Virus record (IMG/VR): IMGVR_UViG_2974792740_000001
Coordinates: 11,944-75,943 of that record
Length of the DNA stretch: 64,000 nucleotides
DNA from: a virus
Taxonomy: Duplodnaviria; Caudoviricetes
Strand: one strand, 5' to 3'
Part shown: positions 1-64,000 of the stretch, piece after piece
Layout of the letters: each line of letters opens with the position of its first letter
How positions within the stretch are numbered: position 1 is the first letter of the stretch
Notes under the pieces: generated by a model
Seen by the model: the letters and a program-made list of their open reading frames with translations, nothing else
Told to the model about the DNA's origin: nothing
Database searches by the model: none
Position numbers and translations under genes: made by a program

Positions 1-1
1 T

Positions 2-199
2 GCGCGTGGCGGCATAGTTACGGATCCGGATTCGGGTCGTATTTTCAATATCTCTTCGGTCTCCGAGGTTGTCGGCCCCGAATTGACTCAAATGACGGTT
101 CCTGATGAGCGCGCTGTTTCGGCGACGTTCGTTGTGACTACGCGTAAAGAAGCTGGGCTTCCTGATTATGCGCGTATCCGCAGGCAACTGCAAGCATGA
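2..199 (+). CDS. Tail terminator protein, C-terminal part (5' truncated by the window edge)
   Basis: Open frame ARGGIVTDPDSGRIF...PDYARIRRQLQA* ends at TGA 197-199, immediately before the major tail gene. Confidence 0.6.
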   Translation, partial: ARGGIVTDPDSGRIFNISSVSEVVGPELTQMTVPDERAVSATFVVTTRKEAGLPDYARIRRQLQA

Positions 200-214
200 T
201 GAAAGGGCCTAGTT

Positions 215-874
215 ATGGCTGATGGCATTTTCTCGTTCAAGGAAAAGAACGACGACCTTGTTGTGATGGCGCGCGATGCCGCTGTTATCGCAACCCCTTA
301 TGGTGCGGGCACTATCCCCACCAAGTTGACCGGCGCTGGTGGCGATCTGGTTGCTTTGCCGACGAACTGGCTGAGCTTCGGTGAGCTGGATCAGCAGGCC
401 GGTATCACGATCACTCCGGATCAGAGCACCGCTGATGTTCGCGGCTATGGCTCGATGGGTCCGCGTCGTGTCGTGAAGACTGAAGAGTCGGTGACCCTTG
501 GGTTCTCGCCTCAGGAGTCGCGCAATCTCGCCGTGTCGGCCTTCTGGGGCTTGGACATGGATGACCTGGTTGCCGACTCGAATGGTGAGTGGCAGGCCAA
601 GAAGTCTTACGCTTCGAGCCTTCAGTACTGGTCGCTGATCCTGCTCTCGGCTGACGAGAACAAGTTCGGTGAGGTGTTCAATTACTGGATCTTCCCGAAG
701 GTTTCGGTCACTCAGACTGACGCTATTTCGTTGGCGACCGATTCGGCTGTTGTGTACCCGCTGACCTTCACCGCGTTTGAGGATGCCGAGTATGGCGGAT
801 TCATGGCGATGGGTGCGGGTGGTGCGGGCCAGGCTGCGGTTAACGCTGCGGCTGGTTTTGCTGCGGGTTCTTGA
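215..874 (+). CDS. Major tail protein
   Basis: 219 aa; motifs GELDQQAGITITPDQSTADVRGYGS and YPLTFTAFED; position upstream of chaperones and tape measure. Confidence 0.9.
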   Translation: MADGIFSFKEKNDDLVVMARDAAVIATPYGAGTIPTKLTGAGGDLVALPTNWLSFGELDQQAGITITPDQSTADVRGYGSMGPRRVVKTEESVTLGFSPQESRNLAVSAFWGLDMDDLVADSNGEWQAKKSYASSLQYWSLILLSADENKFGEVFNYWIFPKVSVTQTDAISLATDSAVVYPLTFTAFEDAEYGGFMAMGAGGAGQAAVNAAAGFAAGS

Positions 875-881
875 TGACCAC

Positions 882-918
882 GGTGCCGGGGGACTTTTTG
901 TTCCCCGGCACCTCCGTT
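882..918 (+). terminator. 11-bp hairpin after the major tail gene
   Basis: GGTGCCGGGGA 882-892 pairs with TCCCCGGCACC 902-912; short T-run follows. Confidence 0.6.
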
Positions 919-943
919 TTCCCGGCTTGATGGAGGTTAGTTG

Positions 944-2623
944 ATGGCTCGTTACTCTCCCAATGCTTGGGTTGACGGGCGGCAGGGTGGAACCCCGATC
1001 ACTGCCGCGAAACTGAACCGACTTGAGCAGGCCGTTGAAGCGGCTGCCCCGACAGTTGATTCAAGGGTTCCAGCGGCCAACCTACCTTCGCTGTTCCGGA
1101 CCACCGATTCACAGCCCTTTGCGGCTGACTCGATCTGGAACACGCCCATTGGCGACGGTTGTTCCTACGAGGCGGCGGGTGCGGCTGCGACAGCAAGCTT
1201 CCTCGCTGGCACCCCTGCTATCAATGATGGATTGAATGGCTACGGGTTCACGCTCAACATCGCGCGGCCCACTGATCCTCTGGTTACGGCCACCTACACT
1301 CCAAGTGGAGGTTCGCCGATCACGTTTACCTTCCGATGTCCCTATGACCCTGTTATTTCGACAGGCACAGACTTGTCGATGCGGGTCATTGACGCCGGTC
1401 GGGCGATTGACCTGTGGAAGACGGTCAAGGTCAACGATTACACGTATACGGCGGATTTCATTACCAGCACAGACCTGTTGGGCACTGGGCGGAATGCGGG
1501 CACCCGGGCTGCACGGTGGCCTACGGCCGGCGGCTTGATTCGCCAGCATGAGATTGCGAAGTGCTACATCCCGCACGCCATTGCGGTGTCGATTCCGGGC
1601 ACATCGTTGAAGCGTGGGTTCGTTTGGCCCGCTTCGGCAGAGGATGCATCGGGCGTGACGTATTCGGGCGAGGTTCCGATGGGCAGCTTCTTTGCGATCC
1701 CACCGTCTGTGGACATCGGCTCGCTGGGCTTGTCCTCGGAAGGTTTCGCGTTGGCGAAGTGCCTTCAGGACTATGGGGCCTACGTGGGCGACCAGTCTGG
1801 CTCTGTTGCTATCTCCGCCGAGGGCGATGCTGCGGTGAACATGCGCCCTGCGTTGGAACGTATGCGAACTGACTGGACTGCAACGCTGTTCCCATTGTTG
1901 CGTCGGGTGACGAACGTTGGCACGACGGCTGGCGGGCCGGGCAATCGTAGGGTTCCCGCTGCTGGCCCTGTCGCGATCCGGGCTGACTATCAGGAAACGA
2001 TCATCGATACGCTCACGGCGCGGATGCGGGCTATGACACCTGCACTGTTGACTTCTGAGTCGTATGCCGTTGATTCTGACCCGATTGTTGCCACGGATGC
2101 AGGACTGGGGGGCAAGCCATTCAACTGGACTGGCTGGCCTTCCCAGTACCGGAACTCTGGTGGTGCGACGCGGCGTATTGCCGCACCTGACGGCCAGACG
2201 CGAATCCTGTTGGTGAACCCCGGCCGCAATATGCGCATCGGGTTCACGGTAAAGGCCATGCACGCTAGTGGTTTTGCGTATGCGGTGGTGGCGGCGAGTG
2301 ATTCGCAGAACCACTTCCGCCTAGCGGTCACTTCTGGCGGGTCGTGCCACATCCAGCGCATCGTTGGCGGTGTCAACACCTCAATCAGTCCTGCGCTTCC
2401 GAACGGCACTATCGGTGTTGGGAAGTATGTGGAGCTGATGGTCTACGGGCCGAATGTGTACGTGTTTGTTGACGGCGAGTTAGTCGCTGACGCCACGGAC
2501 ACTTCTGCCCTGTTTGGTAATCAGTGCGGCATCTACTTCCCGTCTGACACAAACATTGCATGGAAAGTTGACCGCTTTCACCCCGTGCCTCGCCTGTTCC
2601 GCAAGCCTCGCACTGAAGTCTGA
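944..2623 (+). CDS. Putative virion fibre/accessory structural protein with a C-terminal beta-sandwich (lectin-like) domain
   Basis: N-terminus YSPNAWVDGRQGGTPITAAKLNRLE resembles phage fibre anchors; C-terminus ELMVYGPNVYVFVDGELV...GNQCGIY is lectin-like; GGAGG RBS. Confidence 0.55.
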   Translation: MARYSPNAWVDGRQGGTPITAAKLNRLEQAVEAAAPTVDSRVPAANLPSLFRTTDSQPFAADSIWNTPIGDGCSYEAAGAAATASFLAGTPAINDGLNGYGFTLNIARPTDPLVTATYTPSGGSPITFTFRCPYDPVISTGTDLSMRVIDAGRAIDLWKTVKVNDYTYTADFITSTDLLGTGRNAGTRAARWPTAGGLIRQHEIAKCYIPHAIAVSIPGTSLKRGFVWPASAEDASGVTYSGEVPMGSFFAIPPSVDIGSLGLSSEGFALAKCLQDYGAYVGDQSGSVAISAEGDAAVNMRPALERMRTDWTATLFPLLRRVTNVGTTAGGPGNRRVPAAGPVAIRADYQETIIDTLTARMRAMTPALLTSESYAVDSDPIVATDAGLGGKPFNWTGWPSQYRNSGGATRRIAAPDGQTRILLVNPGRNMRIGFTVKAMHASGFAYAVVAASDSQNHFRLAVTSGGSCHIQRIVGGVNTSISPALPNGTIGVGKYVELMVYGPNVYVFVDGELVADATDTSALFGNQCGIYFPSDTNIAWKVDRFHPVPRLFRKPRTEV

Positions 2624-2638
2624 CAAGTAATTCACTAG

Positions 2639-2691
2639 CGACCACCCGGAATGCCCTTCATTGCCTTTCGGGTGGTCGTTTCACATATAGG
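2639..2691 (+). terminator. Intrinsic terminator-like hairpin
   Basis: CGACCACCCG 2639-2648 pairs with CGGGTGGTCG 2679-2688, followed by TTT. Confidence 0.6.
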
Positions 2692-2704
2692 AGCTTTCCC
2701 TCTC

Positions 2705-3004
2705 ATGGCTACCGCAAAGAAGCCGACCGGGATCTTTTACGACCTCAAAGCTGAGGCGCAGATTCCCGACGACATCATTGTCACCCCGACCATTGCGCTC
2801 ACGTTCCCAACGAAGAAGCAGATGGATGAATATCGCGATGCCGAGACCGCTGATGACGCACATTCCGCGTTGTTTGGTCCCGACACCTACGCGAAGCTCA
2901 AGGAACTGTTTGCCGATGAACGACCCCAGGTGTGGGCGGGATTCGTCAAGTACGTCAACGAGCACTGGTTCGGCAAGGGGGCCGATGAAGTAGAGGGAAA
3001 ATAG
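2705..3004 (+). CDS. Tail assembly chaperone (short form)
   Basis: AGGAG RBS, ATG 2705; ends VEGK* on slippery G GGA AAA. Confidence 0.85.
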   Translation: MATAKKPTGIFYDLKAEAQIPDDIIVTPTIALTFPTKKQMDEYRDAETADDAHSALFGPDTYAKLKELFADERPQVWAGFVKYVNEHWFGKGADEVEGK

Positions 3005-3492
3005 CGGGCCTTCTTACCATGATCGACAAGCATTGGGGCGAGCTGGAATGGGACTTTCAAACCATTCTCAACTTGCGCGCAATGGATTGGATCGAAGGTA
3101 AGAAGGATTGGCGTGAGTTTTACCGCCTGAAGTCCCGCCTCGGTTTGGGAACCGAGTATTTCTCCGCAGTCGTCAATGATCCTGAAATCGCCCAAGCTAT
3201 GGCTGAAGAGCTTGAGGCTTCGCCGGAACGTCGGAAGACGGATGGCACTCCCCCAGCCGCCGGCTGGTTCCCGTGGAAAGACGACCTGGCAGACATCAAG
3301 GATCACTTGATTGCTCTGCGGGCTGTCACTGCGGGCTCTAAGTCGCACGAGGTGCAGTTTACGAAGCGCCCCGTGTTTGAGGTTGAACGTATTCGACGGC
3401 AGAAGGCTGTCACGCGGCTCCGTAAGGCTACTTCGAAGCTGTTGCCGCATCAGAACATCAACGTATTCGAATTTGAACAGAAGGATAAGTAA
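2705..3492 (+). CDS. Tail assembly chaperone, -1 frameshift-extended form
   Basis: GGGAAAA at 2995-3001; the -1 frame reads IAGLLT into the 3019-3492 ORF with no stop. Confidence 0.8.
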
Positions 3493-3497
3493 CTCTA

Positions 3498-3854
3498 ATG
3501 GCTACCAAGAACACCGCACCTGTGTCCCTGCTCGACAAGCTCCGTGACGACAAGCCGGAACTGTTCGGGGGCGTGCAGTTCACGCCTGAGATTTTCATCC
3601 CTTACCCGACCAAGGCGACCTGCGAGAAGATCGCTGCCGCTGAGAACGAAACTGAGGTTGCCGAACTGATTCTCGGTAACCAGATTGACGCTATTGATGC
3701 GGTGCTCGCTGAGCTTCCGCTGGCCGCTGCGGTGAATGCGCTTGCGGCTTTGATCGTGGCTGTGAAGGCAGGAATCCCGGATGTTGAGCAGGCTTTCACC
3801 GATCAGGGACTTTCCAAGGCTGATTTCGACGCCATGTTTGCCGACAAGGAATGA
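3498..3854 (+). CDS. Second tail-assembly-chaperone-like protein
   Basis: FTPEIFIPYPTKATCEKIAAAEN aligns by eye with VTPTIALTFPTKKQMDEYRDAET of 2705-3004. Confidence 0.55.
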   Translation: MATKNTAPVSLLDKLRDDKPELFGGVQFTPEIFIPYPTKATCEKIAAAENETEVAELILGNQIDAIDAVLAELPLAAAVNALAALIVAVKAGIPDVEQAFTDQGLSKADFDAMFADKE

Positions 3855-3877
3855 CGTAGAGGATGGGGTGATCCCTA

Positions 3878-6800
3878 ATGGCTGCTGCTAGCGCCCGTAA
3901 GGTTATTGGCGATGCGATTCTGAAGATCGCCCCATCTTTGAATGGCTTCAAGAAAAAGGCCGAGGAAGAGCTGAAGAAGATTCAGCTCACCAAGGATGTC
4001 ACGTTGCTGGTGGACACCAAGGTGTTCAAGGCGCGTGTCGAGCAGGCTTTGAAAGAGGTCCAGAAGGAACTCACCATTGATTTGGGGGTTCGGACTTCTA
4101 CGGCTACGTCGCGGATTCGTGAGTGGCGTGAGCGTCAAGAGGCTAACGACATCCAGATTGGTGTCGACGCGGATACCGCCAAGGGTAAGGCTGAGATCAC
4201 TCAGCTCCGCGAAAAAGAAGAGCATGATGACATCCAGATCGATGTGGATGCGGATACTCGCAAGGCCCGTAATGAGATCGATGATCTGAAGTACCAGTTC
4301 CGTGTGGTTCAGGGCTTCACGGGTATGACGATCTTCAATCTGTCGAATATCACGATGGCCGCTACTGGCATTGCTGGCATTGTCGGCTTGCTGGGTGGTG
4401 TGGTTGCTGGTGCTGCGGCGGCTGCTACGGCGCTGGGCGCTATGGGTGGCGCTGTCGCTATTGGTTCGTCGGGCATCTTCAATGCGTTCACTGAGTTGAA
4501 TGCGGAGAAGAAGACTGCGGCTACGCGGGATCCGTCGAAGGATGCGAAGAAGGCCACTGATGCGTTGCGTGAGCAGCGGGAGGCCACGCAGCGTGTTGCG
4601 GATGCGCAGCAGGCGTTGCGGAATTCGTCTGACGATCTGGCGTCGGATCAGCAGAAGTTGCGTGATGCGACTCGTGATGCGACTCGTGAGATTCGTGACC
4701 AGCGTTTGGAGTTGGAGGAGACGGGCCAGTCTCAGGAGCGGGCAGCTATCAACGTTGCTCGTGCCCGTGAGCGTCTGTCTCAGGTTCGCTACGACTATTC
4801 GGTGGGCAAGGCGTCCCGGCTGGATGTGCAGGATGCTGCGCTGTCGGTCAAGGAGTCTGAGACCCGTTTGAGGCGGGCTCAGAACCAGACTGATGATGTT
4901 CGTGCGAACGCTAATCAGGTGTACGCGAATGGTGTTGAGCGCAATCCGAAGGTTGTGTCTGCTCGCAGGGATGTGGAGCGCGGCCAGCAGACTGTCAAGC
5001 GCAATGAGCGTGAGCTGTCTGATGCGGTCACTGACGCACGGAATGTTCAGGCGAATGCTGGCGCGGTAGCGGATAAGACTTCTCGTTTCGATGAGGCGAT
5101 GAAGAAGCTGTCTCCGAATGCGCAGCAGTTTGTTCGGGATGTGCGGTCGTTGGGTGGCGCGTGGCGCGAGCTGCGTATGTCGGTTCAGGACACGTTGTTT
5201 GATGGCCTGGGCGAGAAGATCAAGCTTGTGGCGCAGGGCCAGTTGCCTGCATTGCGTTCCGGTATGGAGCGTGTTGCCGGTACGGCCAATGGTGCGCTGA
5301 AGAGTTCTCTGGATGTGCTCAACAGTACGTTCACTGAGTTCTCCAATAACGGTACGGCGTTGAAGTTCTGGCAGTCTGTCCAGGATCAGTTCCGCAACTT
5401 TGCGCCTGTCATCGATGCGGTTGCACGGACTTTGACGACGTTGAGTATCCAGGCCGGTAACGGTGTGGGTACGTTCTTCGGCGATCTGGGCGTGTTCCTG
5501 AATGATGGCGCGCAGATGTGGGGCGAGTTCGGCGGCCAGGCGATGGTCACGCTGGGCAACCTGCTGCACCTGTTCAATCGTTTCTCTGAGACGTTGATGC
5601 CGACTTTCCAGGCGGCGTTGCCTGCTATCGAGCAGGTGTTCGCTTCCCTGAATCAGGTGTTGGGTGACAACCAGGGCCGTCTCGCGGAGTTCATGACCGC
5701 TATCGGTGGTGCGCTGTCGCAGTTGATTATTGCTGCTGCGCCGCTTTTGGTGGCTGTGATTGAGCCGCTGACGATGCTGTTGAATGCGATCTCGGCTCTG
5801 CCTACGTGGCTGATTGCTGGGGCGTTCGCGTTCATTGTGATCTCGCGTTCGATCCTTCAGGCTGTGATCGGTATCGGCAACTTGATCGGTCGTATTGTTG
5901 CCGCCGGCCAGGGTTTCCGGAACTTGCGGAATGCGAGTATCCACTTCTCGCAGGGTATGCGTAATGACGCAAACTTGGCGGGTACTGGTGCGAGCACTGC
6001 GATGTACAAGTTTGGTCAGCAGTACCAGCGCGTGATGGTGGGTGTCCAGGAGACTTCTACGCGTTCGTGGGGAATCTTCCGTCGCACTGCCGAGAACGCC
6101 GCTATGGGGGCGTCTAGGGCTGTCGGTAACGTCCGGACGGGTGTTGCCCAGCTCATCACTACGACTGACCGCGCTACGGCGGCTCAGGGCCGTTTGGGGC
6201 GTGCTATGGAGGCTGCGGGACGTATGTCTCCGTGGGCTCGTATTCTGTCGATCCTGACGCTTGTGGCGACCATTGCGGGCACCGTGATGATGTTGTTCGG
6301 CATGGGTGATGCGTCGGCGCAGACGTCGATGGATGGCACCACTGAGGGCATGGATGAAATGTCGTCGGGTATTGGTGGCGCGACCGATAAGATGATGATC
6401 TTCCTTTCGGTTATCACGCTGCTGCCGATGGCGTTGGGTTCGGCTACGGCGCGCACGAAGCTCGCTACGGCTGCAACGAATTTGTGGACTGCTGCGACTG
6501 GCCGTCTGGCTATGGCGATGAACTTCTTGAAGGGGTTGCCTGCCCGCCTGGCTGCGGTTGCGATCGGCACGAAGTTGGTTGCTGGCGCTACTCGGGCTTG
6601 GGCTGTTGTGCAGGCTGCGCTCAATGTTGTGATGTCCATGAACCCGATCGGGTTGGTGGTCATTGCGATTGCGGCGTTGGTTGCTGGCGTCATTTGGGCG
6701 TGGAACAAGTTTGAGGGCTTCCGCAACGCGGTGAAGTTCCTGTGGGATCTGTTCCTGAACACGAACCCGATTGCGTTGCTCGTCAAGGGCATCCTGTGGG

Positions 6801-9800
6801 TGGTCGAGAACTTCGACAAGGTGGTCAATGTTTTCGGCAGTCTCGGCAAAGCCTGGGATAAGGTGTGGGGCTGGATCAAAAAGGGCGCAGAGGCTATGGG
6901 CTCTCTGTTCTCGCGCATCGCAAGTGGTATCGAGCGGGCGTTCTCGGGTATCGCGAATGTCCTGAAAACTCCGATCCACCTTGTGGGCAAGCTGTTGTCG
7001 TGGATGGGCAACCTGAAGATTCTGGGTAAGAATCTGCCGGGATCCGAAAATCTGCGCAATGTGGGTGAGCGACTTCAGAAGTTGCGTGTCGGTGGTTCTG
7101 TTCCTGCGGGTGTTGACGCTGAGGGCTGGTTGTATGGCCCTGGTGGTTCGCGCGAGGATCAGGTGTTGGGTATCGACCCGCGCACGGGCCAGCCGACTGC
7201 GTTTGTGTCGCCGGAAGAGTTTGTGGTCAATGCTCGTTCGGCTGCGAAGTATGCGCCGCTGGTGGAGGCCATCAACCGGGATGATCCGCGCCTGTCGGGG
7301 TTGGCTCGCCTGGATACGGGTGGCCGTCCGGATGGTCAGGGCATGTCGCGTGAGCAGTTTGACACTGCCTGGCATCGGTACTTTGAGCGGTACGGCTCGA
7401 AGACCGTGTATGACAATGCGGTTGGTGGAACGTACTACTCGAATGCTGAGGAGCGTCGAGCACCTTCGCCTGGTGACATCCAGGTCAACGGTAGCGGCAA
7501 TGTTGGTGAGTGGCGCGAGAACTACCTGTACCACAACAAGGACATTGCGCGGCTGTACAGGTCGGGCCAGATGCCTCCTTCGTTCGCTGAGCGTGACCAC
7601 ACGTTGGCGTGGAAGGCGTATCTGAATTCGACTGCACGGTACGGCTATCGCCCGCATGACCGTCGTGTCATTGAGAAGCTGGAACAGTACAAGAACGTTG
7701 TCCCGTATGCGCCTGGCTACACCGATGGTCAGCGCGATGCGTGGCTCGACAAGTACTCCGGTATCAAGGCTATGCGTGACGCTGGGCAGATGCCGCCGAG
7801 TGTGGCTGACATCCAGAAGCAGGTTGCCCGCGAGGATTTGTTCAACGCGGAGTGGGAGCGGTATCTCAAGACTCGCATGTTGGATGCGGACAATGAGACC
7901 AACCGGAACGTCTTCTGGACGAACAACCCGCAACTGAAGCAGCGTTGGAACGAGGGCGGTCTGCCTCCGGATCGCGACCAGAATTGGCGTCTTGACCCGA
8001 CGTGGAAGCCGGAAGTTGAAGAGCTTCCTGGTGGCGAGTCGGGCGGCGAGTTCCAGTTGCCTGAGGGTGGAAGCCCGAGTGGTGGCGGAGATTTCGGTGG
8101 CGGCAACTATGGTGGCGGTTCCGGCGAGTGGGGTGCGGATGGCTCTGACGGGTCGAATCCAGCCAACCAGAAGTCGGAGTTGCAGAAGGCTGCGGATGCT
8201 GCGGTAGCCGCCGGCCAGGCCAAGGGTATCGATGTTGCTGTTGCGATTTCGGATCCGAAGACTGGTGAGAGCTACACCGTTAACGCGGATAAGTCGATGC
8301 CGTCTGCGTCGGAGATCAAGCTGGCTGTGGCTTTGGCTGCGGCTAAGAAGGTTGATGCTGGCGAGTTGACGATGGAGCAGATTCAGGGCGACTTGAATCC
8401 GATGATCTCCAACTCGGACAACGAGGCTACGAACCGTCTGATCGACAAGGTTGGCGGTTTCGAGGCGGTCAACTCGGCTATGGCGGGCATGGGTGTTTCG
8501 TCGAATGATGTTCGGCTTGGGCGGAAGCTCGGTGTCGAGTTCGGTGGCGAGGATCCGAACCGGATGACTGTCAGGGGCGCTAACGCGTTGCTGGGCATCA
8601 TCTATCAGTCCGCTAATGGTTCGGGCAAGGTGTCGCAGAAGTCGGCGAAGTCGATTGTGGATGCGATGAAGGCTCAGACGGTTGACACCAAGTTTGGTGC
8701 GGTGTTGCCGAACGACCAGATCGCGCACAAGACGGGTGAGCTTGGTGGCTCGTCGCACGACATGGGTTACATCTTCGATGGCGACAAGTGGCTCGCTGTG
8801 AGCATCATGACCAACAAGTCGGGTGGTGCGGATCAGGCTGCGAACAACGAGATCATTCAGCAGTTCGCGAAGGATGTGTACCAGAACCGTCAGGGTCAGA
8901 TTGGTCAGCCTCAGGGCCAGCCGTCGGGCATGGGTGGTTCGGGTTCGGACCTGAACATTGCTGGGGCAACTGAGTTTGCTCGATCGATGGATGGTGTGCC
9001 GTATCTGATGGGTGGTTTCTCTCGGGATTCCATCGACTGCTCGGGCATGGTGTCGGCTGTTGTCAACGTGGCGAAGAACCTTGATCCGTTTGATTCTCGG
9101 ATGTCGACTGTCACTGAGGGTGACTGGTTGAAGAAGAAGGGCGCTCTGGACGGGCAAGGCTCGCAGGGTGATCTTCGGATTGGCTGGTGGGATCAGGGCG
9201 GTGGCGCTAACGGCCATACTGCGGGCACGTTCCCGGATGGTACGAACTTCGAATCTACGGGTCCGAAGGTGCGTATCGGTGGGCCGGTTGGCTTCAACGA
9301 CAAGCAGTTCACCGATCACATGTACTTCCCTGGTGGGGGCGCTACTGGCTTGAATTCGACTGGCACCCCTGGCGTTGGTCCGGATGGTCAGTACACCGAA
9401 CCTGGCGGCGAAGGCGATCCGTACAACACGGGTGGTCCGGAAGAGTCGGATACCTACACGCCTGAAGAGTGGGCGAAGGTTCCGTGGCAGGACAAGTTGT
9501 TCCCGAAGACGGGCCAGAAGAAGGCTCCGGATGGGGAAAGCGACAAGCTGTCCATTCCGGGTTACGCGGGTCGCGCGGGTGAGATTCTGGCGCAAGGCGC
9601 GTTGGACTTCTTCGGTTTGGGTAGCTCGATTCTGTCTGACGACAACGAGTGGAACCGTGCGATCAATGACACCTACACGTGGTGGGGCGATCAGGAACGC
9701 AAGAAGAACCTGAAGAAGAACAAGAAGGACGCTCCCCCGGCTGGTACGGGTGCCCGCAACGATCCCATGACGAAGCAGTTGCTTCCCGGATCGAACCCTG

Positions 9801-10711
9801 GCACAACGCCTCCCGGTCAGCAGACACCTGCTCCTGCGCCGGCTGATCCGTCCAAGACGGGTCCGTTCAAGGATCGTGTTATGCACGCCCTGAAGGACTT
9901 CGGCTGGAATGTCGGGCCTGAGTGGACAGCTACCGAGAAGATCAAGGGCAAGGAATCTGGTCCGGACTGGAACAATGTCCGCGCTCAGAACCCGAACTCG
10001 ACGGCTTACGGTCTGTTCCAGTTCTTGGATCAGACGTGGGGCACTGTCGGCATGTCGAAGACGGATGATCCGTTCCTTCAGGGTGTTGCGTTTGGTAAGT
10101 ACATTCGCGGCACTGAGAAGTACGGCACTCCGTCGAAGGCTTTGGCTCATCATGAGGCTCAGGGCTGGTATGCCGATGGTGGTTGGGTTGCTGGTCCTGG
10201 TGGTCCTCGTGATGACCGCATTCGTGCGATGTTGTCGAACAAGGAATTCGTGGTGAATGCCAAGTCGGCTGACGCTGCGGGTGGCTTGTTGGATGTCATC
10301 AATGATTCGCCTGAGGCTGCGGGAAACCTGGCTTCGATGGTCGCTGCGGGCGCTTCGGCGATTCCCGGCATTGGTCCTGCTATTGCTGCTGCTGCTCCCG
10401 CTATCGGCGGTGCGGTCAAGCATGGTGTGGGCGGACTCAAGGTTGGTGCTGAGACGCTTCACAAGAATGGAACTGAGTTCCTTTCGAAGTTGGAGATGTC
10501 TCGGTTGCAGACCATTGAGACTCTTGGCGGTGCTGCTACGAAGGCACCTTTGAATACGAAGGCTCCGGCGTCTTCCGGGGCAGCCCATGTCGACAACCGT
10601 TCGTCGTATGGGGATATTTACGCGCTGTCTGCGCGTGAGTTCGAGAAGGTTATCGAGAAGAACGCTGCACATAAGGCGTTCTCGCATATTGGTTTGAAGA
10701 CCACGCGCTAA
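3878..10711 (+). CDS. Tape measure protein with C-terminal peptidoglycan-active domains
   Basis: 2277 aa, Ala-rich helical N-terminal half; SxxK/SDN/KTG, DCSG..GH and lytic-transglycosylase-like motifs in the C-terminal third. Confidence 0.95.
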
Positions 10712-10754
10712 GTCTCGGTTCCTCCAATTTGTCGATTGTTTGGGGAGTAGAAGT

Positions 10755-11666
10755 ATGCCTGAATCCGATCTGTCTATCGAGTGGCGCGGACCCGATGGTT
10801 CCGTTTGGAACGTGTCTGGTCGAGACGCAGAACGGCAGGGCGTGCTTCTGCTCCCCAAGCCGACAAAGCTGTATGACGCACCTACCGTCACCTATTGGGC
10901 GGAATCTGCGTGGAAGCATGTATATCAGGGTTTCCGGCTGGAACGCCGCGAGCCTGTGATCGGTTTCCAAATCTGGGGTGGCTTTGGTGGTTCTGCCCGC
11001 GACTGGCGAGAAGTTGATTCTGAGTTCTCGATGGCGTGGGAGTTTGAGCGCGAAGGCCAGCTCGTGTTCATCACGAATGATGGTGAACGTTCTCTTGGGT
11101 TGCGCAAGCTGTCTGATCCCGTCTGCTATGAGGGCGAGATTGAGAATGGCCGTGACCCGCATCTGCTGGCCGACGCCACTGTGGTGATCAATGCGGCTGG
11201 CGAGAACCCGTTGTGGGTGGGCGAGACTGTCACTGAGCAGTTTGTGTGCCCGACCACTTCTGGGTCCACGACTTTCACTGTTGCGAATGACGGCAACACG
11301 GATATGTGGTTGCGGTGGACTGGCTCTGCTAGCGCCGCTAACGCCCGCTACACGCTCCCGGACTACTCGTTCGGGAATGACGAGTATGGGCGCGCACAGG
11401 CCGACTCAGCGCGAACCTGGACCCTTCCGCCGTTGATGAACGGCGAGCACTTCGATGTGAACGCCGATCCTGACGAGGAACTGTTCTTGTCGTCGATGGG
11501 CACCAATCCGTGGGCACGTGCATCCGGTAACGGTTTGATGTATCCGATTCCGCCCCACACACCTCCCACCTCACTGACTGTGTCGTGGACTGGTGTGGCC
11601 GTGGGCGACTCAATTGGCTTGCAGTACACGCGGATGTACACCAAGCCGTGGGGGGTTTCTCGATGA
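10755..11666 (+). CDS. Minor tail protein (distal tail-like)
   Basis: First gene after tape measure; SIEWRGPDGSVWNVSG and RMYTKPWG are typical actinophage motifs. Confidence 0.8.
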   Translation: MPESDLSIEWRGPDGSVWNVSGRDAERQGVLLLPKPTKLYDAPTVTYWAESAWKHVYQGFRLERREPVIGFQIWGGFGGSARDWREVDSEFSMAWEFEREGQLVFITNDGERSLGLRKLSDPVCYEGEIENGRDPHLLADATVVINAAGENPLWVGETVTEQFVCPTTSGSTTFTVANDGNTDMWLRWTGSASAANARYTLPDYSFGNDEYGRAQADSARTWTLPPLMNGEHFDVNADPDEELFLSSMGTNPWARASGNGLMYPIPPHTPPTSLTVSWTGVAVGDSIGLQYTRMYTKPWGVSR

Positions 11667-13405
11667 CTACGCCGTTGGTTGACCTGTTTGAGGTGCGCGA
11701 CACGTGCGATGCCACTCGGCAGGCGCACAAGGCTATGGCGAAACGTGCACCGTGGATTCGATTGTGGGCCAACCCGCCTTCGGGCGAGGAGTCCCGTGGC
11801 CTGATTCTGCGGGGTGTTGTGCGTGACTCGATCGCAGGCCAGTTCCCGTTCACGATCAAGGAACCGGCGCAGGGCACGTTGCGTCTGCGGCTGGATCACT
11901 ATCTGGCGAAGTGGCTGATCTCGATTCCGGATGACCCGGAAGCCAAGAAGAATGTGGTGATCTCGGTGGATCACATGGGGCGCGGCAAGAATTGCAAGCT
12001 GCGCTGGTCGGGCATGTTGCATCACTGGCAGGTCACGAAGGACGGCCAGGGTGTCTATTACCTGGAAGCCGTGTTCGTTGATGACCGGCAGATGATTTCA
12101 TTTCTGCTCGGTCCCCCGAACCCGGCGTTGCCGATCCCGATCTTCCAATTCCCGCGTGTGCTACCACTTTTCGGACCTGCGCGCTGGATCGTAAGCTTCC
12201 TCATCCTCATAAACATTATGCGAGTGGAGGCTTCGTGGTGGACGCTCCCGGATGACCCTTTCACGTCGAACGGCTGGATGTCCAAAATTGACTCGTCGAG
12301 ATGGCAGGCGCACATCAAGTGCGGAAGCCTTCTGGGCGATGATTCGTTGTGGGCGTTGCTCGCTACCCGTATGCAACCACTGGATACGGTCATCAGCGAG
12401 GTACTGGATGACGCGAAACTGGTTCTGACATATCGACGCTACTTCACAGATGATGGTGAGACTGTTGCGGACGCGGGTTTGGATTTGCCGAGCATCCGTA
12501 ATGGCGCAGTCGTTTTCGAGGTTGTCGACAAGTCGGGCTACCACAATCCGGATGGCACGTGGTTCAACGGCGGCATCATTGGTGGGCTGACTCGTTCGGC
12601 GGTTCAGTTCTTGGACGGCTTCATTGAGTCGATCCTGACGCCGGTCACCGACGATCAGACCATCTGGCCGGACTCCTACTACGAGCCGGGATTCTTTGGA
12701 CAAGTGCCAAACAGGCCGTGGATAGTGTTGCGGGATTCAAAGTGGTCTCAAATAGAGACATCGAACTTAGCTTGGAATCCCGCTGGCCCTGTCTCGGTCG
12801 TGGTTGGTGGCGCGAACCCGTATGCGGATCAGTTGGCTGAGCTGACCATTCAGATGGTCGGCAACATCCTGGGCTACTTTGCTCTGGCTGGTTTCTCGTC
12901 TGCTGGCGATATTGCGGCGTCGGTGATTATGCCATTCTTGCAGGGCACAATCCTGGCGTGGCAGCGGTTCACGAACCATCAGCGTGCACACAACCTTGGG
13001 TGGGTTCACCTGTGGGAAATCTATCAGCAGGGCGGCGACTCGAATGCGTGGTCGTTGGCCGCATTGGGTGCTCTGCGTGAGGGTTTCGAGGCCACGAAGT
13101 CTCAGACCACACATGAGTTCACGATGGGCATTGGCCCGATCTATCCGGGCATCCATTTCATGCCTGGTGATCGCTTGGGGTCGACTGCGGAGAAGATCAT
13201 CCCGAACAAGGTGTTTGTGGATGCGGTTCAGGAGATCACTCTGACGTGGGATTTCTCGTCGGGTGGTTCTGACGGCCCGATGTACCAGTACACGGTTCAG
13301 GTCGGCACTAACACTGCCGCTATGTCTATTGCTGAGCGTCAGGCTCGGTTGATTTCGAAGGCTTTGGAGACGCTTCAAGAAATTGGCGTCCGAATGATTA
13401 CTTAA
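11663..13405 (+). CDS. Minor tail protein (baseplate hub-like)
   Basis: ATGA overlap; PWIRLW, NPALPIPIFQFPR, WSLAAL motifs typical of the second post-TMP gene. Confidence 0.8.
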   Translation: MTTPLVDLFEVRDTCDATRQAHKAMAKRAPWIRLWANPPSGEESRGLILRGVVRDSIAGQFPFTIKEPAQGTLRLRLDHYLAKWLISIPDDPEAKKNVVISVDHMGRGKNCKLRWSGMLHHWQVTKDGQGVYYLEAVFVDDRQMISFLLGPPNPALPIPIFQFPRVLPLFGPARWIVSFLILINIMRVEASWWTLPDDPFTSNGWMSKIDSSRWQAHIKCGSLLGDDSLWALLATRMQPLDTVISEVLDDAKLVLTYRRYFTDDGETVADAGLDLPSIRNGAVVFEVVDKSGYHNPDGTWFNGGIIGGLTRSAVQFLDGFIESILTPVTDDQTIWPDSYYEPGFFGQVPNRPWIVLRDSKWSQIETSNLAWNPAGPVSVVVGGANPYADQLAELTIQMVGNILGYFALAGFSSAGDIAASVIMPFLQGTILAWQRFTNHQRAHNLGWVHLWEIYQQGGDSNAWSLAALGALREGFEATKSQTTHEFTMGIGPIYPGIHFMPGDRLGSTAEKIIPNKVFVDAVQEITLTWDFSSGGSDGPMYQYTVQVGTNTAAMSIAERQARLISKALETLQEIGVRMIT

Positions 13406-13418
13406 GAGGTGTTTTTCA

Positions 13419-13883
13419 GTGGAAGAGCAGGCTTGCCAGTTCGTTGAGGATGTGACCGATTGGGAGGATCCTCGCCAGCATTTGGCTCCGTTCCTGTCGG
13501 CTTGGCCCGCGTTCGGGAAGATGCAGGCGATGCCTACGCCGTTGGCGTTGGTGCCTCATCAGGCAGAGCATCTGTACCGCATGGGTATTCGGTTCCATCC
13601 GGAACTGGCCGAGGTAGTGAAGGTTCAGGACGCGGAGGGTGTGACCCATTGGGTGACGCCTGAAGAGGTTGAGGAGATGCGGGAGGCTGGCAAGCTTTCT
13701 TCCAGTGACGCACTGGATTTGCTGGCGAAGATCAATCCGGACAAGGCTGCCGAGATTGCAAGCATGTCGGATGAGGAACGTGCCGCACAGTTCGAAGAGT
13801 CTGCTCCTGAGTTGGCGGATGCGTTGCGGGAGTTGACGAAGCTCCGTCAGGCGTTGGAGGTGGCTAATGCCGGTAGTTCCTAA
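13419..13883 (+). CDS. Conserved actinophage tail-region protein (DUF2744-like)
   Basis: DPRQHLAPFL...QAEHLYRMGIRF motif and synteny. Confidence 0.6.
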   Translation: MEEQACQFVEDVTDWEDPRQHLAPFLSAWPAFGKMQAMPTPLALVPHQAEHLYRMGIRFHPELAEVVKVQDAEGVTHWVTPEEVEEMREAGKLSSSDALDLLAKINPDKAAEIASMSDEERAAQFEESAPELADALRELTKLRQALEVANAGSS

Positions 13884-15453
13884 TGGCTTCAGCGGTCTGA
13901 CAATGCCGAACAACACGTTTGGTGTCGGGGCTGGCGGCGCTCAGCGAGTCAAGTTTGAGAACCGTTCGCAGTCCACGGTTGAGGGCATTCTGAAGTCGGA
14001 TCATAAGCCGGGTATCGATGAGAACTTCGGCGGGTTCAACACGGGCTTGATTGGTGTTCTTCAGCGGGTGTTGATGGGCACTGGCGGCGGCGGGCCGTTG
14101 TCGGCTGGCCTTGCGTGGCTTCGGGATTTGATGGGCCAGCGGTGGAAACAGGCTGATGAGACTGCGGAGTCTGTGGTGTCGGTTGGTACCCAGATTCACT
14201 ATGTGACTGAGGTGATCGCGCTTCAGTCGGGCATGGGTGTGCATGAGACTGGCCCGGATCGCACGGGTACGCCTAGCTTCCCGTTCAGCTTGTTGAATCT
14301 GCACACGCATCAGATGGACTTTCGCACGGGGTCGACGGATTCGCACACTCACGCAGTGATTGGCTCCACCACTGCGATGGTGACTCCCACGGTGAATGTC
14401 ACAGCGGCATACGCACCGTGGGGCAACGTCATTTTCAAGTCGGCGGCTCAGCGCAAGGTGATTACGTTCCTGGCGTACCGAACTGGCACGGTCAGCTCGT
14501 TCAACGTTGACGTGTACAAGCTTGAGGCTGATGGGTCTTCGTCGATCGTGTACTCGTCTCCGAATCTGGCGGGCAACCTGACGACCACTATCGCCTGGCA
14601 GCAGCATCTCATGGACAACGGGATCAACGCGGACATGGGTGACTCCTATGACGTGCAGTTTCGGATGACTGGCAGCGGCTCGGTGAGTCTGGCGGGGTTG
14701 AATTTTCCGAATCCGACACCACTGCCTGGCTTCAGGCCGTATGCGTCTGGTTCGGGGCGGAACCCGACTTCGATTCCTGTTCCGGCGACTATCCCGGTCA
14801 TCGAGCGAGATGCCATGTATGTGGGTCCGACGCCGTTCGTGTCTTTGGGTATCGATGTGGGTCAGGCGAGCATTCCGCGCTTTGTGTTCGACGACTTCAA
14901 CCGCGCATCGTTCGGCAACCGCTGGATCACCTACGGTCCTATCGAGATTTCGAGCAACCGTGTCCAGCACTCTGGTTCGTTCTTGGATAACAACTCTGGC
15001 GCTGCGATGTATGCGCAACCGATGGCTTCTGACGCGATTGAGGTATCGGCTGACATCTTCGTGGACACTCACGCCGCTGGTATCGGCTTGTGCATGGCGC
15101 AGGGCATGACTGGCGGTGTGTGGGTGGCTGTTGAGGACAACAACTCCGAGTTCCGGGGTGTGCGAATTCAGACTGGTCACTACGACTCTCGGACATCGCG
15201 GGCAAGCCTGCCGATGACAGCCGCACCGGCATCGGGGCGTTACACGCTGAGGTATGACCCAAGTGACAACACCTATCGGGTCTATTTCGGCAATCCTGAT
15301 GGGGCTGAGCCGATTCTGACGTGGACTGACACTGGAAACATCGTGCCGCACGGCATTGGCCGGCGGTGGGTGGGGGTTTTTGCCCGTCGGGCATTCACGA
15401 ATGTGGGTGGCCGTGTCGACAACTTCACTGCCGCTGACATTGTCGCGGATTAA
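13867..15453 (+). CDS. Minor tail protein
   Basis: 528 aa with C-terminal FDDFNRASFGNRW beta-sandwich domain; synteny. Confidence 0.75.
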   Translation: MPVVPNGFSGLTMPNNTFGVGAGGAQRVKFENRSQSTVEGILKSDHKPGIDENFGGFNTGLIGVLQRVLMGTGGGGPLSAGLAWLRDLMGQRWKQADETAESVVSVGTQIHYVTEVIALQSGMGVHETGPDRTGTPSFPFSLLNLHTHQMDFRTGSTDSHTHAVIGSTTAMVTPTVNVTAAYAPWGNVIFKSAAQRKVITFLAYRTGTVSSFNVDVYKLEADGSSSIVYSSPNLAGNLTTTIAWQQHLMDNGINADMGDSYDVQFRMTGSGSVSLAGLNFPNPTPLPGFRPYASGSGRNPTSIPVPATIPVIERDAMYVGPTPFVSLGIDVGQASIPRFVFDDFNRASFGNRWITYGPIEISSNRVQHSGSFLDNNSGAAMYAQPMASDAIEVSADIFVDTHAAGIGLCMAQGMTGGVWVAVEDNNSEFRGVRIQTGHYDSRTSRASLPMTAAPASGRYTLRYDPSDNTYRVYFGNPDGAEPILTWTDTGNIVPHGIGRRWVGVFARRAFTNVGGRVDNFTAADIVAD

Positions 15454-15470
15454 TACGTTTGGAGGCTGCA

Positions 15471-15776
15471 ATGGCAGACCTTGGTTATGAGCCCCTGAAA
15501 GGCCGTTTGATTCTGACCGATGGCGCTGACTGGGTGGTTACGCTCACGACCGGCGATGTGTGGCCTGCTGGCACCACTGTGTGGGCGAAAGTGGGCGACC
15601 TCCCCCAGTGGGATGCGACCGTCGATGCGTCAACTGGCACTGCGTCTTTCAAGGTGCAGTCAGATATTACGGACACTGTTCCGGACAAGACGCCGTACTT
15701 CATCTATCTGCGGTATCCGGGTACGCCGAGCACTGAGTTTGCTTGGTTCCAGGACAAGGTTGCGAGGACGAAATGA
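15471..15776 (+). CDS. Small minor tail protein
   Basis: [18 protein letters not shown]; GGAGG RBS; synteny. Confidence 0.65.
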
Positions 15777-17128
15777 CGCCGCTTTCTGGTGTGGTGCGTG
15801 TGACTTCACCGGGTGCGCCTGCAACTAAGGCTGTTTCTCCTGCGGGGTCTTCGGTGAAGGTGGCCCCGAGTACGCCTGGCCCTCCTGGTGTGAAGGGCGA
15901 TCCGGGCGTGAAGGGCGATCCTGGGGCGCAGGGCAACCCCGGGCCTAAGGGCGATCCTGGCCCACAGGGCGATCCGGGGCCGAAGGGCGATCCGGGCGAT
16001 GTGAGTACCGCGCAGTTGAATGCTGGTCTCGCCACAAAGGTTGACACCACGGATCCTCGTTTGAGTGATGCTCGCCCGTTGAAGATGATTGATGTGACGA
16101 CTGCTACGGCTTCGGCTACGGCGGCGAAGGCTGTGACTGGGACTGCCCCGGTTGCTGGCGATTTCGTGGTGCTGCGGTTCACGAGTGGCACGTCGGCGGC
16201 TACGCCCACGCTGGCGTTCAATGGTGGCACTCCGTATCCGATTCGGCCTGGCAATCAGTCGAGTCCGGTGTCCACGTCGGTGTCGATCATTGCTGGCGGT
16301 TTGATGTTGCTGTACTTCGATGGTGCTGCGTATCAGATCATGTCGGAGGTGCAGCCTCAGACTGAGATTTCGGATGCGGAGATCACGGCGGGCACTGCTA
16401 CGGCTAGCCGCTTCATTTCGGGTCGCCGGGTTACTTCGATTGTGAACAAGGCTCGGGAGACGATGGAGGCCACCGCCAACAAGGGTGTGGCTAACGGGTA
16501 TGCCTCGTTGGATTCGGGTGGCAAGGTGCCGATAGCGCAGCTTCCTTCGACGATCATGGAATACCTTGGTGTTTGGAACGCGAGCACGAACAGTCCGGCC
16601 CTGGTAGATGGCACTGGCAATGTTGGTGATGTGTGGCGTGTTGGCACTGCCGGCGCACGCAACTTGGGTTCGGGGACTATCGATTTCGCGGTTGGCGACT
16701 ACTGCATATACAACGGGTCGACGTGGGAGAAGTCCGATACCACGGATGCTGTTGCGAGTGTCGCTGGCAAGACGGGTGTCGTGTTGCTGGTGAAGGGCGA
16801 TGTCGGTTTGGGCAACGTGGACAACACGTCTGACGCCAATAAGCCGGTGAGCACTGCCACGCAGACTGCATTGAACGGCAAGGTGTCGACGATTGCTACG
16901 CCGTGGAAGATTTACTCCACGAGTGACACCGGCCTGCACGGTTTGGACTTCTCTGGCAATGACGCTACGGCGTGGACGATTGTTCAGCGCGGCGATGGTG
17001 GCGTGGTGAAGGTCGGTGCACCGTTGGCCGCGAATGATGCGGCCACGAAGGCGTATGTGGACGGCAAGGTTGTGTTCGGTGCGCTGCCCCCGACTGGGCA
17101 GGCTGGCGTTCTGTATGTGGTGCCCTGA
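15773..17128 (+). CDS. Minor tail/fibre protein with collagen-like segment
   Basis: Gly-X-Y run; [28 protein letters not shown] and [15 protein letters not shown] fibre motifs. Confidence 0.8.
15887..16000 (+). repeat. Collagen-like coding repeat (AAGGGCGATCC units)
   Basis: [36 protein letters not shown]. Confidence 0.9.
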
Positions 17129-17820
17129 TGCCTTTGAAGCACTGGAACGGTACGGCTTTCGCTGATCCGTCCCAGTGTCGGGTGTGGAATGGTTCGGCGT
17201 TTGTTGCGCCTCAGGGTGTTTATGAGTGGAGCGGCGGTCAGTTCGTCAAGAAGTGGCCTAGCGTGACTACGCCTACGTTCGTGCAGGCTGTGGGTGTCGC
17301 TGGCTCCAACCAAACCCCAACGGTCAACATGACCACCAGTTCGGGGACGAAGTTGATCATCGGCACGACTTCGAACTCGTATGGCGGGCTTGGCGTCACA
17401 ATGGATGGCGGCGCGCTGACTCCACTGGGTACGGTCACGGCGACTCGTATCCACCAGTTCTTCGTTGTCGATTCGACGGCGGGCACTCACACCTTCGTGG
17501 TGGATGGCGGCGGCTCGTGGGAAACCATGATTGTCGCTGAGTACTCGGGTGTTTCGGCTGTTGGTCCGTACACATCCAAGGTGTCTAGCTCACAGATTGC
17601 GACGCACACGCCGGATGGTTCCGGGACGCTGGCGGTCGCACTGGTGGCCGGTGTTGCAGCATCATCCACCTCACCCAGCTACCTGGGGGATGTGCGGTTC
17701 CGCCAGATCGGCCAGGGAAGTAACAACCAATCTATCGCTCTAATCGATTCCCCGACTGCACCGTTGGGTATTAGCGCCAGCGGGTCGGCCATGTCGGTGG
17801 GCTGTGTCTGGCTGAGCTAA
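17128..17820 (+). CDS. Minor tail protein
   Basis: Starts LKHWNGTAF..RVWNGSAF; Thr/Ser/Gly-rich; last gene before lysis. Confidence 0.65.
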   Translation: MPLKHWNGTAFADPSQCRVWNGSAFVAPQGVYEWSGGQFVKKWPSVTTPTFVQAVGVAGSNQTPTVNMTTSSGTKLIIGTTSNSYGGLGVTMDGGALTPLGTVTATRIHQFFVVDSTAGTHTFVVDGGGSWETMIVAEYSGVSAVGPYTSKVSSSQIATHTPDGSGTLAVALVAGVAASSTSPSYLGDVRFRQIGQGSNNQSIALIDSPTAPLGISASGSAMSVGCVWLS

Positions 17821-17833
17821 CTAGGAGGTACAC

Positions 17834-18571
17834 ATGCGGAAGATACTGCCTTTCGTACCTTCGATCATCGTCCAAGAGACCTCATTTTGGTGCGGACCTG
17901 CCACTGTGCAGAACATCGCATCGTCTCGGAAGCGGATTGAAGAGCGGGATTTGGCCCGCGAAATGAAGACAACTACTAACGGCACCAACCATATTGGCTT
18001 GCTGGCGGCGGCGCTCCACAAGCACTTGGGTGTCCTGTACGCCACGGTGTTGATCGGTGGCGCTGACGCCACGAAGAAACAGCAGGACAAGCTTTGGGCT
18101 GACATCAAGGCGTCGGTGGATGGCGGCTATGGCGTTGCTATGAACTGGATTGCGCCGGTCGGCGGCTACCCCAAGGGCCAGCTCGGTTCCCCGAACCCCC
18201 GCTACGGCGGTGGCGACGTGTACCACTACGTGGCCGCGATGGGTTACGCCGAAGAGAACGGCAAGCGGTACGTGTTCATCGCTGACTCTGGGTTCTCCCC
18301 GTTCCAGTACTGGGTGACCTTGGAGCAGTGTGCGACGTTGATCGCAGGCAAGGGTTACGCGTATGCGGTGGTGCCGGTTGAGATTGAGGCCGACCCGGTG
18401 AATGCTGCTGTGCGCGAGGTTTTCGCGCCGCTGTCTCTGCTCGTGAAGGACGTGCGAGCACAGTTGACGGGTAGCCGCACCGCCGGCCGATTTGACGGCT
18501 GGCCCCAGTTGGGCAAACAGACCGTGGTGGACGCGTTGGGTGAGGTTCGGCGGGTGGTGTCTCGTGGTTGA
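17834..18571 (+). CDS. Lysin A, peptidase C39-like part
   Basis: QETSFWCGPA (Cys), HYVAAMGY (His), IADSGF (Asp). Confidence 0.85.
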   Translation: MRKILPFVPSIIVQETSFWCGPATVQNIASSRKRIEERDLAREMKTTTNGTNHIGLLAAALHKHLGVLYATVLIGGADATKKQQDKLWADIKASVDGGYGVAMNWIAPVGGYPKGQLGSPNPRYGGGDVYHYVAAMGYAEENGKRYVFIADSGFSPFQYWVTLEQCATLIAGKGYAYAVVPVEIEADPVNAAVREVFAPLSLLVKDVRAQLTGSRTAGRFDGWPQLGKQTVVDALGEVRRVVSRG

Positions 18572-19394
18572 GAACCCGATCACCCGGCATCAGATTTCGC
18601 CGAACCGGCACTCCGGTGGGCGCAACGTCTCGTGGATTGTGATCCATACACAGGAGGGAAACGGGCGGGCGAAAGACATCATCCCGTACCTGTGCAACCC
18701 TGCGCCTGGCGGCGACCGCTCCCGCGCGGTGTCGTACAACGCCGTGGTGGATGACACCGAATCGGTGTTGGTGGTGCCGTGGGACCAGAACCCGTGGTCG
18801 GCGTCGAACGCGAACTCGCGTGGCGATCACCTGCTGTCGGCTGGCTCGTTCGCGAGGTGGACGGCTGCGAAGTGGCTCGAAACCGACGACCGGGACGGCA
18901 AGGACGAGAACGCGCAGATGGATCGGCTGGCGAAGCTGACTGCGTACCGCTGCAAGGTGCGCGGCATCCCGCCTGTCTATGTGGGCGGCAAGGGGATGCC
19001 GAAGACGCCCGGTATTTGCGGGCATGTGGATTTCGGGGCGTGGGGCGGCGGTCACACGGATCCCGGCAAGAACTTTCCCTGGGCCGAGTTCATTCGGCGG
19101 GTCCAGGAGTACTACTACGGAGAGGAACTGAACGTGGCCGCTAAGGACGAGATTATCGCCTTCATTCGGGCGTACGTGGGTCCGATTGTTTCGGACGTTA
19201 AGGACATCCGCCAGCAGTTGACTGGTGGACGAGATGCGGGCGAGTACCCCGGCTGGTCGCAGTTGGGCCAGGACGAGAAGGGCCGCAACTTCACTGTTGT
19301 GGATTCCCTGGGTGACGTGCGCAAAAAGGTAGTGGGACTGGTTGAGGCCATCAAGAGCTTGGATGCTCGGGTGGCTCGTTTGGAGGCGAAGTGA
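18564..19394 (+). CDS. Lysin A, N-acetylmuramoyl-L-alanine amidase part
   Basis: IVIHTQEG, SYNAVVD, GHVD..GGHTDPGKNFPW Amidase_2 motifs. Confidence 0.88.
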   Translation: MVENPITRHQISPNRHSGGRNVSWIVIHTQEGNGRAKDIIPYLCNPAPGGDRSRAVSYNAVVDDTESVLVVPWDQNPWSASNANSRGDHLLSAGSFARWTAAKWLETDDRDGKDENAQMDRLAKLTAYRCKVRGIPPVYVGGKGMPKTPGICGHVDFGAWGGGHTDPGKNFPWAEFIRRVQEYYYGEELNVAAKDEIIAFIRAYVGPIVSDVKDIRQQLTGGRDAGEYPGWSQLGQDEKGRNFTVVDSLGDVRKKVVGLVEAIKSLDARVARLEAK

Positions 19395-19621
19395 CAGATG
19401 GTACGCGGAGAACTGTCCGCACGGTTTTTCAGGCTGCTGTGGCTGTTGCTGCGGCACTCCCGCTGATTGTTGCAGCTTCGGGTGTCGCCCCGACTGCGGC
19501 GGGTGTTGGTGTTGCTCTGGCGGTCGCTGCCGGGGTCACTCGGGTGATGGCGCTGCCCGTTGTGGAAGACCTGTTGGAGACGTACGTCCCCTGGCTGGCT
19601 AAGGAACCTGCCACGCCGTGA
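19391..19621 (+). CDS. Holin
   Basis: 76 aa, two hydrophobic segments, RRTVRTVFQ..VTRVMALP..VPWL motif, follows lysins. Confidence 0.8.
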   Translation: MTDGTRRTVRTVFQAAVAVAAALPLIVAASGVAPTAAGVGVALAVAAGVTRVMALPVVEDLLETYVPWLAKEPATP

Positions 19622-19989
19622 CGGCCCCCACCCCTGAGGTGGTTGACCTTGTGGGTGGCGGCTGGCCTGCGATCATCTTTGCTCTAGGGATGCTCGCAGC
19701 AGCCGCCGCCACAGGGTTCATTCGTTACCTCGTCAAGAAGACGAACCAGCTTCAATCCGACTATGACACGCTGCGCCAAGAGTTTGAGTCGATGAAGGAA
19801 GAGTCTCGTAAGCAGGAAGAGCGTCACCGGCAGGATCGGGAGCGCGACTACCTGTTGATTACAGCATTGCAGAACAAGCTTGTTGCGCTTCAGGTGTACA
19901 TCGCCACGTTGCGCGGGATGCTCGCCGAGCGCGGCATCGTTTCCCCAGATCCGCCCGCTTTTCGCGAGGATCCGGATGTCATCATGTGA
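19618..19989 (+). CDS. Membrane-anchored coiled-coil lysis-cassette protein
   Basis: One TM segment then a charged coiled coil. Confidence 0.6.
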   Translation: MTAPTPEVVDLVGGGWPAIIFALGMLAAAAATGFIRYLVKKTNQLQSDYDTLRQEFESMKEESRKQEERHRQDRERDYLLITALQNKLVALQVYIATLRGMLAERGIVSPDPPAFREDPDVIM

Positions 19990-20000
19990 CTTCATACAGA

Positions 20001-20044
20001 ACACCCCCTAGTAGGCCCTGAGTGGCTTGCTAGGGGGTGTTTTT
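20001..20044 (+). terminator. Intrinsic terminator ending the late operon
   Basis: ACACCCCCTAG 20001-20011 pairs with CTAGGGGGTGT 20030-20040, then a T-tract. Confidence 0.8.
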
Positions 20045-20070
20045 GTCGTTGTTGGGGGTTGTCAAGGCGA

Positions 20071-20122
20071 AGGCCCCCAACCCTGGCAGGAACGGAGAAG
20101 AACGCACCAGGATTGAGGGCCT
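20071..20122 (-). terminator. 16-bp hairpin ending the leftward operon
   Basis: On the minus strand AGGCCCTCAATCCTGG pairs fully (with G-U) with CCAGGGTTGGGGGCCT. Confidence 0.6.
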
Positions 20123-20139
20123 GCTCAGAGTAGCAGAAG

Positions 20140-20478
20140 CTACGCGTCGGCTAGCTCATACGCCTCCATGATGTCCTTGGGGATGCGTCCCTTGTCGGAC
20201 ACGTTGTAGCCCTGGCCGCGTGCCCACTCGCGGATGGCGTTGAGGTCGGGCTTGTCGTCCCCCTTTGCGGCGGACACCCGACGCTTCTTGCGGCCTCCGA
20301 CCTTGGTGGCCTTGTCGGTCCACTTCGCCATGTCGGCTTCGAACCGGGTGACGTTACTGGGGCGCAGGTCAAGGCTGAAATGCTCGCCTTCGACGCTGAA
20401 CTCCATGACGACCGGCTCTTCGTTCTCGATGACCTTGCCGTCGAAATCGTCGAGAATCCTGACTACCTCTTGCCGCAT
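20140..20478 (-). CDS. lsr2: Lsr2-like nucleoid-associated protein
   Basis: DDFDG, FSVEGEHFSLDL, IREWARGQGYNVSDKGRIP. Confidence 0.92.
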   Translation of the reverse strand: MRQEVVRILDDFDGKVIENEEPVVMEFSVEGEHFSLDLRPSNVTRFEADMAKWTDKATKVGGRKKRRVSAAKGDDKPDLNAIREWARGQGYNVSDKGRIPKDIMEAYELADA

Positions 20479-20562
20479 GACTTGTGTCCTCTCGGGGTGC
20501 TTATCGGATAAGGCCGTTGACTTGACGGGATTGAGTGTAGCGGTCTTATCGATAAGCGTCCA

Positions 20563-21351
20563 CTATTCGGCGAGCGCGTCATCCGATCCGGCTTTCCCAT
20601 AACCGGGCGGGGGCCAGGCTTCTGGAATGACTAGTGGTTTGGTGAGCTGTCTAAAGGATTGGTGGGCGGCGATAACGAGAGTGGCTATTGCCAGGGCTCT
20701 GAGCGAGTAGTCGACGTTGAGGATGTGTTGGGGTAGTCGCTGGCCGATGTTGCACATGATGCCGAGTAGGCGGTGTGCGCCCACGATGATCCCGAACACT
20801 GCTGCTAGCAGGTACCAGGTGGCGACTGTCCGCATTCCGCTGTCTTCGGCAAGTTCCAGGATGGTTCCGGCGTAGCCGAGGCACACGCTGCACACGATGA
20901 CGAGCCAAATGCTGAAGACGAACCAGAAGGCGTTTCGGCCTGGCGCGGGGAACTCGGTGGTGCCTGGCTGGTGGTTGAGCCCGCCGATGAAGAATCCGAT
21001 CCACAGAAGCGTGACGAAGAAGGCGAGTGTGGCGCTGGCGGTTTGTGCGAGCTGTTCGTCGAGCAGGCTGATCGTGTCGGCCAGGTGGAGTAGGAGAAGG
21101 TGAAGGCCGACCATGACGAGGGTGACTCCGGCAAGTAGGTCGGTGCGCCACATGTCGAAGTGGCGTCCGGTGGCTTCGCTGATGAAGTCGTGGGTTGGGG
21201 AGATGAGCAGGCAGCCGAGGGCTATGAGGGCTAGTCCGTAGTTGGCTGCGGCGCAGGCTCTGTGTCGCCAGAAGCGTCGGCGTTGGTAGCAGGCGGCTCC
21301 GAGCAGGATTGAGGGGATGAGGGTCACCAGGTTGATGAGGGGGGTCAGCAT
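20563..21351 (-). CDS. Polytopic membrane protein (about 7 TM)
   Basis: Repeated hydrophobic segments; co-oriented with repressor; resembles mycobacterial MAB_1171c/GP55-type membrane proteins from memory. Confidence 0.7.
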   Translation of the reverse strand: MLTPLINLVTLIPSILLGAACYQRRRFWRHRACAAANYGLALIALGCLLISPTHDFISEATGRHFDMWRTDLLAGVTLVMVGLHLLLLHLADTISLLDEQLAQTASATLAFFVTLLWIGFFIGGLNHQPGTTEFPAPGRNAFWFVFSIWLVIVCSVCLGYAGTILELAEDSGMRTVATWYLLAAVFGIIVGAHRLLGIMCNIGQRLPQHILNVDYSLRALAIATLVIAAHQSFRQLTKPLVIPEAWPPPGYGKAGSDDALAE

Positions 21352-21436
21352 GGCGTGGGTCTAGATCCTTCTTCGCATAACAACAAGAGCGCGGCGTGTT
21401 GGCTTCACCGCGCTCTTGTGGTGTTCCGATATGTGG

Positions 21437-21781
21437 TTATAGCTGTACTGCGGGGTTGAGCTTGGGCTGTCCTCTCGTTCGAAGCCGGGTGACCTTAGTC
21501 GCCTTCCGTGTCGCCACCAATGTAAAACCCGGCATCTGCTCCATGTATTCGGCGGTGGCATCTGAGTCGACGAAGCCCAGGTCGAGTAGGGCTTGGAGTT
21601 CGTTGAATCCGTAGTGGCGGGCAACGGCGATCACGTCGTCTGCTCCGACCTTGTTGGCTTTGCGCCTGTTGACGTAGGTACCTCGCGAGACGCCGAGCAC
21701 TCCCGCGATGTCTTCGTGCAAGACCTGAGCCCCTGTCTGGACTGTCGCGTATGCGGCTAGGTCGATCCTGCGTTCTGTCAT
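21437..21781 (-). CDS. Immunity repressor-like HTH protein
   Basis: HEDIAGVLGVSRGTYVNRRK HTH; divergent from Cro-like gene; TAGACT -10 lies 7 nt before the ATG (leaderless). Confidence 0.7.
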   Translation of the reverse strand: MTERRIDLAAYATVQTGAQVLHEDIAGVLGVSRGTYVNRRKANKVGADDVIAVARHYGFNELQALLDLGFVDSDATAEYMEQMPGFTLVATRKATKVTRLRTRGQPKLNPAVQL

Positions 21782-21818
21782 GAAAGTCAGTCTACGTGTC
21801 GCGTATGACAGCCGTCCA

Positions 21819-21834
21819 GTCCAACTTTTTGGAC
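21819..21834. promoter_or_regulatory. Operator palindrome GTCCAA-N4-TTGGAC, copy 1
   Basis: GTCCAACTTTTTGGAC. Confidence 0.75.
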
Positions 21835-21897
21835 GTCTTGTGATCTGGGTTACTCCTGGTCAGGAGGCCCAAAAGGACTTTAGTCCCTACACGTGGT

Positions 21898-21913
21898 GTC
21901 CAAGTTCTTGGAC
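21898..21913. promoter_or_regulatory. Operator palindrome GTCCAA-N4-TTGGAC, copy 2
   Basis: GTCCAAGTTCTTGGAC, just upstream of TTGTAA-N16-TAGTGT. Confidence 0.75.
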
Positions 21914-21955
21914 GTCACGCTTGTAATTCGATTCACGTCGGCTAGTGTTCTCAAC

Positions 21956-22297
21956 GTGATCGAGACCGCAGCGAAGGTAGCTCGCAGCAGACAGACCCCC
22001 TCGCCCATCTACCCCCGCAGTACGCCGGCCAAACGCCCGGTGAGCACGAAAGCTTCATCGGCACCGAAGCGCAAGACAGAGTGGCAGCTCCGTCTCAATA
22101 TGCCGATGGTGTACCGGCTGATGGACGATCACGGGTTCTCGGGAGCTACCGACATGGCGGTTCATTGCAAGGCATCCCGCGACACGATGTCTCGGGCATT
22201 TCGGGGAGACGGCATTACCTCCTCCCTGGCTTGCAAGGTCGCAACTGCGCTCGGGGTCCACCCGAACGAGATTTCACGCTTCCAGGATGTGGCATGA
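21956..22297 (+). CDS. Cro-like HTH protein
   Basis: GATDMAVHCKASRDTMSRAFRG...VATALGV; GTG lies 7 nt after TAGTGT (leaderless start inferred). Confidence 0.65.
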   Translation: MIETAAKVARSRQTPSPIYPRSTPAKRPVSTKASSAPKRKTEWQLRLNMPMVYRLMDDHGFSGATDMAVHCKASRDTMSRAFRGDGITSSLACKVATALGVHPNEISRFQDVA

Positions 22298-22506
22298 CGG
22301 TCAAGCAAGCGGTTCGTTACATGACGAGCGAAGACGTTGCGGAGTCCCTGGGCACCACGCCCAAGAACGTCCGGAACAAGGCGGTCGAGTACGTGCAGAC
22401 GCAGGGACGGAGGGGGTTGCGAGGTTTCCAGACTGGCCCGAAGGGTCGGTGGAGGTTCCGCCCGAGTGATGTGGAGGCTTTCGCCGAAGGGCGTCTAGTC
22501 AAGTAG
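22294..22506 (+). CDS. Excisionase-like (HTH_17/MerR-type) DNA-binding protein
   Basis: YMTSEDVAESLGTTPKNVRN...GRWRFRPSDVEAF. Confidence 0.75.
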   Translation: MTVKQAVRYMTSEDVAESLGTTPKNVRNKAVEYVQTQGRRGLRGFQTGPKGRWRFRPSDVEAFAEGRLVK

Positions 22507-22512
22507 TTCTTT

Positions 22513-22554
22513 GCCTGAGTGGCACACACGTGGGGTTCGAGTCCCCCGGCAGGC
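22513..22554 (+). ncRNA. tRNA-like minihelix (T-arm plus acceptor-like stem)
   Basis: GCCTG/CAGGC stem enclosing GGGG-TTCGAGT-CCCC. Confidence 0.4.
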
Positions 22555-22728
22555 GCGATGGGGCGTGCATAGCCTGACGACAACCTTGCGCACGTTCCCT
22601 CATTCTTTCTCTCTCTCAACACCCACGGTCTACGGACGCTGTATTCGGCGTGCGCCCGTGATGGTGTGTGTCCTTTCAGAACTCCATAGTGCACATGCGC
22701 TGCCCGTTGATACGGCCAGACGAAACAG

Positions 22729-23146
22729 ACCTGCCTCAGGCAAGTGGGGTGAAGCGGGTGGACGGTTGACTTGTCCCTGAAACCCTAAGGTGCTGTGTTT
22801 GGTGTCGACTCCTGTCGGCGGCGCAGAAGAAACCCTTATTGGGTTTGATTTTCATTAGTACTTCGATGTTTGACGAAGATATGTGCCAGTTGGTGGGACC
22901 TGTAGGGGTACAGGAGGGTTGACATCCTTTCGCCTGCCAGCTTGATCGCCTGCTTCCCCGTTGGCGAAATATGCTGCGAACACCATCCTAGCGCAGCGGC
23001 ACGAGGTGTCGTATCCCGAGTAAACCGAACCTACAGAACAGGTTTGGGTGGTACGGACGCCCCGGGATGGGGGCGCGGGAAAGTTCGCTCGTTTCGTCAA
23101 ATGTCGGTGGGGGTTCGCCGACCAACGTTGGCCCGTTGAGGCAGGT
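22729..23146 (+). ncRNA. Large structured ncRNA candidate, family unknown
   Basis: Perfect 10-bp closing stem 22729-38/23137-46, nested 11-16 bp stem 22863-78/23092-107, more than 10 internal helices and a possible pseudoknot. Confidence 0.6.
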
Positions 23147-23211
23147 TCGATCCTGGTTCCCTTGCTGAATGTCCTGTTCTTCCGTCTTCTTTCACAGATT
23201 TGAGGTGTGTC

Positions 23212-23598
23212 ATGTCCACTGGTACTGCCATGCACGAAACCTTCGAGAAGTTCGTCGCTGAGGTGCGCCGGCTCGCCAACGAGAATCCCAACTTCATCTA
23301 CAAGCCCCGAACCGTTCCGGGAAGGCAGATCACCTGCCATTACGTGAACGAGGACCGCACGGGCGGTGATTGCCTGATCGGCCAGGCGCTCTTCAATACG
23401 GGGATGCGCACGATCGAACAGCTTGACGAGGTCGAGGGCAGGGGTGCTGCCACGGTGCTCCGTCGATACTTCGACGCACCCAGTGCGCTACAGCGTTGGG
23501 CGACAGAGGTTCAGGGCGCTCAGGATGACGGCGTGGCCTGGGGTGAGGCCGTCAGGCGAGTGGACGCGCGTCACGCTGAGTTGGGTGGCGTCCAGTGA
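23212..23598 (+). CDS. Hypothetical protein (paralogue of 25714-26112)
   Basis: GAGG RBS; shared LA.ENP.F.Y, CLIGQAL, QDD.VAWG motifs. Confidence 0.75.
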   Translation: MSTGTAMHETFEKFVAEVRRLANENPNFIYKPRTVPGRQITCHYVNEDRTGGDCLIGQALFNTGMRTIEQLDEVEGRGAATVLRRYFDAPSALQRWATEVQGAQDDGVAWGEAVRRVDARHAELGGVQ

Positions 23599-23687
23599 GG
23601 GACAAGCTTGAAGTTGCGTTCGCTTACCTCTGCGGTGTCTGCATCTTCGGCATCGCTTTCTACTCACTGATCGGAGGGGCGGCATGA
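23595..23687 (+). CDS. 30-aa membrane peptide (absent from ORF track)
   Basis: MRDKLEVAFAYLCGVCIFGIAFYSLIGGAA; GTGA and ATGA overlaps with both neighbours. Confidence 0.6.
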   Translation: MRDKLEVAFAYLCGVCIFGIAFYSLIGGAA

Positions 23688-24265
23688 TTGGCCGCGAATT
23701 GATCCGCCAGGCACCACCTTACGACGAACCCCAAACCCCAAGAGGTGCGGACGGCAAGGTCTTATACCCGTACGAACAGCGGCACTACGTTGACTGCGGC
23801 ACCGACCCCGCCTACCTGAAGATGGCCGCTGAGCACTGTCTGGCCGGTATCGACTTCGACACTGTTGTGGGCATCGGGGTTTCAGGTGCGGTTGCTCTGC
23901 CGGTCACGTCGTTGGCGACCGGGAAGCGCATGTTGGTACTCCGCAAGCCTGGCGTGTCCGCTCACAGCAAAGCGCATACGGGCTCGTTGGGGCGTGCGTG
24001 GGTGTTCGTGGATGACTTCATTGGTGGCGGGTCCACGTTTGAGGGTGTGCGCGAGCAGGTTGGGAAGCTTGCTTACCAGAACAACTTCGAGACACGCTTC
24101 GTCGGGGCGTTCCTGTATGGCTACTACCCGGATTACAGCCAGATCGCTGATGGCGCAGCGAATCATCGTGCCGCGACGTTCTTGTCTGCCGCATCGTTCT
24201 TCGGCAGGTTCTCCCATCTCGCGCCAAGGGTCAGGGAGAAGGTTAGCTTTGAATCCCTCGACTGA
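23684..24265 (+). CDS. Type I phosphoribosyltransferase-like protein
   Basis: PRPP-binding motif VFVDDFIGGGST; GIGVSG and LRK motifs. Confidence 0.8.
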   Translation: MIGRELIRQAPPYDEPQTPRGADGKVLYPYEQRHYVDCGTDPAYLKMAAEHCLAGIDFDTVVGIGVSGAVALPVTSLATGKRMLVLRKPGVSAHSKAHTGSLGRAWVFVDDFIGGGSTFEGVREQVGKLAYQNNFETRFVGAFLYGYYPDYSQIADGAANHRAATFLSAASFFGRFSHLAPRVREKVSFESLD

Positions 24266-24527
24266 CCGGAAGCCGGATCCGCCGCTGGTGGAGATCGCGG
24301 GCAGCGTGCTCGCCGCGAAACCCGACGAGATGCCCACACTGCTGGCCGAGCTGGAACAGCAGTACGTGGTCATGTCGCGTAAAGAGTTTCAGTCGATGAT
24401 GGCGACGGTTGCCGCCCATCAAGCCGAGTACAAGCAAGAGAATTCGACACTGCGTCAGCTTTTGAACCTTCCGGACCTGGATTCTGTTGACCAGGCCGAG
24501 TATTTCGCCACGGAGAAGGATCTATGA
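24249..24527 (+). CDS. Hypothetical protein
   Basis: TTG start with purine-rich RBS; fills the gap in the coupled gene run. Confidence 0.55.
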   Translation: MNPSTDRKPDPPLVEIAGSVLAAKPDEMPTLLAELEQQYVVMSRKEFQSMMATVAAHQAEYKQENSTLRQLLNLPDLDSVDQAEYFATEKDL

Positions 24528-24829
24528 GTTTCCACATCAAAACCAAGTACCTGGACGACGAGGCCGAACTGACCTTCGGCAAGTACCAGGACGGCAGTAT
24601 CGCCCTCCGACTCTTCAGCCCCGAAGAGGGTCCACTCTCAACCGCCACAGTGTGCCTGGAAGGTTCGAAGCCAGCACAGGGGAACGTGTTCATCAAGGAC
24701 TGGTCGGAGAACGAGGGCATGTACGACGGCCTGCGGAAGGCGGGCATCATCGGTGAATCGGTGCGCTCTCACCCGGCTGGCTTTGCCATTGCACTCGAAT
24801 GCCCCCTGCTGGTGGAGCTTCCGTCATGA
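24524..24829 (+). CDS. Hypothetical phage protein
   Basis: ATGA overlaps on both sides; IKDWSENEG motif. Confidence 0.65.
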   Translation: MSFHIKTKYLDDEAELTFGKYQDGSIALRLFSPEEGPLSTATVCLEGSKPAQGNVFIKDWSENEGMYDGLRKAGIIGESVRSHPAGFAIALECPLLVELPS

Positions 24830-25113
24830 CGGCCTCAACCCTGAAGTCAGCCGACTTCGAGTTCTCCCCGCACGCCATCGACAGAATGCTCGACATGGCC
24901 GTGGATGCACCAGAAGTCATCCGGGCGATGCAGGGCACAAAGATCACAGACCCACAGGGTTTTCGCTGGATCGGTGAACGGGTCACAGTGTTCGCGGTCT
25001 GGGATCCCCGATTGCAGAAGCATGTCGTCACCACTGTGGTGTGGAAGACCGAAGACCTGTGGCGCAAAGACATGTCCATCGCGCCATGCCGCGGACGGGA
25101 AGTGAAGCTGTGA
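24826..25113 (+). CDS. DUF4258-like protein (possible RelE-like fold)
   Basis: FEFSPHAIDRML...EV...VVTTV. Confidence 0.5.
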   Translation: MTASTLKSADFEFSPHAIDRMLDMAVDAPEVIRAMQGTKITDPQGFRWIGERVTVFAVWDPRLQKHVVTTVVWKTEDLWRKDMSIAPCRGREVKL

Positions 25114-25475
25114 TGCCCGAATCGAATGAAACACGCTCGCAGTCCGAGTATGCAGCCGACTCGTGGGCGGCGCTCGTCCGGGAAAATCATGAGCTTGCTG
25201 CGGAGAACAGGCGTCTCCGCGAAGAGGCTGACGATCCGGTGCACTCGGTGTACGAAGTAGCCACCCATCTCGAAGGCCACGGGTTCCATGATGCCCGCGA
25301 CTGGACGTACCGGATCCTTGAGGAATGGGTGCGTGGCTACAACGATTGGTGGAGGGGCGCTTTCATCACGCAGGAGGGTCGCAAGCATGTGCGGTTGACG
25401 CGGAGTGGATTCATGTTCACCCCGGCTGGTGTGCGTGCGGCTGAGGTTCAGTTCCTTGGTGAGGCGGTCTCGTGA
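25113..25475 (+). CDS. Hypothetical protein
   Basis: TGATG overlap; N-terminal coiled coil. Confidence 0.6.
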   Translation: MPESNETRSQSEYAADSWAALVRENHELAAENRRLREEADDPVHSVYEVATHLEGHGFHDARDWTYRILEEWVRGYNDWWRGAFITQEGRKHVRLTRSGFMFTPAGVRAAEVQFLGEAVS

Positions 25476-25723
25476 CGATCGCGTTGCTTGACATTCCGGA
25501 TTATATCGATATGGGCGAGTTCGGTTTCAGCCCTGTGATTCCGGAGAGTCATCTGATAGTCGACAGTCCTGTGCTTGATCCTGTGACGGGTGAGCCGGTT
25601 GTTGAGGTGGATCAAATGGTTTTGGACCGGGATGGCTCGCCGTGGGCGTGGTCGGGTTCCGGCTGGATGGCTGCTGGCGATTGGCGTTCACAGCCGTGGG
25701 AGAAGGTTAAACAATGGTTCTGA
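25472..25723 (+). CDS. Hypothetical protein
   Basis: GTGA overlap; VLDRDGSPW. Confidence 0.6.
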   Translation: MTIALLDIPDYIDMGEFGFSPVIPESHLIVDSPVLDPVTGEPVVEVDQMVLDRDGSPWAWSGSGWMAAGDWRSQPWEKVKQWF

Positions 25724-26112
25724 AAGCTGCTGAGCGTCTTCCGATGACGCCCGAGTTAGAAGCGAAGCTGGTTGCTTCGGTGGTGGAGTTGGCGACCGCC
25801 AACCCGGAGTTCGTGTACGAGGCCCCAGCCGGAGGGGCCGCGTGCCTGTACACGCACAAGGATGAGCCGTCGTGCCTGATCGGCCAGGCTCTCTCCAAGG
25901 TGGGCTACACCATCGAAGAGTTGTACGAGTTCGACCACAACGAAATGCGCGAGTCGGACGCCGGCTGGATTCTGACGGAACTGGGGGCATCCGACGAGGT
26001 AGCCCTTTGGGCTCTGGGTGTGCAGACACGTCAGGACGATCAGGTGGCATGGGGGAACGCGCTTTGGTATACCGACGAGGAGTGCGGTCGCCCGGAGGTG
26101 AAGGTGGCATGA
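25714..26112 (+). CDS. Hypothetical protein (paralogue of 23212-23598)
   Basis: Shared motifs; the DNA string TGCCTGATCGGCCAGGC occurs in both genes. Confidence 0.75.
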   Translation: MVLKAAERLPMTPELEAKLVASVVELATANPEFVYEAPAGGAACLYTHKDEPSCLIGQALSKVGYTIEELYEFDHNEMRESDAGWILTELGASDEVALWALGVQTRQDDQVAWGNALWYTDEECGRPEVKVA

Positions 26113-26600
26113 GCATCGCACAAGCACAGTCAAACGTAGCCCAGTTCATGCTCGGTGGCGGGCAGGAGGTTCGCTACTTCCCCACCATCCCAAAGCGTGA
26201 GGGCACAGCCAACGAACAGGGCCACAGTGACGAACTGTTCTTCGCCGCCACGGTTCTCGGCATCGCTGATTCCATCAAGGATTCGGCGAACATCCACCAG
26301 TCCGAGCAGCTTCTCTCGATGGCCCTTCTGCTCGAAGAGGTTGGCGAACTGTTCGAAGGTATTGCGAAGAACGATCTGGTCGCAATCGCTGACGGCTCAA
26401 CGGATGTGAAGGTTATCGTCCTGGGTATCGACAACCGTTTCGGCTTGCCCGCCGACGAGCTGTTCGAAGAAGTTCATCGCTCCAACATGTCGAAGTTCGT
26501 GGATGGCAAAGCTGTCCGGGACGAGGCTGGGAAGATTCAGAAGGGGCCGAATTACTCTCCGCCACAGTTGGAAGGGATCCTCTACCCCAATGAAGGTTAA
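26109..26600 (+). CDS. MazG-like NTP pyrophosphohydrolase
   Basis: LLEEVGEL, IADGSTD, EVHRSNMSK, GKIQKGPNY. Confidence 0.88.
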   Translation: MSIAQAQSNVAQFMLGGGQEVRYFPTIPKREGTANEQGHSDELFFAATVLGIADSIKDSANIHQSEQLLSMALLLEEVGELFEGIAKNDLVAIADGSTDVKVIVLGIDNRFGLPADELFEEVHRSNMSKFVDGKAVRDEAGKIQKGPNYSPPQLEGILYPNEG

Positions 26601-26886
26601 GAATTTGGTGACCCGGACGCGCTTGCGGAAGGTTGGGGCGTTCCTCGGATGGCTGTGCCTCGTTGCGGCGACTGCTGCGGTGATCTGGCTGGGCTTCTAC
26701 GCCGAGTGGAACTGGCTCAACAACACCTACACGGAGACCATAATCGATGGGCGCGAGTACACGACGGGCACCGATCTGGATGGGCTGAGTGTCTTCATCT
26801 TCGTGGGGGCGTTGCTGCCCGGTGTACCGGCACTAGCTTGGGCGGCTGACTGGATCGGTCGGCAGTGGAAGAAGCTACCCGCATGA
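26590..26886 (+). CDS. Two-TM membrane protein
   Basis: Two hydrophobic segments. Confidence 0.6.
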   Translation: MKVKNLVTRTRLRKVGAFLGWLCLVAATAAVIWLGFYAEWNWLNNTYTETIIDGREYTTGTDLDGLSVFIFVGALLPGVPALAWAADWIGRQWKKLPA

Positions 26887-27086
26887 AAGCTAGGTGCATC
26901 AAAAGCGGGAGCGGGTACACACTCCTGTCTGTTCGCACGTCGCCCGCGAAAGCCTTCGTCGTACTTGAAGTGCCCACCTACCCACACAACGGGACCACCA
27001 CTCCCGAACGGGTCTGGCTAGACGTGGCGAACTCGAAACGCCTCCGCAAGGCGCTGAAGAAAGCGGAGAAGAAGACGAAACCCTAG
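26883..27086 (+). CDS. Hypothetical basic protein
   Basis: ATGA overlap. Confidence 0.55.
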   Translation: MKARCIKSGSGYTLLSVRTSPAKAFVVLEVPTYPHNGTTTPERVWLDVANSKRLRKALKKAEKKTKP

Positions 27087-27142
27087 GAGAGCACATCACA
27101 GACCACACAATTCAACGCGACTACAACGACCGACCGTGGGTC

Positions 27143-28018
27143 ATGCCGCCAGGCGCAGGCCCACTCACCGGAGAACCCAAGAGCGGCAAAGCTCGCAACG
27201 GCAAACCGAAGACCTGGTGGATTTCCAAGGACGCAACCCCGTACGCCCGCATGTCGGGTATCGCCAAGCCTCTGGACAGCAAAGAGGGCCTTGTGGATTG
27301 GGCGGCAGCTCAGGCCGCTGTTGGTGTCATGCTCGACGCGGCAGCCAGGTCCGAGATCGTCACCCTCATCAACGAATACGATGGCGACCCGTGGAACAAC
27401 GGGGACGACGGATCATTCAAGTCCGGTAAGTCTCGGCTGAAAAACGCTGTCGAGCAAGCCCGTACGACCGCCGGCCAGAACGTTGCCTCTGCCGCTGGCA
27501 CCGAGTTCCACACGCTGGGTGAGCTTCACAACCGTGGGAAGACGCCACGCATTGTGCAGGAACACCTTGTGCCGCTGTATGAGCACTACAAGGAACGGGT
27601 TGCCCCGTTGAAGTTCCTGCGCCAGGAGTTGTTCGTCATCAATGACGAGCTGAAGCTTGCTGGTTCGCTTGACTATCTGATCGAGTTGCCTGATGGCCGT
27701 GTGGTTGTTGGGGACTTGAAGACTGGCAAGTGGGATTTCAAGTATCCAATGTCGTGCACGACTCAGATTGCCGGGTATGCGAATTCGGTGGTGTACGACC
27801 AGGCGACTGGTGAGCGGACGCCGATCCATCCCGACTTGGATACGTCGGTGGGTTTGTTGGTGCACTTCCCGATTAAGACGAAGAATCCGAAGGTTCGTTT
27901 CTATGAGCTGGATTTGGAGTTGGGGATGCGTGCTGCCCGTATTGCTGGGGAGTTGTCGGAGTTGCAGCGAGAGTTTAAGCGTAAGGGCGCTGAGCCGCGT
28001 CCGATCGAGTTTGTCTAG
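27143..28018 (+). CDS. PD-(D/E)XK exonuclease (RecE/Cas4-like)
   Basis: GTEFH, LAGSLD, GDLKTG, QIAGYAN. Confidence 0.85.
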   Translation: MPPGAGPLTGEPKSGKARNGKPKTWWISKDATPYARMSGIAKPLDSKEGLVDWAAAQAAVGVMLDAAARSEIVTLINEYDGDPWNNGDDGSFKSGKSRLKNAVEQARTTAGQNVASAAGTEFHTLGELHNRGKTPRIVQEHLVPLYEHYKERVAPLKFLRQELFVINDELKLAGSLDYLIELPDGRVVVGDLKTGKWDFKYPMSCTTQIAGYANSVVYDQATGERTPIHPDLDTSVGLLVHFPIKTKNPKVRFYELDLELGMRAARIAGELSELQREFKRKGAEPRPIEFV

Positions 28019-28030
28019 GAGGCAAACCTT

Positions 28031-28552
28031 TTGAGTGACTACAAGTTCTATGTGGACCCGAATGGACACTTCTATGCCACTGATCGCTTCGGGGGCCTGA
28101 GTGACTACAATCGCGATGGCGATGGCGATCTGGAATACGATGGAAGTTCCAGCGTCCAGGTGAGTGAGCTTACCGAGCTGCTGCCTGCCGATCAGGTGGA
28201 CACCGGGTTCAAGCTACCCGAGACGACGGTGTACACGAACGAGTCGGGCAGCCTCATCATTGGGAAGGTCGAAGGCGACCCCGTGGGGTTGCGGTCCATC
28301 CTCTCCAACACGCCGGTTTCCGATCTGGATGAGAAGGTTCGCAAGCTCACCAACGAGCTGGCCGTGTACATCCACCTGCGGGACTACCAGGCCGAGAAGG
28401 CGAAGGTAGACGACGATCTGATTCGGAAGATGGGTGACGCCTATCTGGCTGCTGCGAGCGCGGTTCCGGGAACTGTGGCGGGCATGAACGGCCCGATCGC
28501 TGAGAAGTTCCTGGCAGGCATCCGAGCGGCATTGGAGGTTGCCCGTGGGTGA
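28031..28552 (+). CDS. Hypothetical protein
   Basis: GGAGG RBS; lies between exonuclease and ERF. Confidence 0.65.
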   Translation: MSDYKFYVDPNGHFYATDRFGGLSDYNRDGDGDLEYDGSSSVQVSELTELLPADQVDTGFKLPETTVYTNESGSLIIGKVEGDPVGLRSILSNTPVSDLDEKVRKLTNELAVYIHLRDYQAEKAKVDDDLIRKMGDAYLAAASAVPGTVAGMNGPIAEKFLAGIRAALEVARG

Positions 28553-29225
28553 CATCCAGGTCAAGCTCAACGCCATCCAGACGAAGCTCCACGCACCCAA
28601 GGGGCAGAACAACAAGTTCGGCGGTTACGCCTACCGTTCGGCCGAGGACATCACCGAAGCTGTGAAGCCGCACCTGGCCGAGCATGGTGTCAATCTCATC
28701 CTGAGTGACGAGGTTGTGGAGGTTGGTGGCCGCGTCTACGTGAAGGCCACTGCCGCCCTGATCGCTCCGGACGGTTCGTCGGAGTCGGCCCACGGTTGGG
28801 CTCGCGAGGCTGCGGATAAGAAGGGCATGGACGATGCCCAGATCAGTGGTTCCGCGTCGTCGTATGCCCGCAAGTACGCCATGAACGGCCTGTTTGCGAT
28901 CGATGACGGAAAGGATCCGGACAGCAACGAGCAGGGCGAGCAGGTGCGCAAAGCCTCGCAGGAGAAGCCGAAGAGCAACGCCAAGCCTGCTGCGAAGAAG
29001 GCCGCTCCCGTGAAGAAGGTTGCACCCAAGGCGTCGAGCGATGCTCCCGCCGGCCTGGACGCCAAACGCGCGGAAGCCCTTGGCCTGCTGAAAGAGAAGA
29101 AGATTCCGGGCGGTGAGTTCAAGCTCTACCTCATGACCCTGGGTGAGTGGGACGGCGTTCCGGACATCGACTCCGAAGAGGCCCTGGACAACCTGATCGC
29201 TTGGGCCAACGCCTACGGTGAGTGA
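28545..29225 (+). CDS. erf: ERF-family ssDNA annealing protein
   Basis: APKGQNNKFGGYAYRSAEDI, AQISGSASSYARKYAMNGLFAIDD. Confidence 0.9.
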   Translation: MGDIQVKLNAIQTKLHAPKGQNNKFGGYAYRSAEDITEAVKPHLAEHGVNLILSDEVVEVGGRVYVKATAALIAPDGSSESAHGWAREAADKKGMDDAQISGSASSYARKYAMNGLFAIDDGKDPDSNEQGEQVRKASQEKPKSNAKPAAKKAAPVKKVAPKASSDAPAGLDAKRAEALGLLKEKKIPGGEFKLYLMTLGEWDGVPDIDSEEALDNLIAWANAYGE

Positions 29226-29598
29226 CGCCGGGGTTGACCGGGCGAAGGTTGCGCGCCGCCTGTGGGTTCTCTCCGAGATGTGCCAGCAGCTCCCCGACAA
29301 TTCGGAGCACCCGTTCACCCGGTTCCGGGTAGCGAAGACGGCACTGTCCCGAGCAAAGGCGCAAGCACTCTTGAGGGCTCCGATCCGGGATCCCCAAGAC
29401 GAGACCCGGAAGATGACCGGCGATGACCGCGAAGCATGGACACTCGCTCAGCCTGAGGTGATTGCAGCCGAAGATGAGCTGGTTGTGGCGGAGTCGGCCT
29501 GGAACTACTACCAGGAACAGACGTGGGCTCGCAAAGACGAAGCCGAGTACCTACGCACCCTGTCTGCTGATGCTCGCGCAGATATGGCTCTCCTGTGA
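29218..29598 (+). CDS. Coiled-coil protein, possible recombination mediator
   Basis: Helical; follows the recombination pair. Confidence 0.5.
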   Translation: MSDAGVDRAKVARRLWVLSEMCQQLPDNSEHPFTRFRVAKTALSRAKAQALLRAPIRDPQDETRKMTGDDREAWTLAQPEVIAAEDELVVAESAWNYYQEQTWARKDEAEYLRTLSADARADMALL

Positions 29599-29897
29599 GC
29601 GCCTGGTGGTTGCGGGCGAAGTGCCGCGACATGGACCCGGAGAGATTCGCCGTGAGCAACCTGACTCCCGGCAGAGAAAATGTTGAAGCGACCGCGCTGT
29701 GTGCCGGTTGCACGGTGATACCTGAATGCGCAGGAGATGCCCTTGCGGGCATGAATGTGTCTCAGGTGTTGCGTGGCCCGTTTAAGACCACCCTGGCTGA
29801 GGCTGACGATGTTGTGCCTCAGTCGGGTGTCGTGCGGGCAGGCATGGTGATACCAGAAATTGAGGTTGACGATGGCGTTCTTCCAGCCGAAGCCTGA
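29595..29897 (+). CDS. whiB: WhiB-family transcription factor
   Basis: W..RAKC, C..C..IPEC, GVV.AG. Confidence 0.8.
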   Translation: MSAWWLRAKCRDMDPERFAVSNLTPGRENVEATALCAGCTVIPECAGDALAGMNVSQVLRGPFKTTLAEADDVVPQSGVVRAGMVIPEIEVDDGVLPAEA

Positions 29898-30627
29898 GCT
29901 GGACTGGCAACTCGACGCGAACTGCGCAGGCCCCGGCGCTAACCCCCAGAATTGGGACATCGAGTCCCTGGACCGCGACGGCGACTTGGACGCACAAGCG
30001 CAGGCTCTCTGTGAGGGATGCCCGGTCATGGCCGCATGTCTGAACGACGCAGAGTCGGCTCAGAGCCCGCTCCTAGGGTTCCCTGATGACGAGGACGGCG
30101 AGCTGGGCACAGTCGGCGTGGTTCGGGGTGGTAAGGCGTTCGACTATCCCCCTGAGGCCAAGAAGCCTGTCCTGAAGCGGCGCGCGTGGATCGCTGAGTT
30201 CAACGCGCTGGTCGATGAAGGGCGTACCCATGACTTCATTCGCATGAAGATGGGTTTGACCTTGGACGCGTACACGCTGCGGCTGCGTCGGTATGGCTGC
30301 AAACGGGACACTGCGATTGAGGCCAAATGCAAGGAAATGATTCAGCATTGGGTCGATGTCAAAATGCGGTTCACGAGCTTCGATCTGCCGTACGGCACAC
30401 CCCTAGCTGAGCGACAGTTCGCGTTGATGTGGGCGGTGCGCGAAGGGCTGGTTCGGAAGCTGGGAAACAAGCCGAATCCGAACCCGAAGGGCCACCCGCT
30501 GATGATGTACGGCCAGCCAGATTGGCCCGAGTTTGAGCCGTCTGGGAACCTGCGAATTAGCTACTGGCACGCAGGTGAGGTGAGGTTCGGGGTCAACATC
30601 TACGGAAATGTCAGCCTCTACGCCTAG
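29872..30627 (+). CDS. WhiB-like domain fused to a ~150-aa C-terminal extension
   Basis: DWQLDANC, CEGCPVMAAC, GVVRGG. Confidence 0.7.
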   Translation: MAFFQPKPELDWQLDANCAGPGANPQNWDIESLDRDGDLDAQAQALCEGCPVMAACLNDAESAQSPLLGFPDDEDGELGTVGVVRGGKAFDYPPEAKKPVLKRRAWIAEFNALVDEGRTHDFIRMKMGLTLDAYTLRLRRYGCKRDTAIEAKCKEMIQHWVDVKMRFTSFDLPYGTPLAERQFALMWAVREGLVRKLGNKPNPNPKGHPLMMYGQPDWPEFEPSGNLRISYWHAGEVRFGVNIYGNVSLYA

Positions 30628-30900
30628 AATTAGAGATATAGCGCCAAGGCAGCGAGAGCGTATCTGTACTGCCCGCCCACGAGATCGAAGCCGTGGGTGA
30701 CCCCCGTCAGATGGGGAGGGTTCGTCATGCCCTCTGGATGGTCCCGATGTAAACGACCTGATGTTCCTGAGGGTCCGGTTGAGCACGTTCGTGACGGTCA
30801 AGGCAGACCCGGCGTCACATTCTTGTGGACAGTGCTCGTTTCTCTTTATGCATGGCGTCCTGCTCTATAGGCCGTGCTGTACCTAGAAAGCGAGAAGTAG

Positions 30901-31086
30901 TTGAATTCTGGTTGGGAAAAGAGAGCTCCGAAGATCGAAGAGATGAAGTACTCGGACGGAGATGTCCTCGAAGTCTCGGCAGTAGGTGACGAGATTCGAT
31001 TCTCGGTTGCAAACTCGATCGGCGTGTACGTTCCGTTCAATGAGCTGAAACCGCTCATCGAGATGCATGATTCCTACGCCGAGTGA
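30901..31086 (+). CDS. Hypothetical protein
   Basis: Short ORF with purine-rich leader. Confidence 0.45.
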   Translation: MNSGWEKRAPKIEEMKYSDGDVLEVSAVGDEIRFSVANSIGVYVPFNELKPLIEMHDSYAE

Positions 31087-31173
31087 ACCTCGTAGGAATC
31101 ATGCTCGCAGGAGGTTGGATGGCAGCCATCTTCTTATGCATAAACCCCCACTACTGCCCCGGATGGATGCTGA

Positions 31174-31425
31174 ATGCAGCATATCGACTATCCGGTTCTT
31201 GAGTCCGTCGATTCCCTGAACAAGGAACTCGTTGGCACTGTCATTCGGTCGAGCACTCATGTGTTTGTGAAGGCCACGAAGCGTCAGTGGATTCAACCTG
31301 GTTCAACGGTGTTGAGGGATACTGCGGAGCTGTTCATTTTGGATGATCGCGGCATGTTCGATGTGTTGTGGCGTCCTGAGAAGTCCAAGCGGGTCGATGA
31401 CGACGATTATCTGACCCTGCTGTAG
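31174..31425 (+). CDS. Hypothetical protein
   Basis: Fits the rightward gene run. Confidence 0.55.
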   Translation: MQHIDYPVLESVDSLNKELVGTVIRSSTHVFVKATKRQWIQPGSTVLRDTAELFILDDRGMFDVLWRPEKSKRVDDDDYLTLL

Positions 31426-31443
31426 CGAAGAGAGACTGATGCA

Positions 31444-31686
31444 ATGAGTCCACGGGATCCTCTCTGGGAGGTTCGGGACGAAATCGAGTATGTGCGCAGT
31501 CAGAACGGCTGGCTCAAATCTGTCTCCGTTCCTGTCGACCTGGCGGAGATCCTGATTGCGGAACACGACCAGCTTTCGAATCTTCTGAATTACGACACTT
31601 CGTGTGTTCGTTGCGCGGAATGGCTTGACGAGCAGGTCGAGATGGACGAGCACGAGCACGCAATGTTCGAATGGGGTTGGCAATGA
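31444..31686 (+). CDS. Hypothetical protein with CxxC
   Basis: SCVRCAEW; ATGA overlap with next gene. Confidence 0.55.
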   Translation: MSPRDPLWEVRDEIEYVRSQNGWLKSVSVPVDLAEILIAEHDQLSNLLNYDTSCVRCAEWLDEQVEMDEHEHAMFEWGWQ

Positions 31687-32192
31687 GTAACGGGTTTACG
31701 AATTCCCACAACCCGAGCAAGGGTGGCGGGCAGCGAGAAACACGGTGGCTGACTCCACGGGAGATCGTTGAACCCCTTGGAGAGTTCGACCTGGATCCTG
31801 CGGGCGCTCCTGGACATCAGCTAGCAGCTTTCACGTTCATGCCTGAGAACGGCTTGGATGGTTTGGAAGAGGATTGGTTGCGGTTCCGTGTGTGGCTGAA
31901 TCCGCCGTACGGGAAAGAGCTTGTCCCGTTCATGCGGAAGATGGCCGAGCATAACTATGGCACCGCGTTGGTGTTCGCCAGGACTGAGACTGAGTGGTTT
32001 CGGAACTATGTGTGGGGTGCCGCCACTGCCCTATTGTTCCTGACTTCTCGGTTGCATTTTCTTCATGCTGATGGGACGCCGGCAAAGCACAATGCGGGTG
32101 CTCCGTCTGTGTTGGTTGCTTATGGGGCTGAGGATGCGAAGGCGTTGTCGGACTCTGGCCTGGATGGTTTCTACGTGAGGATTCGCGAATGA
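31683..32192 (+). CDS. Phage DNA N6-adenine methyltransferase
   Basis: WLTP, FDLDPA, VWLNPPYG, ARTETEWF. Confidence 0.85.
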   Translation: MSNGFTNSHNPSKGGGQRETRWLTPREIVEPLGEFDLDPAGAPGHQLAAFTFMPENGLDGLEEDWLRFRVWLNPPYGKELVPFMRKMAEHNYGTALVFARTETEWFRNYVWGAATALLFLTSRLHFLHADGTPAKHNAGAPSVLVAYGAEDAKALSDSGLDGFYVRIRE

Positions 32193-32413
32193 GCTTGGAA
32201 ATTGAAGTTGACGCAATAACGTCGGTGCTACTGACGGATGGACGCTGGTACAGAGCTGTCGATTTCTGCCTTGACGCCTATGAGTATGTGGATTTCTTGG
32301 TTGGTGGGCAAGACCGACGGGTTTCGGCCACGGGTTTTCAGTTCAGGCAGCCCGGTTCGAAAGGCTGGATCACCGGGCCTCTCACTTCCATTGTGGCGGT
32401 AGTGCGCGAATGA
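32189..32413 (+). CDS. Hypothetical protein
   Basis: ATGA overlaps on both sides. Confidence 0.6.
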   Translation: MSLEIEVDAITSVLLTDGRWYRAVDFCLDAYEYVDFLVGGQDRRVSATGFQFRQPGSKGWITGPLTSIVAVVRE

Positions 32414-32700
32414 GCTGCTGCACGACGATCCCCACCCAGTGGTTGACCCTGCACAACGTGCACCCGCCGAACGAGCACTGCGCTGTTGCGTGCACCATCC
32501 ACAACCAGACCGATCACCACATGCGGTTGTGGCGTCTGCATTGGCGTGACGATCGGAAGATATTCGAACGCATCTGCCCGATGCATGGTGTCGGCCATCC
32601 GGATCCGGATCAGTTTCCGTACTGGATGGCTACCGGCCAGGGCTCTCAAGCACTGCATGGTTGTTGTGGCTGCTGCCATGACGGAAAGGCGAAGCAATGA
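32410..32700 (+). CDS. Cys/His-rich hypothetical protein
   Basis: CTIHNQTDHHM..ERICPMHGVGHPDPD. Confidence 0.65.
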   Translation: MSCCTTIPTQWLTLHNVHPPNEHCAVACTIHNQTDHHMRLWRLHWRDDRKIFERICPMHGVGHPDPDQFPYWMATGQGSQALHGCCGCCHDGKAKQ

Positions 32701-33020
32701 TCGTTACTTCTGCAATGGTGCGCGCTGTTCGTAATCTCGCGGACCAGTCGGGGATGACTCTCCGCGAACTCGAAGACGCTGTTCCCAAGCACTGGACTGA
32801 CTATGATCATGTTCCGGTGGGCGTCCCCTTCGTGGCCCCCAACGGCGGGGGGCGTTCTTCAGTGATTGTGTTCGTCAAGCTCTCGACGGGCACTCTGCTG
32901 AACTTCGGGTCTGACGCAACCGATCGCAGCATCACCGTTCCAGCCTCGGTTGTCTCGGATGACTCTCTGTTCGTCGAGTTTCGGTCGGAGGCCATGACCT
33001 TTGGCACGAAACTCAACTAA
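32697..33020 (+). CDS. Hypothetical protein
   Basis: ATGA overlap. Confidence 0.55.
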   Translation: MIVTSAMVRAVRNLADQSGMTLRELEDAVPKHWTDYDHVPVGVPFVAPNGGGRSSVIVFVKLSTGTLLNFGSDATDRSITVPASVVSDDSLFVEFRSEAMTFGTKLN

Positions 33021-33348
33021 CGAGAAGGAATGCCGCCGCATTGTCTACGAACGCTCAGAAGGCGTCTGTGAGATTTGCTGCATGGCACCAGCCCAATCAG
33101 TCCACCATCGCCGGAAACGCAGCCACGGAGGCCCCTGGACGGCAGCAAACTGCATCCACATCTGCGGGGACGGAACACGCGGTTGTCATGGCTGGATAGA
33201 AGCCAATCCGAAGAAAGCCCACGACCGTGGCTACTGGGTGTGGTCGTGGGAAGACGAACGTGCGATGCCCATTCTCCTTTGGGGTGACTGGGTGTTGCTT
33301 CAGGAAGATGGTTCGAAGATCAAAACGACGGAACGGGAGTTCGAATGA
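33001..33348 (+). CDS. HNH endonuclease
   Basis: CEIC, HHRRKRSHGG, NCIHIC..GCH. Confidence 0.85.
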   Translation: MARNSTNEKECRRIVYERSEGVCEICCMAPAQSVHHRRKRSHGGPWTAANCIHICGDGTRGCHGWIEANPKKAHDRGYWVWSWEDERAMPILLWGDWVLLQEDGSKIKTTEREFE

Positions 33349-33686
33349 AGAAGAGGCTCTTCACTGTGGCCGTGATCGCGGCTGCAACCTCGCTCGCCAC
33401 CGGGTGTTCGTTCATGAATGAACAGACCCATCGCGGCTGTGTGGTTCAGGAGAAGAAGACCGAGTACAACGTCACCAATGGCAGTTCGGAGCGCAAGAAC
33501 CGTCTGGTCACTTCGTGTGGCGTGTTTGAGGTGGGTGATTCGCTTTCTGGCGGGTTCAGTAGCTACGACACGTGGTCGAAGTTGAAGGAAGGGAAGTCGT
33601 ACGACATCCAGACGGGCGGGTTCCGGATCGGCGTCTTCTCGCAGTTCCCGACTGTCACGGGCATCACTGAGGTGAAGGCGGGCTGA
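33345..33686 (+). CDS. Putative lipoprotein
   Basis: Signal peptide with lipobox LATGC. Confidence 0.7.
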   Translation: MKKRLFTVAVIAAATSLATGCSFMNEQTHRGCVVQEKKTEYNVTNGSSERKNRLVTSCGVFEVGDSLSGGFSSYDTWSKLKEGKSYDIQTGGFRIGVFSQFPTVTGITEVKAG

Positions 33687-33889
33687 TGAAGCGCGTGTTG
33701 GCGTTGGTGGTTGCTGGTGTCGCCGGTCTTGCAGTCCTGACCGGCTGTGGCAATGAACCCGAGTACACCGGGCCGGATGACTACAAGCCTCGCACCATCC
33801 AGCTTCGCGACGGCAGGACGCTTGAGTGCGTCCAGGTCGGGACCGGCAGTCAGCGAATGATGACCTGCGACTGGGCGAACGTGAAGTGA
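33686..33889 (+). CDS. Putative lipoprotein
   Basis: Signal peptide with lipobox LTGC; LRDGRTLECV. Confidence 0.7.
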   Translation: MKRVLALVVAGVAGLAVLTGCGNEPEYTGPDDYKPRTIQLRDGRTLECVQVGTGSQRMMTCDWANVK

Positions 33890-33898
33890 GGAGACTGA

Positions 33899-35197
33899 TT
33901 GGTTGACGTACTCAAACAGGCACTAGAAACAACCGTCCGATCCACCGATGAACGAATCCTGATCGCAGGACTCACCAACCTGGGTATGCGGGACACCATG
34001 CCGCAATACCTGGACAAGCTGGAATCCGAGGACTTCCACTTCAAGGACCACGGTTCCATCTGGCAGGCCGCGCAGAAGCTCTCCGCTGACTCGCGCACCA
34101 TCTCCCCTGAGAATCTGAAGATGAAGCTGCGCACTCAGACGCAGAAGAACATCGTGGATGATCTCGCTGGGCAGTCGGTTCGGGAGATCGAAATCCAGCG
34201 GGGTATCGAGATTGTGCGGGCGGCTTCGAAGCGCCGCAACCTGATCCGAACCATGCGGGAGATCGCAGAGTTTGTCGGTGAGACCGATGAGTTCGCGCCG
34301 GCCTTGGACTTCGCGCACTCGAAGTTGCAGAACCTTGATGCCGCTGAGGTTGAGGACAGCAGTTCCGATCTGACGGATTCGCTGCACAACTTCTGGAACG
34401 AAGTCGACGCGGAACCCGAGGATCGCGAGGACGTGTGGCCGACCCAGTACGCGAGCCTCAACAAAAAGCTGAACGGCGGTATCCGTCGTGGCCGAATGTA
34501 TCTCGTGGGTGGCCGACCTGGCGAGGGGAAGTCGCTTCTGCTGACCAACCTTGCTGGCGAGTTCGCGAAGCCTGCGTTGAATCTGAAGCAGCTTGTCTTC
34601 TCGGCTGAGATGTCTCGGCGTGAGGTGATGAACCGGCTTATGGCTGCGGGGGCGTACGCCGACTATGGCGCGCTAGAACGCGGCGAGGTATCCGAAGAGG
34701 ACCGCGTTGCGTTGCAGAACTACTCCGATGAGATTCGGAATGCTTCTCTCGCGGTGGTTGACAAGCCGTCTATCTCTGTGCGTGACATTCGGGCGCAGGC
34801 CACGGCCATGAAGCGCCAGGGTGGTCTCGACGTGATCTATGTGGACTATCTACAGATCATCAATCCGGATGATCGGAGTCTCCGCAAGGACATTCAGATC
34901 GGTGACATGTCGGAGTCGTTGAAGAAGTTGGCACGCGAGTTGGATGTGGCGATCTTCGTCGCTGTGCAGCTCAATCGTTCTCAGTTTGATAAGGGCGATA
35001 AGCGGATGCCGACTTTGACGGACATTCGGGATTCGGACAAACCGGGGCAGGACGCTGATGTGGTGTTCCTGATCCATCACCCCAAGGGGCATCACACAGT
35101 TGGTGGCGATGTCCAGCTTTGTATGCCTAAGAACCGTACGGGCGGGGTGGCAATTGAAACGCGTGCTTGGCGAGCTGACCAAGCGCGTATCGCATAA
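33899..35197 (+). CDS. dnaB: DnaB-like replicative helicase
   Basis: GGRPGEGKS, FSAEM, VDYLQ, QLNR, DIRDS, KNRTG. Confidence 0.95.
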   Translation: MVDVLKQALETTVRSTDERILIAGLTNLGMRDTMPQYLDKLESEDFHFKDHGSIWQAAQKLSADSRTISPENLKMKLRTQTQKNIVDDLAGQSVREIEIQRGIEIVRAASKRRNLIRTMREIAEFVGETDEFAPALDFAHSKLQNLDAAEVEDSSSDLTDSLHNFWNEVDAEPEDREDVWPTQYASLNKKLNGGIRRGRMYLVGGRPGEGKSLLLTNLAGEFAKPALNLKQLVFSAEMSRREVMNRLMAAGAYADYGALERGEVSEEDRVALQNYSDEIRNASLAVVDKPSISVRDIRAQATAMKRQGGLDVIYVDYLQIINPDDRSLRKDIQIGDMSESLKKLARELDVAIFVAVQLNRSQFDKGDKRMPTLTDIRDSDKPGQDADVVFLIHHPKGHHTVGGDVQLCMPKNRTGGVAIETRAWRADQARIA

Positions 35198-35217
35198 CAG
35201 AAAGAGACACAACACAT

Positions 35218-35568
35218 ATGGCAATGCCTACCATCACCGGCCAGGGCATGATCTTCGCGGGCAAGGACAACGAGTTCGCGTTCGGGTACGGGCAGTCCGG
35301 TAAGGCGTGGCTGAAGGCCACCATCGGCGTGTCGGCCAGCCGGAAGAACGATTACGGCGAGTACGAGCGCACCAAGGAAGCCAACATCGACGTGTCGGCG
35401 TTCGGTTCGCTCGCGGAGCAGATCAAGGAATCGATCGAGCACAAGGACATCGTGAACTTCACGGCCCGCCTGGACGGCACCGACACCTTCGAGAAGAAGG
35501 ACGGCACGGTCAATGTGAAGCTGACGGCCACCCTGGATTCCATCGGCAAGGTTGATCCTCGCGACTGA
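35218..35568 (+). CDS. ssb: Single-stranded DNA-binding protein
   Basis: OB-fold pattern GKAWLKATIG..DVSAFGSLAEQI..DIVNFTARL; follows helicase. Confidence 0.75.
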   Translation: MAMPTITGQGMIFAGKDNEFAFGYGQSGKAWLKATIGVSASRKNDYGEYERTKEANIDVSAFGSLAEQIKESIEHKDIVNFTARLDGTDTFEKKDGTVNVKLTATLDSIGKVDPRD

Positions 35569-35578
35569 CGATCCTGTT

Positions 35579-35605
35579 GGGGAGGGGCCGGTTTGGTCCC
35601 TCCCC
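35579..35605 (+). terminator. 11-bp hairpin after ssb
   Basis: GGGGAGGGGCC/GGTCCCTCCCC. Confidence 0.5.
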
Positions 35606-35622
35606 TCTGTGTGGAGGGATGT

Positions 35623-35874
35623 ATGGCTACAGCAACTATTGATGATGTGCAGGTGGACGTGAGTTTGCCTGTTGTGGACTTCGCCCCTCCGTGTGAGGTG
35701 CAGGAGTCGGAGCATGGGACGCAGCCGTGGGAGGACTGCGAAGAGGTTGCGACACACGAGATTGTGTTCGCGACGAGCAAGGACACAGTGACTCGCAAGT
35801 TTGCGTGCAACAACTGTCTGCTCGAAATCTGGTCGTTGGGCCGGATGCTGTCTGCGACGAAGCTTGGAGGCTGA
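35623..35874 (+). CDS. Small Cys-containing hypothetical protein
   Basis: GGAGGG RBS; PCE..C..H..CNNC. Confidence 0.6.
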   Translation: MATATIDDVQVDVSLPVVDFAPPCEVQESEHGTQPWEDCEEVATHEIVFATSKDTVTRKFACNNCLLEIWSLGRMLSATKLGG

Positions 35875-36396
35875 ATGTCGGACCTGTTGAAAGAGGCCGA
35901 TCACATCGTGTCTGGTGACCGTGCGGGCGATTACGGGGAGAACAGTCTCCCGGCGATTGCTCGGTTGTGGTCGGAGCATGTGGGTTCGGAGATCACGGCG
36001 CGGGATGTGGCGTGGATGATGGTTCTGCTGAAGTCGGTGCGTGACCGGCATAAGGAGAAGCGGGACAACCTGGTTGATGCGATCGGGTATATCCAGTTGG
36101 CTGAGGTGAACACGACTCCTGGGCCGGTGAAGGCTGAGGGTGAGATGATTATCCCGGCTGCTGAGGCCCTGTCGCAAAACGGGCAGAACCTTCTCAAGGC
36201 GATCAACGACGCCGAGCTTGCCTCGCCTCGCGAGTTTGAGGTGGGCGACCAGGTGGAAGTCATTGACGGCTTCAAGTCCAAGATCGGACGCAAGGGCCGT
36301 GTGCTCGATGTCGGCGTTTTCATCGAAGTAGCTGAGGGCAGCAGCGACGGAAGCTTCCCATACCTACGGCGCGAGCTGAAGCACCTCACCGCGTGA
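35875..36396 (+). CDS. DUF6378-like (dNTP diphosphohydrolase-related) protein with SH3/KOW-like tail
   Basis: ADHIVSGDRAGDYG, MMVLLKSVR, DNLVDAIGY. Confidence 0.7.
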   Translation: MSDLLKEADHIVSGDRAGDYGENSLPAIARLWSEHVGSEITARDVAWMMVLLKSVRDRHKEKRDNLVDAIGYIQLAEVNTTPGPVKAEGEMIIPAAEALSQNGQNLLKAINDAELASPREFEVGDQVEVIDGFKSKIGRKGRVLDVGVFIEVAEGSSDGSFPYLRRELKHLTA

Positions 36397-37256
36397 AGGT
36401 CGGCTCAATCTGCTCAGGAATCGGAGGGCTCGACCTCGCCGTAGAAACCTTCTTCGGGGCCGAACTCGCCTGGTACGCAGAGAATGCCGAAGCGCCGGCC
36501 AAAGTCATGGCAGAGCATTGGCCGGGGATCCCGAACCTGGGAGACATCACCACGCAACGCTGGTGGGATACGCCCCGCGTGGACATCCTCTGCGGAGGCT
36601 ACCCATGCCAGCCGTTCTCCCAAGCCGGAAAGAAGAAGGGCGTCAATGACGAACGACACCTCTGGCCGCACATCCGGCAAGCCATTCGCTGGATACGACC
36701 GCGCTTCACGATCCTGGAAAACGTATCCGGGCACCGGAAAACAGGATTCGACACGGTTCTCGGGGACTTGGCCGAGGATGGGATGTACGCACGGTGGGTT
36801 AGCGTTCGAGCTTCAGACATCGGCGCTCCACACGGACGGGACCGAGTATTTCTCGTCGCCGCAACCGAAGGTGTCTGGCAGGCCCAAGCTCTTCCCGACA
36901 CCAAGGTCAGCGGATGCTATCGCTGGCCCGGACTTCTCCCGAGCCAGCAGGCCGAACAGCGGAGGCGACGATCTGGTTACGGTGATAGCTCGACTGTCGA
37001 TTGGGGCGTTTACGAACCCGCAGTGAGGCATTGGGAATCGTGGCATGGTCCCGCTCCGATGCCAGCGGTCCCCGGCAAGGATGGCCGTCCCCGCGTTGTG
37101 CCCCAGCTTGAAGAGTGGATGATGGGTTTCCCTCCCGGTTGGGTGACGAGCATGGGCATTGGGCGTCCGGATGCTATGCGTGCGTTCGGGAATGCTGTGT
37201 GTCCTCCGCAGGCTGTGCACGCGCTGCATCTGCTGTTCAGTGAGGGGTGGCCGTGA
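36393..37256 (+). CDS. C5 cytosine DNA methyltransferase
   Basis: SICSGIGG (I), GGYPCQPFS (IV), ENV (VI), GAPHGRDRVF (VIII), EWMMGFP (IX), FGNAV (X). Confidence 0.92.
   Translation: MKVGSICSGIGGLDLAVETFFGAELAWYAENAEAPAKVMAEHWPGIPNLGDITTQRWWDTPRVDILCGGYPCQPFSQAGKKKGVNDERHLWPHIRQAIRWIRPRFTILENVSGHRKTGFDTVLGDLAEDGMYARWVSVRASDIGAPHGRDRVFLVAATEGVWQAQALPDTKVSGCYRWPGLLPSQQAEQRRRRSGYGDSSTVDWGVYEPAVRHWESWHGPAPMPAVPGKDGRPRVVPQLEEWMMGFPPGWVTSMGIGRPDAMRAFGNAVCPPQAVHALHLLFSEGWP
36646..37026 (+). CDS. Overlapping +1-frame gene inside the methyltransferase (candidate second subunit)
   Basis: AAGAAGGG RBS then ATG 36646; SGRTSG..SWKT..FSGTWPRMG..LFPTPRSAD..GGDDLVT. Confidence 0.6.
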   Translation: MTNDTSGRTSGKPFAGYDRASRSWKTYPGTGKQDSTRFSGTWPRMGCTHGGLAFELQTSALHTDGTEYFSSPQPKVSGRPKLFPTPRSADAIAGPDFSRASRPNSGGDDLVTVIARLSIGAFTNPQ

Positions 37257-37693
37257 GCGAAGTGTTCATTGCCGGGGAACCGGCTCCGCAAGGCAGCAAG
37301 CAAGCCTACGTTCGTGGTGGGCGTGCAGTCCTCGTTGAAGCGTCAAAGAAGCTGATGCCGTGGCGCAAACATGTTGCGACGGTGTTCGGCGAGTTCTGGG
37401 ATCGTGGCCCGATTGAAGGTGGTGTGCGCGCGGACATCGAGTTTGTGATGCCTCGCCCGAAGTCGTTGCCGAAGACGAAGCCCACTCCCCCTGCTATCAA
37501 GAGACCGGATGTGGACAAGCTGGTTCGCGCCATCTTCGATGCCATCACTGGCCGTGCGTTTCTTGATGATTCGCAGGTTGTGGATATGAGGGTGTTGAAG
37601 CGTGTGGCCGAGCTGGATGAGCCGTCTGGTGTCTTCATTGAAGTGAAGGAATCAGGTGCAATACCGCGACGGGCACGACCCGTACACGTTTGA
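37253..37693 (+). CDS. rusA: RusA-like Holliday junction resolvase
   Basis: GEPAPQGSK, KRPDVDKLVRAIFDAIT, DDSQV. Confidence 0.9.
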   Translation: MSEVFIAGEPAPQGSKQAYVRGGRAVLVEASKKLMPWRKHVATVFGEFWDRGPIEGGVRADIEFVMPRPKSLPKTKPTPPAIKRPDVDKLVRAIFDAITGRAFLDDSQVVDMRVLKRVAELDEPSGVFIEVKESGAIPRRARPVHV

Positions 37694-38348
37694 CGATGAT
37701 GAGGTCGGCCTCAATTATCAGGCGCTCCGCATGTTGTGGCGGTCTCGGGCCATTCACCGGCAGGCCGTTACTGACTGGATGACCCAGCGCCCCACCGTCG
37801 ATGAAGTTGAGTTGCCCGAGGATGTGACGGAGAAGCTGCAACGCCTCGCCGCGCAGAACTCCCGCCGGCCTGACGCTGTGCAGCTCATTCAGCAAATCCC
37901 GTATGTGGTTGCGTGGTTTCGGGAATCGATGGTCGCTGGGTCTCATCCGGGCGGCGAAGAGGACATCAAGTCTTCTGCTGGCCCCTCGTCTCGCCCACCT
38001 TTTCGTGTGGCGTTCATGTCGGCTGCTGATCGTGAGGTGGCCGCTCTGGTGCATTGGTGTCACGAGTGTGGCGTCAGTGTGCGTGGCCCGGTGTACATGG
38101 TTGCCGGGTCTATCCGTGGTGTGTCGCCGCGTGATCCGAGTTCCCCGATCCGCCAGATGGCCGAAGAGTTGTCGGACGCTGTTTCGCGGTGGGGTGAACC
38201 GGAAGGTATCTACACCGACCCTGAGTTTGGTTTGTGGTCGATTCGTTCTGCGCACTACGGCATTTGGCCCGAGTTGGGGTCTTTGTTCACTGAGGATCCG
38301 GATGTTCCGGATCCGGATGATGATGTTGAGCCGGAAGGTTTGTTTTGA
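37656..38348 (+). CDS. Hypothetical protein
   Basis: 230-aa ORF; TTGA overlap with the next gene. Confidence 0.6.
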   Translation: MQYRDGHDPYTFDDDEVGLNYQALRMLWRSRAIHRQAVTDWMTQRPTVDEVELPEDVTEKLQRLAAQNSRRPDAVQLIQQIPYVVAWFRESMVAGSHPGGEEDIKSSAGPSSRPPFRVAFMSAADREVAALVHWCHECGVSVRGPVYMVAGSIRGVSPRDPSSPIRQMAEELSDAVSRWGEPEGIYTDPEFGLWSIRSAHYGIWPELGSLFTEDPDVPDPDDDVEPEGLF

Positions 38349-39292
38349 CAGAACTGATTGCAATGCGGGGCCTGCCTGGTTCCGGGAAGACCACCCGTGC
38401 TCGCCGAATCGCCGCCGCCACTGGGGCTGTCGTTGTCGGTCGTGACTTCGAACGCTTCCAGATGTTCGGCGAGTGGTGGACTGGCGGCAAACCCGAGCAC
38501 GAGGATGCAGTCACGGTCGCCCTGAACGCCAAGGTGCGAGCCTTGCTGAAGGCGAATCAATCTGTGGTCGTTGACAACACGCACATTCGCCTCGGTTACC
38601 TGAAGGATTGGGCGAAGGTCGCTTCGGAGTGTGGGGCCACGTTCCGGATTGAAGACGTGAAGACGGACGTTGAAGAGTGCATCCGCCGAGACAATGACCG
38701 TTTTCACAACTTCGGTGGCGACCGGGCGAGCTTGGGTGGCGACAGACTGGTGGGCGAGCAGGCGATTCGCCGAATGGCATCACGCATTGACTGGCGTATG
38801 CCGAAGCCGGTAGCGCCCATTGAGATCGAACCCGTTGACCACAAGGTTGCCGAAGAGCTGATGCTTCCCGGCGCGATCCTCGTGGACATCGACGGCACAC
38901 TCGCCCACATGACGGGGCGCAGCCCGTACGACTACAGCCGCGTTGGTGAAGACATGGTGGACTTCGCTGTTCGCGGGATCGTTCAGGACTACGAAGAACT
39001 CGGTTACGACATCATCGTGTGCTCGGGCCGTGACGACGAATGCCGCACCATGACCGTGGCATGGTTGCTCGCCAACGACATCCCGTTCCACAAGCTGCTC
39101 ATGCGGCCCACGGACGCCAAGGACGCCAACGGCAACAAACTCCCCGACTGGATCGTCAAATACAACCTGTTCAACGAGAACGTGCGCGGCAAGTACGACG
39201 TGGCATTCGTCCTCGACGACCGCAATCAGGTTGTGGACATGTGGCGCAAGCTCGGGCTGAAGTGTTTGCAGGTTGCCCCCGGCGACTTCTGA
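38345..39292 (+). CDS. Polynucleotide 5'-kinase / 3'-phosphatase (T4 PseT-like)
   Basis: GLPGSGKT P-loop; HAD DIDGTLA, SGR, LLMR, LDDR. Confidence 0.92.
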   Translation: MTELIAMRGLPGSGKTTRARRIAAATGAVVVGRDFERFQMFGEWWTGGKPEHEDAVTVALNAKVRALLKANQSVVVDNTHIRLGYLKDWAKVASECGATFRIEDVKTDVEECIRRDNDRFHNFGGDRASLGGDRLVGEQAIRRMASRIDWRMPKPVAPIEIEPVDHKVAEELMLPGAILVDIDGTLAHMTGRSPYDYSRVGEDMVDFAVRGIVQDYEELGYDIIVCSGRDDECRTMTVAWLLANDIPFHKLLMRPTDAKDANGNKLPDWIVKYNLFNENVRGKYDVAFVLDDRNQVVDMWRKLGLKCLQVAPGDF

Positions 39293-39462
39293 TGTACGTC
39301 GCGCCGGATCGTCCAGCTCTCGAATGCCAGGCGTGCGGTATGGCACTGCAAGCACTCACTGACGAGCAAGCCGCCGACATGGCACTCAATCCCTACAACT
39401 ACATCGCCTTTTGTGCCCCGTGTAAGCGCAAGGGCTATCACATAGAACCAGGATTCTTATGA
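39292..39462 (+). CDS. Small zinc-ribbon protein
   Basis: CQAC..CAPC; TGATG overlap. Confidence 0.6.
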   Translation: MYVAPDRPALECQACGMALQALTDEQAADMALNPYNYIAFCAPCKRKGYHIEPGFL

Positions 39463-40775
39463 CCAACAGTCTCTCTGTTGTCGGCAGTAGCAACTACGCC
39501 GCACAGATCGTCCGAGTGCCCGCCACCTACCCGCTCGACGGACTCGATAACCTCGTCGGCATCAAGGTTTTCAACAGCCAAATCCTCACCCAGAAGGGCG
39601 AAGTCGAACCGGGCGACCTCCGCGTCTACTTCCCCGCAGAGGTTCGCCTCTCCGACAAGTACCTGTCGGCCAACAACCTGTTCCGGGATCCGTTCCTCAA
39701 CCGGGACAGCACGGCCACACCCGGCTACTTCGAAACCAACGGTCGCGTCAAGGCAATCAAGCTGCGCGGGCACCGCTCGGACGGCCTGCTGATGCCGATC
39801 GAATCTCTGCTCGCCTTCGGTGCTCGCGGAGAGGATCTGGTTGAGGGTGCCGTGTTCGACACCATCAACGGGATCGAGATTTCCCGCAAGTATGAGGTGA
39901 AGACCAATGCGCCGGCCGATCCCTCAGCGAAGAAGGTGAAGAAGGCGTTCAAGCGGGTCACCACGAAGGTGTTCCCCGAGCACATCGACACCGACAACTT
40001 CTTCCGCAACCAGCACCTTCTCGACACGTCGCGGGAAGTCATCATCACCCAGAAGTTGCACGGCACGAGCATCCGTGTGGGGCGCGTTCCGGTGCTGCGC
40101 GAGATCGGCTGGGTGGAGCGCATCTTCAACAAGGTGGGTGGCCTGTTCGGCATCTCCACGGCTTCGCACGCCTACGAGGTTGTGTGTGGTTCGCGGAAGG
40201 TCATCAAGGATGTGACGAACCCGCGCAGCCAGCACTACTACGGCACGGACATCTGGTCACAGTACGGCATCCAGATCGGTGACCTGATCCCCGAGGGGTT
40301 CATCGTGTACGGCGAGTTGATCGGTTGGACGCCGGATGGCAAGCCGATTCAGAAGAACTACACCTACGACGTGCCGGTTGGTAAGCGTGAGCTGTACGTG
40401 TACCGGGTGGCTCGCGTGGATGTGAATGGCACGATGACGGATTTGTCGTGGGATGCGGTGCGTGAGTTTTGCGTTGAGCGTGGGCTGAAGCATGTGCCCG
40501 AGCTGTGGCGGATCAATGACGAGTACACGACAGCTTACGGTGAGGATCTTGAAGAGCACGTCTTGGAGCTGATGGACAAGCGTCACGCCGATCTCGATTG
40601 GCAGCCCAAGGATCCGCAGATTCCTTTGTCCGATCCGAAGACGGTTGATGAGGGTGTGTGCATCCGCCAGGAGCGGCTTGTTCCCACGATCCTGAAGGCG
40701 AAGTCGCCTGTGTTCTTGCAGCACGAAACCAAGCAGCTCGATACGGGCGAAGCCGACCTCGAAAGCGCAGCATGA
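39459..40775 (+). CDS. ATP-dependent RNA ligase (Rnl2/DRB0094-like) with N-terminal OB domain
   Basis: QKLHGTS (I), YGELIG (III), EGVCIR (IV), LKAKS (V). Confidence 0.88.
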   Translation: MTNSLSVVGSSNYAAQIVRVPATYPLDGLDNLVGIKVFNSQILTQKGEVEPGDLRVYFPAEVRLSDKYLSANNLFRDPFLNRDSTATPGYFETNGRVKAIKLRGHRSDGLLMPIESLLAFGARGEDLVEGAVFDTINGIEISRKYEVKTNAPADPSAKKVKKAFKRVTTKVFPEHIDTDNFFRNQHLLDTSREVIITQKLHGTSIRVGRVPVLREIGWVERIFNKVGGLFGISTASHAYEVVCGSRKVIKDVTNPRSQHYYGTDIWSQYGIQIGDLIPEGFIVYGELIGWTPDGKPIQKNYTYDVPVGKRELYVYRVARVDVNGTMTDLSWDAVREFCVERGLKHVPELWRINDEYTTAYGEDLEEHVLELMDKRHADLDWQPKDPQIPLSDPKTVDEGVCIRQERLVPTILKAKSPVFLQHETKQLDTGEADLESAA

Positions 40776-41623
40776 CAGTTCACCTGTACGCAGCCGACCT
40801 CACCGACAGGTCGAAACCACTCATCAACGTTCAACGCTTCCAGTTTCCCGGTGGCGAACAACACCTCCACATGCCCGCCCTGATCGACGGACACGAGTAC
40901 GAATGGGTTGCTGTAGTCAAGGGGGCCGACGCCAACGAACTCGTCACAGCGGGCCTCCTGGCCGACATCGCCTACCAGCGAGGGGAAGCATCCTCACTCC
41001 TGCTGCCCTACCTTCCGGCTGCACGGGCTGATCGGGGCCAGCCGTTCGCCCTCGACACCTACGCGAATGTCATTGGCGCACTCAACTTCGACGTGGTTGC
41101 CACTCTCGATGTTCACAGCCAGGTAGGCATCGATATGGAGTTCGGGGACTCCTACCATGTGCACCTGTCGGCCACTCCGCTTGTGGTTGCGGCGGTTGAG
41201 CATCAGGACAAGTTTGATGCTGTGATCGCTCCGGACTCTGGCGCTTTCGATCGTGCGCAGTCGGTGGCCCTGGCCCTGCGGGTGCCGGTGTACAGCGGCG
41301 TGAAGGAACGGGACTTCGCGACCGGGAAGCTCAGCAACTTCTATTACTCGGGTCCGACCGACGGCAATTTCCTTGTGGTCGATGACATCTGTGATGGTGG
41401 TGGCACGTTCGCCGGGTTTGCTGCGGTGTCGGGGATTCCTCGCGAGAACCTGTCGTTGTGGATCACGCATGGCATCTTCTCGAAGGGCTCTGCGTCGAAT
41501 TTGTTCCGCAATTACAAGGCTGTGTACACGACGGATTCGCATCCGGGTTCGGCGAATCTTCATGCGACTGTTCGTGTGCCGGTTGTGCCGCACATGTGGA
41601 AGCACGTAGCAGGAGGTCTGTGA
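40772..41623 (+). CDS. Ribose-phosphate pyrophosphokinase-like protein (possible Adps)
   Basis: FPGGEQH, LPYLPAARADR, LDVHS, APDSGA, VVDDICDGGGTF. Confidence 0.9.
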   Translation: MTVHLYAADLTDRSKPLINVQRFQFPGGEQHLHMPALIDGHEYEWVAVVKGADANELVTAGLLADIAYQRGEASSLLLPYLPAARADRGQPFALDTYANVIGALNFDVVATLDVHSQVGIDMEFGDSYHVHLSATPLVVAAVEHQDKFDAVIAPDSGAFDRAQSVALALRVPVYSGVKERDFATGKLSNFYYSGPTDGNFLVVDDICDGGGTFAGFAAVSGIPRENLSLWITHGIFSKGSASNLFRNYKAVYTTDSHPGSANLHATVRVPVVPHMWKHVAGGL

Positions 41624-41841
41624 TGGGTCGGATGCAAGTCAAGGATGTGGAGTCCACCAAGCGCGTTCTCTCTATGGCTGACGATCAGTCGAAGTTGATC
41701 CTAACGGAAGCGCTGGGATCTGGCGTTGCGGTCATAGAGGTTGCCGGTAGTTCCTACAGTGCGTACGCCAGCATTGTGCTCGACAAAGAGTCCGCAGTCA
41801 TTCTCGGTGAACGCCTCATCGAATTCGGAAGCCAACCCTGA
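41623..41841 (+). CDS. Hypothetical protein
   Basis: TGATG overlap. Confidence 0.5.
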   Translation: MGRMQVKDVESTKRVLSMADDQSKLILTEALGSGVAVIEVAGSSYSAYASIVLDKESAVILGERLIEFGSQP

Positions 41842-41849
41842 AAGGGAAC

Positions 41850-43337
41850 ATGACAAGCACACGTACCTATTTCGAACCCGTAGCGGCACTCTTCCAGACC
41901 GACGCCTACAAGCTCGGACACATCCAGCAATACCAGCTCGCCGGAAACGTCACCCGCGTCTACAGCAACTACACCAACCGCAAGAGTCGAATCCCCGGCG
42001 TCGACAACGTTGTCCACTTCGGCCTTCAGGCATTCATCCAGAAGAACCTCATGGAAGCGTTTGAACCGTTCTTCGAGTCCGATGAGGACGTGGTTGCCGA
42101 ACTGTACGAAGAGCGTGTCACGTCGATCCTGGGGCCGAATACGATCGGTTCCGATCACATCCGTGCACTGCACCGACTCGGGTATCTTCCGCTGCGGTTC
42201 TGTGCGGTCCCGGAAGGCACCCTCGTGCCCATCCGGATCCCCTCGTTCACGGTGGAGAACACTCTGCCTGAGTTCTTCTGGCTGACCAACTACATCGAGA
42301 CCGCCCTGTCGGCTGGTGTGTGGCAGGCGAGCACGTCGGCCACCATTGCCAGCGAGTACCGGCAGATCCTTGACACGGCGGCGTGGGAGACGGGTAGCAG
42401 CTTCGATGCTGTCGACTTCCAGGTTCACGATTTCAGCTACCGGGGAATGAGTTCCAATGAGTCTGCGCAGGTTTCGGGTGCGGCGCACCTGCTTTCGTTC
42501 TCCGGGACGGACTCTCTGGTCGCTCTCGATTGGATTGACCGCTACTACGGAGGCTCGGATTACGTTGCGGCGTCAGTCCCGGCGACAGAGCACAGTGTCA
42601 TGTGCACCGGAATCGCCAAGCTCGGTGAGCAGGAAATGTTCTCCAAGCTTCTCGACCTCTACCCGTCGGGGATCGTTTCCGTCGTGTCAGACACCTTCGA
42701 TCTGTGGCGTGTCCTCACGGAGTACCTGCCAGCACTGCGCACTAAGGTACTTGCGCGAGACGGGAAGCTAGTCATCCGCCCGGACTCGGGCGACCCGCAG
42801 AAGATCATCTGTGGCGACCCTGACGCCCCTGAGGGCAGCAATGAGTACCTGGGTGTGATCGGCCTGCTGGATCGCACGTTCGGTTCGACTCCGAACAAGC
42901 TCGGCTACTACGAGCTGGACTCGCACGTCGGCATCATCTACGGCGATTCGATCACCGTGGAGCGGGCAAAGGCGATCACTGACGATCTGGCTTCGCAGAA
43001 CTACGCGAGCACGAATGTGGTGTTCGGTGTCGGTAGCTTCACCTACCAGTACAACACGCGTGACACCTTCGGTTCGGCGATGAAGGCTACGTGGGCTGAG
43101 GTGGACGGTGAGGGTGTCAATCTGCTGAAAGACCCGATCACTGACGATGGCACGAAGAAGTCGGCTACGGGCCGTCTGGCGGTCAATGTGGATGACATGG
43201 GTGCCTGGACCCTGACCGAGAAGGCTAACGAATGGGAAGAGGCCCTGAGTGACCTTCAGCCCGTTTGGGAGAACGGTCAGTTCATCCAGCGTCAGACCTT
43301 CCAGGACGTGAGGAAGAAGCTCGCATACTGGGGGTGA
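41850..43337 (+). CDS. Nicotinamide phosphoribosyltransferase-like protein (possible Namat)
   Basis: TDAYKLGH, HDFSYRG, AAHLLSFSGTD, PATEHS, VVSDTFD, IRPDSGDP, IYGDSIT. Confidence 0.95.
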   Translation: MTSTRTYFEPVAALFQTDAYKLGHIQQYQLAGNVTRVYSNYTNRKSRIPGVDNVVHFGLQAFIQKNLMEAFEPFFESDEDVVAELYEERVTSILGPNTIGSDHIRALHRLGYLPLRFCAVPEGTLVPIRIPSFTVENTLPEFFWLTNYIETALSAGVWQASTSATIASEYRQILDTAAWETGSSFDAVDFQVHDFSYRGMSSNESAQVSGAAHLLSFSGTDSLVALDWIDRYYGGSDYVAASVPATEHSVMCTGIAKLGEQEMFSKLLDLYPSGIVSVVSDTFDLWRVLTEYLPALRTKVLARDGKLVIRPDSGDPQKIICGDPDAPEGSNEYLGVIGLLDRTFGSTPNKLGYYELDSHVGIIYGDSITVERAKAITDDLASQNYASTNVVFGVGSFTYQYNTRDTFGSAMKATWAEVDGEGVNLLKDPITDDGTKKSATGRLAVNVDDMGAWTLTEKANEWEEALSDLQPVWENGQFIQRQTFQDVRKKLAYWG

Positions 43338-43342
43338 CCTGA

Positions 43343-43882
43343 TTGGCGATCGACTACACCAAGCCGACTGCCGGTAGGGACTCGATGGCCGGAAAGTTGC
43401 TGGCGCAGAAACAGGGTCGCACTACTGGGCTACGCGACTCGGTGTCGTGGGGCGCGGAACGCGAACTGCTGATGCAGGTTGGCGAGCAGTTGAAAGCCAT
43501 ACACGGGGCGGTCGATGGACCCAAGCCGGTACAGAAGATTTCGTACAAGAAAGTACGCAAGCCTGATGTTTCATCGGCCCCCCGCTTCAAGGCCCTAAAG
43601 CCATGCCCACGGTGTGGCGCGTGGCGAGTCCACCGACTGGCCGAGCCCAACCCGGACCCACCCAACGTGGTCGACAACGGCGAAATCCTCTGCTCCGCAG
43701 ACGACATCAACGCCGAAGTCTACCTCGGGTGGGCCACCTCAACGACCGAGATTGTCGGCTACGGCAACCTTCAGCCAACGAGGACCATCAAGAACGGGCC
43801 GCGACTCGACCGCTTCGACGAACGAGGATTCGAGGTCATTCGCATCTGCCCAGAATGCGCACACACATGGGGTGAAATCTGA
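43343..43882 (+). CDS. Hypothetical zinc-ribbon protein
   Basis: CPRC..H and CPEC.H.W. Confidence 0.6.
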   Translation: MAIDYTKPTAGRDSMAGKLLAQKQGRTTGLRDSVSWGAERELLMQVGEQLKAIHGAVDGPKPVQKISYKKVRKPDVSSAPRFKALKPCPRCGAWRVHRLAEPNPDPPNVVDNGEILCSADDINAEVYLGWATSTTEIVGYGNLQPTRTIKNGPRLDRFDERGFEVIRICPECAHTWGEI

Positions 43883-44649
43883 ACACACACAAACAGATCG
43901 CATACGACAACCTGATGATGCTCGGCATAGCAGGATCGCAGCTCTACGGCACCAACCTGGACAACGGCGACAACGACCAGATGGGTGTTTGCCTGGAACC
44001 GCCCGCCTACGTGACTGGACTGGAAACCTTCGAGCAGTACCAGTACCATTCCGCCGGCAAGGACACTCGTTCCAGCGCAGACGATCTCGATCTCACGATC
44101 TACAGTCTCCGCAAATGGGCAAAGCTTGCAGCGGCAGGCAACCCCACGGTCCTGCTGTTGGGGTTCACTCCCGATGAGCTACTGCTCCATGACAGCCTGG
44201 ACGGTCGGATCCTTCGCTACTCGATGCACCGTTTCATGTCCCGGCAGGCTGCGGGCAAGTTCTACGGCTACCTGGAATCCCAACGCAAGCAGATGCTCGG
44301 TCTCACCGGACGTAAGCACAGCAACCGGCCAGAGCTGGTCGAGCAGTTCGGTTTCGACACCAAGTTCGCCTACCACGCAGTGAGACTCGGAATGCAAGGC
44401 GTCGAGTACCTGACGACGGGCGAGATGACGCTGCCCATGCGGGAAGAGGAACGCAACTACCTGATCGACATCAGGCAAGGCCGCGAGTCCTTCGACGATG
44501 TGGTCACGGTCATCAACCTGTACCAAGGGCTGCTGCTCAAGCTGATGCGTTCCGCCGAGCTGCCCCCGCGTGCCGACTATCAGTGGATTAATCGGTGGCT
44601 CACTGACACGTATGTGATCCACTGGAACGAGAGGGGCTATCTGCTCTGA
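43879..44649 (+). CDS. Pol-beta-family nucleotidyltransferase (PF10127/RlaP-like)
   Basis: GSQLYG..DNDQMGV, GNPTVL, FDTKFAYHAVRL; start inferred at CTG 43879 (first ATG 43915). Confidence 0.8.
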   Translation: MNTHKQIAYDNLMMLGIAGSQLYGTNLDNGDNDQMGVCLEPPAYVTGLETFEQYQYHSAGKDTRSSADDLDLTIYSLRKWAKLAAAGNPTVLLLGFTPDELLLHDSLDGRILRYSMHRFMSRQAAGKFYGYLESQRKQMLGLTGRKHSNRPELVEQFGFDTKFAYHAVRLGMQGVEYLTTGEMTLPMREEERNYLIDIRQGRESFDDVVTVINLYQGLLLKLMRSAELPPRADYQWINRWLTDTYVIHWNERGYLL

Positions 44650-44891
44650 CGGTCTGGCTCGACGAAACCGAGGCAATCACATTCATAGGGCGGCACAAAC
44701 GCACCCTACGCAGATGGCGCAAGCATCGGATCGTTGTAGCCCGTCGCACCAAGTACGGCTACGAGTACGACAAACAATCCCTGCGATCCGCGAAACTGCG
44801 TATGGCGCAAAGGGCTGACGAACAGGAGTACAACGGTGGACGACCGCGAAAATACGCCCCCCAGCCAGGAGACATGGATTACCTCTTCTGA
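44646..44891 (+). CDS. MerR-like HTH protein with CTG start (absent from ORF track)
   Basis: TVWLDETEAITFIGRHKRTLRRWRKHRIV..YEYDKQSL; CTGA overlap with upstream stop. Confidence 0.65.
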   Translation: MTVWLDETEAITFIGRHKRTLRRWRKHRIVVARRTKYGYEYDKQSLRSAKLRMAQRADEQEYNGGRPRKYAPQPGDMDYLF

Positions 44892-45036
44892 CTACGACCG
44901 CGCTGTGCACATCATCGCCGAATCGGCGTACGGGCGTGAGCCCACTGCCGAGGATTTGAACCAGGCTGAGAAGCTGGTCGCGGTGTTCTACAGCCTCGTG
45001 GATGCGAAGCTAATCGCGTGTCCCCCTGGGGAGTAA
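44836..45036 (+). CDS. Hypothetical protein
   Basis: AGGAG RBS before GTG; overlaps the HTH gene by 56 nt. Confidence 0.45.
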   Translation: MDDRENTPPSQETWITSSDYDRAVHIIAESAYGREPTAEDLNQAEKLVAVFYSLVDAKLIACPPGE

Positions 45037-45100
45037 TGTTGTAAGTGAATCGGGGTTGAGAGAGCGCCCAAGACATTGAACGGCGCTCCCCACTCCGAGG

Positions 45101-45156
45101 CTGACTGCGTTGCCGATTGGATCGGAATCAACGCGGGTTCGAATCCCGCCAGTCAG
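45101..45156 (+). ncRNA. D-armless tRNA-like RNA
   Basis: CTGACTG/CAGTCAG 7-bp stem; GCGGG-TTCGAAT-CCCGC T-arm; one central hairpin. Confidence 0.55.
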
Positions 45157-45159
45157 ACG

Positions 45160-45290
45160 GGCGCAGATGCGTAGATTGTGGTTACTTCACTAATTGGATA
45201 TGCAGGTTCAAGTCCTGCCGTCAAGCCTCTCAGGCCGCTGAGCCTTGATGCTCGACGTTTGTTCCACGATCGACCAAGTTCCCTCGCGCC
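45160..45290 (+). ncRNA. Y RNA-like unit 1 (with tRNA-like module)
   Basis: Terminal stem; ATGCGTAG..GTTACTTC..AAGTTCC motif; T-arm GCAGG-TTCAAGT-CCTGC followed by a loop-closed acceptor stem. Confidence 0.7.
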
Positions 45291-45298
45291 AACTACCA

Positions 45299-45371
45299 CC
45301 CCAGATGCGAAGGCTGCACAGTTACTTCAATTGGATGAAACGCACACTGTGTGCCATCCAGTCCCCTGGGG
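45299..45371 (+). ncRNA. Y RNA-like unit 2 (short)
   Basis: CCCCAG/CTGGGG stem; ATGCGAAG..GTTACTTC..AGTCCC. Confidence 0.65.
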
Positions 45372-45382
45372 TTACATCTTCA

Positions 45383-45530
45383 CGTTCAGATGCGTAGAGA
45401 CGTTGGTTACTTCCATGCTAAGGACGAGGTTGCGGGTTCGAATCCCGCCCAGTCAGGCCGCAAGGCAGGTCAGGTAGCTCAATCGGCTAGAGCGCGTAAA
45501 CACACCAACACTCGGCAAGTTCCCTGAACG
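45383..45530 (+). ncRNA. Y RNA-like unit 3 (YrlA-type permuted tRNA module)
   Basis: CGTTCAG/CTGAACG stem; T-arm, GCAA-capped hairpin, then D-arm TA-GCTC-AATCGGCTA-GAGC. Confidence 0.8.
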
Positions 45531-45542
45531 ATCAAACATTCC

Positions 45543-45627
45543 GCCGTGATGCGAAGCACGAACGTTACTTCATCAGTTGCTAAAGAAACCGAACAGAAAC
45601 ACGTTCATGCAACTCAGTTCACACGGC
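45543..45627 (+). ncRNA. Y RNA-like unit 4 (short)
   Basis: GCCGTG/CACGGC stem; ATGCGAAG..GTTACTTC..AGTTCA; inner AGTTGC/GCAACT. Confidence 0.65.
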
Positions 45628-45654
45628 ACAATTCAACACACAGGAGCAGAAGGA

Positions 45655-47253
45655 ATGTCGCGCTACAACACCGCCACCAAGGCCCGACCCGCACAAAAGT
45701 CGAGCGCCATCAAGGCCGGTACGAAGCCCAAAACCAACCCACAGGGTGGAATCGGATTCAAGCGCGGCGACGCCAAGTCCGAACTGTTCCTCTCCGCTGC
45801 AACCTCATTCATGCAGCCCAAATTCTATGAAACCGAAAGCGACCTGCGCGCACGTCAGCGCAAGCTCATCGCCAAGGTGGCCGTCTCCGACCCGGAGTGG
45901 ACTTTCGAGTTCCTGACGTGGCTCCGCACCGAGGGCAACCTGCGCACCGGGTCGCTCACCCTGGCCGCTGACGCGGTTCGGGAACGCCTGAAGGCGGGCA
46001 AAACGGGCTGGAACCGGCAGATCATCTCCACGGTCCTGCGCCGGCCTGACGAGCCTGGCGAAATGCTGGCCTACTGGACAACCAACTACGGTCGCAACGT
46101 GCCGATCTCGGTCAAGCGTGGCATCGCGGACGTCATTGAGGGCCAGTACAACGAGCGCAACTTTCTGAAGTACGACAGCGCGTCTCGCGCCTTCCGGTTC
46201 GGTGATGTGATCGAGCTGACCCATCCGAAGATGACGGGCAGCCGGGGTGATCTCGCCTCGTATGCGATCACTGTGGGTAAGGGCCATGACGCCGAGATCC
46301 CGTCTTCCCTCTCGATGATCCGAAAGAATCGCAACCTGCGTCAGTGGACTCCCGGCGAGATCGTGGAGCGCGCAAAGTACCGGGGCGACGATCTGATGCC
46401 ACTGAGCGACGTGCTCAGCGCAGCAGGTATGACGTGGGAAGATATTCCCGCACTCGTCAACGGCCCCTGGACGCCCGAACTGTGGGAAGCCGCCATCCCC
46501 AACATGGGCGTGATGGCCCTCATGCGGAACTTGAGAAACTTCGACCAAGTCGGCATCTCCAAGCAAGCCGCAAAGATGGTCCGCGACAAACTGTCCGACC
46601 CTGAGGCTGTCCGCAAGTCCCGAATCCTTCCCCTCCGTGCACTGTCCGCCTACAAGGCTGTCAGCAATTCGCGCTGGCACGGCGCACTCGAAGACGCCGT
46701 GGACATCACTCTGGATAACGTGCCCGCCCTGAAGGGCCGCACGCTGATCCTGGTGGACTGCTCGGGCTCCATGTTCTTCGGTAACGGAACTGATCTGAGC
46801 TACGCAGAGTCGGCAGCAGTGTTCGGTACTGCACTCGCGGCGAAGGCAGAGAAGGCCACCCTCGTGCACTACGGGTCCAGCTCGCGAGAGGTTCCGGTCC
46901 CACGTGGCGCTTCGGTGTTGGAGATGGCCCGCTCGGTGCACAGCATGGGCGGCACAGCCACCGCAGCAGCGATCCAGCAGCACTACAACGGCCACGATCG
47001 TGTCATCCTGCTGACTGATGAGCAGCACAACGGTGGCGGCTACGGATGGGGCTCGCGCTACGTGTCTCAGAACCCGAGCGACTACGTGCCAAAGCACATT
47101 CCGCTCATCACCTTCAACCTCGCCGGATACAAGCTCGGCGGCGTCAAGGACGGCCCTAATCGGCTGACATTCTCGTCGCTGTCCGACTCGGCCTGGAAGC
47201 TTGTTGACATGTTCGGCAACGGCATGTCCGGATGGCCCTGGGAGGCAAACTGA
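45655..47253 (+). CDS. rsr: Ro60/TROVE-domain RNA-binding protein
   Basis: TROVE motifs (LRRPDEPGEMLAYW, KYD, MALMRNLRNF, RILPLR) and VWA MIDAS DCSGS..TDEQ. Confidence 0.93.
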   Translation: MSRYNTATKARPAQKSSAIKAGTKPKTNPQGGIGFKRGDAKSELFLSAATSFMQPKFYETESDLRARQRKLIAKVAVSDPEWTFEFLTWLRTEGNLRTGSLTLAADAVRERLKAGKTGWNRQIISTVLRRPDEPGEMLAYWTTNYGRNVPISVKRGIADVIEGQYNERNFLKYDSASRAFRFGDVIELTHPKMTGSRGDLASYAITVGKGHDAEIPSSLSMIRKNRNLRQWTPGEIVERAKYRGDDLMPLSDVLSAAGMTWEDIPALVNGPWTPELWEAAIPNMGVMALMRNLRNFDQVGISKQAAKMVRDKLSDPEAVRKSRILPLRALSAYKAVSNSRWHGALEDAVDITLDNVPALKGRTLILVDCSGSMFFGNGTDLSYAESAAVFGTALAAKAEKATLVHYGSSSREVPVPRGASVLEMARSVHSMGGTATAAAIQQHYNGHDRVILLTDEQHNGGGYGWGSRYVSQNPSDYVPKHIPLITFNLAGYKLGGVKDGPNRLTFSSLSDSAWKLVDMFGNGMSGWPWEAN

Positions 47254-47254
47254 C

Positions 47255-47350
47255 ATGGACCCCCTGACAATGCTTGGCCTCGTCGCTATCGGCATCTTCA
47301 TCGGCGGAGTCTTCGGAATCTCCGCGTACGACTACTTTCTCAATCATTGA
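47255..47350 (+). CDS. 31-aa membrane peptide (absent from ORF track)
   Basis: MDPLTMLGLVAIGIFIGGVFGISAYDYFLNH; TTGA overlap with next gene. Confidence 0.55.
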   Translation: MDPLTMLGLVAIGIFIGGVFGISAYDYFLNH

Positions 47351-48063
47351 GTGAGCTACACGATGCCGCGCTGAACTACCTGTACGAAGGATTCCAAGTC
47401 TTCCCGCTATGGCCTGGCGGGAAAACCCCACTCGTCGAGAACGGCTTGCACGAAGCAACCGACAATCCCACCACCGTGGACAAATGGTGGGGACGCTGGC
47501 CGCAAGCCAACATCGGGGTGAGGGTGCCAGAACGAGTGATCGTGATCGACATAGACCCCCGCTCCGGGGGCGCACTCGACCAGCTTGGAAACATCCCAAG
47601 AACACGCACAGCCGCAACAGGTGGCGGCGGATGGCATCTCCTATTCAGGCATGTTGGACGAGCACGAGGGAAGCTGGATGAGGCCCGTGGTATCGACATC
47701 AAAACTAACAGCGGCTATATCGTTGGTGCGCCAAGCGTTCACGAGTCTGGCCGACGCTATCGCTGGACTGATCGCGGCCCTATCGCAGACCTTCCGGCAT
47801 CCCTGCTCCGTCGTGTATCCCCTGCTCCCCCGCAGGTGGTGTGGGACGACCCTGGTGTGGGCTCCACCAAGGGATTGGTTGCCACTGTCGCGGATGCGGT
47901 TGAGGGCGAACGGAACCACAAATTCTTCTGGGCTGCGTGTCGGGCCTATCAAGAGGGGGCTGATCCTGAGTTGATGGGCGCGTTGGTGAATGCTGCTCGT
48001 TCGATTGGGTTGACTGAGCGTGAGATTGGGTTGTCCCTTCGTTCTGCTCAGGCCCGCGTGTAG
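47347..48063 (+). CDS. Bifunctional DNA primase/polymerase (Prim-Pol) with helical C-terminal domain
   Basis: VFPLWPGGKTP, ANIG, VIDIDPR, TGGGGWHLLF, GIDIK..GYIVGAPS, GERNH. Confidence 0.9.
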   Translation: MSELHDAALNYLYEGFQVFPLWPGGKTPLVENGLHEATDNPTTVDKWWGRWPQANIGVRVPERVIVIDIDPRSGGALDQLGNIPRTRTAATGGGGWHLLFRHVGRARGKLDEARGIDIKTNSGYIVGAPSVHESGRRYRWTDRGPIADLPASLLRRVSPAPPQVVWDDPGVGSTKGLVATVADAVEGERNHKFFWAACRAYQEGADPELMGALVNAARSIGLTEREIGLSLRSAQARV

Positions 48064-48163
48064 CTGAGTAGAAGTTTCGGCTCCGTTTCATGGACACTCC
48101 AACGTCAATCAAACGGGCAGTCCCTTTCTAGGACAAAAGTCCTGTGCGGCAACACAGGCATCT

Positions 48164-48238
48164 GCCCGCGTAGCTTAATGGTAAAGCCCCGGCTTGTGGT
48201 GCCGGTGATTACGGTTCGACTCCGTGCGCGTGGAACCA
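48164..48238 (+). tRNA. tRNA-His(GTG), imperfect acceptor stem
   Basis: D, anticodon (CCGGC-TTGTGGT-GCCGG) and T arms canonical; ends ACCA. Confidence 0.75.
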
Positions 48239-48239
48239 A

Positions 48240-48375
48240 CGGCCGATAGTCCAATGGAGTGGTCCCCACATATCGAACTAGCGGGCGTGCACGCCGACGG
48301 CTAGCGAATTTCTGTGAAGGGTCCAGGACGCCCCAAATGGTGGAGGAAATGCGGGTTCGAATCCCGCGAGGCCGA
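48240..48375 (+). ncRNA. tRNA-Pro(TGG)-like RNA with ~65-nt D-loop insertion
   Basis: C1:G72, A73, GTCC/GGAC D-stem, canonical T-arm; insert forms a nested hairpin. Confidence 0.55.
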
Positions 48376-48494
48376 CGAAATGACCGGACGACCGTGGAAG
48401 CCGGTTGGTCATGAACGAGCGCAACTTGCCTGCCGGTGGCTAGGTTGCGTCTGGTAGACGGTGGGGCTTCCGGAAACAATTCCCCACCTCGCAA

Positions 48495-48571
48495 TCGCAT
48501 GTAGTTCAAAGGGTAGAGCAACCGGGCGTACGCTGAACCGGGGAATGTGGGTTCGAATCCCACCATGCGGG
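48495..48571 (+). ncRNA. tRNA-like RNA with 12-nt anticodon loop
   Basis: 7-bp acceptor stem, D and T arms canonical; loop GCGTACGCTGAA. Confidence 0.65.
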
Positions 48572-48603
48572 CTGCGCTTGATCGTGCGCGTAAACGATCG
48601 GCT

Positions 48604-48676
48604 GCCTTAGAAACCGAATTGGCTAGGTGCCTGACTTCCAATCAGGATTTTGCGGGTTCAAGTCCCGTCTAAGGCT
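48604..48676 (+). tRNA. tRNA-Gly(TCC)
   Basis: GCCTTAG/CTAAGGC; CCTGA-CTTCCAA-TCAGG; U73. Confidence 0.9.
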
Positions 48677-48810
48677 CCGGCCCTGCTGCTGGGGACCGAT
48701 ATGCCGAGTAACCAAGACTCGGTGCAGTAGCGCGGTGGTGGTGGCTAGATTCCAACAACACGTCACTAGGGTTGCAACCTGCCGATAGCGCTGTCGGCTG
48801 AATAGCTCCA

Positions 48811-48885
48811 CTCTCCGTAGCTCAGATGGTTTAGAGCAGGGCACTCTTAATGCTCGGGTCGCAGGTTCGAACCCTGCCGGGGAGA
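48811..48885 (+). tRNA. tRNA-Lys(CTT)
   Basis: Full cloverleaf; GGGCA-CTCTTAA-TGCTC. Confidence 0.93.
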
Positions 48886-48961
48886 CGGCCCTCCTGCTGG
48901 GGTTATACGCCAGATCGCTACTGGCACAGCAGGGCATCAGGCAACGTCGGGCCTGATGTTT

Positions 48962-49032
48962 CGTCGCATAAGTCTCAGCGGCAAGAGCTGGGGGTATTCC
49001 CCTGGTCGCCGGTTCGATTCCGGCTGCGACAC
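48962..49032 (+). ncRNA. Initiator-tRNA-like RNA with 4-nt anticodon loop
   Basis: C1xA72 mismatch, G-C-rich anticodon stem, loop TATT, canonical T-arm. Confidence 0.6.
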
Positions 49033-49228
49033 GATGGGGTGGTATTCCCAGTTAGCACAACCAGTCGACGGTCCGTGCTTGAAAAATGACCAGGGCGGCA
49101 TTGCAGTGCCAACTAGCCACGACGGACTAAGCCCGATGAAGGCCGTCTAACCCCTCGCTGGTCAAGCCCTGCAAGGTACGGGCCGGGGACAATTTGGAGT
49201 GCACATCAAGCGGGGGTGCACTCATTCG

Positions 49229-49312
49229 GGGCTTGTGGCGGAATTGGCAGACGCGCCGGATTCAAAATCCGGAGTCCTTTCGGACGTGTGGGTTCGACCC
49301 CCACCAGGCCCA
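49229..49312 (+). tRNA. tRNA-Leu(CAA)
   Basis: CCGGA-TTCAAAA-TCCGG; long variable arm; A73. Confidence 0.93.
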
Positions 49313-49313
49313 C

Positions 49314-49568
49314 ATGGCACTGAGACCGCCACCACTGGCAGAACCCCATGAGGTTGATGACCTCTCGCATCTCGAAGCACTGAGGCGACTTTCAGCCATC
49401 AGCGCGTACACGTACGCGGCCCACAATCAAGTGGATGCGGACGTGAACTCAATGGCAACGAAGGGCTGTTGGGCACCACCAATCGAGCACGGTACCTACA
49501 AGCCGGGTCACGCACCTTCGGGTGCGTATGCCCGCCTGATCGGCCTGCTCACGAAGGGAAAGAAGTAG
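49314..49568 (+). CDS. Hypothetical protein
   Basis: ATG 2 nt after the tRNA-Leu discriminator base. Confidence 0.45.
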   Translation: MALRPPPLAEPHEVDDLSHLEALRRLSAISAYTYAAHNQVDADVNSMATKGCWAPPIEHGTYKPGHAPSGAYARLIGLLTKGKK

Positions 49569-49571
49569 CAC

Positions 49572-49757
49572 ATGTTTGGACGTAAGAAGAAGCGCGCCAC
49601 CAGCGCCACGCCCTCGCGCAGCAGCTACGACAGCTGCAGCAGCACCACCCCGTATGGCGGCTACAGCAACAGCGGCTACGACAGCGGCTCGTCCTACTCG
49701 TCGTCGTGTGACAGCTCGTCGTCCTCGTCTTCGTGTGACAGCGGCGGAAGCTTCTGA
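49572..49757 (+). CDS. Ser-rich small protein
   Basis: SSYSSSCDSSSSSSSCDSGG; TGATG overlap with next gene. Confidence 0.55.
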   Translation: MFGRKKKRATSATPSRSSYDSCSSTTPYGGYSNSGYDSGSSYSSSCDSSSSSSSCDSGGSF

Positions 49758-49948
49758 TGGGTACCGCGCTGGTAATCGGGGGGATTCTCCTCGGGGCGCT
49801 GCTCATCGGCGCGGCGGTCGCATGTGTCGCAAAGGCTGTGCTCGACTCGCCTCTGTCGCAGGGTGTTGCGCAGGGAAGCTCCACCTACAAGGGTGGGTTT
49901 GACCTCAGTCATCCCACTGGGGTTGCGCTACTGGTGGCGGCTACCTGA
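49757..49948 (+). CDS. Small membrane protein
   Basis: Hydrophobic N-terminus. Confidence 0.55.
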   Translation: MGTALVIGGILLGALLIGAAVACVAKAVLDSPLSQGVAQGSSTYKGGFDLSHPTGVALLVAAT

Positions 49949-50043
49949 TGGAGTTCCTGGCAATCGTTGGCGCAGTGACATGCATCGCCGTAATCTGTTA
50001 TGTCGCAGTCGGCGTCGGGGTTCTCATCACGCTCTCGCGGTGA
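49948..50043 (+). CDS. 31-aa membrane peptide (absent from ORF track)
   Basis: MEFLAIVGAVTCIAVICYVAVGVGVLITLSR; TGATG overlap. Confidence 0.55.
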   Translation: MEFLAIVGAVTCIAVICYVAVGVGVLITLSR

Positions 50044-50051
50044 GCCCGTAT

Positions 50052-50122
50052 TCCCTGATCGTCTAACGGCAGGACGCCGCGCTCTGGACGCGGAGATTGA
50101 GGTTCGAATCCTTGTCGGGGAG
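50052..50122 (+). tRNA. tRNA-Gln(CTG)
   Basis: U1:A72, G73; CCGCG-CTCTGGA-CGCGG. Confidence 0.93.
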
Positions 50123-50183
50123 CTTGCCCTTGGGATGGGGTATAGCGCGGTTGGCCGAACCGCGATAAACAAAATGGCCGTAA

Positions 50184-50262
50184 CCGGGTAACCGCATGGA
50201 GCGGAATGGGACTGTAAATCCCAGGCGGAAACGCACCGGAGGTTCGATTCCTTCTACCCGGA
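50184..50262 (+). tRNA. tRNA-Tyr(GTA) with C1:G72
   Basis: TGGGA-CTGTAAA-TCCCA; long variable arm; atypical short 8-9 connector. Confidence 0.85.
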
Positions 50263-50275
50263 CCCAACAGACGAA

Positions 50276-50313
50276 ACGCCAGCAGACATTCATCGTGCCT
50301 GCTGGCGTCTTTT
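50276..50313 (+). terminator. Intrinsic terminator after the tRNA array
   Basis: ACGCCAGCAG/CTGCTGGCGT then CTTTT. Confidence 0.75.
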
Positions 50314-50348
50314 GTTGTCTCAGAAAGGTAATCGCTTGGCGCTAACTG

Positions 50349-50666
50349 ATGGGCGTTGTGATCGCTCAGACCTTCTTCCCGAGCAGTGTTGGTGCCGGGA
50401 TCACCGCGACCTTGAACATGTGGAGGTTCACGAACTCGATGGCTAGCTACTACCAGATCGCAGAAGTCGACGATGACCTGGAAGACCTTGAGTGGACGCG
50501 GCTGAAAATGCTGAACAAGCTTCTCGAACACAATGCGGGCGGTGCCGCGAAGCCCAGTGACTTCACCTTCAGTCACCGCTACGGATACTTCGTGAATGGC
50601 GTCTTCACTGCCACCGACGATCCTGAGTCGCACTACATTCAGGTGGAGGCTGCTATCAGTGAGTGA
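50349..50666 (+). CDS. Hypothetical protein
   Basis: ORF preceding thyX. Confidence 0.5.
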   Translation: MGVVIAQTFFPSSVGAGITATLNMWRFTNSMASYYQIAEVDDDLEDLEWTRLKMLNKLLEHNAGGAAKPSDFTFSHRYGYFVNGVFTATDDPESHYIQVEAAISE

Positions 50667-51363
50667 CATCCAGTTCCGTTCCGACATGGGTGTCCAGCTC
50701 GTTGGGCACATGGGCGACGACAGTGCGATAGCCGCCGCCGCTCGCGTGTCAACCGTGGGCGCACAGTCGCTTGCCGACGCTAGCGAGTCCGCCGGCCTCA
50801 TCAACTTCTTGGCAAAGAACCGACATGGCAGCCCGTTTGAGCACGTCACGTTCACGTTCCTTGTCGAGTGCCCGATCTTCGTGGCCCGCGAGTTCATGCG
50901 GCATCGGATCGCTTCATACAACGAGGAATCCGGCAGGTACAAACAGCTTGACCCGGTGTTCTATGTTCCCGACGTGACGCGGCCCCTTCAGCAGGTCGGC
51001 AAGGCTGGGGCCTACGAGTTCGTCACAGGCACCGAACAGCAGCAACATGCAGTTCGCGTGTGCCTCAGATACGGGGCACGTGAAGCCTACGCGGCCTACA
51101 AGGACATGCTCGACGAGGGTGTTGCCCGCGAGGTTGCCCGGATGGTGTTGCCACTCAACATCTACACCAGCTTCTACGTCACCATGAACGCTCGCGGACT
51201 CATGAACTTTCTGTCCCTCCGCACCAAGCGTGATGGCTCGCACTTTCCCTCGTATCCGCAGCAGGAGATCGAGATGGTTGCCGAGCAGATGGAAGAGTTC
51301 TTCGCCGCTGTAACGCCATTGACGCACAAGGCTTTCAACACAAACGGGAGGGTTGCACCGTGA
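50659..51363 (+). CDS. thyX: Flavin-dependent thymidylate synthase
   Basis: HGSPFEH, RHR..SYNEESGRY, ARMVLP, MNARGLMNFLSLR. Confidence 0.96.
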   Translation: MSDIQFRSDMGVQLVGHMGDDSAIAAAARVSTVGAQSLADASESAGLINFLAKNRHGSPFEHVTFTFLVECPIFVAREFMRHRIASYNEESGRYKQLDPVFYVPDVTRPLQQVGKAGAYEFVTGTEQQQHAVRVCLRYGAREAYAAYKDMLDEGVAREVARMVLPLNIYTSFYVTMNARGLMNFLSLRTKRDGSHFPSYPQQEIEMVAEQMEEFFAAVTPLTHKAFNTNGRVAP

Positions 51364-51497
51364 CATCGATTCAGGCTTTGCATGAGCAAGAGGTAGACGA
51401 GGCGTACCGACGCGGCTACGACGAGGGTTACGACGAGGGCCGTGAAGACGGCTACAACGACGGCTACGAGGATGGAAGCGCGGAACCGATTGCCTGA
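51360..51497 (+). CDS. 45-aa acidic peptide with GYDEG repeats (absent from ORF track)
   Basis: AYRRGYDEGYDEGREDGYNDGYEDG; GTGA overlap. Confidence 0.6.
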   Translation: MTSIQALHEQEVDEAYRRGYDEGYDEGREDGYNDGYEDGSAEPIA

Positions 51498-51807
51498 CAA
51501 CGAACGCATCCAAAACTGGCTAGGCCAATACTTCTCTGTCGGCAACCGGGTCTGCCGTGGTGCACGAGACGGCAACACATCCAGCTTCAAGGTTGGCATC
51601 GTGGTAGGCATCAACGCCGAGAAGCGCAATGTCCGCGTGCACTGGGTCGCTAAACCGGCAGGCTGGCGTGACGAGCACGCCTACCGAATCATCACGTCCC
51701 ACCACAGCACCTCCAACGTGGACACCCTGTTCCGGCTCGCGGACACACATATGACTGAGGCCGTGGACCACGCGCTCACTGACGCGGCAATGAGGCTGCG
51801 TGACTGA
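51490..51807 (+). CDS. Hypothetical protein (SH3-like)
   Basis: FSVGNRV..KVGIVVGI. Confidence 0.55.
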   Translation: MPDNERIQNWLGQYFSVGNRVCRGARDGNTSSFKVGIVVGINAEKRNVRVHWVAKPAGWRDEHAYRIITSHHSTSNVDTLFRLADTHMTEAVDHALTDAAMRLRD

Positions 51808-51982
51808 GCAACTGTTTACCGCAGCCCAAGTTCAACAGGCCGTGTACGACGTGCTCGACGATAACTGTGTGTCCCTCTGGCTTCAAGAGCCACAGGACGA
51901 TACGACCACGCCGTTCGGCCTTGTCCATCCCGAAGATGTTGGGCACATCGGGCGTTGGGTCATCGAAAGACTGAGAGGATAG
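51800..51982 (+). CDS. Hypothetical protein
   Basis: Coupled to neighbours. Confidence 0.5.
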   Translation: MTEQLFTAAQVQQAVYDVLDDNCVSLWLQEPQDDTTTPFGLVHPEDVGHIGRWVIERLRG

Positions 51983-51985
51983 TAG

Positions 51986-52936
<951 letters not shown>

Positions 52937-52952
52937 ATCTGAAAGGCAACAC

Positions 52953-53195
52953 ATGAACGTTAGTACACCAACTCTTCTGAGTCAGCCTGGCTGCGGCTCG
53001 TGCATCTTCGTTAAGAAGGCTTTCGACGCGAACAAAGTTCCGCTGGTGGTGTTGAATATTCGTCAAACGGAATCGGCTTTCGAGTGGATGCAGGCTCGCG
53101 GACTCAAGTCCACCCCAGTGCTGCTGTATCCGGATGGCGAGTGGACGCAGAACACTCAGGAGATGTACGACTACGCGAAAGCCCAAGCCGAGTGA
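52953..53195 (+). CDS. nrdH: NrdH-like glutaredoxin
   Basis: SQPGCGSC, GLKSTPV; follows nrdF. Confidence 0.8.
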   Translation: MNVSTPTLLSQPGCGSCIFVKKAFDANKVPLVVLNIRQTESAFEWMQARGLKSTPVLLYPDGEWTQNTQEMYDYAKAQAE

Positions 53196-53383
53196 AGTGC
53201 ATTGTCGCACAGAAGCTCGACAGTGAGGACTTGGAAGCCCTACCGGTATTGGCAGGCACATTCAAGCGGGTGTACCTGCACGGCCAGATCAGAAGGTTCT
53301 ACGGGCCTCTATTCGGTTTAACGGCTCTAAAGGATCATTTGAACTCCAAATGCGTTTGCGCGAAAGTGAGGACCGATGGGTGA
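53192..53383 (+). CDS. Hypothetical protein
   Basis: GTGA overlap; LTALKDHLNSKCVC. Confidence 0.55.
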   Translation: MKCIVAQKLDSEDLEALPVLAGTFKRVYLHGQIRRFYGPLFGLTALKDHLNSKCVCAKVRTDG

Positions 53384-54503
53384 ACTAGCAAAGCTGCTCA
53401 CACAACCAACAGCCGTCGAACCAGAGAACCGGGAAACCACGTTCGATGGTGACGGCAACTACACCCAAGCGCGCGTCATGGAGAAACAACCCGAGACGCC
53501 GCATGAGCTATTGGAGTTCTTCGGCCATGACCCGAAAGCCTTTGCTGTTGACGGCAATATCACTATCGGTCATCGCGAGCTTGCTGATGGGCGCACTCTT
53601 TCCCGTTACGCCTACAAGCTCCGACCGGCACCCGAGCAGGTTGATCTCGACGACCTCCTAACCCAGGTCGAGAAGGCCGAACCGGCAGAACCTGTTCACG
53701 CGAGCGGGTCTGGTGCCTGGTTCGTGTTCCAGGCCGGCGACCTACAACTCGGCAAACGAGCACGCGATGGCGGCACCGAAGAGATCATCCGCGCGTTCAA
53801 ACTGTCCGTTGACAACGCGGTTGAAGAGCTTCTGTTCGCACAGGACTACACGCACATTGATGGTGTGCAGCTCGCGTTCGTGGGTGACTGCATGGAAGGT
53901 GTTGTGTCTCAGGGCGGCAAGAACCTGTGGCTCACCTCAGAGACCATCACCGAGCAGACCCGAATCTTCCGCAGGCTGCTGTTGTGGACTGTCGATCAGT
54001 TCCGGCACCACGTACCCAAGGTGTACCTGGATGTCGTGAACGGCAACCACGACGAGGCTCAGCGCATGATGAACACGAAGCCTGGCGATGGTTGGGCTAC
54101 CGAGTGTGCGATCGCTGTCGATGATGCGATGTCGTTGAACCTGGACGCCTACAGCACCGTGGAAGTTCGTGTGCCGAATGAGTGGTCGGGCAACATGACT
54201 GTCCCTGTCGGGGACTCGCTTGTCACGTTGGCTCACGGCCATCAGTGGCGGCGCGGCAAGGGCATGACGTGGTGGGCTGAGCAGTCGTTGAACAAGCAGC
54301 CTGCCGCCCATTCGAGTGTCCTTCAGCACGGACATGTGCACACGTATGAGATTGAGACGACTCGTGATCGGACTCGCATTTCGTCTCCGACGTTTGATCC
54401 TGGCTCGGATTGGTTCCGGGAGGCTCATGGTGGTGACGCGAAGGTTGGCGGTCTGACGTATCTGTTGTTGGGTGGCGAGATTTCGAGAGTGAGTTTGGTG
54501 TGA
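53376..54503 (+). CDS. Calcineurin-like metallophosphoesterase
   Basis: GDLQ, GDCMEG, GNHDE, HGH, GHVH. Confidence 0.85.
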   Translation: MGELAKLLTQPTAVEPENRETTFDGDGNYTQARVMEKQPETPHELLEFFGHDPKAFAVDGNITIGHRELADGRTLSRYAYKLRPAPEQVDLDDLLTQVEKAEPAEPVHASGSGAWFVFQAGDLQLGKRARDGGTEEIIRAFKLSVDNAVEELLFAQDYTHIDGVQLAFVGDCMEGVVSQGGKNLWLTSETITEQTRIFRRLLLWTVDQFRHHVPKVYLDVVNGNHDEAQRMMNTKPGDGWATECAIAVDDAMSLNLDAYSTVEVRVPNEWSGNMTVPVGDSLVTLAHGHQWRRGKGMTWWAEQSLNKQPAAHSSVLQHGHVHTYEIETTRDRTRISSPTFDPGSDWFREAHGGDAKVGGLTYLLLGGEISRVSLV

Positions 54504-54679
54504 AAGAGACCCGAGAACATCTCGTGCAGAAGATTCGCGATGGCTGGGGAGGCGGAACCTATCACCTCCCTGCCCGTGGCGGGCTCATCCAAGTCCCCGA
54601 AGTTCGCGACGGTGGCACCACTGCCGCCCTCATCGACTACGCGGTGGATGTGTGCCTTCAGGAGTTGACGCATGGTTGA
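54500..54679 (+). CDS. Hypothetical 59-aa protein (absent from ORF track)
   Basis: MKETREHLVQKIRDGWGGG..; GTGA overlap. Confidence 0.5.
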   Translation: MKETREHLVQKIRDGWGGGTYHLPARGGLIQVPEVRDGGTTAALIDYAVDVCLQELTHG

Positions 54680-55400
54680 CACGATCGTGTGTGCTCGCGG
54701 TATTGGTGAACCGCTCAAGTCCCCGATCCTCATGGCTGTTGTGCGTGAGGTTGAACGCCTCCGGGGCAAGCCGGTCAGGGTGATCCACCTGCCGTGGAGC
54801 GCATCGTACGGTCCTGTGCCGCAACCGTTCGGGTACGCGTTCAGCCGGTCGCTCGCAGACGGGTACAGGATGCTCAGCGACTACCTGGGTACTGGGCCAG
54901 CCGTCGGCCTCGGGTTCTCGGGTGGCGCGAAGCTGATGGGCGACTACGCCTCCTGGGGCGACAAACGACTCCGCGCTGTCGGCCTGATCGCGGATCCCGC
55001 CATGCCGAACAACGTTCCCGGTATGCCTCGCGGCAAATGGGGCATCACCGGCCATCGCCCAATCGATGGCATTCCCGCAATGTGGAAGGCGGACCCCAAG
55101 GATGGGATTCCCCTCTGCCCCAGTAACAGCCCTCTTCGCACCCTTGCGGATCAGTCTGAAGCTTTCAGCCTCGTTGATCCGGCAGCTTGGGGAGAGAGCA
55201 TGTTCACCAAGCTCCGACGCGGACAGTTCCAGCAAGTCGATCCCCTGCGACAGTTCACGATGGGCGAATGGCTGGAAGCCATCAAGCTCTTCCGTGGATA
55301 CAAGGGCGGCGACCACACCAGCTACGCCACACGCAAGGAACACAACGGGAAAACCTACACCCAGAACCTTGCCGCTTGGCTCAACCAGCAGATGGGGTGA
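54672..55400 (+). CDS. Lysin B-like serine esterase
   Basis: CARGIGE, GFSGGA (GxSxG), LIADP, D.I..C, HTSY. Confidence 0.8.
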   Translation: MVDTIVCARGIGEPLKSPILMAVVREVERLRGKPVRVIHLPWSASYGPVPQPFGYAFSRSLADGYRMLSDYLGTGPAVGLGFSGGAKLMGDYASWGDKRLRAVGLIADPAMPNNVPGMPRGKWGITGHRPIDGIPAMWKADPKDGIPLCPSNSPLRTLADQSEAFSLVDPAAWGESMFTKLRRGQFQQVDPLRQFTMGEWLEAIKLFRGYKGGDHTSYATRKEHNGKTYTQNLAAWLNQQMG

Positions 55401-55401
55401 G

Positions 55402-55728
55402 ATGAAGACTCCCAAAGAGAAGATTGAAGCCGCCAGAAAGAAACTGGACAACGCAATCGCAGAACTAGTGCAAACCATTGCCCGCGAGGGTGAAGGTAGC
55501 GTGCAGAACGCGATCCCGGTCGGCTGGGTGCTGTCGGTCGATCACAAATTCTATGACGGCGACCTGGGGTTCATGGGTGGCCTGGTGTCGTCGTATCACA
55601 AGCCTGAGCAGAATCACTATCACGGGAAGATGATCCTTGAGCGCGCCTATGAGGCTGCGTTGGAGCATGATTCGCCTTCGTATGAGTGTGATCGTGTTCA
55701 TGTGGATGAGGTGGACGACGATGGGTAA
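55402..55728 (+). CDS. Hypothetical protein
   Basis: Fits the rightward run. Confidence 0.55.
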   Translation: MKTPKEKIEAARKKLDNAIAELVQTIAREGEGSVQNAIPVGWVLSVDHKFYDGDLGFMGGLVSSYHKPEQNHYHGKMILERAYEAALEHDSPSYECDRVHVDEVDDDG

Positions 55729-56203
55729 GCACAGCAAGCCTGTGCCCGAGCGAATCCCGGGCGAATGGAGACCCAACACGACAGTGGTTGAGCTGTTCGG
55801 GGATCGGCAGTCGGGCAAGACTGAGATGGTATGTCGTTACGCCTATGCTGACATCCTGTTTGAAGGCCGCAAGGTTGTGTACGTGTCCCGCACCCACGCC
55901 GAGTCGCGCGAAGCATTCCACCGAATGAGGGCGCTGTTCGCCAAACTTCCGGTGAGCCCGGACGCGCTGGACCGTTCGTTCGAGTTCCGAAACTCGGGGG
56001 TTGGCACTGAGATACGGTTCGGAGATCACGCGAAGATGTGGTTCGAATCGTACCGTGGTGGCGGCAGATGGCGTGGAGCGCACGTGGACACCGTGATCTT
56101 TGATGCTTTCGATACTGTGCCAAATCGGGACGTGCTTGTGGATGTGATGCCCGCTCTCGCTATGTCGAGGAACCCGAAGTTGGTGGTTGCCACATGCGCG
56201 TAG
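55721..56203 (+). CDS. Short terminase-large-subunit-like ATPase domain, Walker B Glu missing
   Basis: RQSGKT, VVYVSRT..ESREAF, RGAHVDTVIFDAF. Confidence 0.65.
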   Translation: MGKHSKPVPERIPGEWRPNTTVVELFGDRQSGKTEMVCRYAYADILFEGRKVVYVSRTHAESREAFHRMRALFAKLPVSPDALDRSFEFRNSGVGTEIRFGDHAKMWFESYRGGGRWRGAHVDTVIFDAFDTVPNRDVLVDVMPALAMSRNPKLVVATCA

Positions 56204-56634
56204 ACCGCTGGCGGGAATGGGGGTTAGCAAACCCCTGCACCTTCCCGGATTGCGGGAAACCCGGCAAGGCGCGAGGTCTATGTGCGGGCCACTGGGCGCA
56301 GAAGTACAAGTACAACATGGAGCTGCGTCCATTGCGGAAGGTCGCCCCGCGTGGCGCTGGCACCATCGATCCCAATGGGTACCGCCATGTATCTCGGGAC
56401 GGAAAACAGGTAGCCGAGCACCGCTGGGTAATGGAGCAGCAACTTGGTCGGGAACTGCTTTCCTCTGAGTCGGTCCACCATCGCAATGGACAACGGGCGG
56501 ATAACCGCATTGAAAACCTTGAACTGTGGTCAACTAGCCAGCCATACGGGCAGCGAGTGCAGGACAAGGTTACGTGGGCGAAAGAGATCATTGAAATGTA
56601 TGGAGACTTGGAGCTGCCATGCGACTCATCGTAG
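56194..56634 (+). CDS. HNH endonuclease with N-terminal zinc finger
   Basis: CTFPDC..GLCAGH; EHRWVME..VHHRNGQRADNRIENL. Confidence 0.9.
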   Translation: MRVDRWREWGLANPCTFPDCGKPGKARGLCAGHWAQKYKYNMELRPLRKVAPRGAGTIDPNGYRHVSRDGKQVAEHRWVMEQQLGRELLSSESVHHRNGQRADNRIENLELWSTSQPYGQRVQDKVTWAKEIIEMYGDLELPCDSS

Positions 56635-57233
56635 GGACGTATCGCAAGAAAGACTACATAAGTCGAGCACTCGCATCCGTCGATAAGCATTTGGCCGGCG
56701 TCAGCGACATCGTGTTCGTGGACGATTCCGGAGACTCGGAACACTCGGCCTGGCTGCGCCAGTACGGGCACGTTGTGGAAGTTGGCGGGCAAGGTTACGG
56801 CAAGGCCATGACGGCGGTCTGCGAGGCAGCTCAGGGCCAGGAGTGCATGTTCCTGGAAGAGGACTTCACGTTCATTACGGATGTCAGGCTGTCGCTGATG
56901 TCTGAGGTGCTTTACAACAGGCCATATCTCGCGCAGATCGCGCTACTACGCGGCCCGCACTTCCCCATCGAGCACGAGCATGGCGGGCTGATCGAAGCCT
57001 TGCAGCACAAGGGCCACAAGTTCGTGAACTACAACGGCGTAATCGAGCACGAGGCCACGTTCACCTGCAACCCGTCCGTGTGGCGCGGTTCGGTCTTCGC
57101 CTCGGGTTGGCCTACGTGTAAGTGGAGTGAGGATCGTAAACGCGATGAGTTGTTGAGGCAGGGGTACAGGTTCGGGTATCTGCCCGGAATAAAGGTTGAG
57201 CACGACGGAGTTCGAACCGGGCATGGCTACTGA
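56619..57233 (+). CDS. Glycosyltransferase (GT-A fold)
   Basis: VFVDDSG, GGQGYG, FLEEDF. Confidence 0.75.
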   Translation: MRLIVGTYRKKDYISRALASVDKHLAGVSDIVFVDDSGDSEHSAWLRQYGHVVEVGGQGYGKAMTAVCEAAQGQECMFLEEDFTFITDVRLSLMSEVLYNRPYLAQIALLRGPHFPIEHEHGGLIEALQHKGHKFVNYNGVIEHEATFTCNPSVWRGSVFASGWPTCKWSEDRKRDELLRQGYRFGYLPGIKVEHDGVRTGHGY

Positions 57234-57345
57234 CTGTGGCTACAGGTGCGTCGATGGTGAAGACGTTGGCGCACCTGCATGGTCGTGGAGCTACCTAGCC
57301 GCTATCGACCCGGATTGCCCCATTCACATGAAACAGGAGACATGA
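57223..57345 (+). CDS. 40-aa Cys-containing peptide (absent from ORF track)
   Basis: MATDCGYRC..IDPDCPIH; ATGA overlap. Confidence 0.5.
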   Translation: MATDCGYRCVDGEDVGAPAWSWSYLAAIDPDCPIHMKQET

Positions 57346-57569
57346 CCATCGAAGACGGCACGAAGTACCTGCTCGTCACCTACACATCGAATGGTGAGCC
57401 ACGAATCAACTTGGGCGGCGGGTCAAGCACACCCTCACAGCCTCGCATCTATGAGACGTTGAAGATGGCACGCCGGTATGCGAAGCGGTACGGGGCAGCG
57501 ATTGTGGCCCTGGAACTCGACCTACCCAACCTGCACATCCGTGAGGTGGAGGATGACGACGACCGCTGA
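57342..57569 (+). CDS. Small hypothetical protein (paralogue of 58188-58394)
   Basis: PRIYETLKMARRYAKRYGAAIV. Confidence 0.6.
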   Translation: MTIEDGTKYLLVTYTSNGEPRINLGGGSSTPSQPRIYETLKMARRYAKRYGAAIVALELDLPNLHIREVEDDDDR

Positions 57570-58191
57570 CATCTGCATCCCCTGGCGGGCGCAACCAGAC
57601 AGGATTCCTGCACATGAACGTGTCATCGACTTTTGGAAACACCACGGCTTCAATCCAATCGAAGGTGACAGCGATGGCCGGCGCAAAGCTTTCTCAATCT
57701 GTGAAGCTCGCAACCGTGCTGTGCGACAGTCCAAGGCGGATGTTGTTGTCCTGTCTGACGCCGATACCATCCCTGATGTTGCCCGCGTACTTGAGGCAAT
57801 TGAATCCGTGGGAAGCGATGAGGTGATCTACCCGTTCACCTACTACCGGCACATCCCCGGCGAGTATGTGAACTCCTCCGATCTGCACGCTGCGCCTGTC
57901 GACAAAGAGTATCGGGGTTCGGTGGGTGGCACGATGGTGATTCGCCGCGACACCTACTGGAAGTGGGGTGGCATGGATGAGCGTTTCGAGCCTCGCTGGG
58001 GTTACGACGATTCGGCGTTCCAATTGGTTGCGAAGACACTCGGCAAGGTGACGCGTATGCCTGGTGTGATCTACAGCTTCAACCATGCTGCTGATCGTGA
58101 CATGTCTGTTGAGAATCCGAATCGTTGGCGGTTCGATTTGTACAAGCTGTGTGTGAATAAGCCGCAGTTGATGAGGGAGTTGATTAAGTGA
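57553..58191 (+). CDS. Glycosyltransferase (GT2/galactosyltransferase-like)
   Basis: ARNRAV, SDADTI, GGMDERF..WGYDDSAF. Confidence 0.85.
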   Translation: MTTTADICIPWRAQPDRIPAHERVIDFWKHHGFNPIEGDSDGRRKAFSICEARNRAVRQSKADVVVLSDADTIPDVARVLEAIESVGSDEVIYPFTYYRHIPGEYVNSSDLHAAPVDKEYRGSVGGTMVIRRDTYWKWGGMDERFEPRWGYDDSAFQLVAKTLGKVTRMPGVIYSFNHAADRDMSVENPNRWRFDLYKLCVNKPQLMRELIK

Positions 58192-58394
58192 GTGACTTGT
58201 ATGTGGCGTTGAATGCTGAGGGTGAGTCGAAGTTTGCGGCACATCCGGAGTGGAGCAACGGCAAGCCTCGCATCTATGCGTATGAGACTCGCGGTCCTGC
58301 TCGCGCTATTGCGAACAAGGTTGGCGGTTCGGTTGTGCGTATCCGGCTGGGCCAGTTGAGTTCTGTCGGGGTGGTGGAAGCCGAGATCGTATGA
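58188..58394 (+). CDS. Small hypothetical protein
   Basis: PRIYAYETRGPARAIANKVGGSVV. Confidence 0.6.
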   Translation: MSDLYVALNAEGESKFAAHPEWSNGKPRIYAYETRGPARAIANKVGGSVVRIRLGQLSSVGVVEAEIV

Positions 58395-59155
58395 GCCTGG
58401 TAGTGCTCACCGTGCCTGAACGGTTAGAGCGTGGCCGAGCACTGGCCGACTCCCTCGGCGCATGGATGTGGGTTGATGTCCATTCCAATCCTACGATCGC
58501 TCACGCTGACGCATGGAAGGATGCCGCCCAACGAATCACATGGTCAGACGAGTGGGTGGGGGTCATCGAAGACGACGCCATCCCAATTTGGGACCAGGGG
58601 GTGGGGGGTAGTTTTCGTGGCCGAATCGAGAACGCACCCCCCCGAGGGGGTCTGTTAGGCCAAATGCTCTCAACCGCACCCTGCAACATTGTTTCCGGCT
58701 ACTTGGGCACCAGCCGACCACAATCCAACCAAGACGACATTGCACTCACACTGCACTTGTCTGATCCGGCATGGATTGTGTCACGCCAGTTACGCCACCA
58801 CGTGGCCGTGTTCATGCGGGCACGCCTGGTGCCACGGGCAGTCAAGTACATGCGGGAGCATCCGAACACGCCATGCGATGAGGCCATATCGATCTGGGCT
58901 CAACAAGCCTTGGAACCTGTGGCGTACTGCAACCCGTCACTGTTTGACCATGATGATGATTTGCCGCCTGCTGTGCGTGCGGACCAGCGCCGCCTAGCTG
59001 TTGGTGACGGTCCACGCCGAGCCTGGCACACAGGTACCCGTGAGTCGTATCCGGCTACTGATGCCCGGTTCCTGGATGCGGTGAGCGAGAAGATTTACGG
59101 GAGACGCTATGGGGAAATACAAGGGGCGTTCCGGTCGCCCATATCGCACAGCTAG
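58391..59155 (+). CDS. Glycosyltransferase (GT25-like)
   Basis: AHADAW, VIEDDA, PCDEAI, PSLFDH. Confidence 0.7.
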   Translation: MSLVVLTVPERLERGRALADSLGAWMWVDVHSNPTIAHADAWKDAAQRITWSDEWVGVIEDDAIPIWDQGVGGSFRGRIENAPPRGGLLGQMLSTAPCNIVSGYLGTSRPQSNQDDIALTLHLSDPAWIVSRQLRHHVAVFMRARLVPRAVKYMREHPNTPCDEAISIWAQQALEPVAYCNPSLFDHDDDLPPAVRADQRRLAVGDGPRRAWHTGTRESYPATDARFLDAVSEKIYGRRYGEIQGAFRSPISHS

Positions 59156-59438
59156 GGCCAGGTTCCGGAAGAAGTGCGAGCAGGCCAAGGCTCCGTGTGC
59201 ACTGTGTGGCGGTGACATCGACTACGCGTTGACCGGCAAACAGGATTGGGCGTGGTCGTTGGACCACATCATCCCCGTGTCGGTGCTCAAGTTGGAGAAC
59301 CCTAATCATCGCCTACTTGAGTCGCCTAGCAACTTTCAGGCCGCGCACTTCATCTGCAATCTGAGGAAACAGGCTGGTGGTTTCGTGGAGCGTGTGACTG
59401 GTCCTGCCCCGAATGCTTCGTCGGGTGATTGGCTGTGA
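59109..59438 (+). CDS. HNH endonuclease (packaging-associated type)
   Basis: CALC, SLDHIIPV, NFQAAHFICN. Confidence 0.88.
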   Translation: MGKYKGRSGRPYRTARARFRKKCEQAKAPCALCGGDIDYALTGKQDWAWSLDHIIPVSVLKLENPNHRLLESPSNFQAAHFICNLRKQAGGFVERVTGPAPNASSGDWL

Positions 59439-59653
59439 AAGCCATGCACGCGTGGGGCGTGTTGGTGGCGTTGGTGACTGTGTATGAGGTGGTTGCTGAT
59501 GAGGGTGAGCTGTTGTCTGAGGGTGTGGATCGTGGGTTGGTGTCGCATCCGGTGTTGACGAGCGGTGCCGTGTTGGTGACGGCTGCGCATTTGCTGAATG
59601 TGTTGCCTACTTGGTGTGACCCGTACGCGTGGTTGGCGCGGATACGGTTGTGA
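59435..59653 (+). CDS. Small membrane protein common in actinophages
   Basis: YEVV..GELLSEGVDR..HP..HLLN.LP..DP. Confidence 0.65.
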   Translation: MKAMHAWGVLVALVTVYEVVADEGELLSEGVDRGLVSHPVLTSGAVLVTAAHLLNVLPTWCDPYAWLARIRL

Positions 59654-59657
59654 TTTG

Positions 59658-59701
59658 AGCGGGACATCCTGGCCTTCGGGTTTGGGGTGTCCCGCTTTTT
59701 T
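59658..59701 (+). terminator. Intrinsic terminator of the right arm
   Basis: AGCGGGACATCC/GGGGTGTCCCGCT plus T6. Confidence 0.85.
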
Positions 59702-59718
59702 GCGTTTCGGCCCAAATT

Positions 59719-59789
59719 AATTGCCTACTAGGGCCTGATATAATCGCCTACTAGGCGAAAAGTTGCCCATTAAATTGCCTACTAGGGCC
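59719..59789. repeat. Three AAT(T/C)GCCTACTAGG repeats
   Basis: Copies at 59719-35, 59742-57, 59773-89; core CCTA-C-TAGG is palindromic. Confidence 0.8.
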
Positions 59790-59803
59790 GGCGCAGCGGC
59801 CTT

Positions 59804-59819
59804 TCGAACATGTGTTCGA
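59804..59819. promoter_or_regulatory. Actinobacterial LexA (SOS) box
   Basis: TCGAAC-ATGT-GTTCGA matches consensus TCGAAC-N4-GTTCGA exactly. Confidence 0.7.
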
Positions 59820-60282
59820 AGAGGGCCGAATCCGCGATATTGAACCCCGGATTCATGATCGTGAATATGTCAGATCCTGAATCTCGGATTTGCTATAGTG
59901 GATCCCGGATGGTGGGATTGGGTTTGGTTTGGTGAATCGTGAATTTGAGATAGTGAATTTGCCGGCGCACAGGAGGCCGGCGGATTTGGGGCGTGGGTTT
60001 GTATTGCCCATTGTATTAGCTTGTGGCGTGGCCTGTGGCCTGCCAGGATTCCGGTGCTGCGCCCTCGTTGCGCCATAGACGCTCGTAACCCTATTTCAGC
60101 CGTAGTTGGTCACGGTGCCCTAGTTTGCGCCTGTGTGTGGCTGTGAGCGGCCTCTTTGCTTGTGTTCCGCCTCGTCGGTGCGGCTGTGGTTTGGTTGCCC
60201 TCGTTCGGCGCCCTGGACACAACGAGAGACGCCCCGGACAGCTATTGCCATCCGGGGCGTCTCGGTTTGGTTGTGTTGCGGC

Positions 60283-60635
<353 letters not shown>

Positions 60636-60636
<1 letters not shown>

Positions 60637-60935
60637 TAGATCGCCTGCTCTATCCACACGCCAATAGCGTTATCGGTTAGGCGTTGCGCCTCGTCCTGTG
60701 CGGCCTCTTCCGTAGTTGCGTCGACAAATCCGATTAGTTCGTTCTCGTCGGAATAGACGCGCCAGCGAGGCACTGCAAGCCATCGGTTAATGGTTGCCCT
60801 CGTTGCGCCTGATGCTTCGCTAGCGTCAACTCTGGTCATTCCCTGGCGCACAGCGGCCACAGTGACCGCGCGTAGGTTGTGCTGCGCCTCTTCCAAGGCC
60901 GCGCGAGCCCGCTGCAACTCTTCGCGTGTGCTCAT
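60636..60935 (-). CDS. HTH DNA-binding protein
   Basis: AVRQGMTRVDASEASGATRATINRW; AGGAGG RBS. Confidence 0.7.
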
Positions 60936-61903
60936 CCCTGTGCCTCCTGTGCCTCTTGTGCGAGCACGGTGGAATCGATGCACGCGACCGCAAATGTTCC
61001 GTTGACGCTGCGGAGGATCCAGATGTAGGGATCCGCGTTCCCTGCGCCTCTTGGCATCCAGCCGTCGACGCCCTTTGCCTTGAGGTAGTCCGCAGACGGG
61101 GCGTCTCCCCACGGCGACTTGAGGACCTGGAAGTCTTCCAGCAGTAGTTTGGTGCCATCAGTCAACGTGAGTTGTGTCTGTGTGCCCTCGTCGTCCAGGT
61201 AGTCGTAGCCCGGAATCTCTTCCAGGCGTTCGCCAGCGATGGACATATCGCGGATCACAGCGGCTGTGACGAATTCCAGGATCTTGCCCTCGTCTTCTTT
61301 GCTGAAAACGGGCGACTCGCCATCAAATTCCGCCATCCATTGGATGGATTCCAGCGCAGCGTAGTAAATGGTTCTGCGCTCATGTTCTTCCATTGTCCAG
61401 GACCAATGATCTGCCACAGCCTCGTCGGTTAGTTCGATGTCATCAATTAGGTAACCGTTGATGGCCTCAGCTAGCCAATCGTTCTCGACTTCCATGCGCA
61501 GGTCTCCATCTTCGATGTAACCAGCCTCGTCCAGGTGCGAGTAATCGCCAACGAGGGAATCAATGATCTCCTCGTTGGCATCGAACGAGACGAGATCGAT
61601 GGCGGGCACGTCGCAGTCTGTGTATCCCGCATCAGTCAAGTGGTCGCCGTAGTTCTGCTGGAAGTAACGGAAGTCGACTTCACCGGACACGGTTCCATCC
61701 GCCGCGCGATGGTTGCCAGACAGCAGTCGCAGGACGAGACGAGGGTTACGCCCTGCGGCCTCCTGTGCCTCGTTGATGGCCTCCTGTGCGTCTTTGAACT
61801 CGAATTCCCTCGTTGACCATCCGTGAATGTTGTTCAGCCACACAGTGCCCAACTCGTCAACCATCTTGCGGATGAGTGTCTGTGCCTCGTCGGTGATTCC
61901 CAT
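60932..61903 (-). CDS. Acidic hypothetical protein
   Basis: D/E-rich 323 aa; GGAGAG RBS; coupled downstream. Confidence 0.7.
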   Translation of the reverse strand: MGITDEAQTLIRKMVDELGTVWLNNIHGWSTREFEFKDAQEAINEAQEAAGRNPRLVLRLLSGNHRAADGTVSGEVDFRYFQQNYGDHLTDAGYTDCDVPAIDLVSFDANEEIIDSLVGDYSHLDEAGYIEDGDLRMEVENDWLAEAINGYLIDDIELTDEAVADHWSWTMEEHERRTIYYAALESIQWMAEFDGESPVFSKEDEGKILEFVTAAVIRDMSIAGERLEEIPGYDYLDDEGTQTQLTLTDGTKLLLEDFQVLKSPWGDAPSADYLKAKGVDGWMPRGAGNADPYIWILRSVNGTFAVACIDSTVLAQEAQEAQG

Positions 61904-61981
61904 TGTTCTCTCCATTCCATTGGGTCTAGGTCTAACCACACGGCACACAGTGACTAGGCCGCTGTGTGCCATGCTGCTGAT

Positions 61982-62554
61982 CTAGTCCAGGAGGTTGGGT
62001 GACGAGGCTCGGATCTCGTCCAGTGTGCCTTCTGTGAGGTAGTCGAGCACAGTTTCGAACGAGGCATCATGCAACGTGTGCTTGTCTCCTCCCCATGCAC
62101 CGACGAGTCGAGCGCTGTTCTCGGACAAATCGTGTTCCACCGCAATGTACGGCCCGCCCACAGTGATGAGTAGTTCAATCGGTCGGCCAATCTTGATGAC
62201 CAAATCGAGCCCGAATTCCGAGATCGGCGTCTCGTCGACAGTCGGCTCATCATGTTCGGTGCGCTCCCAAATCGCGCCCTCGTCGGATTCCATTCCATAG
62301 GATTCCAGGATTTCGTCCAGGGCGTCAGCGGCAAACTCGTCAGACGGGTCAAAGTCTGCGGCCTCGTCCCAACCTTTGCGCTCCATCCACGCTTTGGCCT
62401 CCTGGAAGAACGAGGCACCGAAGTAGGCCGACAAGTCGATAACCGATTCCCGAGTGACGTAGACGCCCGACTCGATTTGCTCCGCGTACGCCTGAAGTCG
62501 AGCCTTGGCCGATTCCATGTTTTCGATGAGCTGAGATGCAACAGTGTTGGTCAT
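61982..62554 (-). CDS. Acidic hypothetical protein
   Basis: D/E-rich; ELLITVGGPYI motif. Confidence 0.7.
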   Translation of the reverse strand: MTNTVASQLIENMESAKARLQAYAEQIESGVYVTRESVIDLSAYFGASFFQEAKAWMERKGWDEAADFDPSDEFAADALDEILESYGMESDEGAIWERTEHDEPTVDETPISEFGLDLVIKIGRPIELLITVGGPYIAVEHDLSENSARLVGAWGGDKHTLHDASFETVLDYLTEGTLDEIRASSPNLLD

Positions 62555-62605
62555 TTTTCTAATCCTTTGGTGAGTGAGTGAATTGATGGAATGAAAGAGG
62601 GTTGA

Positions 62606-63724
62606 CTATTGGGAGGAAATCCATTGGTCGAATTCAGGAGGCGCAGGATTTCCATCGGGCTCGATTTCCCATACGCCCCGCTCATATCCTGCGGTAAACG
62701 CGTCAATCAACGATCGGCCTGGAATCATTGCCACGCCACAGGATGAGCATTTACGCCCTGTGGATGAACGTTCGGTCATCGCATGGGAACACGCCCGACG
62801 TTGTGCGGCCTCGTCCAGGGCCATCGGTTCAATGATCTCGACCGAGTAATCCGCCCAACCATGAGTGACCCTAGGGGCGTCCGACTTGAACTGTGCCCAC
62901 ACATCCCGGACGGTCCTATCCCGGACTTCCAGGGGCGTGGCGTAATAGGGCGACTTCCCAACGAGGCTATTCACAGCCGACCACGTGAGCCCGGTATCCG
63001 TGATTTCCACACGCCCCACAGTGTGTGTGTCCCCATGCTTGATGGTTTCAACGAGGTAGACACGTGCCACGCCATCGTTCCCTCGTCCTGTGTTGCGCAG
63101 GGCGTAGAACGCCTGTGACGGATAACGACCGTCCCACATGTCAACCTGTGCTGTGAGTTCGTTCCAGGTTGTGTCATTGACGCTGTGTGTCGTTGTCATC
63201 TCACCAACGACCAACGTGTCGCCCTCGTTGCGCTCAGCCACCACAATCGTTGCGCCATCCTGGAACGCCTGTGCGGCCTCCTGACGGCTCACACGCTGCG
63301 CCTTGGGAATCATGCCCTTAGCGGCTGCTGTCGCCTCCTGACGCGTCTCAGCCTCGTTATTGGTGACGTCCGATCGCATCATGTGCACATGCGCACCGTT
63401 GTCCAGGACCACCGACACGTTGCCCTCGTCGGTATAGGTCACAGTGCCCTGTGCCGTAGTGCCCTGCGGTCCCTCGCCCCGCACATCGACGCGTGCGCCA
63501 ATCGTGAGCGTTTCAGCCTCCTGTGTGGCCTCCTGTGGCGCAGGCACAGCAGCACGCTCACCAACAGACTTGATGCATCGCTTGCACGTCACAGCGGCCG
63601 CCACAGCCGTCAGGCGAGAAGAACGAGGACCACGCCCCTCAGCCCCACACATCGTCGCACCCTTGTATTGCGCGTGCACAGCACAGCCAGTGCCAACAGT
63701 CACGTTCATTGCCTTGTTGCTCAT
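62606..63724 (-). CDS. Multi-domain hypothetical early protein
   Basis: CG..VTCKRC, SH3-like LTIGARVDV, C-terminal CSH..CSSC; GGAGA RBS. Confidence 0.7.
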   Translation of the reverse strand: MSNKAMNVTVGTGCAVHAQYKGATMCGAEGRGPRSSRLTAVAAAVTCKRCIKSVGERAAVPAPQEATQEAETLTIGARVDVRGEGPQGTTAQGTVTYTDEGNVSVVLDNGAHVHMMRSDVTNNEAETRQEATAAAKGMIPKAQRVSRQEAAQAFQDGATIVVAERNEGDTLVVGEMTTTHSVNDTTWNELTAQVDMWDGRYPSQAFYALRNTGRGNDGVARVYLVETIKHGDTHTVGRVEITDTGLTWSAVNSLVGKSPYYATPLEVRDRTVRDVWAQFKSDAPRVTHGWADYSVEIIEPMALDEAAQRRACSHAMTERSSTGRKCSSCGVAMIPGRSLIDAFTAGYERGVWEIEPDGNPAPPEFDQWISSQ

Positions 63725-63769
63725 CGGGTTCTCCGTTCCCTAGCGGCCTCGTTCCGACCGACTGAAACG

Positions 63770-63778
63770 AATGTATCA
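63770..63778 (-). promoter_or_regulatory. Putative extended -10 promoter of the leftward block
   Basis: Minus strand TGA-TACATT (TGn-TANNNT) about 45 nt upstream of the start codon. Confidence 0.4.
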
Positions 63779-63788
63779 CGCGATACAG

Positions 63789-63827
63789 CCACGCCCCGCA
63801 CAGGACGACACACCACGCCCCGCACAG
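63789..63827. repeat. 15-bp direct repeat CCACGCCCCGCACAG, two copies
   Basis: 63789-63803 and 63813-63827. Confidence 0.75.
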
Positions 63828-64000
63828 CCCAAATCGCCATCCAGCCACAGGGGCCACAAAAGCGCCGGCCCAACCCTATGACCAGCAACGATGCAGCCCA
63901 TAGCACAGCGCGCCGGCCTAGTCAAGTCTCAAACTCGCCCTTGACAAGAGGGGGTGGGGGGTATCTCCCCAGGTCAGCCCCCGGTCCATATCTGCCCCAC

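Follow-up and report, generated by a model that had tools for sequence, protein, structure and literature searches.

A conserved and structured non-coding leader with an rRNA-type boxA/boxC-like box ahead of the early operon of Gordonia phages

The window, which is the whole stretch of DNA analysed here, has 64,000 nucleotides and runs from base 11944 to base 75943 in a phage genome of 75,943 bp. It contains a repressor gene, a divergent cro-like gene and an excisionase-like reading frame, and an ORF-free gap separates them from the early operon (Table 1). The protein neighbours of the gap match only repressor, excisionase and unknown-function families, and phage Neville has an early gene with 53% identity. 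In Gordonia phage Rabbitrun, all genes from cro on are rightward across 38.7 kb, with tRNAs and a Ro60/TROVE gene among them. Operator-like palindromes of the form GTCCAA-N-TTGGAC flank the repressor/cro divergent promoter region at 21819-21837 and 21898-21916, and the related palindrome CCAACGTTGG occurs at 23122-23131 inside the RNA described below.

Table 1. Genes, hairpins and sequence signals at and around the gap (window coordinates).
Feature	Position	Strand or direction	Description or basis
Repressor gene	21437-21781	leftward	
cro-like gene	21893-22297	rightward	operators between repressor and cro-like gene
Excisionase-like (xis-like) reading frame	ends 22506		
ORF-free gap	22507-23211	+	~700 bp between cro/xis genes and early operon
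Hairpin 1	22512-22556	+	5-bp GCCUG/CAGGC, asymmetric internal loop, 4-5 bp GGGG/CCCC, 7-nt loop UUCGAGU
Hairpin 2	22557-22601	+	RNAalifold; alignment columns 54-67/87-98; 90.6% of cells paired; two pairs changed on both sides
C/U-rich, G-poor tract, predicted single-stranded	22596-22625	+	
Hairpin 3, boxB-like by position	22619-22667	+	outer 10-bp helix around inner 8-bp helix; ends 1 nt before box
boxA/boxC-like box, TGTCCTTTCAGAACTCCATAGTG	22669-22691	+	19/23 matches to actinobacterial rRNA leader consensus TGTTGTTTGAGAACTCAATAGTG
Small hairpin CUG.CCGU/ACGG.CAG	22700-22719	+	RNAalifold; wobble-compatible changes in Octobien group
Multi-helix domain, ~420 nt	22729-23146	+	z -3.06; helix-by-helix check; compensatory changes vs Rabbitrun
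Terminator-like hairpin AAACCC/GGGUUU, then GAUUUUCAUU	22830-22846	+	pattern scan; in window phage and Rabbitrun
16-bp long-range stem	22863-78/23092-107	+	16/16 pairs in window; encloses variable centre with six or seven hairpins
3' hairpin CAGG-UUCGAU-CCUG	23142-23155	+	identical in Rabbitrun
Pyrimidine-rich spacer and Shine-Dalgarno GAGG (23202-05) of first early gene	23156-23211	+	sequence
First early gene	ATG at 23212	+	matches phrog_572

The gap region is 81.5% identical to that of Rabbitrun, and its first 180 nt are ~70% identical to Octobien14 and Syleon, all three being phages of cluster DU in the subfamily Deeyouvirinae. A fifth copy comes from L005, a 76,731-bp IMG/VR contig. The set of five phages falls into two clades, one with the window phage and Rabbitrun and the other, the Octobien group, with Octobien14, Syleon and L005/Kudefre. 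A protein-anchored homologue search returned Rabbitrun only, and the first metagenome scan for the element gave no match. Pattern scans of viral contigs found the DU phages only, plus chance matches, and a pattern scan of genomes found only chance matches in unrelated bacteria.

Left of the window, an integrase homologue lies on the minus strand at genome 2325-3425, with 93% identity to Rabbitrun gp10. At genome ~3625-3680, ~190 nt from the integrase, there is a core similar to a tRNA 3' half (...TTCAAAATCCGTACCGGTGTGGGTTCGACTCCCACCGGGGGCACA), also found in Rabbitrun, and by its sequence it is probably an attP in a tRNA gene. Because the integrase homologue and the attP-like core are both present at the left genome end, the window phage, a temperate phage of cluster DU, integrates. 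The Rabbitrun annotations contain neither parA nor parB.

The plus strand of the window at 45577-47253 encodes a 558-aa protein with TROVE (Ro60) and weak VWA domains, adjoining a tRNA cluster at 48163-50264. The Rabbitrun annotation places an RNA ligase, a polynucleotide kinase and a nucleotidyltransferase upstream of the counterpart of this protein. The gap RNA was considered as a bacterial or phage Y RNA and this was rejected, the Ro60 gene being 22 kb away.

A first-pass annotation of the letters alone had placed a densely structured RNA of ~420 nt at 22729-23146 and had seen no convincing features in the ORFs there, and the latter is borne out. When segments of the gap are translated in all six frames, each frame is equally similar to Rabbitrun, and no frame-specific match to the Octobien group was found. 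The small ORFs annotated in the gap are different and non-homologous from genome to genome, carry single-base indels inside and have no Pfam hits. A reading in which they are real genes of small proteins (e.g. Rabbitrun gp45 and gp46) has their presence in GenBank records in its favor and all of these observations against it, so it is extremely improbable. From the sequence comparisons, the GenBank small ORFs in the gap are probably not genes.

Known RNAs are likewise missing from the gap. The Rfam 15 families, among them tmRNA, tRNA, RNase P, GOLLD, ROOL, Y RNA, introns, riboswitches and C4, give no match in it at gathering scores and only seven tRNAs elsewhere in the window, and a search of 22300-23400 at E up to 10 leaves only a chance fragment of a lncRNA. 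ARAGORN finds no tRNA or tmRNA in the gap. The proposal of an undescribed non-coding RNA at the head of the early operon thus stands as to its being structured, non-coding and unmatched in Rfam, whereas nothing points to the suggested ribozyme, decoy or anti-defence scaffold. No promoter is predicted within or flanking the gap, a sigma-70-like one included, and the sole same-strand terminator-like site is that at 22830-46, inside the fold. Hence, no signals mark off a discrete gene.

The part conserved across the subfamily is not the 420-nt fold but a 5' module at 22510-22691. In the region that extends from the lysis genes up to 27.5 kb, blastn detects similarity to Octobien14 and Syleon only in the stretch 22510-22688. 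The repressor, cro and early genes on either side are too diverged from theirs to be matched as DNA. Octobien14, Syleon and Kudefre, which form the Octobien group, are 97% identical across the whole gap. The gap is conserved no worse than the neighbouring genes. The first-pass annotation had treated 22510-22728 as mere flanking hairpins, and this underrates what is the most widely conserved part, with an rRNA-type boxA/boxC-like signal in it. Its boundaries of 22729-23146 were likewise too narrow, as the element is the whole gap.

The alignment of the five sequences gives a consensus of four hairpins in the 5' module, whose folding z-score is ordinary. Hairpin 1 is conserved in all five phages and resembles a tRNA acceptor/T-arm minihelix, and is found by neither ARAGORN nor the Rfam tRNA model. 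Its candidacy as attP was rejected, since the attP-like tRNA half adjoins the integrase at genome ~3650. Within the C/U-rich tract, UCCCUCAUUCUUUC (22596-22609) is invariant in all five phages. At most, this tract may be a rut-like site for Rho loading or another boxA-like site.

Hairpin 3 covaries. Its outer helix is 100% paired in each of the five sequences, although three of its pairs differ on both sides and two on one, and a single GC pair of the inner helix is swapped to CG. Out of 500 column shuffles, none attains the observed covariation score, and sliding the partner strand lowers the pairing from 94% to 34-49%. The statistics are weak in that five sequences in two clades were compared, so that the covariation of the 5' module is supportive of the structure and short of proof.

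Directly 3' of hairpin 3 comes the most conserved single-stranded block, GUGUGUCCUUUCAGAACUCCAUAGUG, and the form GUGU(U)CCUUUCAGAACU(C/U)CAUA is common to all five phages. The stretch CUUUCAGAAC belongs to the boxA/boxC-like box. The segment GAACUC.AUAG of the box is what we take to be the NusA-binding boxC region. The box lies in untranslated sequence and on the same strand as cro and the 38.7 kb of genes downstream, so it is in the sense orientation by annotation. The box is invariant in the five phages except that in the Octobien group it has an extra C as a 1-nt insertion and a diverged 3' end, with AUAUGC in place of AUAGUG. Four of the 23 positions differ from the rRNA consensus, two of them being G-to-C changes inside boxA.

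On both strands of the 75,943-bp genome, the box is the unique best site, the next best having 15/23 matches. A score of 19/23 is reached by one of 200 simulated first-order-Markov genomes, a figure to be read with the fact that the consensus was picked after the resemblance to mycobacterial rRNA leaders had been noticed. Published work describes a conserved mycobacterial leader motif, CL2, as a putative boxA antitermination element (PMC10218544) and summarises that NusA of M. tuberculosis binds boxC specifically, an AUA being critical (PMC2724277). The T7 boxA is a bench-tested precedent of a phage boxA (PMC3709561). A text search of the literature for the box sequence gave nothing useful.

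The consensus itself was derived from metagenome rRNA loci by a scan for GTTTGAGAACTNNANAGTG, and 80 of the matches listed were analysed. In 18 of these 80 loci, the motif precedes the 16S start by 96-246 nt, and in another 35 it lies in the 16S-23S spacer, 197-428 nt past the 16S end. These 53 loci gave the consensus, and most of the remaining ones are cut by contig ends. The rRNA leader form of the box is (G)TGTTGTTTGAGAACTC(A/G)A(T/C)AGTGTG, and a GC-rich hairpin comes just before it there as well. Capture of a host rRNA leader was rejected, as blastn against the 80 rRNA loci found no similarity beyond the box. Therefore, the box is mimicry of the signal rather than a captured leader.

The rRNA-type box GTTTGAGAACTNNANAGTG also occurs in more than 100 IMG/VR viral contigs, and no 16S start or end is near it in the 80 of them that were examined. 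In about 60 of these 80, the box has one and the same context, ...GGGCAAGACAAAAGCAAGTTTGAGAACTTAACAGTGTTTCCC..., which suggests a single phage lineage. Roughly a dozen of the box-bearing viral contigs are high in GC, and in contig L164 the box is ~120 nt upstream of a tRNA gene.

The 420-nt domain folds on the plus strand at -175 kcal/mol, compared with -156.8 ± 5.9 for dinucleotide shuffles, and none of 100 shuffles is as good. The minus strand gives a z-score of only -1.38 in the shuffle test. With this asymmetry and the compensatory changes described below, the structured plus-strand region of the first-pass annotation is real. The Rabbitrun copy of the domain has a z-score of -2.97, and the Octobien14 counterpart one of -0.75, which is thermodynamically ordinary.

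The alignment to Rabbitrun is informative because the two ends of the domain are near-identical while the centre has diverged, the identities being 91% (22729-22880), 56% (22881-23085) and 95% (23086-23170). Most helices are kept in Rabbitrun through compensatory changes. The long-range stem keeps 15 pairs there with one mismatch, and three consecutive pairs are compensatory (22871/23099, 22872/23098 and 22873/23097). Three compensatory pairs are found also in each of the helices 22884-86/22999-23001 and 22888-90/22940-42, and one at 22975/22995. As read from the two folds, the GGGAUG-capped hairpin at 23058-75 keeps its loop with three stem pairs swapped, and the hairpin at 23025-47 keeps its outer pairs and is longer in Rabbitrun.

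When the minimum-energy structure of the window is imposed on Rabbitrun, 13 of the doubly changed pairs stay paired and 6 break, compared with 7 and 8 in the minus-strand control. Among the one-sided changes, most replace C-G by U-G or G-C by G-U. They favor the plus strand, because an RNA of this strand tolerates them and one of the minus strand would not. This agrees with the preference for the plus strand that the many G-U pairs had suggested at the outset. Taken together, the conserved core, the variable centre and the compensatory changes argue, at the level of the alignment, that the fold of the 420-nt domain is under selection.

Not every helix proposed for the domain survives the comparison. 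Eleven of the 12 equal-length helices are fully complementary where they were placed, and the remaining one, 22805-11/22816-22, is mis-registered by two or three bases, the true hairpin being 22803-08/22813-18. The proposed 10-bp closing stem 22729-38/23137-46 is doubtful, since its sequence is invariant and the only substitution (22736 U to C) breaks it. That substitution improves a rival local hairpin, 22733-38/22745-50, and the 3' arm of the stem overlaps the hairpin at 23142-55, which covaries in the Octobien group, where it reads CGG-UUCGAU-CCG with an A-U to C-G swap. Similarly doubtful is the pseudoknot proposed between a loop at 22755-68 and 23123-35, where RNAalifold draws a nested long-range helix, 22753-87/23108-37, and the sequence is invariant. 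A duplex scan for partners of the 5' strand gives many strong alternative pairings in this GC-rich sequence.

Structural homology of the 420-nt domain across the two clades could not be established, as only short motifs align. The motifs common to both clades in it are only GTTGACTTGTCC, CCTGCTTCCCCGTTGG, GGTTCGATCC and CTGGTTCC. Of these, GTTGACTTGTCC is kept in all five phages, and so is CCTAA(A)GG, the pair lying at 22765-22789 in the window and at 4206-4234 in Octobien14. The distance from TTGACT to TAA(A)GG is 14, 16 or 17 nt in different phages and differs by 2-3 nt between the clades, and such variation fits neither a promoter of fixed spacing nor a single conserved helix. The terminator-like hairpin at 22830-46 is absent from the Octobien group.

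Two further observations concern the gap. In the gap of Octobien14, ahead of the first early gene, there is a strong hairpin at 4636-4672 with the sequence GGUUC-CUCCC-UU-CCCG-AAA-CGGG-UU-GGGGG-UU-GAACC. This hairpin differs between Octobien14 and Syleon/Kudefre by one compensatory change (C-G to U-A) and two wobble changes, and has equivalents in contigs L003 and L005 and no counterpart in the window phage. In the window phage, GUUCGAUCCUGGUUC at 23145-23159, ~470 nt after the boxA-like box, matches the universal 5' end of 16S rRNA, GUUUGAUCCUGGCUC, at 13 of 15 positions. This resemblance may be chance, the stretch being also a T-loop-like hairpin, or may be further mimicry of an rRNA operon.

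We conclude that the element is a real, conserved and structured non-coding leader of an undescribed family, so far found in a few Gordonia phages. That the gap is a functional RNA element is highly probable. Because the 5' module is its most conserved part and carries the rRNA-type box, the likeliest reading moves from a free RNA to a cis-acting read-through leader. Specifically, the box would be a working Nus site and the fold a part of the leader, and the leader would load Nus factors in a nutR-like position and an rRNA-like style for the ~39-kb rightward operon. We give this reading, which is drawn from sequence features, a tentative probability of roughly 0.45.

In the antitermination reading, the whole gap would be one untranslated and folded leader on the rightward early transcript from the cro promoter. 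Once the polymerase has passed cro and the xis-like gene, the box would be bound by NusB-S10 and NusA of the host, together with NusG. The binding would convert the polymerase to a form resistant to termination and Rho, as at the rRNA leaders, lambda nutR and T7 boxA. The modified polymerase could then cross ~500 nt of untranslated RNA and continue through the ~39-kb operon, in which the tRNA and Y-RNA stretches would be themselves untranslated.

The 420-nt domain, directly downstream of the box, would form a folded body of the leader that differs between lineages, its core being conserved and its centre evolving fast. It could act as a folding or termination barrier that makes the early expression depend on the modified polymerase. 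Alternatively, it could protect the transcript against Rho and RNases, or be a processed product. A bare Nus site needs ~30 nt, and the maintenance of a specific 420-nt fold is unexplained by it.

For that reason, a stand-alone stable RNA stays a serious rival, if an unlikely one. The 420-nt domain would then be cut from the early transcript, for instance by RNase III at the long stems, and may act in trans as a decoy, scaffold or catalyst. Its specific multi-helix fold, in which the core is conserved and the periphery varies in the manner of functional RNAs, its enclosure by long-range stems and the rRNA-style box that precedes it as in rRNA operons all speak for this. Opposed to them are the missing promoter and the position of the only same-strand terminator-like site inside the fold, the failure of any Rfam family or ribozyme motif to match and the lack of clear conservation of the fold in the Octobien clade. 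A related and similarly doubtful version is a miniature rRNA operon. In it, the box would load an antitermination and RNA-chaperone complex that transcribes the ~420-nt RNA and helps it fold, and the RNA, once released at the long stems, may act in trans early in infection on, for example, ribosomes, the polymerase or a defence system.

If the RNA had no dedicated function, the gap would be a GC-rich spacer with operators or promoters at the DNA level, folding by chance or composition. The wealth of strong alternative pairings in GC-rich sequence, the ordinary z-scores of the 5' module and of the Octobien region and the -35-like TTGACT within the conserved GTTGACTTGTCC are all compatible with it. 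Yet the consecutive compensatory changes, found in local helices as well as long-range ones, are not, nor are the strand asymmetry and the G-U-compatible substitutions in favor of the plus strand. Moreover, no sigma-70-like promoter was found, and the spacing from TTGACT to TAA(A)GG varies, so we regard a spacer as quite improbable. Very improbable is an RNA-based replication element, whose transcript primes or controls replication in the style of the ColE1 RNA II or the cluster A origins. The gap is ORF-free, structured and ~700 bp long in an actinophage, and it thereby resembles the ~600-bp ORF-free RNA-based origins of non-RepA cluster A mycobacteriophage prophages (Wetzel et al. 2020, PMC7157519), with 600-700 bp and a non-coding transcript on both sides. 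However, the prophages with such origins have no integrase, and the origins lie beside parABS, whereas the window phage has an integrase and an attP-like core, no annotated parABS and no sequence similarity to any cluster A phage. In addition, the gap lies on a lytic early transcript that is repressed in the lysogen. An extrachromosomal RNA origin in particular was rejected on account of the integrase homologue and the attP-like core at the left genome end.

Among the known systems, the antitermination leader is closest to the rRNA leaders, which have a boxB hairpin, boxA and boxC, bind NusB-S10, NusA, NusG and SuhB and include the mycobacterial CL2. Both have a hairpin followed by the box, with 19/23 matches here, in the sense orientation and in untranslated RNA, and then a large folded RNA closed by long-range stems. 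They differ in location, the phage box being ~780 nt beyond the start of cro rather than close behind a strong rRNA promoter. The phage box also has four mismatches (two in the boxA core), and the RNA that follows it is not rRNA.

The map order of promoter, cro, signal and early genes is that of lambda nutR, and as with nutR and the T7 early boxA, a phage copy of the host boxA stands ahead of a long operon. Unlike lambda, an N-like protein and a lambda-type boxB loop are not among the features identified here. The phage box is also of the actinobacterial type, and what comes after it is ~500 nt of structured RNA and not a simple terminator as in lambda and T7. GOLLD, ROOL, tmRNA, Y RNA and tRNA-like RNAs are comparable in size, phage setting and T-loop-like GGUUCGA hairpins, but their covariance models give no match at E up to 10 and the element is not beside the tRNAs or the Ro60 gene.

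Processive antitermination by host Nus factors is textbook knowledge for lambda, T7 and the rRNA operons in E. coli. To our knowledge, no Nus-factor antitermination has been described for phages of Actinobacteria. A host-type boxA/boxC in the leader of a Gordonia phage offers a directly testable case. The presence of the box in more than 100 viral contigs, with no rRNA nearby in the 80 examined, suggests that the strategy is widespread. The 420-nt fold belongs to no known RNA family and, if it has a role beyond that of a leader, would count as a new large phage RNA.

Follow-up and report, generated by a model that had tools for sequence, protein, structure and literature searches.

A likely counter-defence island of RNA-repair, NAD+, Ro/Y RNA and tRNA modules in a Gordonia phage

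Repair enzymes and the NARP1 pair

The window analysed here is a 64-kb stretch of the genome of a Gordonia siphophage (75.9 kb; Deeyouvirinae, near Rabbitrun). Its + strand carries a 12-kb block of tRNA-repair enzymes, the NARP1 pair, Ro with four Y RNAs, a PrimPol gene, and a tRNA array with tRNA look-alikes; all features described below lie on this strand. The block is neighboured by genes for replication and nucleotide metabolism (RusA, methyltransferase, ThyX, RNR), and it falls in the region of early or middle genes. This analysis established what the genes encode, the RNA motifs and stems, synteny, and which parts relatives have or lack. An earlier note had read much of the block as one system; sequence inspection, Pfam, Rfam and ARAGORN located every item it listed where it had placed them. 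Its list did not include Adps and Namat (40772-43337), PrimPol, an HTH-like ORF, or the terminator at 50276-50318.

That terminator, read from the sequence, is an intrinsic-terminator-like hairpin with a 10-bp stem (ACGCCAGCAG/CTGCTGGCGT) followed by a T run, and a terminator scan recovered the inner part of the stem. It is the sole strong terminator of the block and sits 3′ of the last tRNA. A sigma-70 scan found no promoters; with all genes on the + strand ahead of this hairpin, they are probably transcribed together up to it.

The block opens with Pnkp (38345-39292), a 5′-kinase and 3′-phosphatase that bears out the PNK/phosphatase of the earlier note. Its kinase domain (AAA_33, E 4.8e-22) has the P-loop GLPGSGKT and its phosphatase domain (HAD_PNKP, E 3.7e-50) the HAD motif DIDGT; it belongs to phrog_505, and its best PDB match is Pnkp1 (4xrp, E 6e-41), ahead of T4 Pnk (1ltq, E 4e-25). 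A phage-conserved 56-aa ORF (39292-39462; phrog_14795, E 2.7e-21) with no function assigned follows, and the same slot is occupied in Rabbitrun, Syleon, Octobien14 and Sephiroth. Next comes an ATP-dependent RNA ligase (39459-40775). The earlier note had called it Rnl2-like; a ligase is indeed present, but we rejected the Rnl2 identity, as domain build and fold match are those of Rnl5 (NgrRnl/DraRnl). An N-terminal OB domain (PF21189) precedes a C-terminal nucleotidyltransferase domain (PF09414) with KLHGTS as motif I, and there is a weak match to TIGR02306 DRB0094. The best fold match of its AF2 model (pLDDT 81) is Naegleria NgrRnl, at E 3.8e-15 and covering both domains, versus 7e-8 for T4 Rnl2. 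Ligases of the NgrRnl type are known to seal nicked duplexes, which leaves their fit to anticodon-loop breaks uncertain.

The two NARP1 enzymes come next. The first, an Adps-like PRPP-synthetase homologue (40772-41623; Pribosyltran; phrog_619, E 5e-63), matches PRPP synthetases in the PDB at E 3e-12; its start codon was chosen so that the gene agrees in length with the one in Rabbitrun. The second is Namat, a nicotinamide ADP-ribose transferase (41850-43337) identified by PDB matches and clamp residues. Its best match is the SpbetaL1 Namat (9W5W, 466 bits), compared with 236 bits for NAMPT, and the equivalents of clamp residues R40, F392 and Y396 are kept (comparison with PMC12774641). Adps and Namat by themselves match in other Gordonia phage clusters; NARP1, nested inside the block, is a known, independent, stand-alone NAD+ module. 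Downstream lies a 179-aa ORF (43343-43882) with no function assigned; it has no Pfam match above threshold and matches only phrog_15197, a family of unknown function (E 1e-9).

The RlaP-like nucleotidyltransferase reported earlier is likewise present, as an RlaP-family Pol-beta protein (43915-44649; PF10127, E 8.8e-28; phrog_388). The biochemistry of this family has been described, and it prefers damaged RNA ends (PMC12776372). Together, Pnkp, RlaP and the ligase could plausibly heal, trim and seal broken tRNA. A small HTH-like open frame with an unclear start codon (44652-44891; weak HTH_17 match, E 0.043) follows RlaP, and its syntenic counterpart is annotated as helix-turn-helix in Syleon, Octobien14 and Sephiroth.

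Ro, Y-like RNAs and the tRNA array

Four tandem Y-like RNA units precede Ro, in agreement with the four Y-like RNAs and Ro60 of the earlier note. Unit A (45160-45290) consists of a closing stem, AUGCGUAG, a second stem, UUACUUC, a T arm and a variable hairpin. Units B (45298-45372) and D (45543-45627, directly upstream of the Ro ribosome-binding site) are of the hairpin type and contain AUGCGAAG, with fold z-scores of −2.7 and −2.9, respectively. Unit C (45383-45530) is of the YrlA type, with a T arm and a D arm in permuted order; against the Rfam YrlA family it scores 44.1 bits (E 1.7e-8), short of the gathering score of 69. In the 64 kb there are exactly four copies of the composite motif ATGCGNAG-N5-14-TACTTC, where chance would give 0.01. 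The four-unit layout is shared with Rabbitrun, VanLee, BRock and the IMG/VR locus L090, with unrelated closing stems, and sub-threshold YrlA matches lie upstream of Ro in these four as well.

Ro itself is a 532-aa Ro60/Rsr-like protein with TROVE (PF05731, E 7.7e-16) and vWA domains, the latter with a weak VWA_2 match (45655-47253). The longest ORF begins at 45577; we placed the start at the ATG at 45655, 3′ of AGGAG, and the resulting N-terminus, MSRYNTAT, agrees with MGRYNTAG of VanLee. Ro is 92% identical to its Rabbitrun counterpart and 51% to that of VanLee. Against the PDB, the Ro60 of phage phiLo scores best (9kop, E 3e-19), followed by Deinococcus radiodurans Rsr (E 1.6e-7) and human Ro60 (E 1.5e-3). 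A PrimPol-domain protein (47347-48063; PF09250, E 1.1e-36) completes the Ro insertion; an RNA-repair role is not evident for it.

ARAGORN and Rfam called seven tRNAs. Since the anticodon loop of the seventh call (48495-48572) is a 12-nt palindrome, six are canonical, the number given by the earlier note: His(GUG) (48163-48238, Rfam 51.8 bits), Gly(UCC) (48604-48678, 58.7 bits), Lys(CUU) (48811-48886, 60.3 bits), Leu(CAA) (49229-49313, 57.1 bits), Gln(CUG) (50052-50123, 53.1 bits) and Tyr(GUA) (50184-50264, 35.5 bits), each found by both programs. The last belongs to class II and its D loop is short; Rabbitrun keeps it (39.4 bits), and the annotations of Syleon, Octobien14 and Sephiroth include it. 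The tRNA slots vary among close relatives, from intact to broken.

The tRNA mimics reported earlier are present as M1, M2, M3 and M5, and a decayed gene, M4, brings the look-alikes to five. M1 (45101-45157) is a tRNA-like minihelix of a 7-bp acceptor-like stem, a small hairpin and a T arm, with neither D nor anticodon arm, and its 3′ end falls 2 nt before Y unit A. Its acceptor stem differs from that of Rabbitrun by two compensatory changes (CTGACTG/CAGTCAG versus CTGATCG/CGATCAG). M2 (48240-48375) is a cloverleaf with a D-loop insertion of ~65 nt and a distorted anticodon loop, which ARAGORN calls as a tRNA only once ~48253-48317 is removed; it is 98% identical in Rabbitrun, with divergent flanks. 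M3, the seventh call (Rfam tRNA, 42.3 bits), has normal acceptor, D and T arms; its slot in Rabbitrun holds a different degenerate tRNA-like sequence. M4 (~48721-48792) is a decayed tRNA-Trp pseudogene that aligns with an intact Trp gene and is not called as a tRNA by ARAGORN or Rfam. M5 (48962-49032) has acceptor, D and T arms, and its anticodon arm has collapsed to a GGGGG-UAUU-CCCCU hairpin; ARAGORN needs a relaxed threshold to detect it and then gives it an "anticodon" of 2 nt. Its acceptor and T arm are kept in Rabbitrun, where it is annotated as tRNA-Gln (36 bits). M1, M2 and M5 are conserved above their flanks between the window and Rabbitrun; M3 is not kept and M4 is decayed. The near-identity of M2, M5 and a 160-nt element with Rabbitrun could come from recent exchange rather than selection. 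Covariation support is thin because only two or three sequences exist.

Distribution among related phages

Syleon, Octobien14 and Sephiroth have neither Ro nor the Y RNAs, with no Ro or PrimPol found genome-wide. In these three sister phages Pnkp, Rnl, Adps, Namat, RlaP, HTH and tRNAs are present in unchanged order; Ro, the Y RNAs and PrimPol make up a 3.2-kb insertion. Among the other Deeyouvirinae tested, PrimPol is present only in Rabbitrun.

The earlier note had proposed co-occurrence across actinophages as a check, and the outcome was divided. Two links are seen repeatedly: Ro with several Y RNAs lies inside tRNA arrays (Ro/Y arrays are within or beside tRNA genes in most independent phage lineages examined), and Pnkp adjoins RlaP. 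RlaP and a Pnkp phosphatase are encoded somewhere in the genome in 4/4 Ro-bearing actinophages tested. But in BRock and JustBecause both lie tens of kb away from Ro, and the IMG/VR loci L076, L090, L115 and L130 have Ro and Y units with no Pnkp, Rnl or RlaP in the flanks examined. Pairs nevertheless recur as neighbours in unrelated phages (Ro/ligase in JustBecause, Pnkp/RlaP in BRock and VanLee, Ro in tRNA arrays), which hints at functional coupling beyond a pure mosaic.

A proposed counter-defence island and its alternatives

Since all the parts belong to known kinds and vary separately among related phages, we favour an anti-defence island over one new machine. Our preferred reading, which we consider reasonably probable, is a counter-defence island made up of four or more separable modules, each of a known kind, with the conserved look-alikes serving as processing shapes. 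All activities, co-transcription, the role in processing and any cooperation among the modules are inferred from the features above. In the repair module, Pnkp would strip a 2′,3′-cyclic or 3′-phosphate and phosphorylate the 5′-OH, RlaP would restore one or two missing 3′ nucleotides, and the Rnl5-type ATP-dependent ligase would close the 3′-OH/5′-P break. Adps and Namat (NARP1) would remake NAD+ from ADP-ribose and nicotinamide once host NADase defences fire. The Ro ring protein and its four tandem Y RNAs, each with a putative Ro-binding bulge of the CG(A/U)A type, would most likely bind host PNPase and alter or damp 3′-to-5′ RNA decay, by analogy to phiLo and bacterial Ro RNPs. The tRNA array, with its quick turnover, would replenish tRNAs likely to be cut or depleted. 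Look-alikes without a working anticodon arm are a mixed set, some of them tRNA genes in decay; those that are conserved most likely retain the acceptor/T-arm shape alone, as cut sites for RNase P and RNase Z in a long precursor, and cuts by these host enzymes would fall beside the Y RNAs and other small RNAs.

The earlier note instead joined the parts into a single integrated system: damaged tRNAs would be sorted by Ro-Y RNPs, either to decay or to repair by Pnkp, RlaP and ligase, and the mimics would decoy anticodon nucleases. All parts do lie on one strand ahead of a single terminator, several phage lineages have Ro/Y arrays among their tRNA genes, Rabbitrun keeps three of the look-alikes, and the literature searched held no published proposal of phage tRNA decoys. 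The link of Ro and Y RNAs to bacterial RNA repair operons is also supported, and in Salmonella one operon joins Ro, Y RNAs and an RNA ligase responsive to tRNA halves (PMC7790460). What stands of this model is the repair set and the closeness of Ro/Y to tRNA genes; obligate integration is not supported, with sister phages retaining everything else without Ro/Y RNAs and PrimPol, with repair genes dispersed in other Ro-bearing phages, and with NARP1 an independent module. The anticodon stem-loop, the part that anticodon nucleases (PrrC, colicins, VapC) recognise, is lost or distorted in M1, M2, M3 and M5; M4 is a decaying tRNA-Trp gene and M3 is lineage-specific, absent even from Rabbitrun. For these reasons decoys are, on present knowledge, a disfavoured role without support, and the integrated model is improbable.

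Somewhat less improbable, though still doubtful, is a coupled salvage with no decoys, proposed by analogy: Ro-Y RNPs would sequester or damp host PNPase so that tRNA halves persist for resealing by Pnkp, RlaP and ligase, with Ro/Y as an optional booster. The 4/4 co-occurrence and the JustBecause ligase next to Ro fit this, as do the lowered PNPase activity in the phiLo complex described below and the role implied for PNPase in Salmonella tRNA-fragment decay (PMC7790460). The co-occurrence is not specific, however, because Ro-free relatives carry RlaP and Pnkp too, and the sample is of four lineages with no phylogenetic control. About equally unlikely is a mostly housekeeping block, in which tRNAs would tune codon supply in a phage lower in G+C than its host, odd tRNA-likes would be decaying, and Pnkp, ligase and RlaP would work in the nucleic-acid metabolism of the phage itself rather than in counter-defence. 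The codons read by Leu(CAA) and Gly(UCC) are rare in high-G+C hosts, the tRNA slots are variable, and the block lies among replication and nucleotide-metabolism genes. However, the codons of the Lys(CUU), Gln(CUG), His and Tyr tRNAs are common, a Namat whose ADPR-PP clamp is intact is an enzyme dedicated to anti-defence, RlaP prefers damaged ends (PMC12776372), and M1, M2 and M5 are conserved better than their flanks.

The Ro of phage phiLo binds two upstream Yrl RNAs via a CGAA bulge and damps host PNPase, whose activity falls by ~70-80% in vitro in the Ro-Yrl-PNPase complex (PMC12135203). The earlier note knew of no description of the combination as one system, which goes too far: a single counter-defence theme that takes in phage tRNAs, RNA ligases, Pnk, RlaP, TROVE with a tRNA-like partner, and NAD+ salvage is described by Iyer et al. 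(2021; PMC7824862), and such a theme for these parts is already in print (PMC7824862, PMC12776372, PMC10264068).

Repair enzymes and an NAD+ gene pair

The record spanning the window is a 75.9-kb virus, of which the window makes up positions 11944-75943. Its nearest public relative is Gordonia phage Rabbitrun (Nevillevirus, Deeyouvirinae), with 87.5% identity over 88% of the flagged stretch (38345-50262); the Octobienvirus phages Syleon, Kudefre, Sephiroth, and Octobien14 are more remote. The + strand carries every gene between 38345 and 50318. Pfam identifies among them a kinase/phosphatase (Pnkp), an RNA ligase, a PRPP-synthetase-like and a NAMPT-like protein, RlaP, a Ro protein with TROVE and vWA domains, and PrimPol, and PHROGs and NCBIfam concur. 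A sigma-70 scan, which is uninformative for actinophages, found no promoter.

Both domains of a T4-type Pnkp are present with intact motifs, bearing out the PNK/phosphatase proposed in the earlier note. The N-terminal P-loop kinase (AAA_33, E = 4.8e-22) has GLPGSGKT at residues 9-16, in agreement with GxxxxGK[ST], and the C-terminal HAD phosphatase matches HAD_PNKP across the full profile (E = 3.7e-50) and contains DIDGT, in agreement with DxDxT. A PDB search returned T4 Pnk (1ltq) with an E value of 4e-25. The RlaP-like nucleotidyltransferase of the same note was likewise recovered: with 98.1 bits against PF10127 (E = 8.8e-28), it exceeds the curated cut-off of 23 and belongs to the family, and it has no match among PDB sequences. 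The Pseudomonas RlaP adds 1-2 NMP to RNA 3′-OH ends (PMC12776372).

The ligase, by contrast, is not the Rnl2-like enzyme first suggested. Rnl2 has an N-terminal nucleotidyltransferase followed by an Rnl2-specific C-terminal domain; here, an OB domain (PF21189) lies at the N terminus and the nucleotidyltransferase (PF09414, residues 192-413) at the C terminus. Motif I, of the KxxG type, is intact (KLHGTS), and NCBIfam gave a weak match to TIGR02306 DRB0094, the DraRnl model. Since phmmer and profile searches with the ligase found nothing in the PDB, a fold search was needed, and we submitted the AlphaFold model (pLDDT 81) to Foldseek. The top 13 matches were all Naegleria NgrRnl (E = 3.8e-15, about 430 columns) and took in both domains, whereas the T4 Rnl2 match was restricted to the nucleotidyltransferase part (E = 7e-8). 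TM-scores to NgrRnl reach only 0.35-0.44, owing to insertions and to how the domains are oriented. Judging from the modeled fold, the ligase is of the Rnl5 (NgrRnl/DraRnl) build, and the family predicts sealing of duplex nicks. Rnl5 ligases such as NgrRnl and DraRnl are sealers of 3′-OH/5′-P nicks in duplex RNA. The window's ligase belongs to a family common among actinophages, cluster E and J mycobacteriophages being examples.

Two genes between the ligase and RlaP, missed by the earlier note, are a NARP1 pair: a Namat bearing the substrate clamp and an adjacent PRPS-like Adps. Namat (495 aa) scores 466 bits to the solved SpbetaL1 Namat (9W5W) versus 236 bits to NAMPT. In the alignment, R40, F392, and Y396 of SpbetaL1 Namat all have conserved equivalents, and these three clamp residues confer ADPR-PP specificity on Namat (PMC12774641). 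Other Gordonia phage clusters match Adps and Namat alone.

Ro and its upstream RNAs

Ro has a TROVE domain, the ring of HEAT repeats (PF05731, E = 7.7e-16), followed by a vWA domain (VWA_2, E = 7e-4, under its cut-off), the domain order of the family. Its PDB matches are phiLo Ro60, which is the closest solved relative, D. radiodurans Rsr, and human Ro60. The score against NCBIfam Rsr is 39.8 bits with a cut-off of 900, and we therefore regard it as a distant member, not an equivalog. Identity to the window's Ro is 51% in Gordonia phage VanLee and 41% in the Streptomyces phage BRock; a related-locus search with Ro as the query returned only Rabbitrun's own record. The start is most likely the ATG at 45655 behind AGGAG, where MSRYNTAT resembles MGRYNTAG of VanLee. 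In Rabbitrun, the Ro start is annotated at 10288, probably 48 nt too early. We had entertained autoregulation of Ro translation through the last Y RNA, unit D, lying over the Ro start, and dropped it once the start moved to 45655, as unit D ends at 45627.

The four Y-like RNAs plus Ro60 of the earlier note are both there. All four RNAs are on the + strand: unit A (45160-45290) has a T arm only, unit B (45298-45372) and unit D (45543-45627) are plain hairpins, and unit C (45383-45530) is of the YrlA type with T and D arms; the bulge motif is CGUA in A and C and CGAA in B and D. They have a common layout of closing stem, AUGCG(A/U)AG, stem 2, UUACUUC, a variable part, stem 2, AGU(U/C)C, and closing stem. 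The closing stems are 6-7 bp in 4/4 units, with AUGCG(A/U)AG directly after; their sequences all differ, and all pair. The composite motif has exactly 4 occurrences in the 64-kb window versus 0.01 expected. Each unit thus has the closing stem and the bulged GNCGAA/CGAA-like motif that typify Y RNAs in general, and Ro binding is predicted.

Against the Rfam YrlA model (RF02553), unit C scores 44.1 bits (E = 1.7e-8), short of the gathering threshold of 69, and units A, B, and D have no match. Chen et al. 2014 define YrlA as lying <4 kb from Ro on the same strand, with E < 5e-5 and a T arm followed by a D arm; unit C, which shares its strand with Ro, lies 125 nt ahead of it, and aligns over both arms, fits this definition. 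Its single-sequence fold is no better than shuffles, and support for the structure comes from conservation only. The four-unit layout upstream of Ro recurs in Rabbitrun, VanLee, and BRock with unrelated closing stems, and four more IMG/VR contigs have 2-4 such units adjoining Ro. Most of the 119 matches in the IMG/VR scan for the Y motif were single chance matches, and the four in contig L056 are within a protein repeat, not RNA. Further annotations in relatives look wrong: the small ORFs gp93 and gp94 of Rabbitrun (9378-10113) overlie the Y-RNA array, and the VanLee "tRNA-Arg(tct)" (6716-6787) is part of a YrlA-like unit.

Canonical and aberrant tRNAs

ARAGORN and Rfam called 7 tRNAs, one of which, the look-alike M3 (48495-48572, + strand), has a 12-nt palindromic anticodon loop, so six canonical tRNAs are left, the number given in the earlier note. 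We count as canonical a tRNA that has all four arms and whose anticodon loop, of 7 nt and with U33, tops a 5-bp stem. The four abnormal mimics also held up, in that M1, M2, M3, and M5 all depart from this form. M1 (45101-45157, +) is an acceptor/T-arm minihelix with no D or anticodon arm; its 3′ end is two bases ahead of Y unit A, and its stem differs from that of Rabbitrun by two compensatory changes. M2 (48240-48375, +) lacks U33 and carries about 65 extra nt in its D loop; it becomes a cloverleaf only after removal of those nucleotides. It is 98% identical in Rabbitrun, with unalignable flanks; its single-sequence fold does no better than shuffles, conservation being the only support for structure. 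Rabbitrun lacks a counterpart of M3, its slot holding a different degenerate tRNA-like sequence. In M5 (48962-49032, +), the anticodon arm is a tight hairpin with a 4-6-nt loop, and the acceptor and T arms are kept in both the window and Rabbitrun.

A further look-alike, M4 (about 48721-48792, +), is a decayed tRNA-Trp that aligns with the intact Rabbitrun tRNA-Trp. The same slot holds a normal tRNA-Trp in Octobien14 (9540-9612) as well as in Rabbitrun, and in Sephiroth (8082-8156) a tRNA, annotated ccag, whose anticodon loop has 8 nt and could in principle allow a four-base reading. Since intact, odd, and decayed tRNAs occupy the same slots across relatives, the array turns over fast. From their sequences, the look-alikes are a mixed set, some of them simply dying genes; among the tRNA-shaped leftovers, some are conserved and may since have acquired new roles.

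Trailers lie 3′ of tRNA-Gly (48679-48731) and tRNA-Lys (48887-48934), and both contain CGGCCCTNCTGCTGGGG. The Lys trailer has two compensatory changes relative to Rabbitrun (CCTGCTG/CAGCAGG to CCTGTTG/CAACAGG and GCCAG/CTGGC to GTCAG/CTGAC), and we therefore consider the pair conserved structured trailers. An orphan T-arm hairpin, GGGGGttcgattCCCTC, with no other tRNA parts, occurs 13 nt past tRNA-Lys in Syleon (9353), Octobien14 (9940), and Sephiroth (8452). Directly 3′ of M5 is a noncoding element of about 160 nt (49033-49195) that is 97.6% identical in Rabbitrun, with unalignable flanks; its 3′-terminal 104 nt recur at 89% identity in Syleon, where tRNA-Gly and tRNA-Lys flank them. Rfam gave no match to the element, its substitutions are without codon periodicity, and its single-sequence fold is again no better than shuffles, leaving conservation as the only support for structure. 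IMG/VR contigs L011 and L012, which contain an exact 17-mer from it, are chance matches and do not align. The window's tRNA array also contains a 61-aa ORF (49572-49757) for a Ser/Cys/Tyr/Gly-rich peptide with a basic N terminus, followed by a 63-aa hydrophobic ORF (49757-49948); neither has a family match. In BRock, the tRNA array includes a manA RNA match (10079-10242; 49.7 bits versus a gathering score of 55.2) and an 81-nt match to both ends of the tmRNA model (14103-14183; 64.5 bits), which is the tRNA-like domain alone.

Separable modules and known systems

The earlier note had put forward a candidate integrated tRNA protection/repair system with decoy tRNA mimics. Syleon, Octobien14, and Sephiroth keep the gene order Pnkp, small ORF, Rnl, Adps, Namat, ORF, RlaP, HTH, tRNAs, but Ro and PrimPol are absent genome-wide in 3/3. 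The Nevillevirus line therefore carries a 3.2-kb insertion made up of Ro, the Y RNAs, and PrimPol. The proposed check of co-occurrence across actinophages showed no specific link: RlaP and a Pnkp-type phosphatase are encoded in 4/4 Ro-bearing actinophage lineages tested, and likewise in Ro-free relatives. In BRock and JustBecause, these two genes are tens of kb from Ro. Some neighborhoods do recur: Pnkp adjoins RlaP in BRock, the two are near each other in VanLee, a ligase adjoins Ro in JustBecause, and Ro/Y arrays are found among tRNA genes in BRock, JustBecause, and contigs L076 and L130. The integrated-system claim thus stands only in part: pairwise links recur, but Ro/Y is missing from sister phages and the repair genes are scattered in other Ro-bearing phages. 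The boldest reading would be a single co-transcribed RNA-salvage pathway, in which Ro-Y RNPs shield broken tRNAs from host PNPase until Pnkp, RlaP, and the ligase reseal them, and the conserved, arm-defective M1, M2, and M5 are functional, either as RNase P/Z punctuation through which Y RNAs are freed or by decoying toxins whose target on tRNA is the acceptor end or elbow instead of the anticodon. We think this quite improbable and, from gene order, read the block as a loose functional guild rather than an obligate machine.

We lean toward regarding this guild as a co-oriented anti-defense island of four modules, all of whose activities we infer. In one, Pnkp would heal the broken ends that host nucleases leave on tRNAs, RlaP would re-add one or two lost 3′ nucleotides, by analogy to the Pseudomonas enzyme (PMC12776372), and the Rnl5-type ligase would close the break. 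NARP1 would rebuild NAD+, Ro-Y RNPs would engage host PNPase and alter RNA decay, and phage tRNAs would top up the tRNA pool (PMC10264068). The conserved tRNA-shaped pieces would most likely be RNase P/Z cutting marks in a long precursor. Anticodon nucleases read the anticodon stem-loop. The look-alikes are without the very stem-loop such nucleases read, and the nuclease-decoy idea, which is new, is unsupported; the literature searched contained no earlier suggestion that phages make tRNA decoys. If the look-alikes do serve as decoys, it would be for factors reading the acceptor end or elbow. Rabbitrun is cultured on Gordonia terrae and has natural Ro-free sister phages, and together they therefore make a ready comparison set. 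It addresses whether Ro/Y aids tRNA repair, protects phage RNA, or has an unrelated role. Should the modules turn out to be independent, the block would amount to a well-stocked anti-defense island, of use in annotation.

To our knowledge, the study of Thermus phage phiLo is the only biochemical one on what phage Ro and Y RNAs do, and it points to capture of host PNPase. The phiLo Ro recognizes the CGAA bulge of two Yrl RNAs encoded upstream and dampens host PNPase (PMC12135203). Here too, Y-like RNAs lie immediately upstream of Ro with a CGAA motif in a stem-bulge-stem; unlike in phiLo, there are four units rather than two, CGUA replaces CGAA in 2/4, and one is a complete YrlA, T and D arms included. 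YrlA-like RNAs adjoining Ro have been reported from 22 phages, and M. smegmatis YrlA/YrlB are processed from one precursor (PMC4201824). As with YrlA/YrlB of M. smegmatis and mycobacteriophages (PMC4201824; RF02553), the array precedes Ro on a shared strand and has a tRNA-like T + D module, and the 5′ UUAC..CUUC..AAUGG is common to the window and M. smegmatis YrlA, compared via the published probe sequence. Unlike YrlA/YrlB, the window's RNAs stay below the gathering threshold, their outer stems misfit the Rfam consensus, and 3/4 units lack a D arm. Known phage NARP1 also has a PRPS-like gene adjoining the Namat gene (bioRxiv 10.1101/2024.02.11.579819; PMC12774641), but here a small extra ORF separates Adps and Namat, and the pair is nested within an RNA-repair cassette.

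The cassette resembles T4 Pnkp and Rnl1, in which the kinase/phosphatase heals and an ATP-dependent ligase seals tRNA cut by an anticodon nuclease, a repair role that would apply here by likeness. T4 also encodes an RlaP-family enzyme (NrdC.11) together with phage tRNAs; it differs in having Rnl1 instead of a ligase of Rnl5 build with an N-terminal OB domain, and only here are the genes contiguous, with Ro/Y RNAs and NARP1 in one block. Mycobacteriophages Cjw1 and Omega encode Pnkp plus RNA ligase. The Salmonella rsr-yrlBA-rtcBA operon, a unit tied to broken tRNAs, similarly brings together Ro, an RNA ligase, and Y RNAs, of which one has a tRNA-like domain (PMC7790460). That operon uses the RtcB 3′-P ligase and RtcA cyclase under RtcR control (PMC7790460), whereas the window has Pnkp, RlaP, a 5′-P ligase, and four Y RNAs, and no RtcR, RtcA, or RtcB. 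In jumbo phages, tRNAs, ATP-dependent RNA ligases, Pnk, RlaP, TROVE with a tRNA-like partner, and NAD+ salvage form one theme (PMC7824862), and the repertoire is identical to ours; unlike them, this is a 76-kb siphophage with all parts in one 12-kb co-oriented block. Every module belongs to a known family, and the claim of an undescribed combination survives in part: modules and theme are known (PMC7824862, PMC7790460), but the composition differs. The Ro/Y module has an ATP-ligase-type tRNA repair cassette directly on one side and a tRNA array directly on the other. What sets the block apart is its composition, Ro/Y with a Pnkp-RlaP-5′-P-ligase route replacing RtcB/RtcA, packed with tRNAs and conserved tRNA-shaped RNAs.

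What the first reader, a model, noticed from the sequence alone, without database searches (positions are those of the whole stretch)
45160..45627. Four tandem Y-RNA-like units with a shared motif directly upstream of Ro60
Each unit has its own, differently sequenced terminal stem (compensatory pairing) enclosing ATGCG(T/A)AG-N6-8-GTTACTTC ... AGT(T/C)C(C/A). Units 1 and 3 carry a permuted tRNA module (T-arm, loop-closed acceptor, D-arm) as in YrlA; units 2 and 4 replace it with simple hairpins. Y RNAs next to rsr are established in bacteria and some phages, but a four-member array with swappable effector domains suggests one Ro adaptor tethering several different partners (inference).
Basis: partly seen in the sequence, partly recalled or inferred. 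Interest (0 to 1): 0.85.

Follow-up and report, generated by a model that had tools for sequence, protein, structure and literature searches.

The report
Four phage Y RNAs beside Ro60
A Gordonia phage carries a tRNA-like leader and four small Y-type RNA genes directly in front of its Ro60 RNA-binding protein gene. It is a clear new example of a known protein-RNA partnership, here expanded and misannotated as protein genes in a relative.

Summary
The composite motif ATGCGWAG-N5-9-GTTACTTC occurs four times in the 64-kb window, all at 45167-45571, against 0 expected by chance. Each copy sits in its own terminal stem. The array ends 27 nt before the ATG of a TROVE/Ro60 gene (45655-47253).

Both stems covary across 29 units (score 0.634 against 0.212 in shuffles, 0/500). 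My model finds such units only upstream of Ro and on its strand: 36/36 hits in 20 viral contigs and 43/43 in 55 actinobacterial loci. Arrays hold 1-5 units.

- **Unit 3** is YrlA-like, with T, D, V and an irregular acceptor mimic. Its Rfam score is 44 bits, below the 69-bit threshold.
- **Unit 1** has a T-arm but no D-arm.
- **Units 2 and 4** are open-loop types.
- **A fifth element** at 45101-45157 is tRNA-like and sits where real tRNAs precede such arrays in other phages. It is probably a processing signal.

This is a new member of a known kind (Chen 2014; Thermus phage phiLo 2025). This scan has noted similar phage Ro60-RNA arrays on other DNA. Expression and Ro binding remain untested.

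The parts
45101..45157 (+). Unit 0, a tRNA-like leader. It has a 7-bp acceptor stem (45101-45107 with 45150-45156), an inner hairpin (45109-45132), a T-arm (45133-45149, loop UUCGAAU) and a discriminator-like A at 45157. It has no D-arm or anticodon loop. It is the proposed RNase P / RNase Z punctuation signal that frees the 5' end of unit 1, which starts 2 nt later.
   Evidence: Fold. Two compensatory base-pair changes in the acceptor stem against Rabbitrun (CUGACUG/CAGUCAG versus CUGAUCG/CGAUCAG), with the inner hairpin replaced. Not called as a tRNA. The geometry matches the real tRNA-Asn placed 2 nt before the first Y unit in L102 and L044.
45160..45290 (+). Y RNA unit 1 (131 nt). P1 is 45160-45166 with 45283-45290 (one bulged C). 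J1/2 AUGCGUAG is 45167-45174. P2 is 45175-45181 with 45264-45270. The UUACUUC box is 45182-45188, the T-arm 45202-45218 and the acceptor-like irregular stem-loop 45219-45257. J2/1 is 45271-45282. No D-arm.
   Evidence: Model R1 hit at E 4e-6. Against Rabbitrun the docking module and T-arm are 100% identical, while the stem-loop is 60% identical with a 14-nt indel.
45299..45371 (+). Y RNA unit 2 (73 nt). P1 is 45299-45304 with 45366-45371. J1/2 AUGCGAAG is 45305-45312. P2 is 45313-45321 with 45347-45355. The 25-nt loop opens with UUACUUC (45322-45328), followed by AAUUGGAUGAAAC. J2/1 is 45356-45365.
   Evidence: Model R1, 57.7 bits, E 1.9e-12. 72/73 identical to Rabbitrun. The AAUUGG...GAAA(A)C loop motif recurs in Streptomyces-phage units. 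The MFE fold prefers a rival hairpin, so P2 here rests on the comparison with other units.
45383..45530 (+). Y RNA unit 3 (148 nt), YrlA-like. P1 is 45383-45389 with 45524-45530. J1/2 AUGCGUAG is 45390-45397. P2 is 45398-45406 with 45505-45513. The box is 45407-45413, the V-like hairpin 45412-45424, the T-arm 45432-45448, the irregular acceptor mimic with a GCAA loop 45449-45474 and the D-arm 45475-45493.
   Evidence: Rfam YrlA RF02553, 44.1 bits, E 2.2e-8, below the 69-bit threshold. RNAalifold on 7 long units gives P1, P2, T, AS and D, with 24 of 30 pairs showing compensatory change. The acceptor mimic is 58% identical to Rabbitrun with 48 gap columns; the rest is 94-100% identical.
45543..45627 (+). 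Y RNA unit 4 (85 nt). P1 is 45543-45548 with 45622-45627. J1/2 AUGCGAAG is 45549-45556. P2 is 45557-45564 with 45602-45609 (one C-A mismatch). The box is 45565-45571. An A-rich 30-nt loop segment spans 45572-45601. J2/1 is 45610-45621.
   Evidence: Model R1, 50.1 bits, E 1.6e-10. The MFE fold contains P1 and P2. The loop is 74% identical to Rabbitrun with indels; the 5' module is 97% identical.
45628..45654 (+). Ro60 5' leader, with the Shine-Dalgarno AGGAG at 45642-45646.
   Evidence: Sequence. 27/27 identical to Rabbitrun.
45655..47253 (+). Ro60 / TROVE orthologue (532 aa) with a vWA-like C-terminal part. It is the presumed protein partner of the four RNAs.
   Evidence: Pfam TROVE E 7.5e-16; VWA_2 weak and below its cutoff. 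PDB relatives: Thermus phage phiLo Ro60 9KOP/9L5Y at E 3e-19 and D. radiodurans Rsr 2NVO at E 1.6e-7. 90.6% identical to the Rabbitrun 'Ro-like RNA binding protein'.

Best explanation
The stretch 45101-45627 is a polycistronic non-coding RNA cluster. It holds one tRNA-like leader and four Y RNAs, read in the same direction as the phage Ro60 gene that follows, and probably on the same transcript.

Each Y RNA has the same docking module: a terminal stem P1, an internal loop whose 5' strand is NUGCGNAG and whose 3' strand ends in GUYC-N, a second stem P2, and an invariant UUACUUC. [quoted passage not shown]

The part beyond P2 differs from unit to unit:
- Unit 3 carries a permuted tRNA mimic, like YrlA.
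- Unit 1 carries a T-arm plus a stem-loop.
- Units 2 and 4 carry open single-stranded loops, like YrlB.

These parts are inferred to recruit different partners, such as host PNPase or tRNA-handling enzymes, or to gate Ro's central cavity. The leader and the short A/U-rich linkers are inferred to direct RNase P, RNase Z and RNase E cutting into discrete RNAs. The cluster sits in an RNA-repair gene block (PNK-phosphatase, RNA ligase, RlaP nucleotidyltransferase, tRNA genes). Its likely role is RNA quality control or repair during infection.

Shown here: the sequence anatomy, the covariation, and the strict association with Ro genes. Inferred: Ro binding, processing and partners.
For: - **Motif count.** The motif occurs 4 times against 0 expected.
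- **Covariation of P1 and P2.** In 13 units the score is 0.474 against 0.200 in shuffles, 0/500. In 29 units it is 0.634 against 0.212, 0/500, with slid controls at 0.07-0.20.
- **Association with Ro.** Model R1 hits lie only upstream of Ro and on the same strand. This holds for 36/36 hits in 20 viral loci chosen by protein and 43/43 hits in 55 actinobacterial Ro loci. Twenty IMG/VR contigs with the exact motif have a Ro gene beside it. The phage's own genome holds no other copy.
- **tRNA-like module.** Unit 3 matches Rfam YrlA at E 2e-8. The T, AS and D arms have compensatory support.
- **Selection pattern.** Against Rabbitrun the docking modules are 97-100% identical. Flanking coding genes are 82-93% identical and the variable tips 44-74% with indels.
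- **Partner protein.** The Ro protein is related to solved Ro60 structures.
- **Published precedent.** Y RNAs lie within 4 kb of Ro60 on the same strand, with a conserved YUAY and a tRNA-like domain, and M. smegmatis YrlA and YrlB are processed from one precursor (PMC4201824). Phage phiLo Ro60 binds two upstream Y-like RNAs and forms a complex with host PNPase (PMC12135203).
- **Neighbouring genes.** PNK-phosphatase, RNA ligase and RlaP.
Against: - There is no expression or binding data.
- No sigma-70-type promoter was found in front of the array.
- The published GNCGAAN0-1G motif is not matched exactly. Units 2 and 4 have UGCGAAG and units 1 and 3 have UGCGUAG.
- Rfam YrlA does not reach its gathering score, here or in 10 related loci.
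- Unit 3's acceptor mimic has only 7 Watson-Crick pairs in 11 positions, so RNase P cleavage as seen in M. smegmatis is doubtful.
- For unit 2 the thermodynamic optimum is a rival hairpin rather than P2.
Confidence: 0.85

Rival explanations
1. The units act in cis as a structured leader of the Ro60 mRNA. Ro binds its own 5' UTR to autoregulate translation or stability, and no free trans-acting Y RNAs are made.
For: Unit 4 ends 27 nt before the ATG, and that leader is 100% conserved. No separate promoter or terminator lies between the array and the gene.
Against: The position relative to the start codon is not conserved. In other loci the units lie up to about 800 nt upstream, are interleaved with tRNA genes (L010), or lie downstream of the gene (Bromden). 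Each unit closes on its own stem and is separated by short A/U-rich linkers. In M. smegmatis such RNAs are cut from a precursor and co-precipitate with Rsr (PMC4201824).
Confidence: 0.07
2. The array is a run of decayed tRNA genes with no Ro-related function.
For: T-arms are present in unit 0, unit 1 and unit 3, and unit 3 has a D-arm. ARAGORN and the GenBank record call a homologous unit in phage GiJojo 'tRNA-Arg(cct)'. Seven real tRNA genes lie 2.5 kb downstream.
Against: No unit is called as a tRNA in the window. The arm order is permuted. The non-tRNA docking module is the most conserved part (97-100%). It recurs with covariation only beside Ro genes. Units 2 and 4 have no tRNA parts at all.
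Confidence: 0.04
3. The region encodes small proteins, as annotated in phage Rabbitrun (gp93, gp94) and as the 99-codon ORF 45178-45477 would allow.
For: An open frame exists. GenBank annotates two hypothetical proteins over the homologous stretch.
Against: The window ORF and Rabbitrun gp93 share no similarity (E 14). Indels of 14 nt break the frame. There is no Pfam hit. Conservation follows RNA helices, not codons.
Confidence: 0.02

Closest known systems
Mycobacterium smegmatis YrlA and YrlB with Rsr (Chen et al. 2014, PMC4201824)
   Same: An actinobacterial lineage. Several Y RNAs lie upstream of Ro60 on the same strand and are cut from one precursor. One carries a T / acceptor-mimic / D tRNA-like domain and another carries only a T-arm. 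A conserved 5' motif and a YUAY element are present. The published YrlA 5' probe implies UUACCACUUC...UAAUGGAAU, close to unit 1's UUACUUCACUAAUUGGAU.
   Different: Four RNAs plus a tRNA-like leader here, rather than two. The setting is a phage genome. The motif is UGCG(A/U)AG, not an exact GNCGAAN0-1G. Unit 3's acceptor mimic is irregular, whereas M. smegmatis YrlA has 7 clean pairs that RNase P cleaves.
Thermus phage phiLo Ro60 with Yrl1 and Yrl2 (PMC12135203)
   Same: A phage-encoded Ro60 with Y-like RNAs directly upstream. A terminal stem flanks an internal loop with a CGAA-type motif. The protein is the best PDB match (9KOP, E 3e-19).
   Different: Two RNAs there and four plus a leader here. 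Binding and PNPase recruitment were shown there and are untested here. The paper as read does not use the term tRNA-like.
Salmonella Typhimurium YrlA/YrlB in the rsr-yrlBA-rtcBA RNA-repair operon; Rfam RF02553
   Same: A tRNA-mimic Y RNA plus a simpler second Y RNA. Both are linked to RNA-repair genes (a ligase).
   Different: Rfam score 44 bits, below 69. The repair partners here are PNK-phosphatase, an Rnl-type ligase and RlaP rather than RtcB/RtcA. No RtcR control.
Deinococcus radiodurans Yrn1/Yrn2, made as one precursor with tRNA-Asp (PMC4201824)
   Same: Several small RNAs upstream of rsr. A tRNA in the same precursor acts as punctuation, like unit 0 here and the tRNA-Asn in Streptomyces-phage contigs.
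   Different: A different Ro-binding helix that resembles the metazoan one on both strands. A real tRNA rather than a reduced mimic.
Vertebrate Y RNAs (Y1, Y3, Y4, Y5; Rfam RF00019)
   Same: Two to four Y RNAs per genome with a constant Ro-binding stem and variable loops. The Y1 5' end as printed in PMC4597359 reads CGAAGG-N6-GUUAUCUCAAUU. Unit 2 reads CGAAGG-N7-GUUACUUCAAUU.
   Different: No RF00019 hit at E <= 10. The genes are dispersed rather than arrayed. No tRNA-like domain.

Membership tests
Bacterial/phage Y RNA (YrlA/YrlB type, Chen et al. 2014) | Encoded within about 4 kb of a Ro60 (TROVE) gene and on the same strand | tested here: met
   The array ends 27 nt before the Ro ATG on the + strand. 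TROVE Pfam E 7.5e-16; PDB Ro60 relatives.
Bacterial/phage Y RNA (YrlA/YrlB type, Chen et al. 2014) | 5' and 3' ends pair into a stem that flanks an internal loop | tested here: met
   P1 and P2 covary: 0.634 against 0.212 in shuffles, 0/500, across 29 units.
Bacterial/phage Y RNA (YrlA/YrlB type, Chen et al. 2014) | GNCGAAN0-1G motif near the 5' end | tested here: inconclusive
   Units 2 and 4 read UGCGAAG (5 of 6 specified positions). Units 1 and 3 read UGCGUAG (4 of 6). The family consensus here is NUGCG(A/U/C)AG.
Bacterial/phage Y RNA (YrlA/YrlB type, Chen et al. 2014) | Conserved YUAY after the stem, where the V region begins | tested here: met
   UUAC within the invariant GUUACUUC in all four units; described in PMC4201824.
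YrlA (Rfam RF02553) | tRNA-like domain: T-arm, closed acceptor-like stem (AS), D-arm, often a V hairpin | tested here: met
   Unit 3 only. T 45432-45448, AS 45449-45474 (irregular), D 45475-45493, V 45412-45424. Unit 1 has T plus a stem-loop without D. Units 2 and 4 have none.
YrlA (Rfam RF02553) | Score at or above the Rfam gathering threshold (69 bits) | tested here: not met
   44.1 bits, E 2.2e-8, for unit 3. No YrlA at threshold in 10 related loci.
Bacterial/phage Y RNA (YrlA/YrlB type, Chen et al. 2014) | Discrete stable RNAs bound by Ro60 in vivo | not testable with these tools
There is no binding assay.
Metazoan Y RNA (Rfam RF00019) | Match to the covariance model | tested here: not met
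   No hit at E <= 10 in the array, in unit 2 alone, or in two related short units.
tRNA (for unit 0) | Full cloverleaf recognised by ARAGORN or Rfam RF00005 | tested here: not met
   Not called. Only the acceptor stem, the T-arm and one extra hairpin are present.
Ro60 / TROVE protein | TROVE HEAT-repeat ring plus a vWA domain | tested here: met
   TROVE above its cutoff. VWA_2 20.7 bits, below its 27-bit cutoff. Aligns to 9KOP, 9L5Y and 2NVO over residues about 253-465. No structure was predicted.

The most novel reading that the evidence does not exclude
Phage Ro60 loci carry an expanded, fast-evolving adaptor kit. It has one nearly frozen Ro-docking module, recurrent effector classes (tRNA mimic, T-arm type, AAUUGG-loop type, A-rich loop type), and hypervariable acceptor-mimic tips that are swapped between close relatives. 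The kit would retarget host nucleases or decoy host tRNA-directed defence enzymes during infection. The docking module (CGAAG, upper stem, GUUAY) would also be homologous to the 5' domain of animal Y RNAs rather than merely similar.
Probability: 0.2. Interest if true: 0.65.

Novelty: new member of a known kind. Interest (0 to 1): 0.4.

Why it matters
Ro60 and its Y RNAs are conserved from bacteria to humans, yet what the different Y RNAs of one organism each do is still open. A 76-kb phage that infects Gordonia terrae, a cultivable host on which related phages were isolated, packs four distinct Y RNAs, a processing leader and Ro60 into about 2.2 kb, next to RNA-repair genes. That gives a compact system in which each RNA could be deleted or swapped.

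The work also gives a usable consensus (P1, NUGCGNAG, P2, GUUACUUC) and a covariance model. The model finds such RNAs in actinophages and actinobacteria where Rfam YrlA stays below threshold. It also flags annotation errors, where hypothetical proteins and a 'tRNA-Arg' have been laid over Y RNA genes.

Tried and rejected
- **Metazoan Y RNA membership.** No RF00019 hit in three searches.
- **Stem-swap permutation test.** I searched for the best P1+P2 partner in 300 nt and compared it with stems swapped in from other units. The search space was too loose (native 11.9 against permuted 10.9 of 13), so I dropped it. I used alignment-based covariation instead.
- **Model R1 on long units.** It was built from short units and aligns the long units badly (unit 3 at E 2.3). 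Long units were therefore analysed separately with RNAalifold.
- **Promoter scan.** None found. The five terminator-like hits are weak and lie inside helices or on the other strand.
- **Coding reading.** Rejected.
- **Loop-to-J2/1 pairing.** A pairing between loop UUGGAU and J2/1 AUCCA is possible in unit 2 and in L064 unit 3, but the other short units I compared by eye do not conserve it. I did not adopt it.
- **The small hairpin of unit 3.** I first read it as an anticodon-arm mimic. After re-reading Chen 2014 I treat it as the V (variable-arm) equivalent, with P2 standing in for the anticodon stem.

Full report
**What the window is.**
The window is bases 11944-75943 of a 75.9-kb virus record. 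Its nearest named relative is Gordonia phage Rabbitrun (Nevillevirus). The array is 81-88% identical to Rabbitrun and the Ro protein 90.6%. All neighbouring genes run on the + strand:
- PNK-phosphatase, 38345-39292
- RNA ligase, 39459-40775
- a Prs-like protein
- Nampt, 41850-43337
- RlaP nucleotidyltransferase, 43915-44649
- the RNA array
- Ro60/TROVE
- a primase-polymerase
- seven tRNA genes, 48163-50264

**The observation.**
The composite motif ATGCGWAG-N5-9-GTTACTTC occurs four times in 64 kb, at 45167, 45305, 45390 and 45549, all on the + strand. No match appeared in 100 shuffles. Each copy is enclosed by a 6-7 bp stem of its own sequence, and each 3' strand is preceded by AGUYC(C/A). The gene that follows has a TROVE domain (E 7.5e-16). 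It matches the solved Ro60 of Thermus phage phiLo (E 3e-19) and D. radiodurans Rsr. The likely start is ATG 45655, behind AGGAG at 45642-45646.

**Refined anatomy.**
I collected relatives in three ways:
- A pattern scan of IMG/VR. Of the loci it fetched, 20 also have a Ro gene beside the motif.
- Ro protein searches of phage records, viral contigs and bacterial genomes.
- Annotated regions of named phages.

Aligning short units showed that the 'N6-8 spacer' plus the G of GUUACUUC pairs with a downstream C-started segment. This forms a second helix, P2. The consensus unit therefore reads: P1, J1/2 (NUGCGNAG), P2, UUACUUC plus a variable effector, P2', J2/1 (ending NNGUYC-N, or YUUUCUA in Streptomyces-phage types), P1'.

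Both helices covary:
- 13 units: score 0.474 against 0.200 in shuffles, 0/500.
- 29 units aligned to covariance model R1: 0.634 against 0.212, 0/500, with slid controls at 0.07-0.20 and 79.6% of cells paired.

The second alignment is fitted to the model. The column shuffles and the slid controls are what guard against that bias.

**The four window units.**
- **Unit 1, 45160-45290.** The effector starts UUACUUCACUAAUUGGAU. It then has a T-arm (45202-45218) and an irregular stem-loop (45219-45257). In Rabbitrun that stem-loop is a clean 7-bp stem, CGUCGGG/CCCGACG. There is no D-arm.
- **Unit 2, 45299-45371.** It scores 57.7 bits with R1. Its 25-nt loop, UUACUUCAAUUGGAUGAAAC..., carries an AAUUGG...GAAA(A)C motif that recurs in Streptomyces-phage units. 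The MFE fold prefers a competing hairpin.
- **Unit 3, 45383-45530.** This is the YrlA-like unit, with a V hairpin, T-arm, acceptor mimic (AS) and D-arm. Rfam YrlA gives 44.1 bits, E 2e-8, below the 69-bit threshold. RNAalifold on seven long units recovers P1, P2, T, AS and D, with compensatory change at 24 of 30 pairs. The window's AS is irregular: 7 Watson-Crick pairs in 11 positions, capped by a GCAA loop.
- **Unit 4, 45543-45627.** P2 closes an A-rich loop. R1 gives 50.1 bits.

**A fifth element.**
At 45101-45157 lies a reduced tRNA-like RNA. It has a 7-bp acceptor stem, one inner hairpin, a canonical T-arm and a discriminator-like A. Unit 1's P1 begins 2 nt later. Against Rabbitrun the acceptor stem carries two compensatory pair changes, and the inner hairpin is replaced.

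In Streptomyces-phage contigs L102 and L044 a real tRNA-Asn ends 2 nt before the first Y unit. In L010, tRNAs are interleaved with units. In D. radiodurans, tRNA-Asp shares a precursor with Yrn1 and Yrn2 (PMC4201824). I therefore read unit 0 as a processing signal for RNase P and RNase Z. This is inference.

**Family and distribution.**
R1 hits lie only upstream of Ro and on its strand. This holds for 36 of 36 hits in 20 viral loci ascertained by protein, with 1-5 per locus. It also holds for 43 of 43 hits in 55 actinobacterial chromosomal Ro loci (Nocardia, Streptomyces, Actinoplanes and others). There the motif reads ccgGUGCG(C/A)AG-N-G(U/A/C)UACUUC, with 0-2 regex matches per locus.

Motif-ascertained phage contigs often hold 3-5 units. 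That set is biased towards having at least one. The phage genome holds no further copy. A four-unit array is therefore at the upper end of the range but not unique.

**Selection pattern.**
Against Rabbitrun:

| Part | Identity |
|---|---|
| Docking modules, T and D arms, linkers, Ro leader | 94-100% |
| RlaP coding sequence | 85% |
| Ro coding sequence | 88% |
| Small upstream ORF | 82% |
| Unit 0 inner hairpin | 44%, with indels |
| Unit 1 stem-loop | 60%, with indels |
| Unit 3 acceptor mimic | 58%, 48 gap columns, an extra T-arm-like hairpin in Rabbitrun |
| Unit 4 loop | 74%, with indels |

This mosaic argues for RNA function.

**Relation to what is known.**
Chen et al. 2014 (PMC4201824) reported the following:
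- YrlA-like RNAs next to Ro60 in 254 bacteria and 22 phages.
- A 5' GNCGAAN0-1G motif and a conserved YUAY.
- The T/AS/D/V tRNA-like domain.
- Two Y RNAs cut from one precursor in M. smegmatis.
- The idea that extra Y RNAs widen the range of Ro partners.

The phiLo study (PMC12135203) showed a phage Ro60 binding two upstream Y-like RNAs and assembling with host PNPase. RlaP adds nucleotides to damaged RNA 3' ends (preprint 10.64898/2025.12.29.696909). TROVE proteins with a tRNA-like partner are listed among phage RNA-repair gear (PMC7824862).

The present locus fits this kind on every testable feature except two: an exact GNCGAA match and the Rfam threshold. I file it as a new member of a known kind. 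This scan has also noted phage Ro60-like genes with RNA arrays on other DNA. Those notes are unchecked and were not used as evidence.

**Rivals.**
- **A cis-acting Ro leader.** The units' position relative to the start codon varies between loci, and each unit closes on its own stem.
- **Decayed tRNAs.** The arm order is permuted, and the non-tRNA docking module is the most conserved part.
- **Small proteins.** The ORFs are not conserved, frame-breaking indels occur, and there is no Pfam hit.

**Limits.**
Expression, processing sites, Ro binding and partners are all inferred. No promoter was found. The resemblance between unit 2's 5' half and mammalian Y1 is striking: CGAAGG-N7-GUUACUUCAAUU against CGAAGG-N6-GUUAUCUCAAUU. 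The Y1 and Y4 strings were checked in PMC4597359 and PMC7012775. The resemblance is not backed by the Rfam model and could be chance or convergence.

Noticed in passing
window 45048-45098: A stable hairpin (GGGGUUGAGAGAGCGCC...GGCGCUCCCC) lies between the upstream small ORF and unit 0. Its fold gives -24.4 kcal/mol, z -2.75. It is 90% identical to Rabbitrun and near-invariant over its 5' 39 nt. No U-run follows it, so it does not look like an intrinsic terminator. Function unknown.
   Followed up: partly
L001 (Rabbitrun NC_060133) 6103-6460 and 6635: GenBank annotates hypothetical proteins gp93 and gp94 across the Y RNA array. It also starts the Ro-like CDS inside Y RNA unit 4. The conserved ATG with its Shine-Dalgarno sequence lies about 48 nt further downstream.
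   Followed up: partly
L117 (Streptomyces phage GiJojo PP725410) 1264-1410: The annotated tRNA-Arg(cct) at 1269-1343 is also called by ARAGORN. It begins with the Y RNA docking motif (ccgAUGCGUAG...GUUACUUC). It is in fact a YrlA-like unit, one of four in front of the GiJojo Ro gene.
   Followed up: partly
window 45133-45156 versus 45432-45456: The T-arm plus following strand of unit 0 and of unit 3 are identical except for one extra C (GCGGGUUCGAAUCCCGCC(C)AGUCAG). Rabbitrun does not share this. It suggests recent copying between the two elements, and may explain unit 3's irregular acceptor mimic.
   Followed up: no
window 45308-45332 (unit 2): The 5' half reads CGAAGG-N7-GUUACUUCAAUU. Mammalian Y1 RNA reads CGAAGG-N6-GUUAUCUCAAUU and Y4 reads CGAUGG-N6-GGUUAUCAG, as printed in PMC4597359 and PMC7012775. 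The order is the same: lower stem, CGA motif, upper stem, GUUAY. Rfam RF00019 gives no hit, so this is a lead only.
   Followed up: partly
window 45329-45341; L117 1205-1225; L078, L072, L046 units in alignment A3: A loop motif AAUUGG(N)GAAA(A)C follows the UUACUUC box in short units of Gordonia and Streptomyces phages. It also occurs in part in unit 1 (UAAUUGGAU). It may mark a conserved effector class with an unknown partner.
   Followed up: partly
L102 1341-1413, L044 9633-9705, L072 9558-9631 (minus strand): A real tRNA-Asn(gtt) ends 1-3 nt before the first Y RNA unit in Streptomyces-phage-like contigs. In L010 tRNA genes alternate with Y units. This arrangement points to shared transcripts processed by tRNA enzymes.
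   Followed up: partly
L177 (Mycobacterium phage Bromden NC_053510) 1501-1586: A stretch 75% identical to the tRNA-like module of unit 3 lies about 130 nt downstream of an annotated 'RNA-binding protein' gene, in unannotated DNA. Y-like RNAs can therefore follow the protein gene rather than precede it.
   Followed up: no
window 45417-45419: In the 7-nt loop of unit 3's V-like hairpin the window has AUGCUAA and Rabbitrun has AUUUUAA. These are the only two changes in an otherwise invariant 35-nt stretch.
   Followed up: no

Follow-up and report, generated by a model that had tools for sequence, protein, structure and literature searches.

Two families of H-type RNA pseudoknots, PK-A and PK-B, are predicted immediately behind tRNA genes and tRNA look-alikes in the tRNA cluster of a Gordonia phage of the subfamily Deeyouvirinae. 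The two families are unrelated in sequence and share one common build, consisting of a 5-bp stem 1 (S1), a single U as loop 1 (L1) and a 7-bp stem 2 (S2), with S1 closing without a gap (L2 = 0), which gives the pattern 5-1-7-0-5. Comparison with related genomes indicates that the knots are genuine, lineage-specific RNA structures, located in the 3′ trailers within a polycistronic tRNA transcript of the phage. As to their role, the reading we prefer, with a probability of about 0.35, is that a knot mimics the acceptor/T-arm stack of a tRNA and may serve in cis as a processing punctuation mark.

The stretch of DNA analysed, here called the window, comprises 64,000 nt and corresponds to positions 11944-75943 of a 75.9-kb virus record. 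The closest public relative of this phage is Gordonia phage Rabbitrun (Nevillevirus, Deeyouvirinae), and four Octobienviruses (Octobien14, Syleon, Sephiroth and Kudefre) are more distant relatives. Seven tRNA genes are located on the plus strand between 48163 and 50264, as called by ARAGORN and Rfam. The cluster looks like one operon, since it occupies a single strand, no internal terminator was found in it and the sole plus-strand terminator-like site lies at 50295-50308. The features around the knots are as follows.

48495..48572, plus strand: tRNA-like gene with a 12-nt anticodon loop, discriminator G48571, C74 at 48572 (ARAGORN; Rfam tRNA, 42.3 bits)
48573..48600, plus strand: PK-A, predicted 28-nt H-type pseudoknot; S1 48573-77/48586-90, L1 U48578, S2 48579-85/48594-600, loop 3 (L3) UAA 48591-93
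48601..48603, plus strand: G-C-U spacer between PK-A and tRNA-Gly, its U directly before position +1 of tRNA-Gly
48604..48678, plus strand: tRNA-Gly(UCC), discriminator U48676, then C74-C75 (ARAGORN, Rfam)
48679..48731, plus strand: PK-B copy 1 (after Gly); predicted S1 48679-83 with 48692-94 and 48696-97, bulged A48695, L1 U48684, S2 48685-91/48725-31, hairpin 48703-09/48717-23 in loop 3
48811..48886, plus strand: tRNA-Lys(CUU), discriminator A48885, C74 at 48886 (ARAGORN, Rfam)
48887..48933, plus strand: PK-B copy 2 (after Lys); predicted S1 48887-91/48900-04 with two G.U pairs, L1 U48892, S2 48893-99/48927-33, hairpin 48909-13/48921-25 in loop 3
48935..48959, plus strand: hairpin after the Lys copy of PK-B
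49035..49050, plus strand: 4-bp hairpin with an 8-nt loop, no S1
50125..50142, plus strand: 5-bp hairpin with an 8-nt loop, no S1

An island of RNA-repair and NAD-salvage genes (38345-44649) lies just upstream of the tRNA cluster and encodes PNKP (kinase plus HAD phosphatase), an RNA ligase, a Prs-like protein, a Nampt-like protein and an RlaP nucleotidyltransferase. Genes for a Ro60 (TROVE) protein and a Prim-Pol are also found just upstream of the cluster. A YrlA-like Y RNA (45408-45524) immediately precedes the phage Ro60 gene (45577-47253); its score of 44 bits is below the Rfam cut-off of 69. In the Octobienviruses tRNA-Lys is directly followed by a permuted, YrlA-like tRNA look-alike with the order T arm, closed acceptor, D arm (L002:1764-1861 and L003:2094-2196; 29.5 and 25.4 bits), and no Ro60 gene was found in these phages by tblastn. 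Within the window's tRNA cluster several defective tRNA look-alikes are interleaved. A conserved spacer with paired CCGTTT and AAACGG arms (window 48064-48162, L002:1272-1386) is located before the first tRNA in the window, whereas it follows tRNA-Asn in the Octobienviruses. At 49313-49316 of the window an ATG stands directly 3′ of the tRNA-Leu end, and since relatives annotate a CDS from the base after tRNA-Leu, the tRNA-Leu 3′ processing site and the start codon abut.

The preliminary description of this region had proposed a recurrent pseudoknot of 5-bp S1, one U and 7-bp S2 behind three tRNA or tRNA-like genes. This architecture holds for PK-A and for the Lys copy of PK-B. For the Gly copy only S2 and the loop-3 hairpin, both of which are present in the nested minimum free energy structure, could be upheld, because its S1 is not a continuous 5-bp stem and consists of 3 bp, the bulged A48695 and 2 bp. 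PK-A is GC-rich, has an L3 of 3 nt and leaves only four bases unpaired. Folded as single hairpins, S1 and S2 of PK-A reach nearly the same energy (−7.3 and −7.6 kcal/mol), and the two can coexist only as a pseudoknot. The presence of G.U pairs makes the fold specific to the tRNA strand. RNAfold applied to the whole region was uninformative (z = −0.2). A U run, as would mark an intrinsic terminator, follows none of the knots. The hairpin behind the Lys copy (48935..48959) is kept in Rabbitrun with a changed sequence and is probably another structured spacer outside the knot; hairpins also fill other spacers of the tRNA cluster. Two further sites (49035-50 and 50125-42), formerly taken for partial copies, turned out to be plain hairpins, which have no S1 partner and no sequence likeness to the knots and are identical in Rabbitrun.

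PK-A occurs as one copy in each of six related genomes (model R1). Octobien14 has an extra, degenerate PK-A-like unit in tandem with the first (L002:1486-1513), with a 5-bp S1, a 5-bp S2, a 2-nt L2 and UAAAA as loop 3. The Rabbitrun PK-A was found by reading of the sequence only, because the tRNA look-alike upstream of it was not called by ARAGORN. In the six-row alignment of the six genomes 70 of the 72 pair cells are paired. The middle pair of S1 is C-G, A-U or U-A depending on the genome and three pairs of S2 show double changes, so that compensatory changes are found in both stems. None of 500 shuffles reached the observed covariation score, and when the partner strands were slid against each other, pairing fell to 19-53% of cells. 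The unpaired flanks drift while the paired positions stay paired. Thus, the motif is present and covarying in related phages, contrary to the absence that the preliminary description had named as a ground for refutation.

For PK-B a third copy is available, the Rabbitrun orthologue of the Lys copy (L001:1429-1475). Pairs were counted by script over the three copies, since a MAFFT alignment of them misplaces the 3′ strand of S1. Among the three copies S2 changes from G-C to C-G, from G.U to G-C and from C-G to U-A, and the covariation between the Gly and Lys copies reported earlier (the first two of these changes) was correct. The Rabbitrun copy carries C-G to U-A double changes both in S2 and in the loop-3 hairpin, and the hairpin of the Gly copy has a wholly different sequence, which is nevertheless paired. 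Support for S1 of PK-B consists of invariance and one-sided changes only. The fold of S2 and that of the PK-A knot are therefore highly probable, and S1 of PK-B, being less well supported, is assigned with lower confidence.

The occurrence of such a motif would by itself say little. A loose 5+7 pseudoknot descriptor gave 61 matches on the plus strand of the window, and about 2% of 6-nt windows in these loci score as high as the real copies. As the 5+7 descriptor is common by chance, the case rests on conservation. The trailers of 40 tRNAs from four other actinophages, JustBecause, Peregrin, Smoothie and Lolly9, contained one pseudoknot at a score ≥10 against a chance expectation of 1.6.

Searches for further copies remained within the known subfamily. 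A scan of IMG/VR with two core patterns and two patterns anchored on the T loop returned matches that, except for Rabbitrun, all failed the pairing test and were attributed to chance. The same was true of all matches from pattern scans of metagenome contigs and genome contigs, and thus no copy outside the known subfamily was found in IMG/VR, metagenomes or genomes. Protein searches in IMG/VR with Prim-Pol and Ro60 led to Rabbitrun only. Of 4227 Rfam families, only tRNA models matched in the region, and a search of 406 nt with the threshold relaxed to E ≤10 added none; among the models without a match in the region were pistol, twister, hatchet and other small ribozymes, xrRNAs and the preQ1 and SAM-II riboswitches. 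Neither a published description nor an Rfam entry of the knot element was found. By its sequence, the element appears as a separate family within an already known general kind, pseudoknotted RNA at viral tRNA ends. To this kind belong the theta ribozymes, which are minimal HDV-like ribozymes associated with tRNAs in Caudoviricetes of the gut (Kienbeck et al. 2024, PMC10879173).

The wcaG RNA (Rfam RF01761; Weinberg et al. 2010, PMC2864571) is another knot found in the neighbourhood of viral tRNAs. As read from the model alignments, the wcaG unit resembles PK-A in being an H-type knot of about 30 nt with an A-rich loop 3 and with pairing between the hairpin loop and the 5′ flank. It differs in having UUU as L1, an S1 of 4-5 bp, an S2 of 6 bp, an L3 of 5-6 nt and a UGG flank, compared to L1 U, 5+7 bp, an L3 of 3 nt (PK-A) and an N-C flank in the knots described here. 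Identity with wcaG was rejected, because RF01761 gave no match at E ≤10 in the window's genome, Rabbitrun, Octobien14, Syleon or the knot region. The same search yielded 74-92 bits in the cyanophages Syn9, S-PM2 and S-RSM4, and no match above E 0.01 in P-SSM2 and P-SSM4. In cyanophage S-PM2 a tRNA gene lies downstream of the wcaG RNA at a distance of 95 nt, both being encoded on one strand (L202:1501-1600 and 1695-1766).

The tRNA clusters of T4 and T5 contain conserved non-tRNA structures within the phage tRNA operon, which are larger, tRNA-like or hairpin RNAs. They share with the knots their conservation and their co-transcription in the tRNA operon and differ from them in size; we know of no fixed pseudoknot at nucleotide 75 described there.

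The junction between tRNA and knot is constant. All nine copies (six PK-A, three PK-B) begin right after N73-C74 of the upstream tRNA or look-alike, PK-A at nucleotide 75 and PK-B at nucleotide 75 or 76. In the window, with discriminators at 48571 (odd tRNA), 48676 (Gly-UCC) and 48885 (Lys-CUU), the knots start 2, 3 and 2 nt after the discriminator, as had been described. The genes upstream of the knots are not constant:

PK-A, window: odd tRNA with the 12-nt anticodon loop (48495..48572)
PK-A, Octobien14 and Kudefre: tRNA-Trp
PK-A, Syleon: tRNA-His
PK-A, Sephiroth: tRNA with a ccag loop
PK-A, Rabbitrun: Pro-like mimic with a 65-nt insert
PK-B: tRNA-Gly and tRNA-Lys

On the other side, tRNA-Gly, the next tRNA, starts 3 nt behind PK-A in three genomes and 8, 50 and about 120 nt behind it in the others, the longer distances being due to insertions. 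Since the upstream tRNA is swapped and the downstream distance is free while the junction stays constant, what is preserved is the junction with the tRNA 3′ end. A cis role in the trailer is thereby supported, in agreement with the earlier proposal of an element tied to the tRNA 3′ end, of which both variants, trailer processing signal and nuclease block, are possible from the sequence data.

At the PK-A locus the leader is conserved among the four Octobienviruses and the pseudoknot trailer in all five genomes compared, while the tRNA in between is exchanged (odd tRNA, Trp, His, ccag-loop; window 48470-48606 vs L002:1365-1530, L003:1475-1655, L004:1432-1565 and L005:1409-1540). This exchange looks like cassette replacement of tRNA genes. 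The window (48240-48375) and Rabbitrun (L001:783-919) share a conserved tRNA look-alike that carries an insert of about 65 nt; it is followed by PK-A in Rabbitrun and by a long hairpin (48383-48413) in the window.

It had been stated that none of the tRNAs in question encodes CCA and that the knot stands where CCA should be. The first statement is right for the tRNAs that precede knots in the window, all of which have C74 (Gly has C74-C75); tRNA-His has ACCA. It does not describe a special trait, as 36 of the 40 tRNAs in JustBecause, Peregrin, Smoothie and Lolly9 lack CCA as well. CCA-less tRNA genes are the rule in the actinophages checked, and the missing CCA is not special to knots. Nor is the knot a general substitute for CCA, given that it is missing from the other actinophages checked and from the majority of tRNAs within these clusters, among them His, Leu, Gln, Tyr and Asn (in relatives also Gly). 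With 3′ ends taken as trimmed by ARAGORN (window 48163-50264; L001-L005; L139-L142), all 75 tRNA genes from ten actinophages, 35 in these loci and 40 elsewhere, end in N73-C74, a few of them in CC or CCA. Of the CCA triplet, the first C is thus almost always encoded and the remainder almost never, which suggests that C74 matters before CCA addition.

A comparable N-C terminates the knots. It follows S2 in nine of nine copies, where neighbouring columns vary and the C forms the invariant column 37 of alignment A4; L1 is U in eight of nine copies. In the window N-C is never extended to CCA, and in the Rabbitrun PK-B the sequence at this place is C-C-A. We prefer the tRNA-end mimic because the 5-1-7-0-5 build shared identically by both unrelated families, the U of L1 and the invariant C after S2 go beyond the needs of a mere roadblock. 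According to this reading, the 7-bp S2 would correspond to an acceptor-like helix whose 3′ strand exits into N-C, as tRNA genes do into N73-C74 (75 of 75 actinophage genes). Stacked gaplessly on the T-stem-like 5-bp S1, it would form a 12-bp helix, and the single U 5′ of S2 would take the N−1 position of a pre-tRNA. The upstream tRNA would be cut by RNase Z 3′ of its N73, a second RNase Z cut being possible behind the N of the knot itself, and RNase P would act in loop 1, at the following tRNA or at both. Such cuts beside or within the module could free the CCA-less tRNA near its mature end for trimming and CCA addition, and the compact knot might meanwhile halt exonucleases running through the transcript. 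The placement of pseudoknotted processing RNAs at CCA-less tRNA ends by other phages, exemplified by the theta ribozymes (PMC10879173), is in line with this reading.

Bacterial RNase P cuts within loop 1 of H-type pseudoknots, the substrates being a biotin aptamer and the tRNA-like structure of TYMV (Kosek et al. 2025, PMC12710915). This cutting depends on a 3′ RCCA, is fastest with U at N−1 and is inefficient (PMC12710915). The knots resemble these substrates in that the 3′ strand of S2 leads into a discriminator-like base, a U precedes S2 and the stacked helices reach about 12 bp, the length of acceptor plus T stem (5+7 with L2 = 0; two PK-A copies have 5+6 bp, and S1 of the Gly PK-B is bulged). 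They differ from TYMV in having N-C only, in the lack of a tRNA-like body and in their internal position in a transcript rather than at the 3′ end of a genome.

Several observations speak against the mimic. The DNA encodes only N-C after S2 and not the RCCA needed in the published RNase P pseudoknot cutting, the knots have no equivalent of the T loop, and the majority of tRNAs in these clusters have no such knot. In the window PK-A ends only 3 nt before tRNA-Gly, where RNase P already cuts, so that a further site for this enzyme seems superfluous. The 7+5 bp lengths and the N-C flank may also be coincidental: only about 5-6 independent lineages are available, S2 has 6 instead of 7 bp in two PK-A copies, and the wcaG unit has 4-5 + 6 bp and no N-C. 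A further-reaching idea, to which we give distinctly less credit than to the mimic itself, is that H-type knots at nucleotide 75 form a convergent, undescribed class of tRNA-end mimics in which a 7-bp 'acceptor', stacked on a 5-bp 'T stem', ends in an N-C of its own and would be recognised by RNase P, RNase Z or the CCA-adding enzyme. Viruses as unlike as actinophages and, with wcaG, cyanophages might employ them as punctuation in transcripts with several tRNAs or as decoys for enzymes attacking tRNA 3′ ends.

Almost as likely as the punctuation mimic is an inert, fast-folding and very stable end-cap or spacer, which would block 3′-5′ exonucleases such as PNPase without specific recognition of the knot by any enzyme. 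After the RNase Z cut, the structured 5′ end of the downstream RNA would bar loading of RNase J or RNase E, and the knot may insulate neighbouring tRNAs from misfolding. A compact, GC-rich element with four unpaired bases in PK-A would suit this task, the knots start within 2 nt of the expected RNase Z cut, and the other spacers of the cluster are filled with hairpins too. Nevertheless, a plain hairpin would do the same job equally well, and an end-cap leaves unexplained why two unrelated families have the identical 5-1-7-0-5 build, why L1 is U in eight of nine copies, why the C two bases past S2 is invariant and why the junction to C74 is fixed.

Considerably less probable is release of the knots as small RNAs of 30-55 nt acting in trans as acceptor-arm decoys or ligands, with host defence enzymes attacking tRNA 3′ ends, phage RNA-repair enzymes or Ro60 as candidate binders. 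The location of the cluster within an island of PNKP, RNA ligase, RlaP, Ro60 and Y-RNA-like genes and the interleaved defective look-alikes fit this possibility, as does RlaP, which adds 1-2 nucleotides to damaged RNA 3′ ends (PMC12776372). It is weakened by the presence of PK-A in the Octobienviruses, which have no Ro60 gene; for this reason a link of the knots to phage Ro60 was rejected. Conversely, phage VanLee has Ro60 and Y-RNA arrays and no such knot trailers, and a free decoy would need no fixed junction to tRNA C74.

Lack of any function is improbable to a still greater degree. The knots would then be neutral hitch-hiking spacers or recombination scars of tRNA cassette exchange that fold by accident, as the restriction of the element to one small subfamily, the chance frequency of the descriptor and the repeated exchange of the tRNA before PK-A might suggest. 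Against this stand the several independent compensatory double changes, which keep both stems paired while the unpaired flanks drift, the maintenance of the pairs in six genomes and the convergence of two unrelated sequences on one build.

Theta ribozymes abut CCA-less phage tRNAs, mostly within ±1 nt, and their phages are enriched for nucleotidyltransferase and RNA ligase genes (PMC10879173). The knots are comparable in being pseudoknotted RNA within a few bases of the 3′ end of a CCA-less phage tRNA, in phages with such genes, and PK-B has the strand order P1-P2-P1′-P4-P2′ of the HDV-like and theta fold. S1 of the knots starts 2-3 nt after the discriminator (after C74 or C75). In contrast to the knots, the hosts of theta phages are Bacteroidota or Bacillota and not an actinobacterium, and PK-A is half the size of a theta ribozyme. 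In all copies the 5′ strand of S2 abuts the 3′ strand of S1 (L2 = 0), which leaves no room for P3, L3 and P1.1. Where HDV and theta ribozymes have the catalytic C as first base of J4/2, PK-B has a single A (Lys copies) or G (Gly copy), and PK-A has neither P4 nor J4/2. A change of this C served as the inactive control in the theta study (PMC10879173). HDV-type covariance models did not match the knots, either in 2.6 kb searched at E ≤5 or in 406 nt searched at E ≤10, and HDV-like and pistol identities were rejected on strand order and for want of a covariance-model match. The small ribozyme of the preliminary description, whether a new self-cleaving RNA or a reduced HDV-like or theta descendant cutting the tRNA free, is therefore the least probable of the explanations: its position and strand order and a phage kinase-phosphatase that could remove the cyclic phosphate are outweighed by the missing P3/L3/P1.1, the A or G in place of the catalytic C, the four unpaired nucleotides of PK-A and the lack of a ribozyme family at E ≤10. 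Self-cleavage by the knots is unlikely, and we do not file them as ribozymes.

How phages mature CCA-less tRNAs is poorly known beyond T4 and the theta ribozymes. The knots offer a protein-free RNA module of 28 nt that is kept by selection at one exact position behind interchangeable tRNAs. As a compact and easily mutated handle, this module would help to ask which nucleases of actinobacterial hosts process phage tRNA operons and what role the orphan wcaG-type knots near viral tRNAs have. It would also bear on whether a bare pseudoknot can stand in for a tRNA with RNase P or RNase Z in vivo, a question that is open according to the RNase P literature (PMC12710915). Even if the knot is only a stable end-cap, it would still be a useful portable RNA-stabilising spacer.
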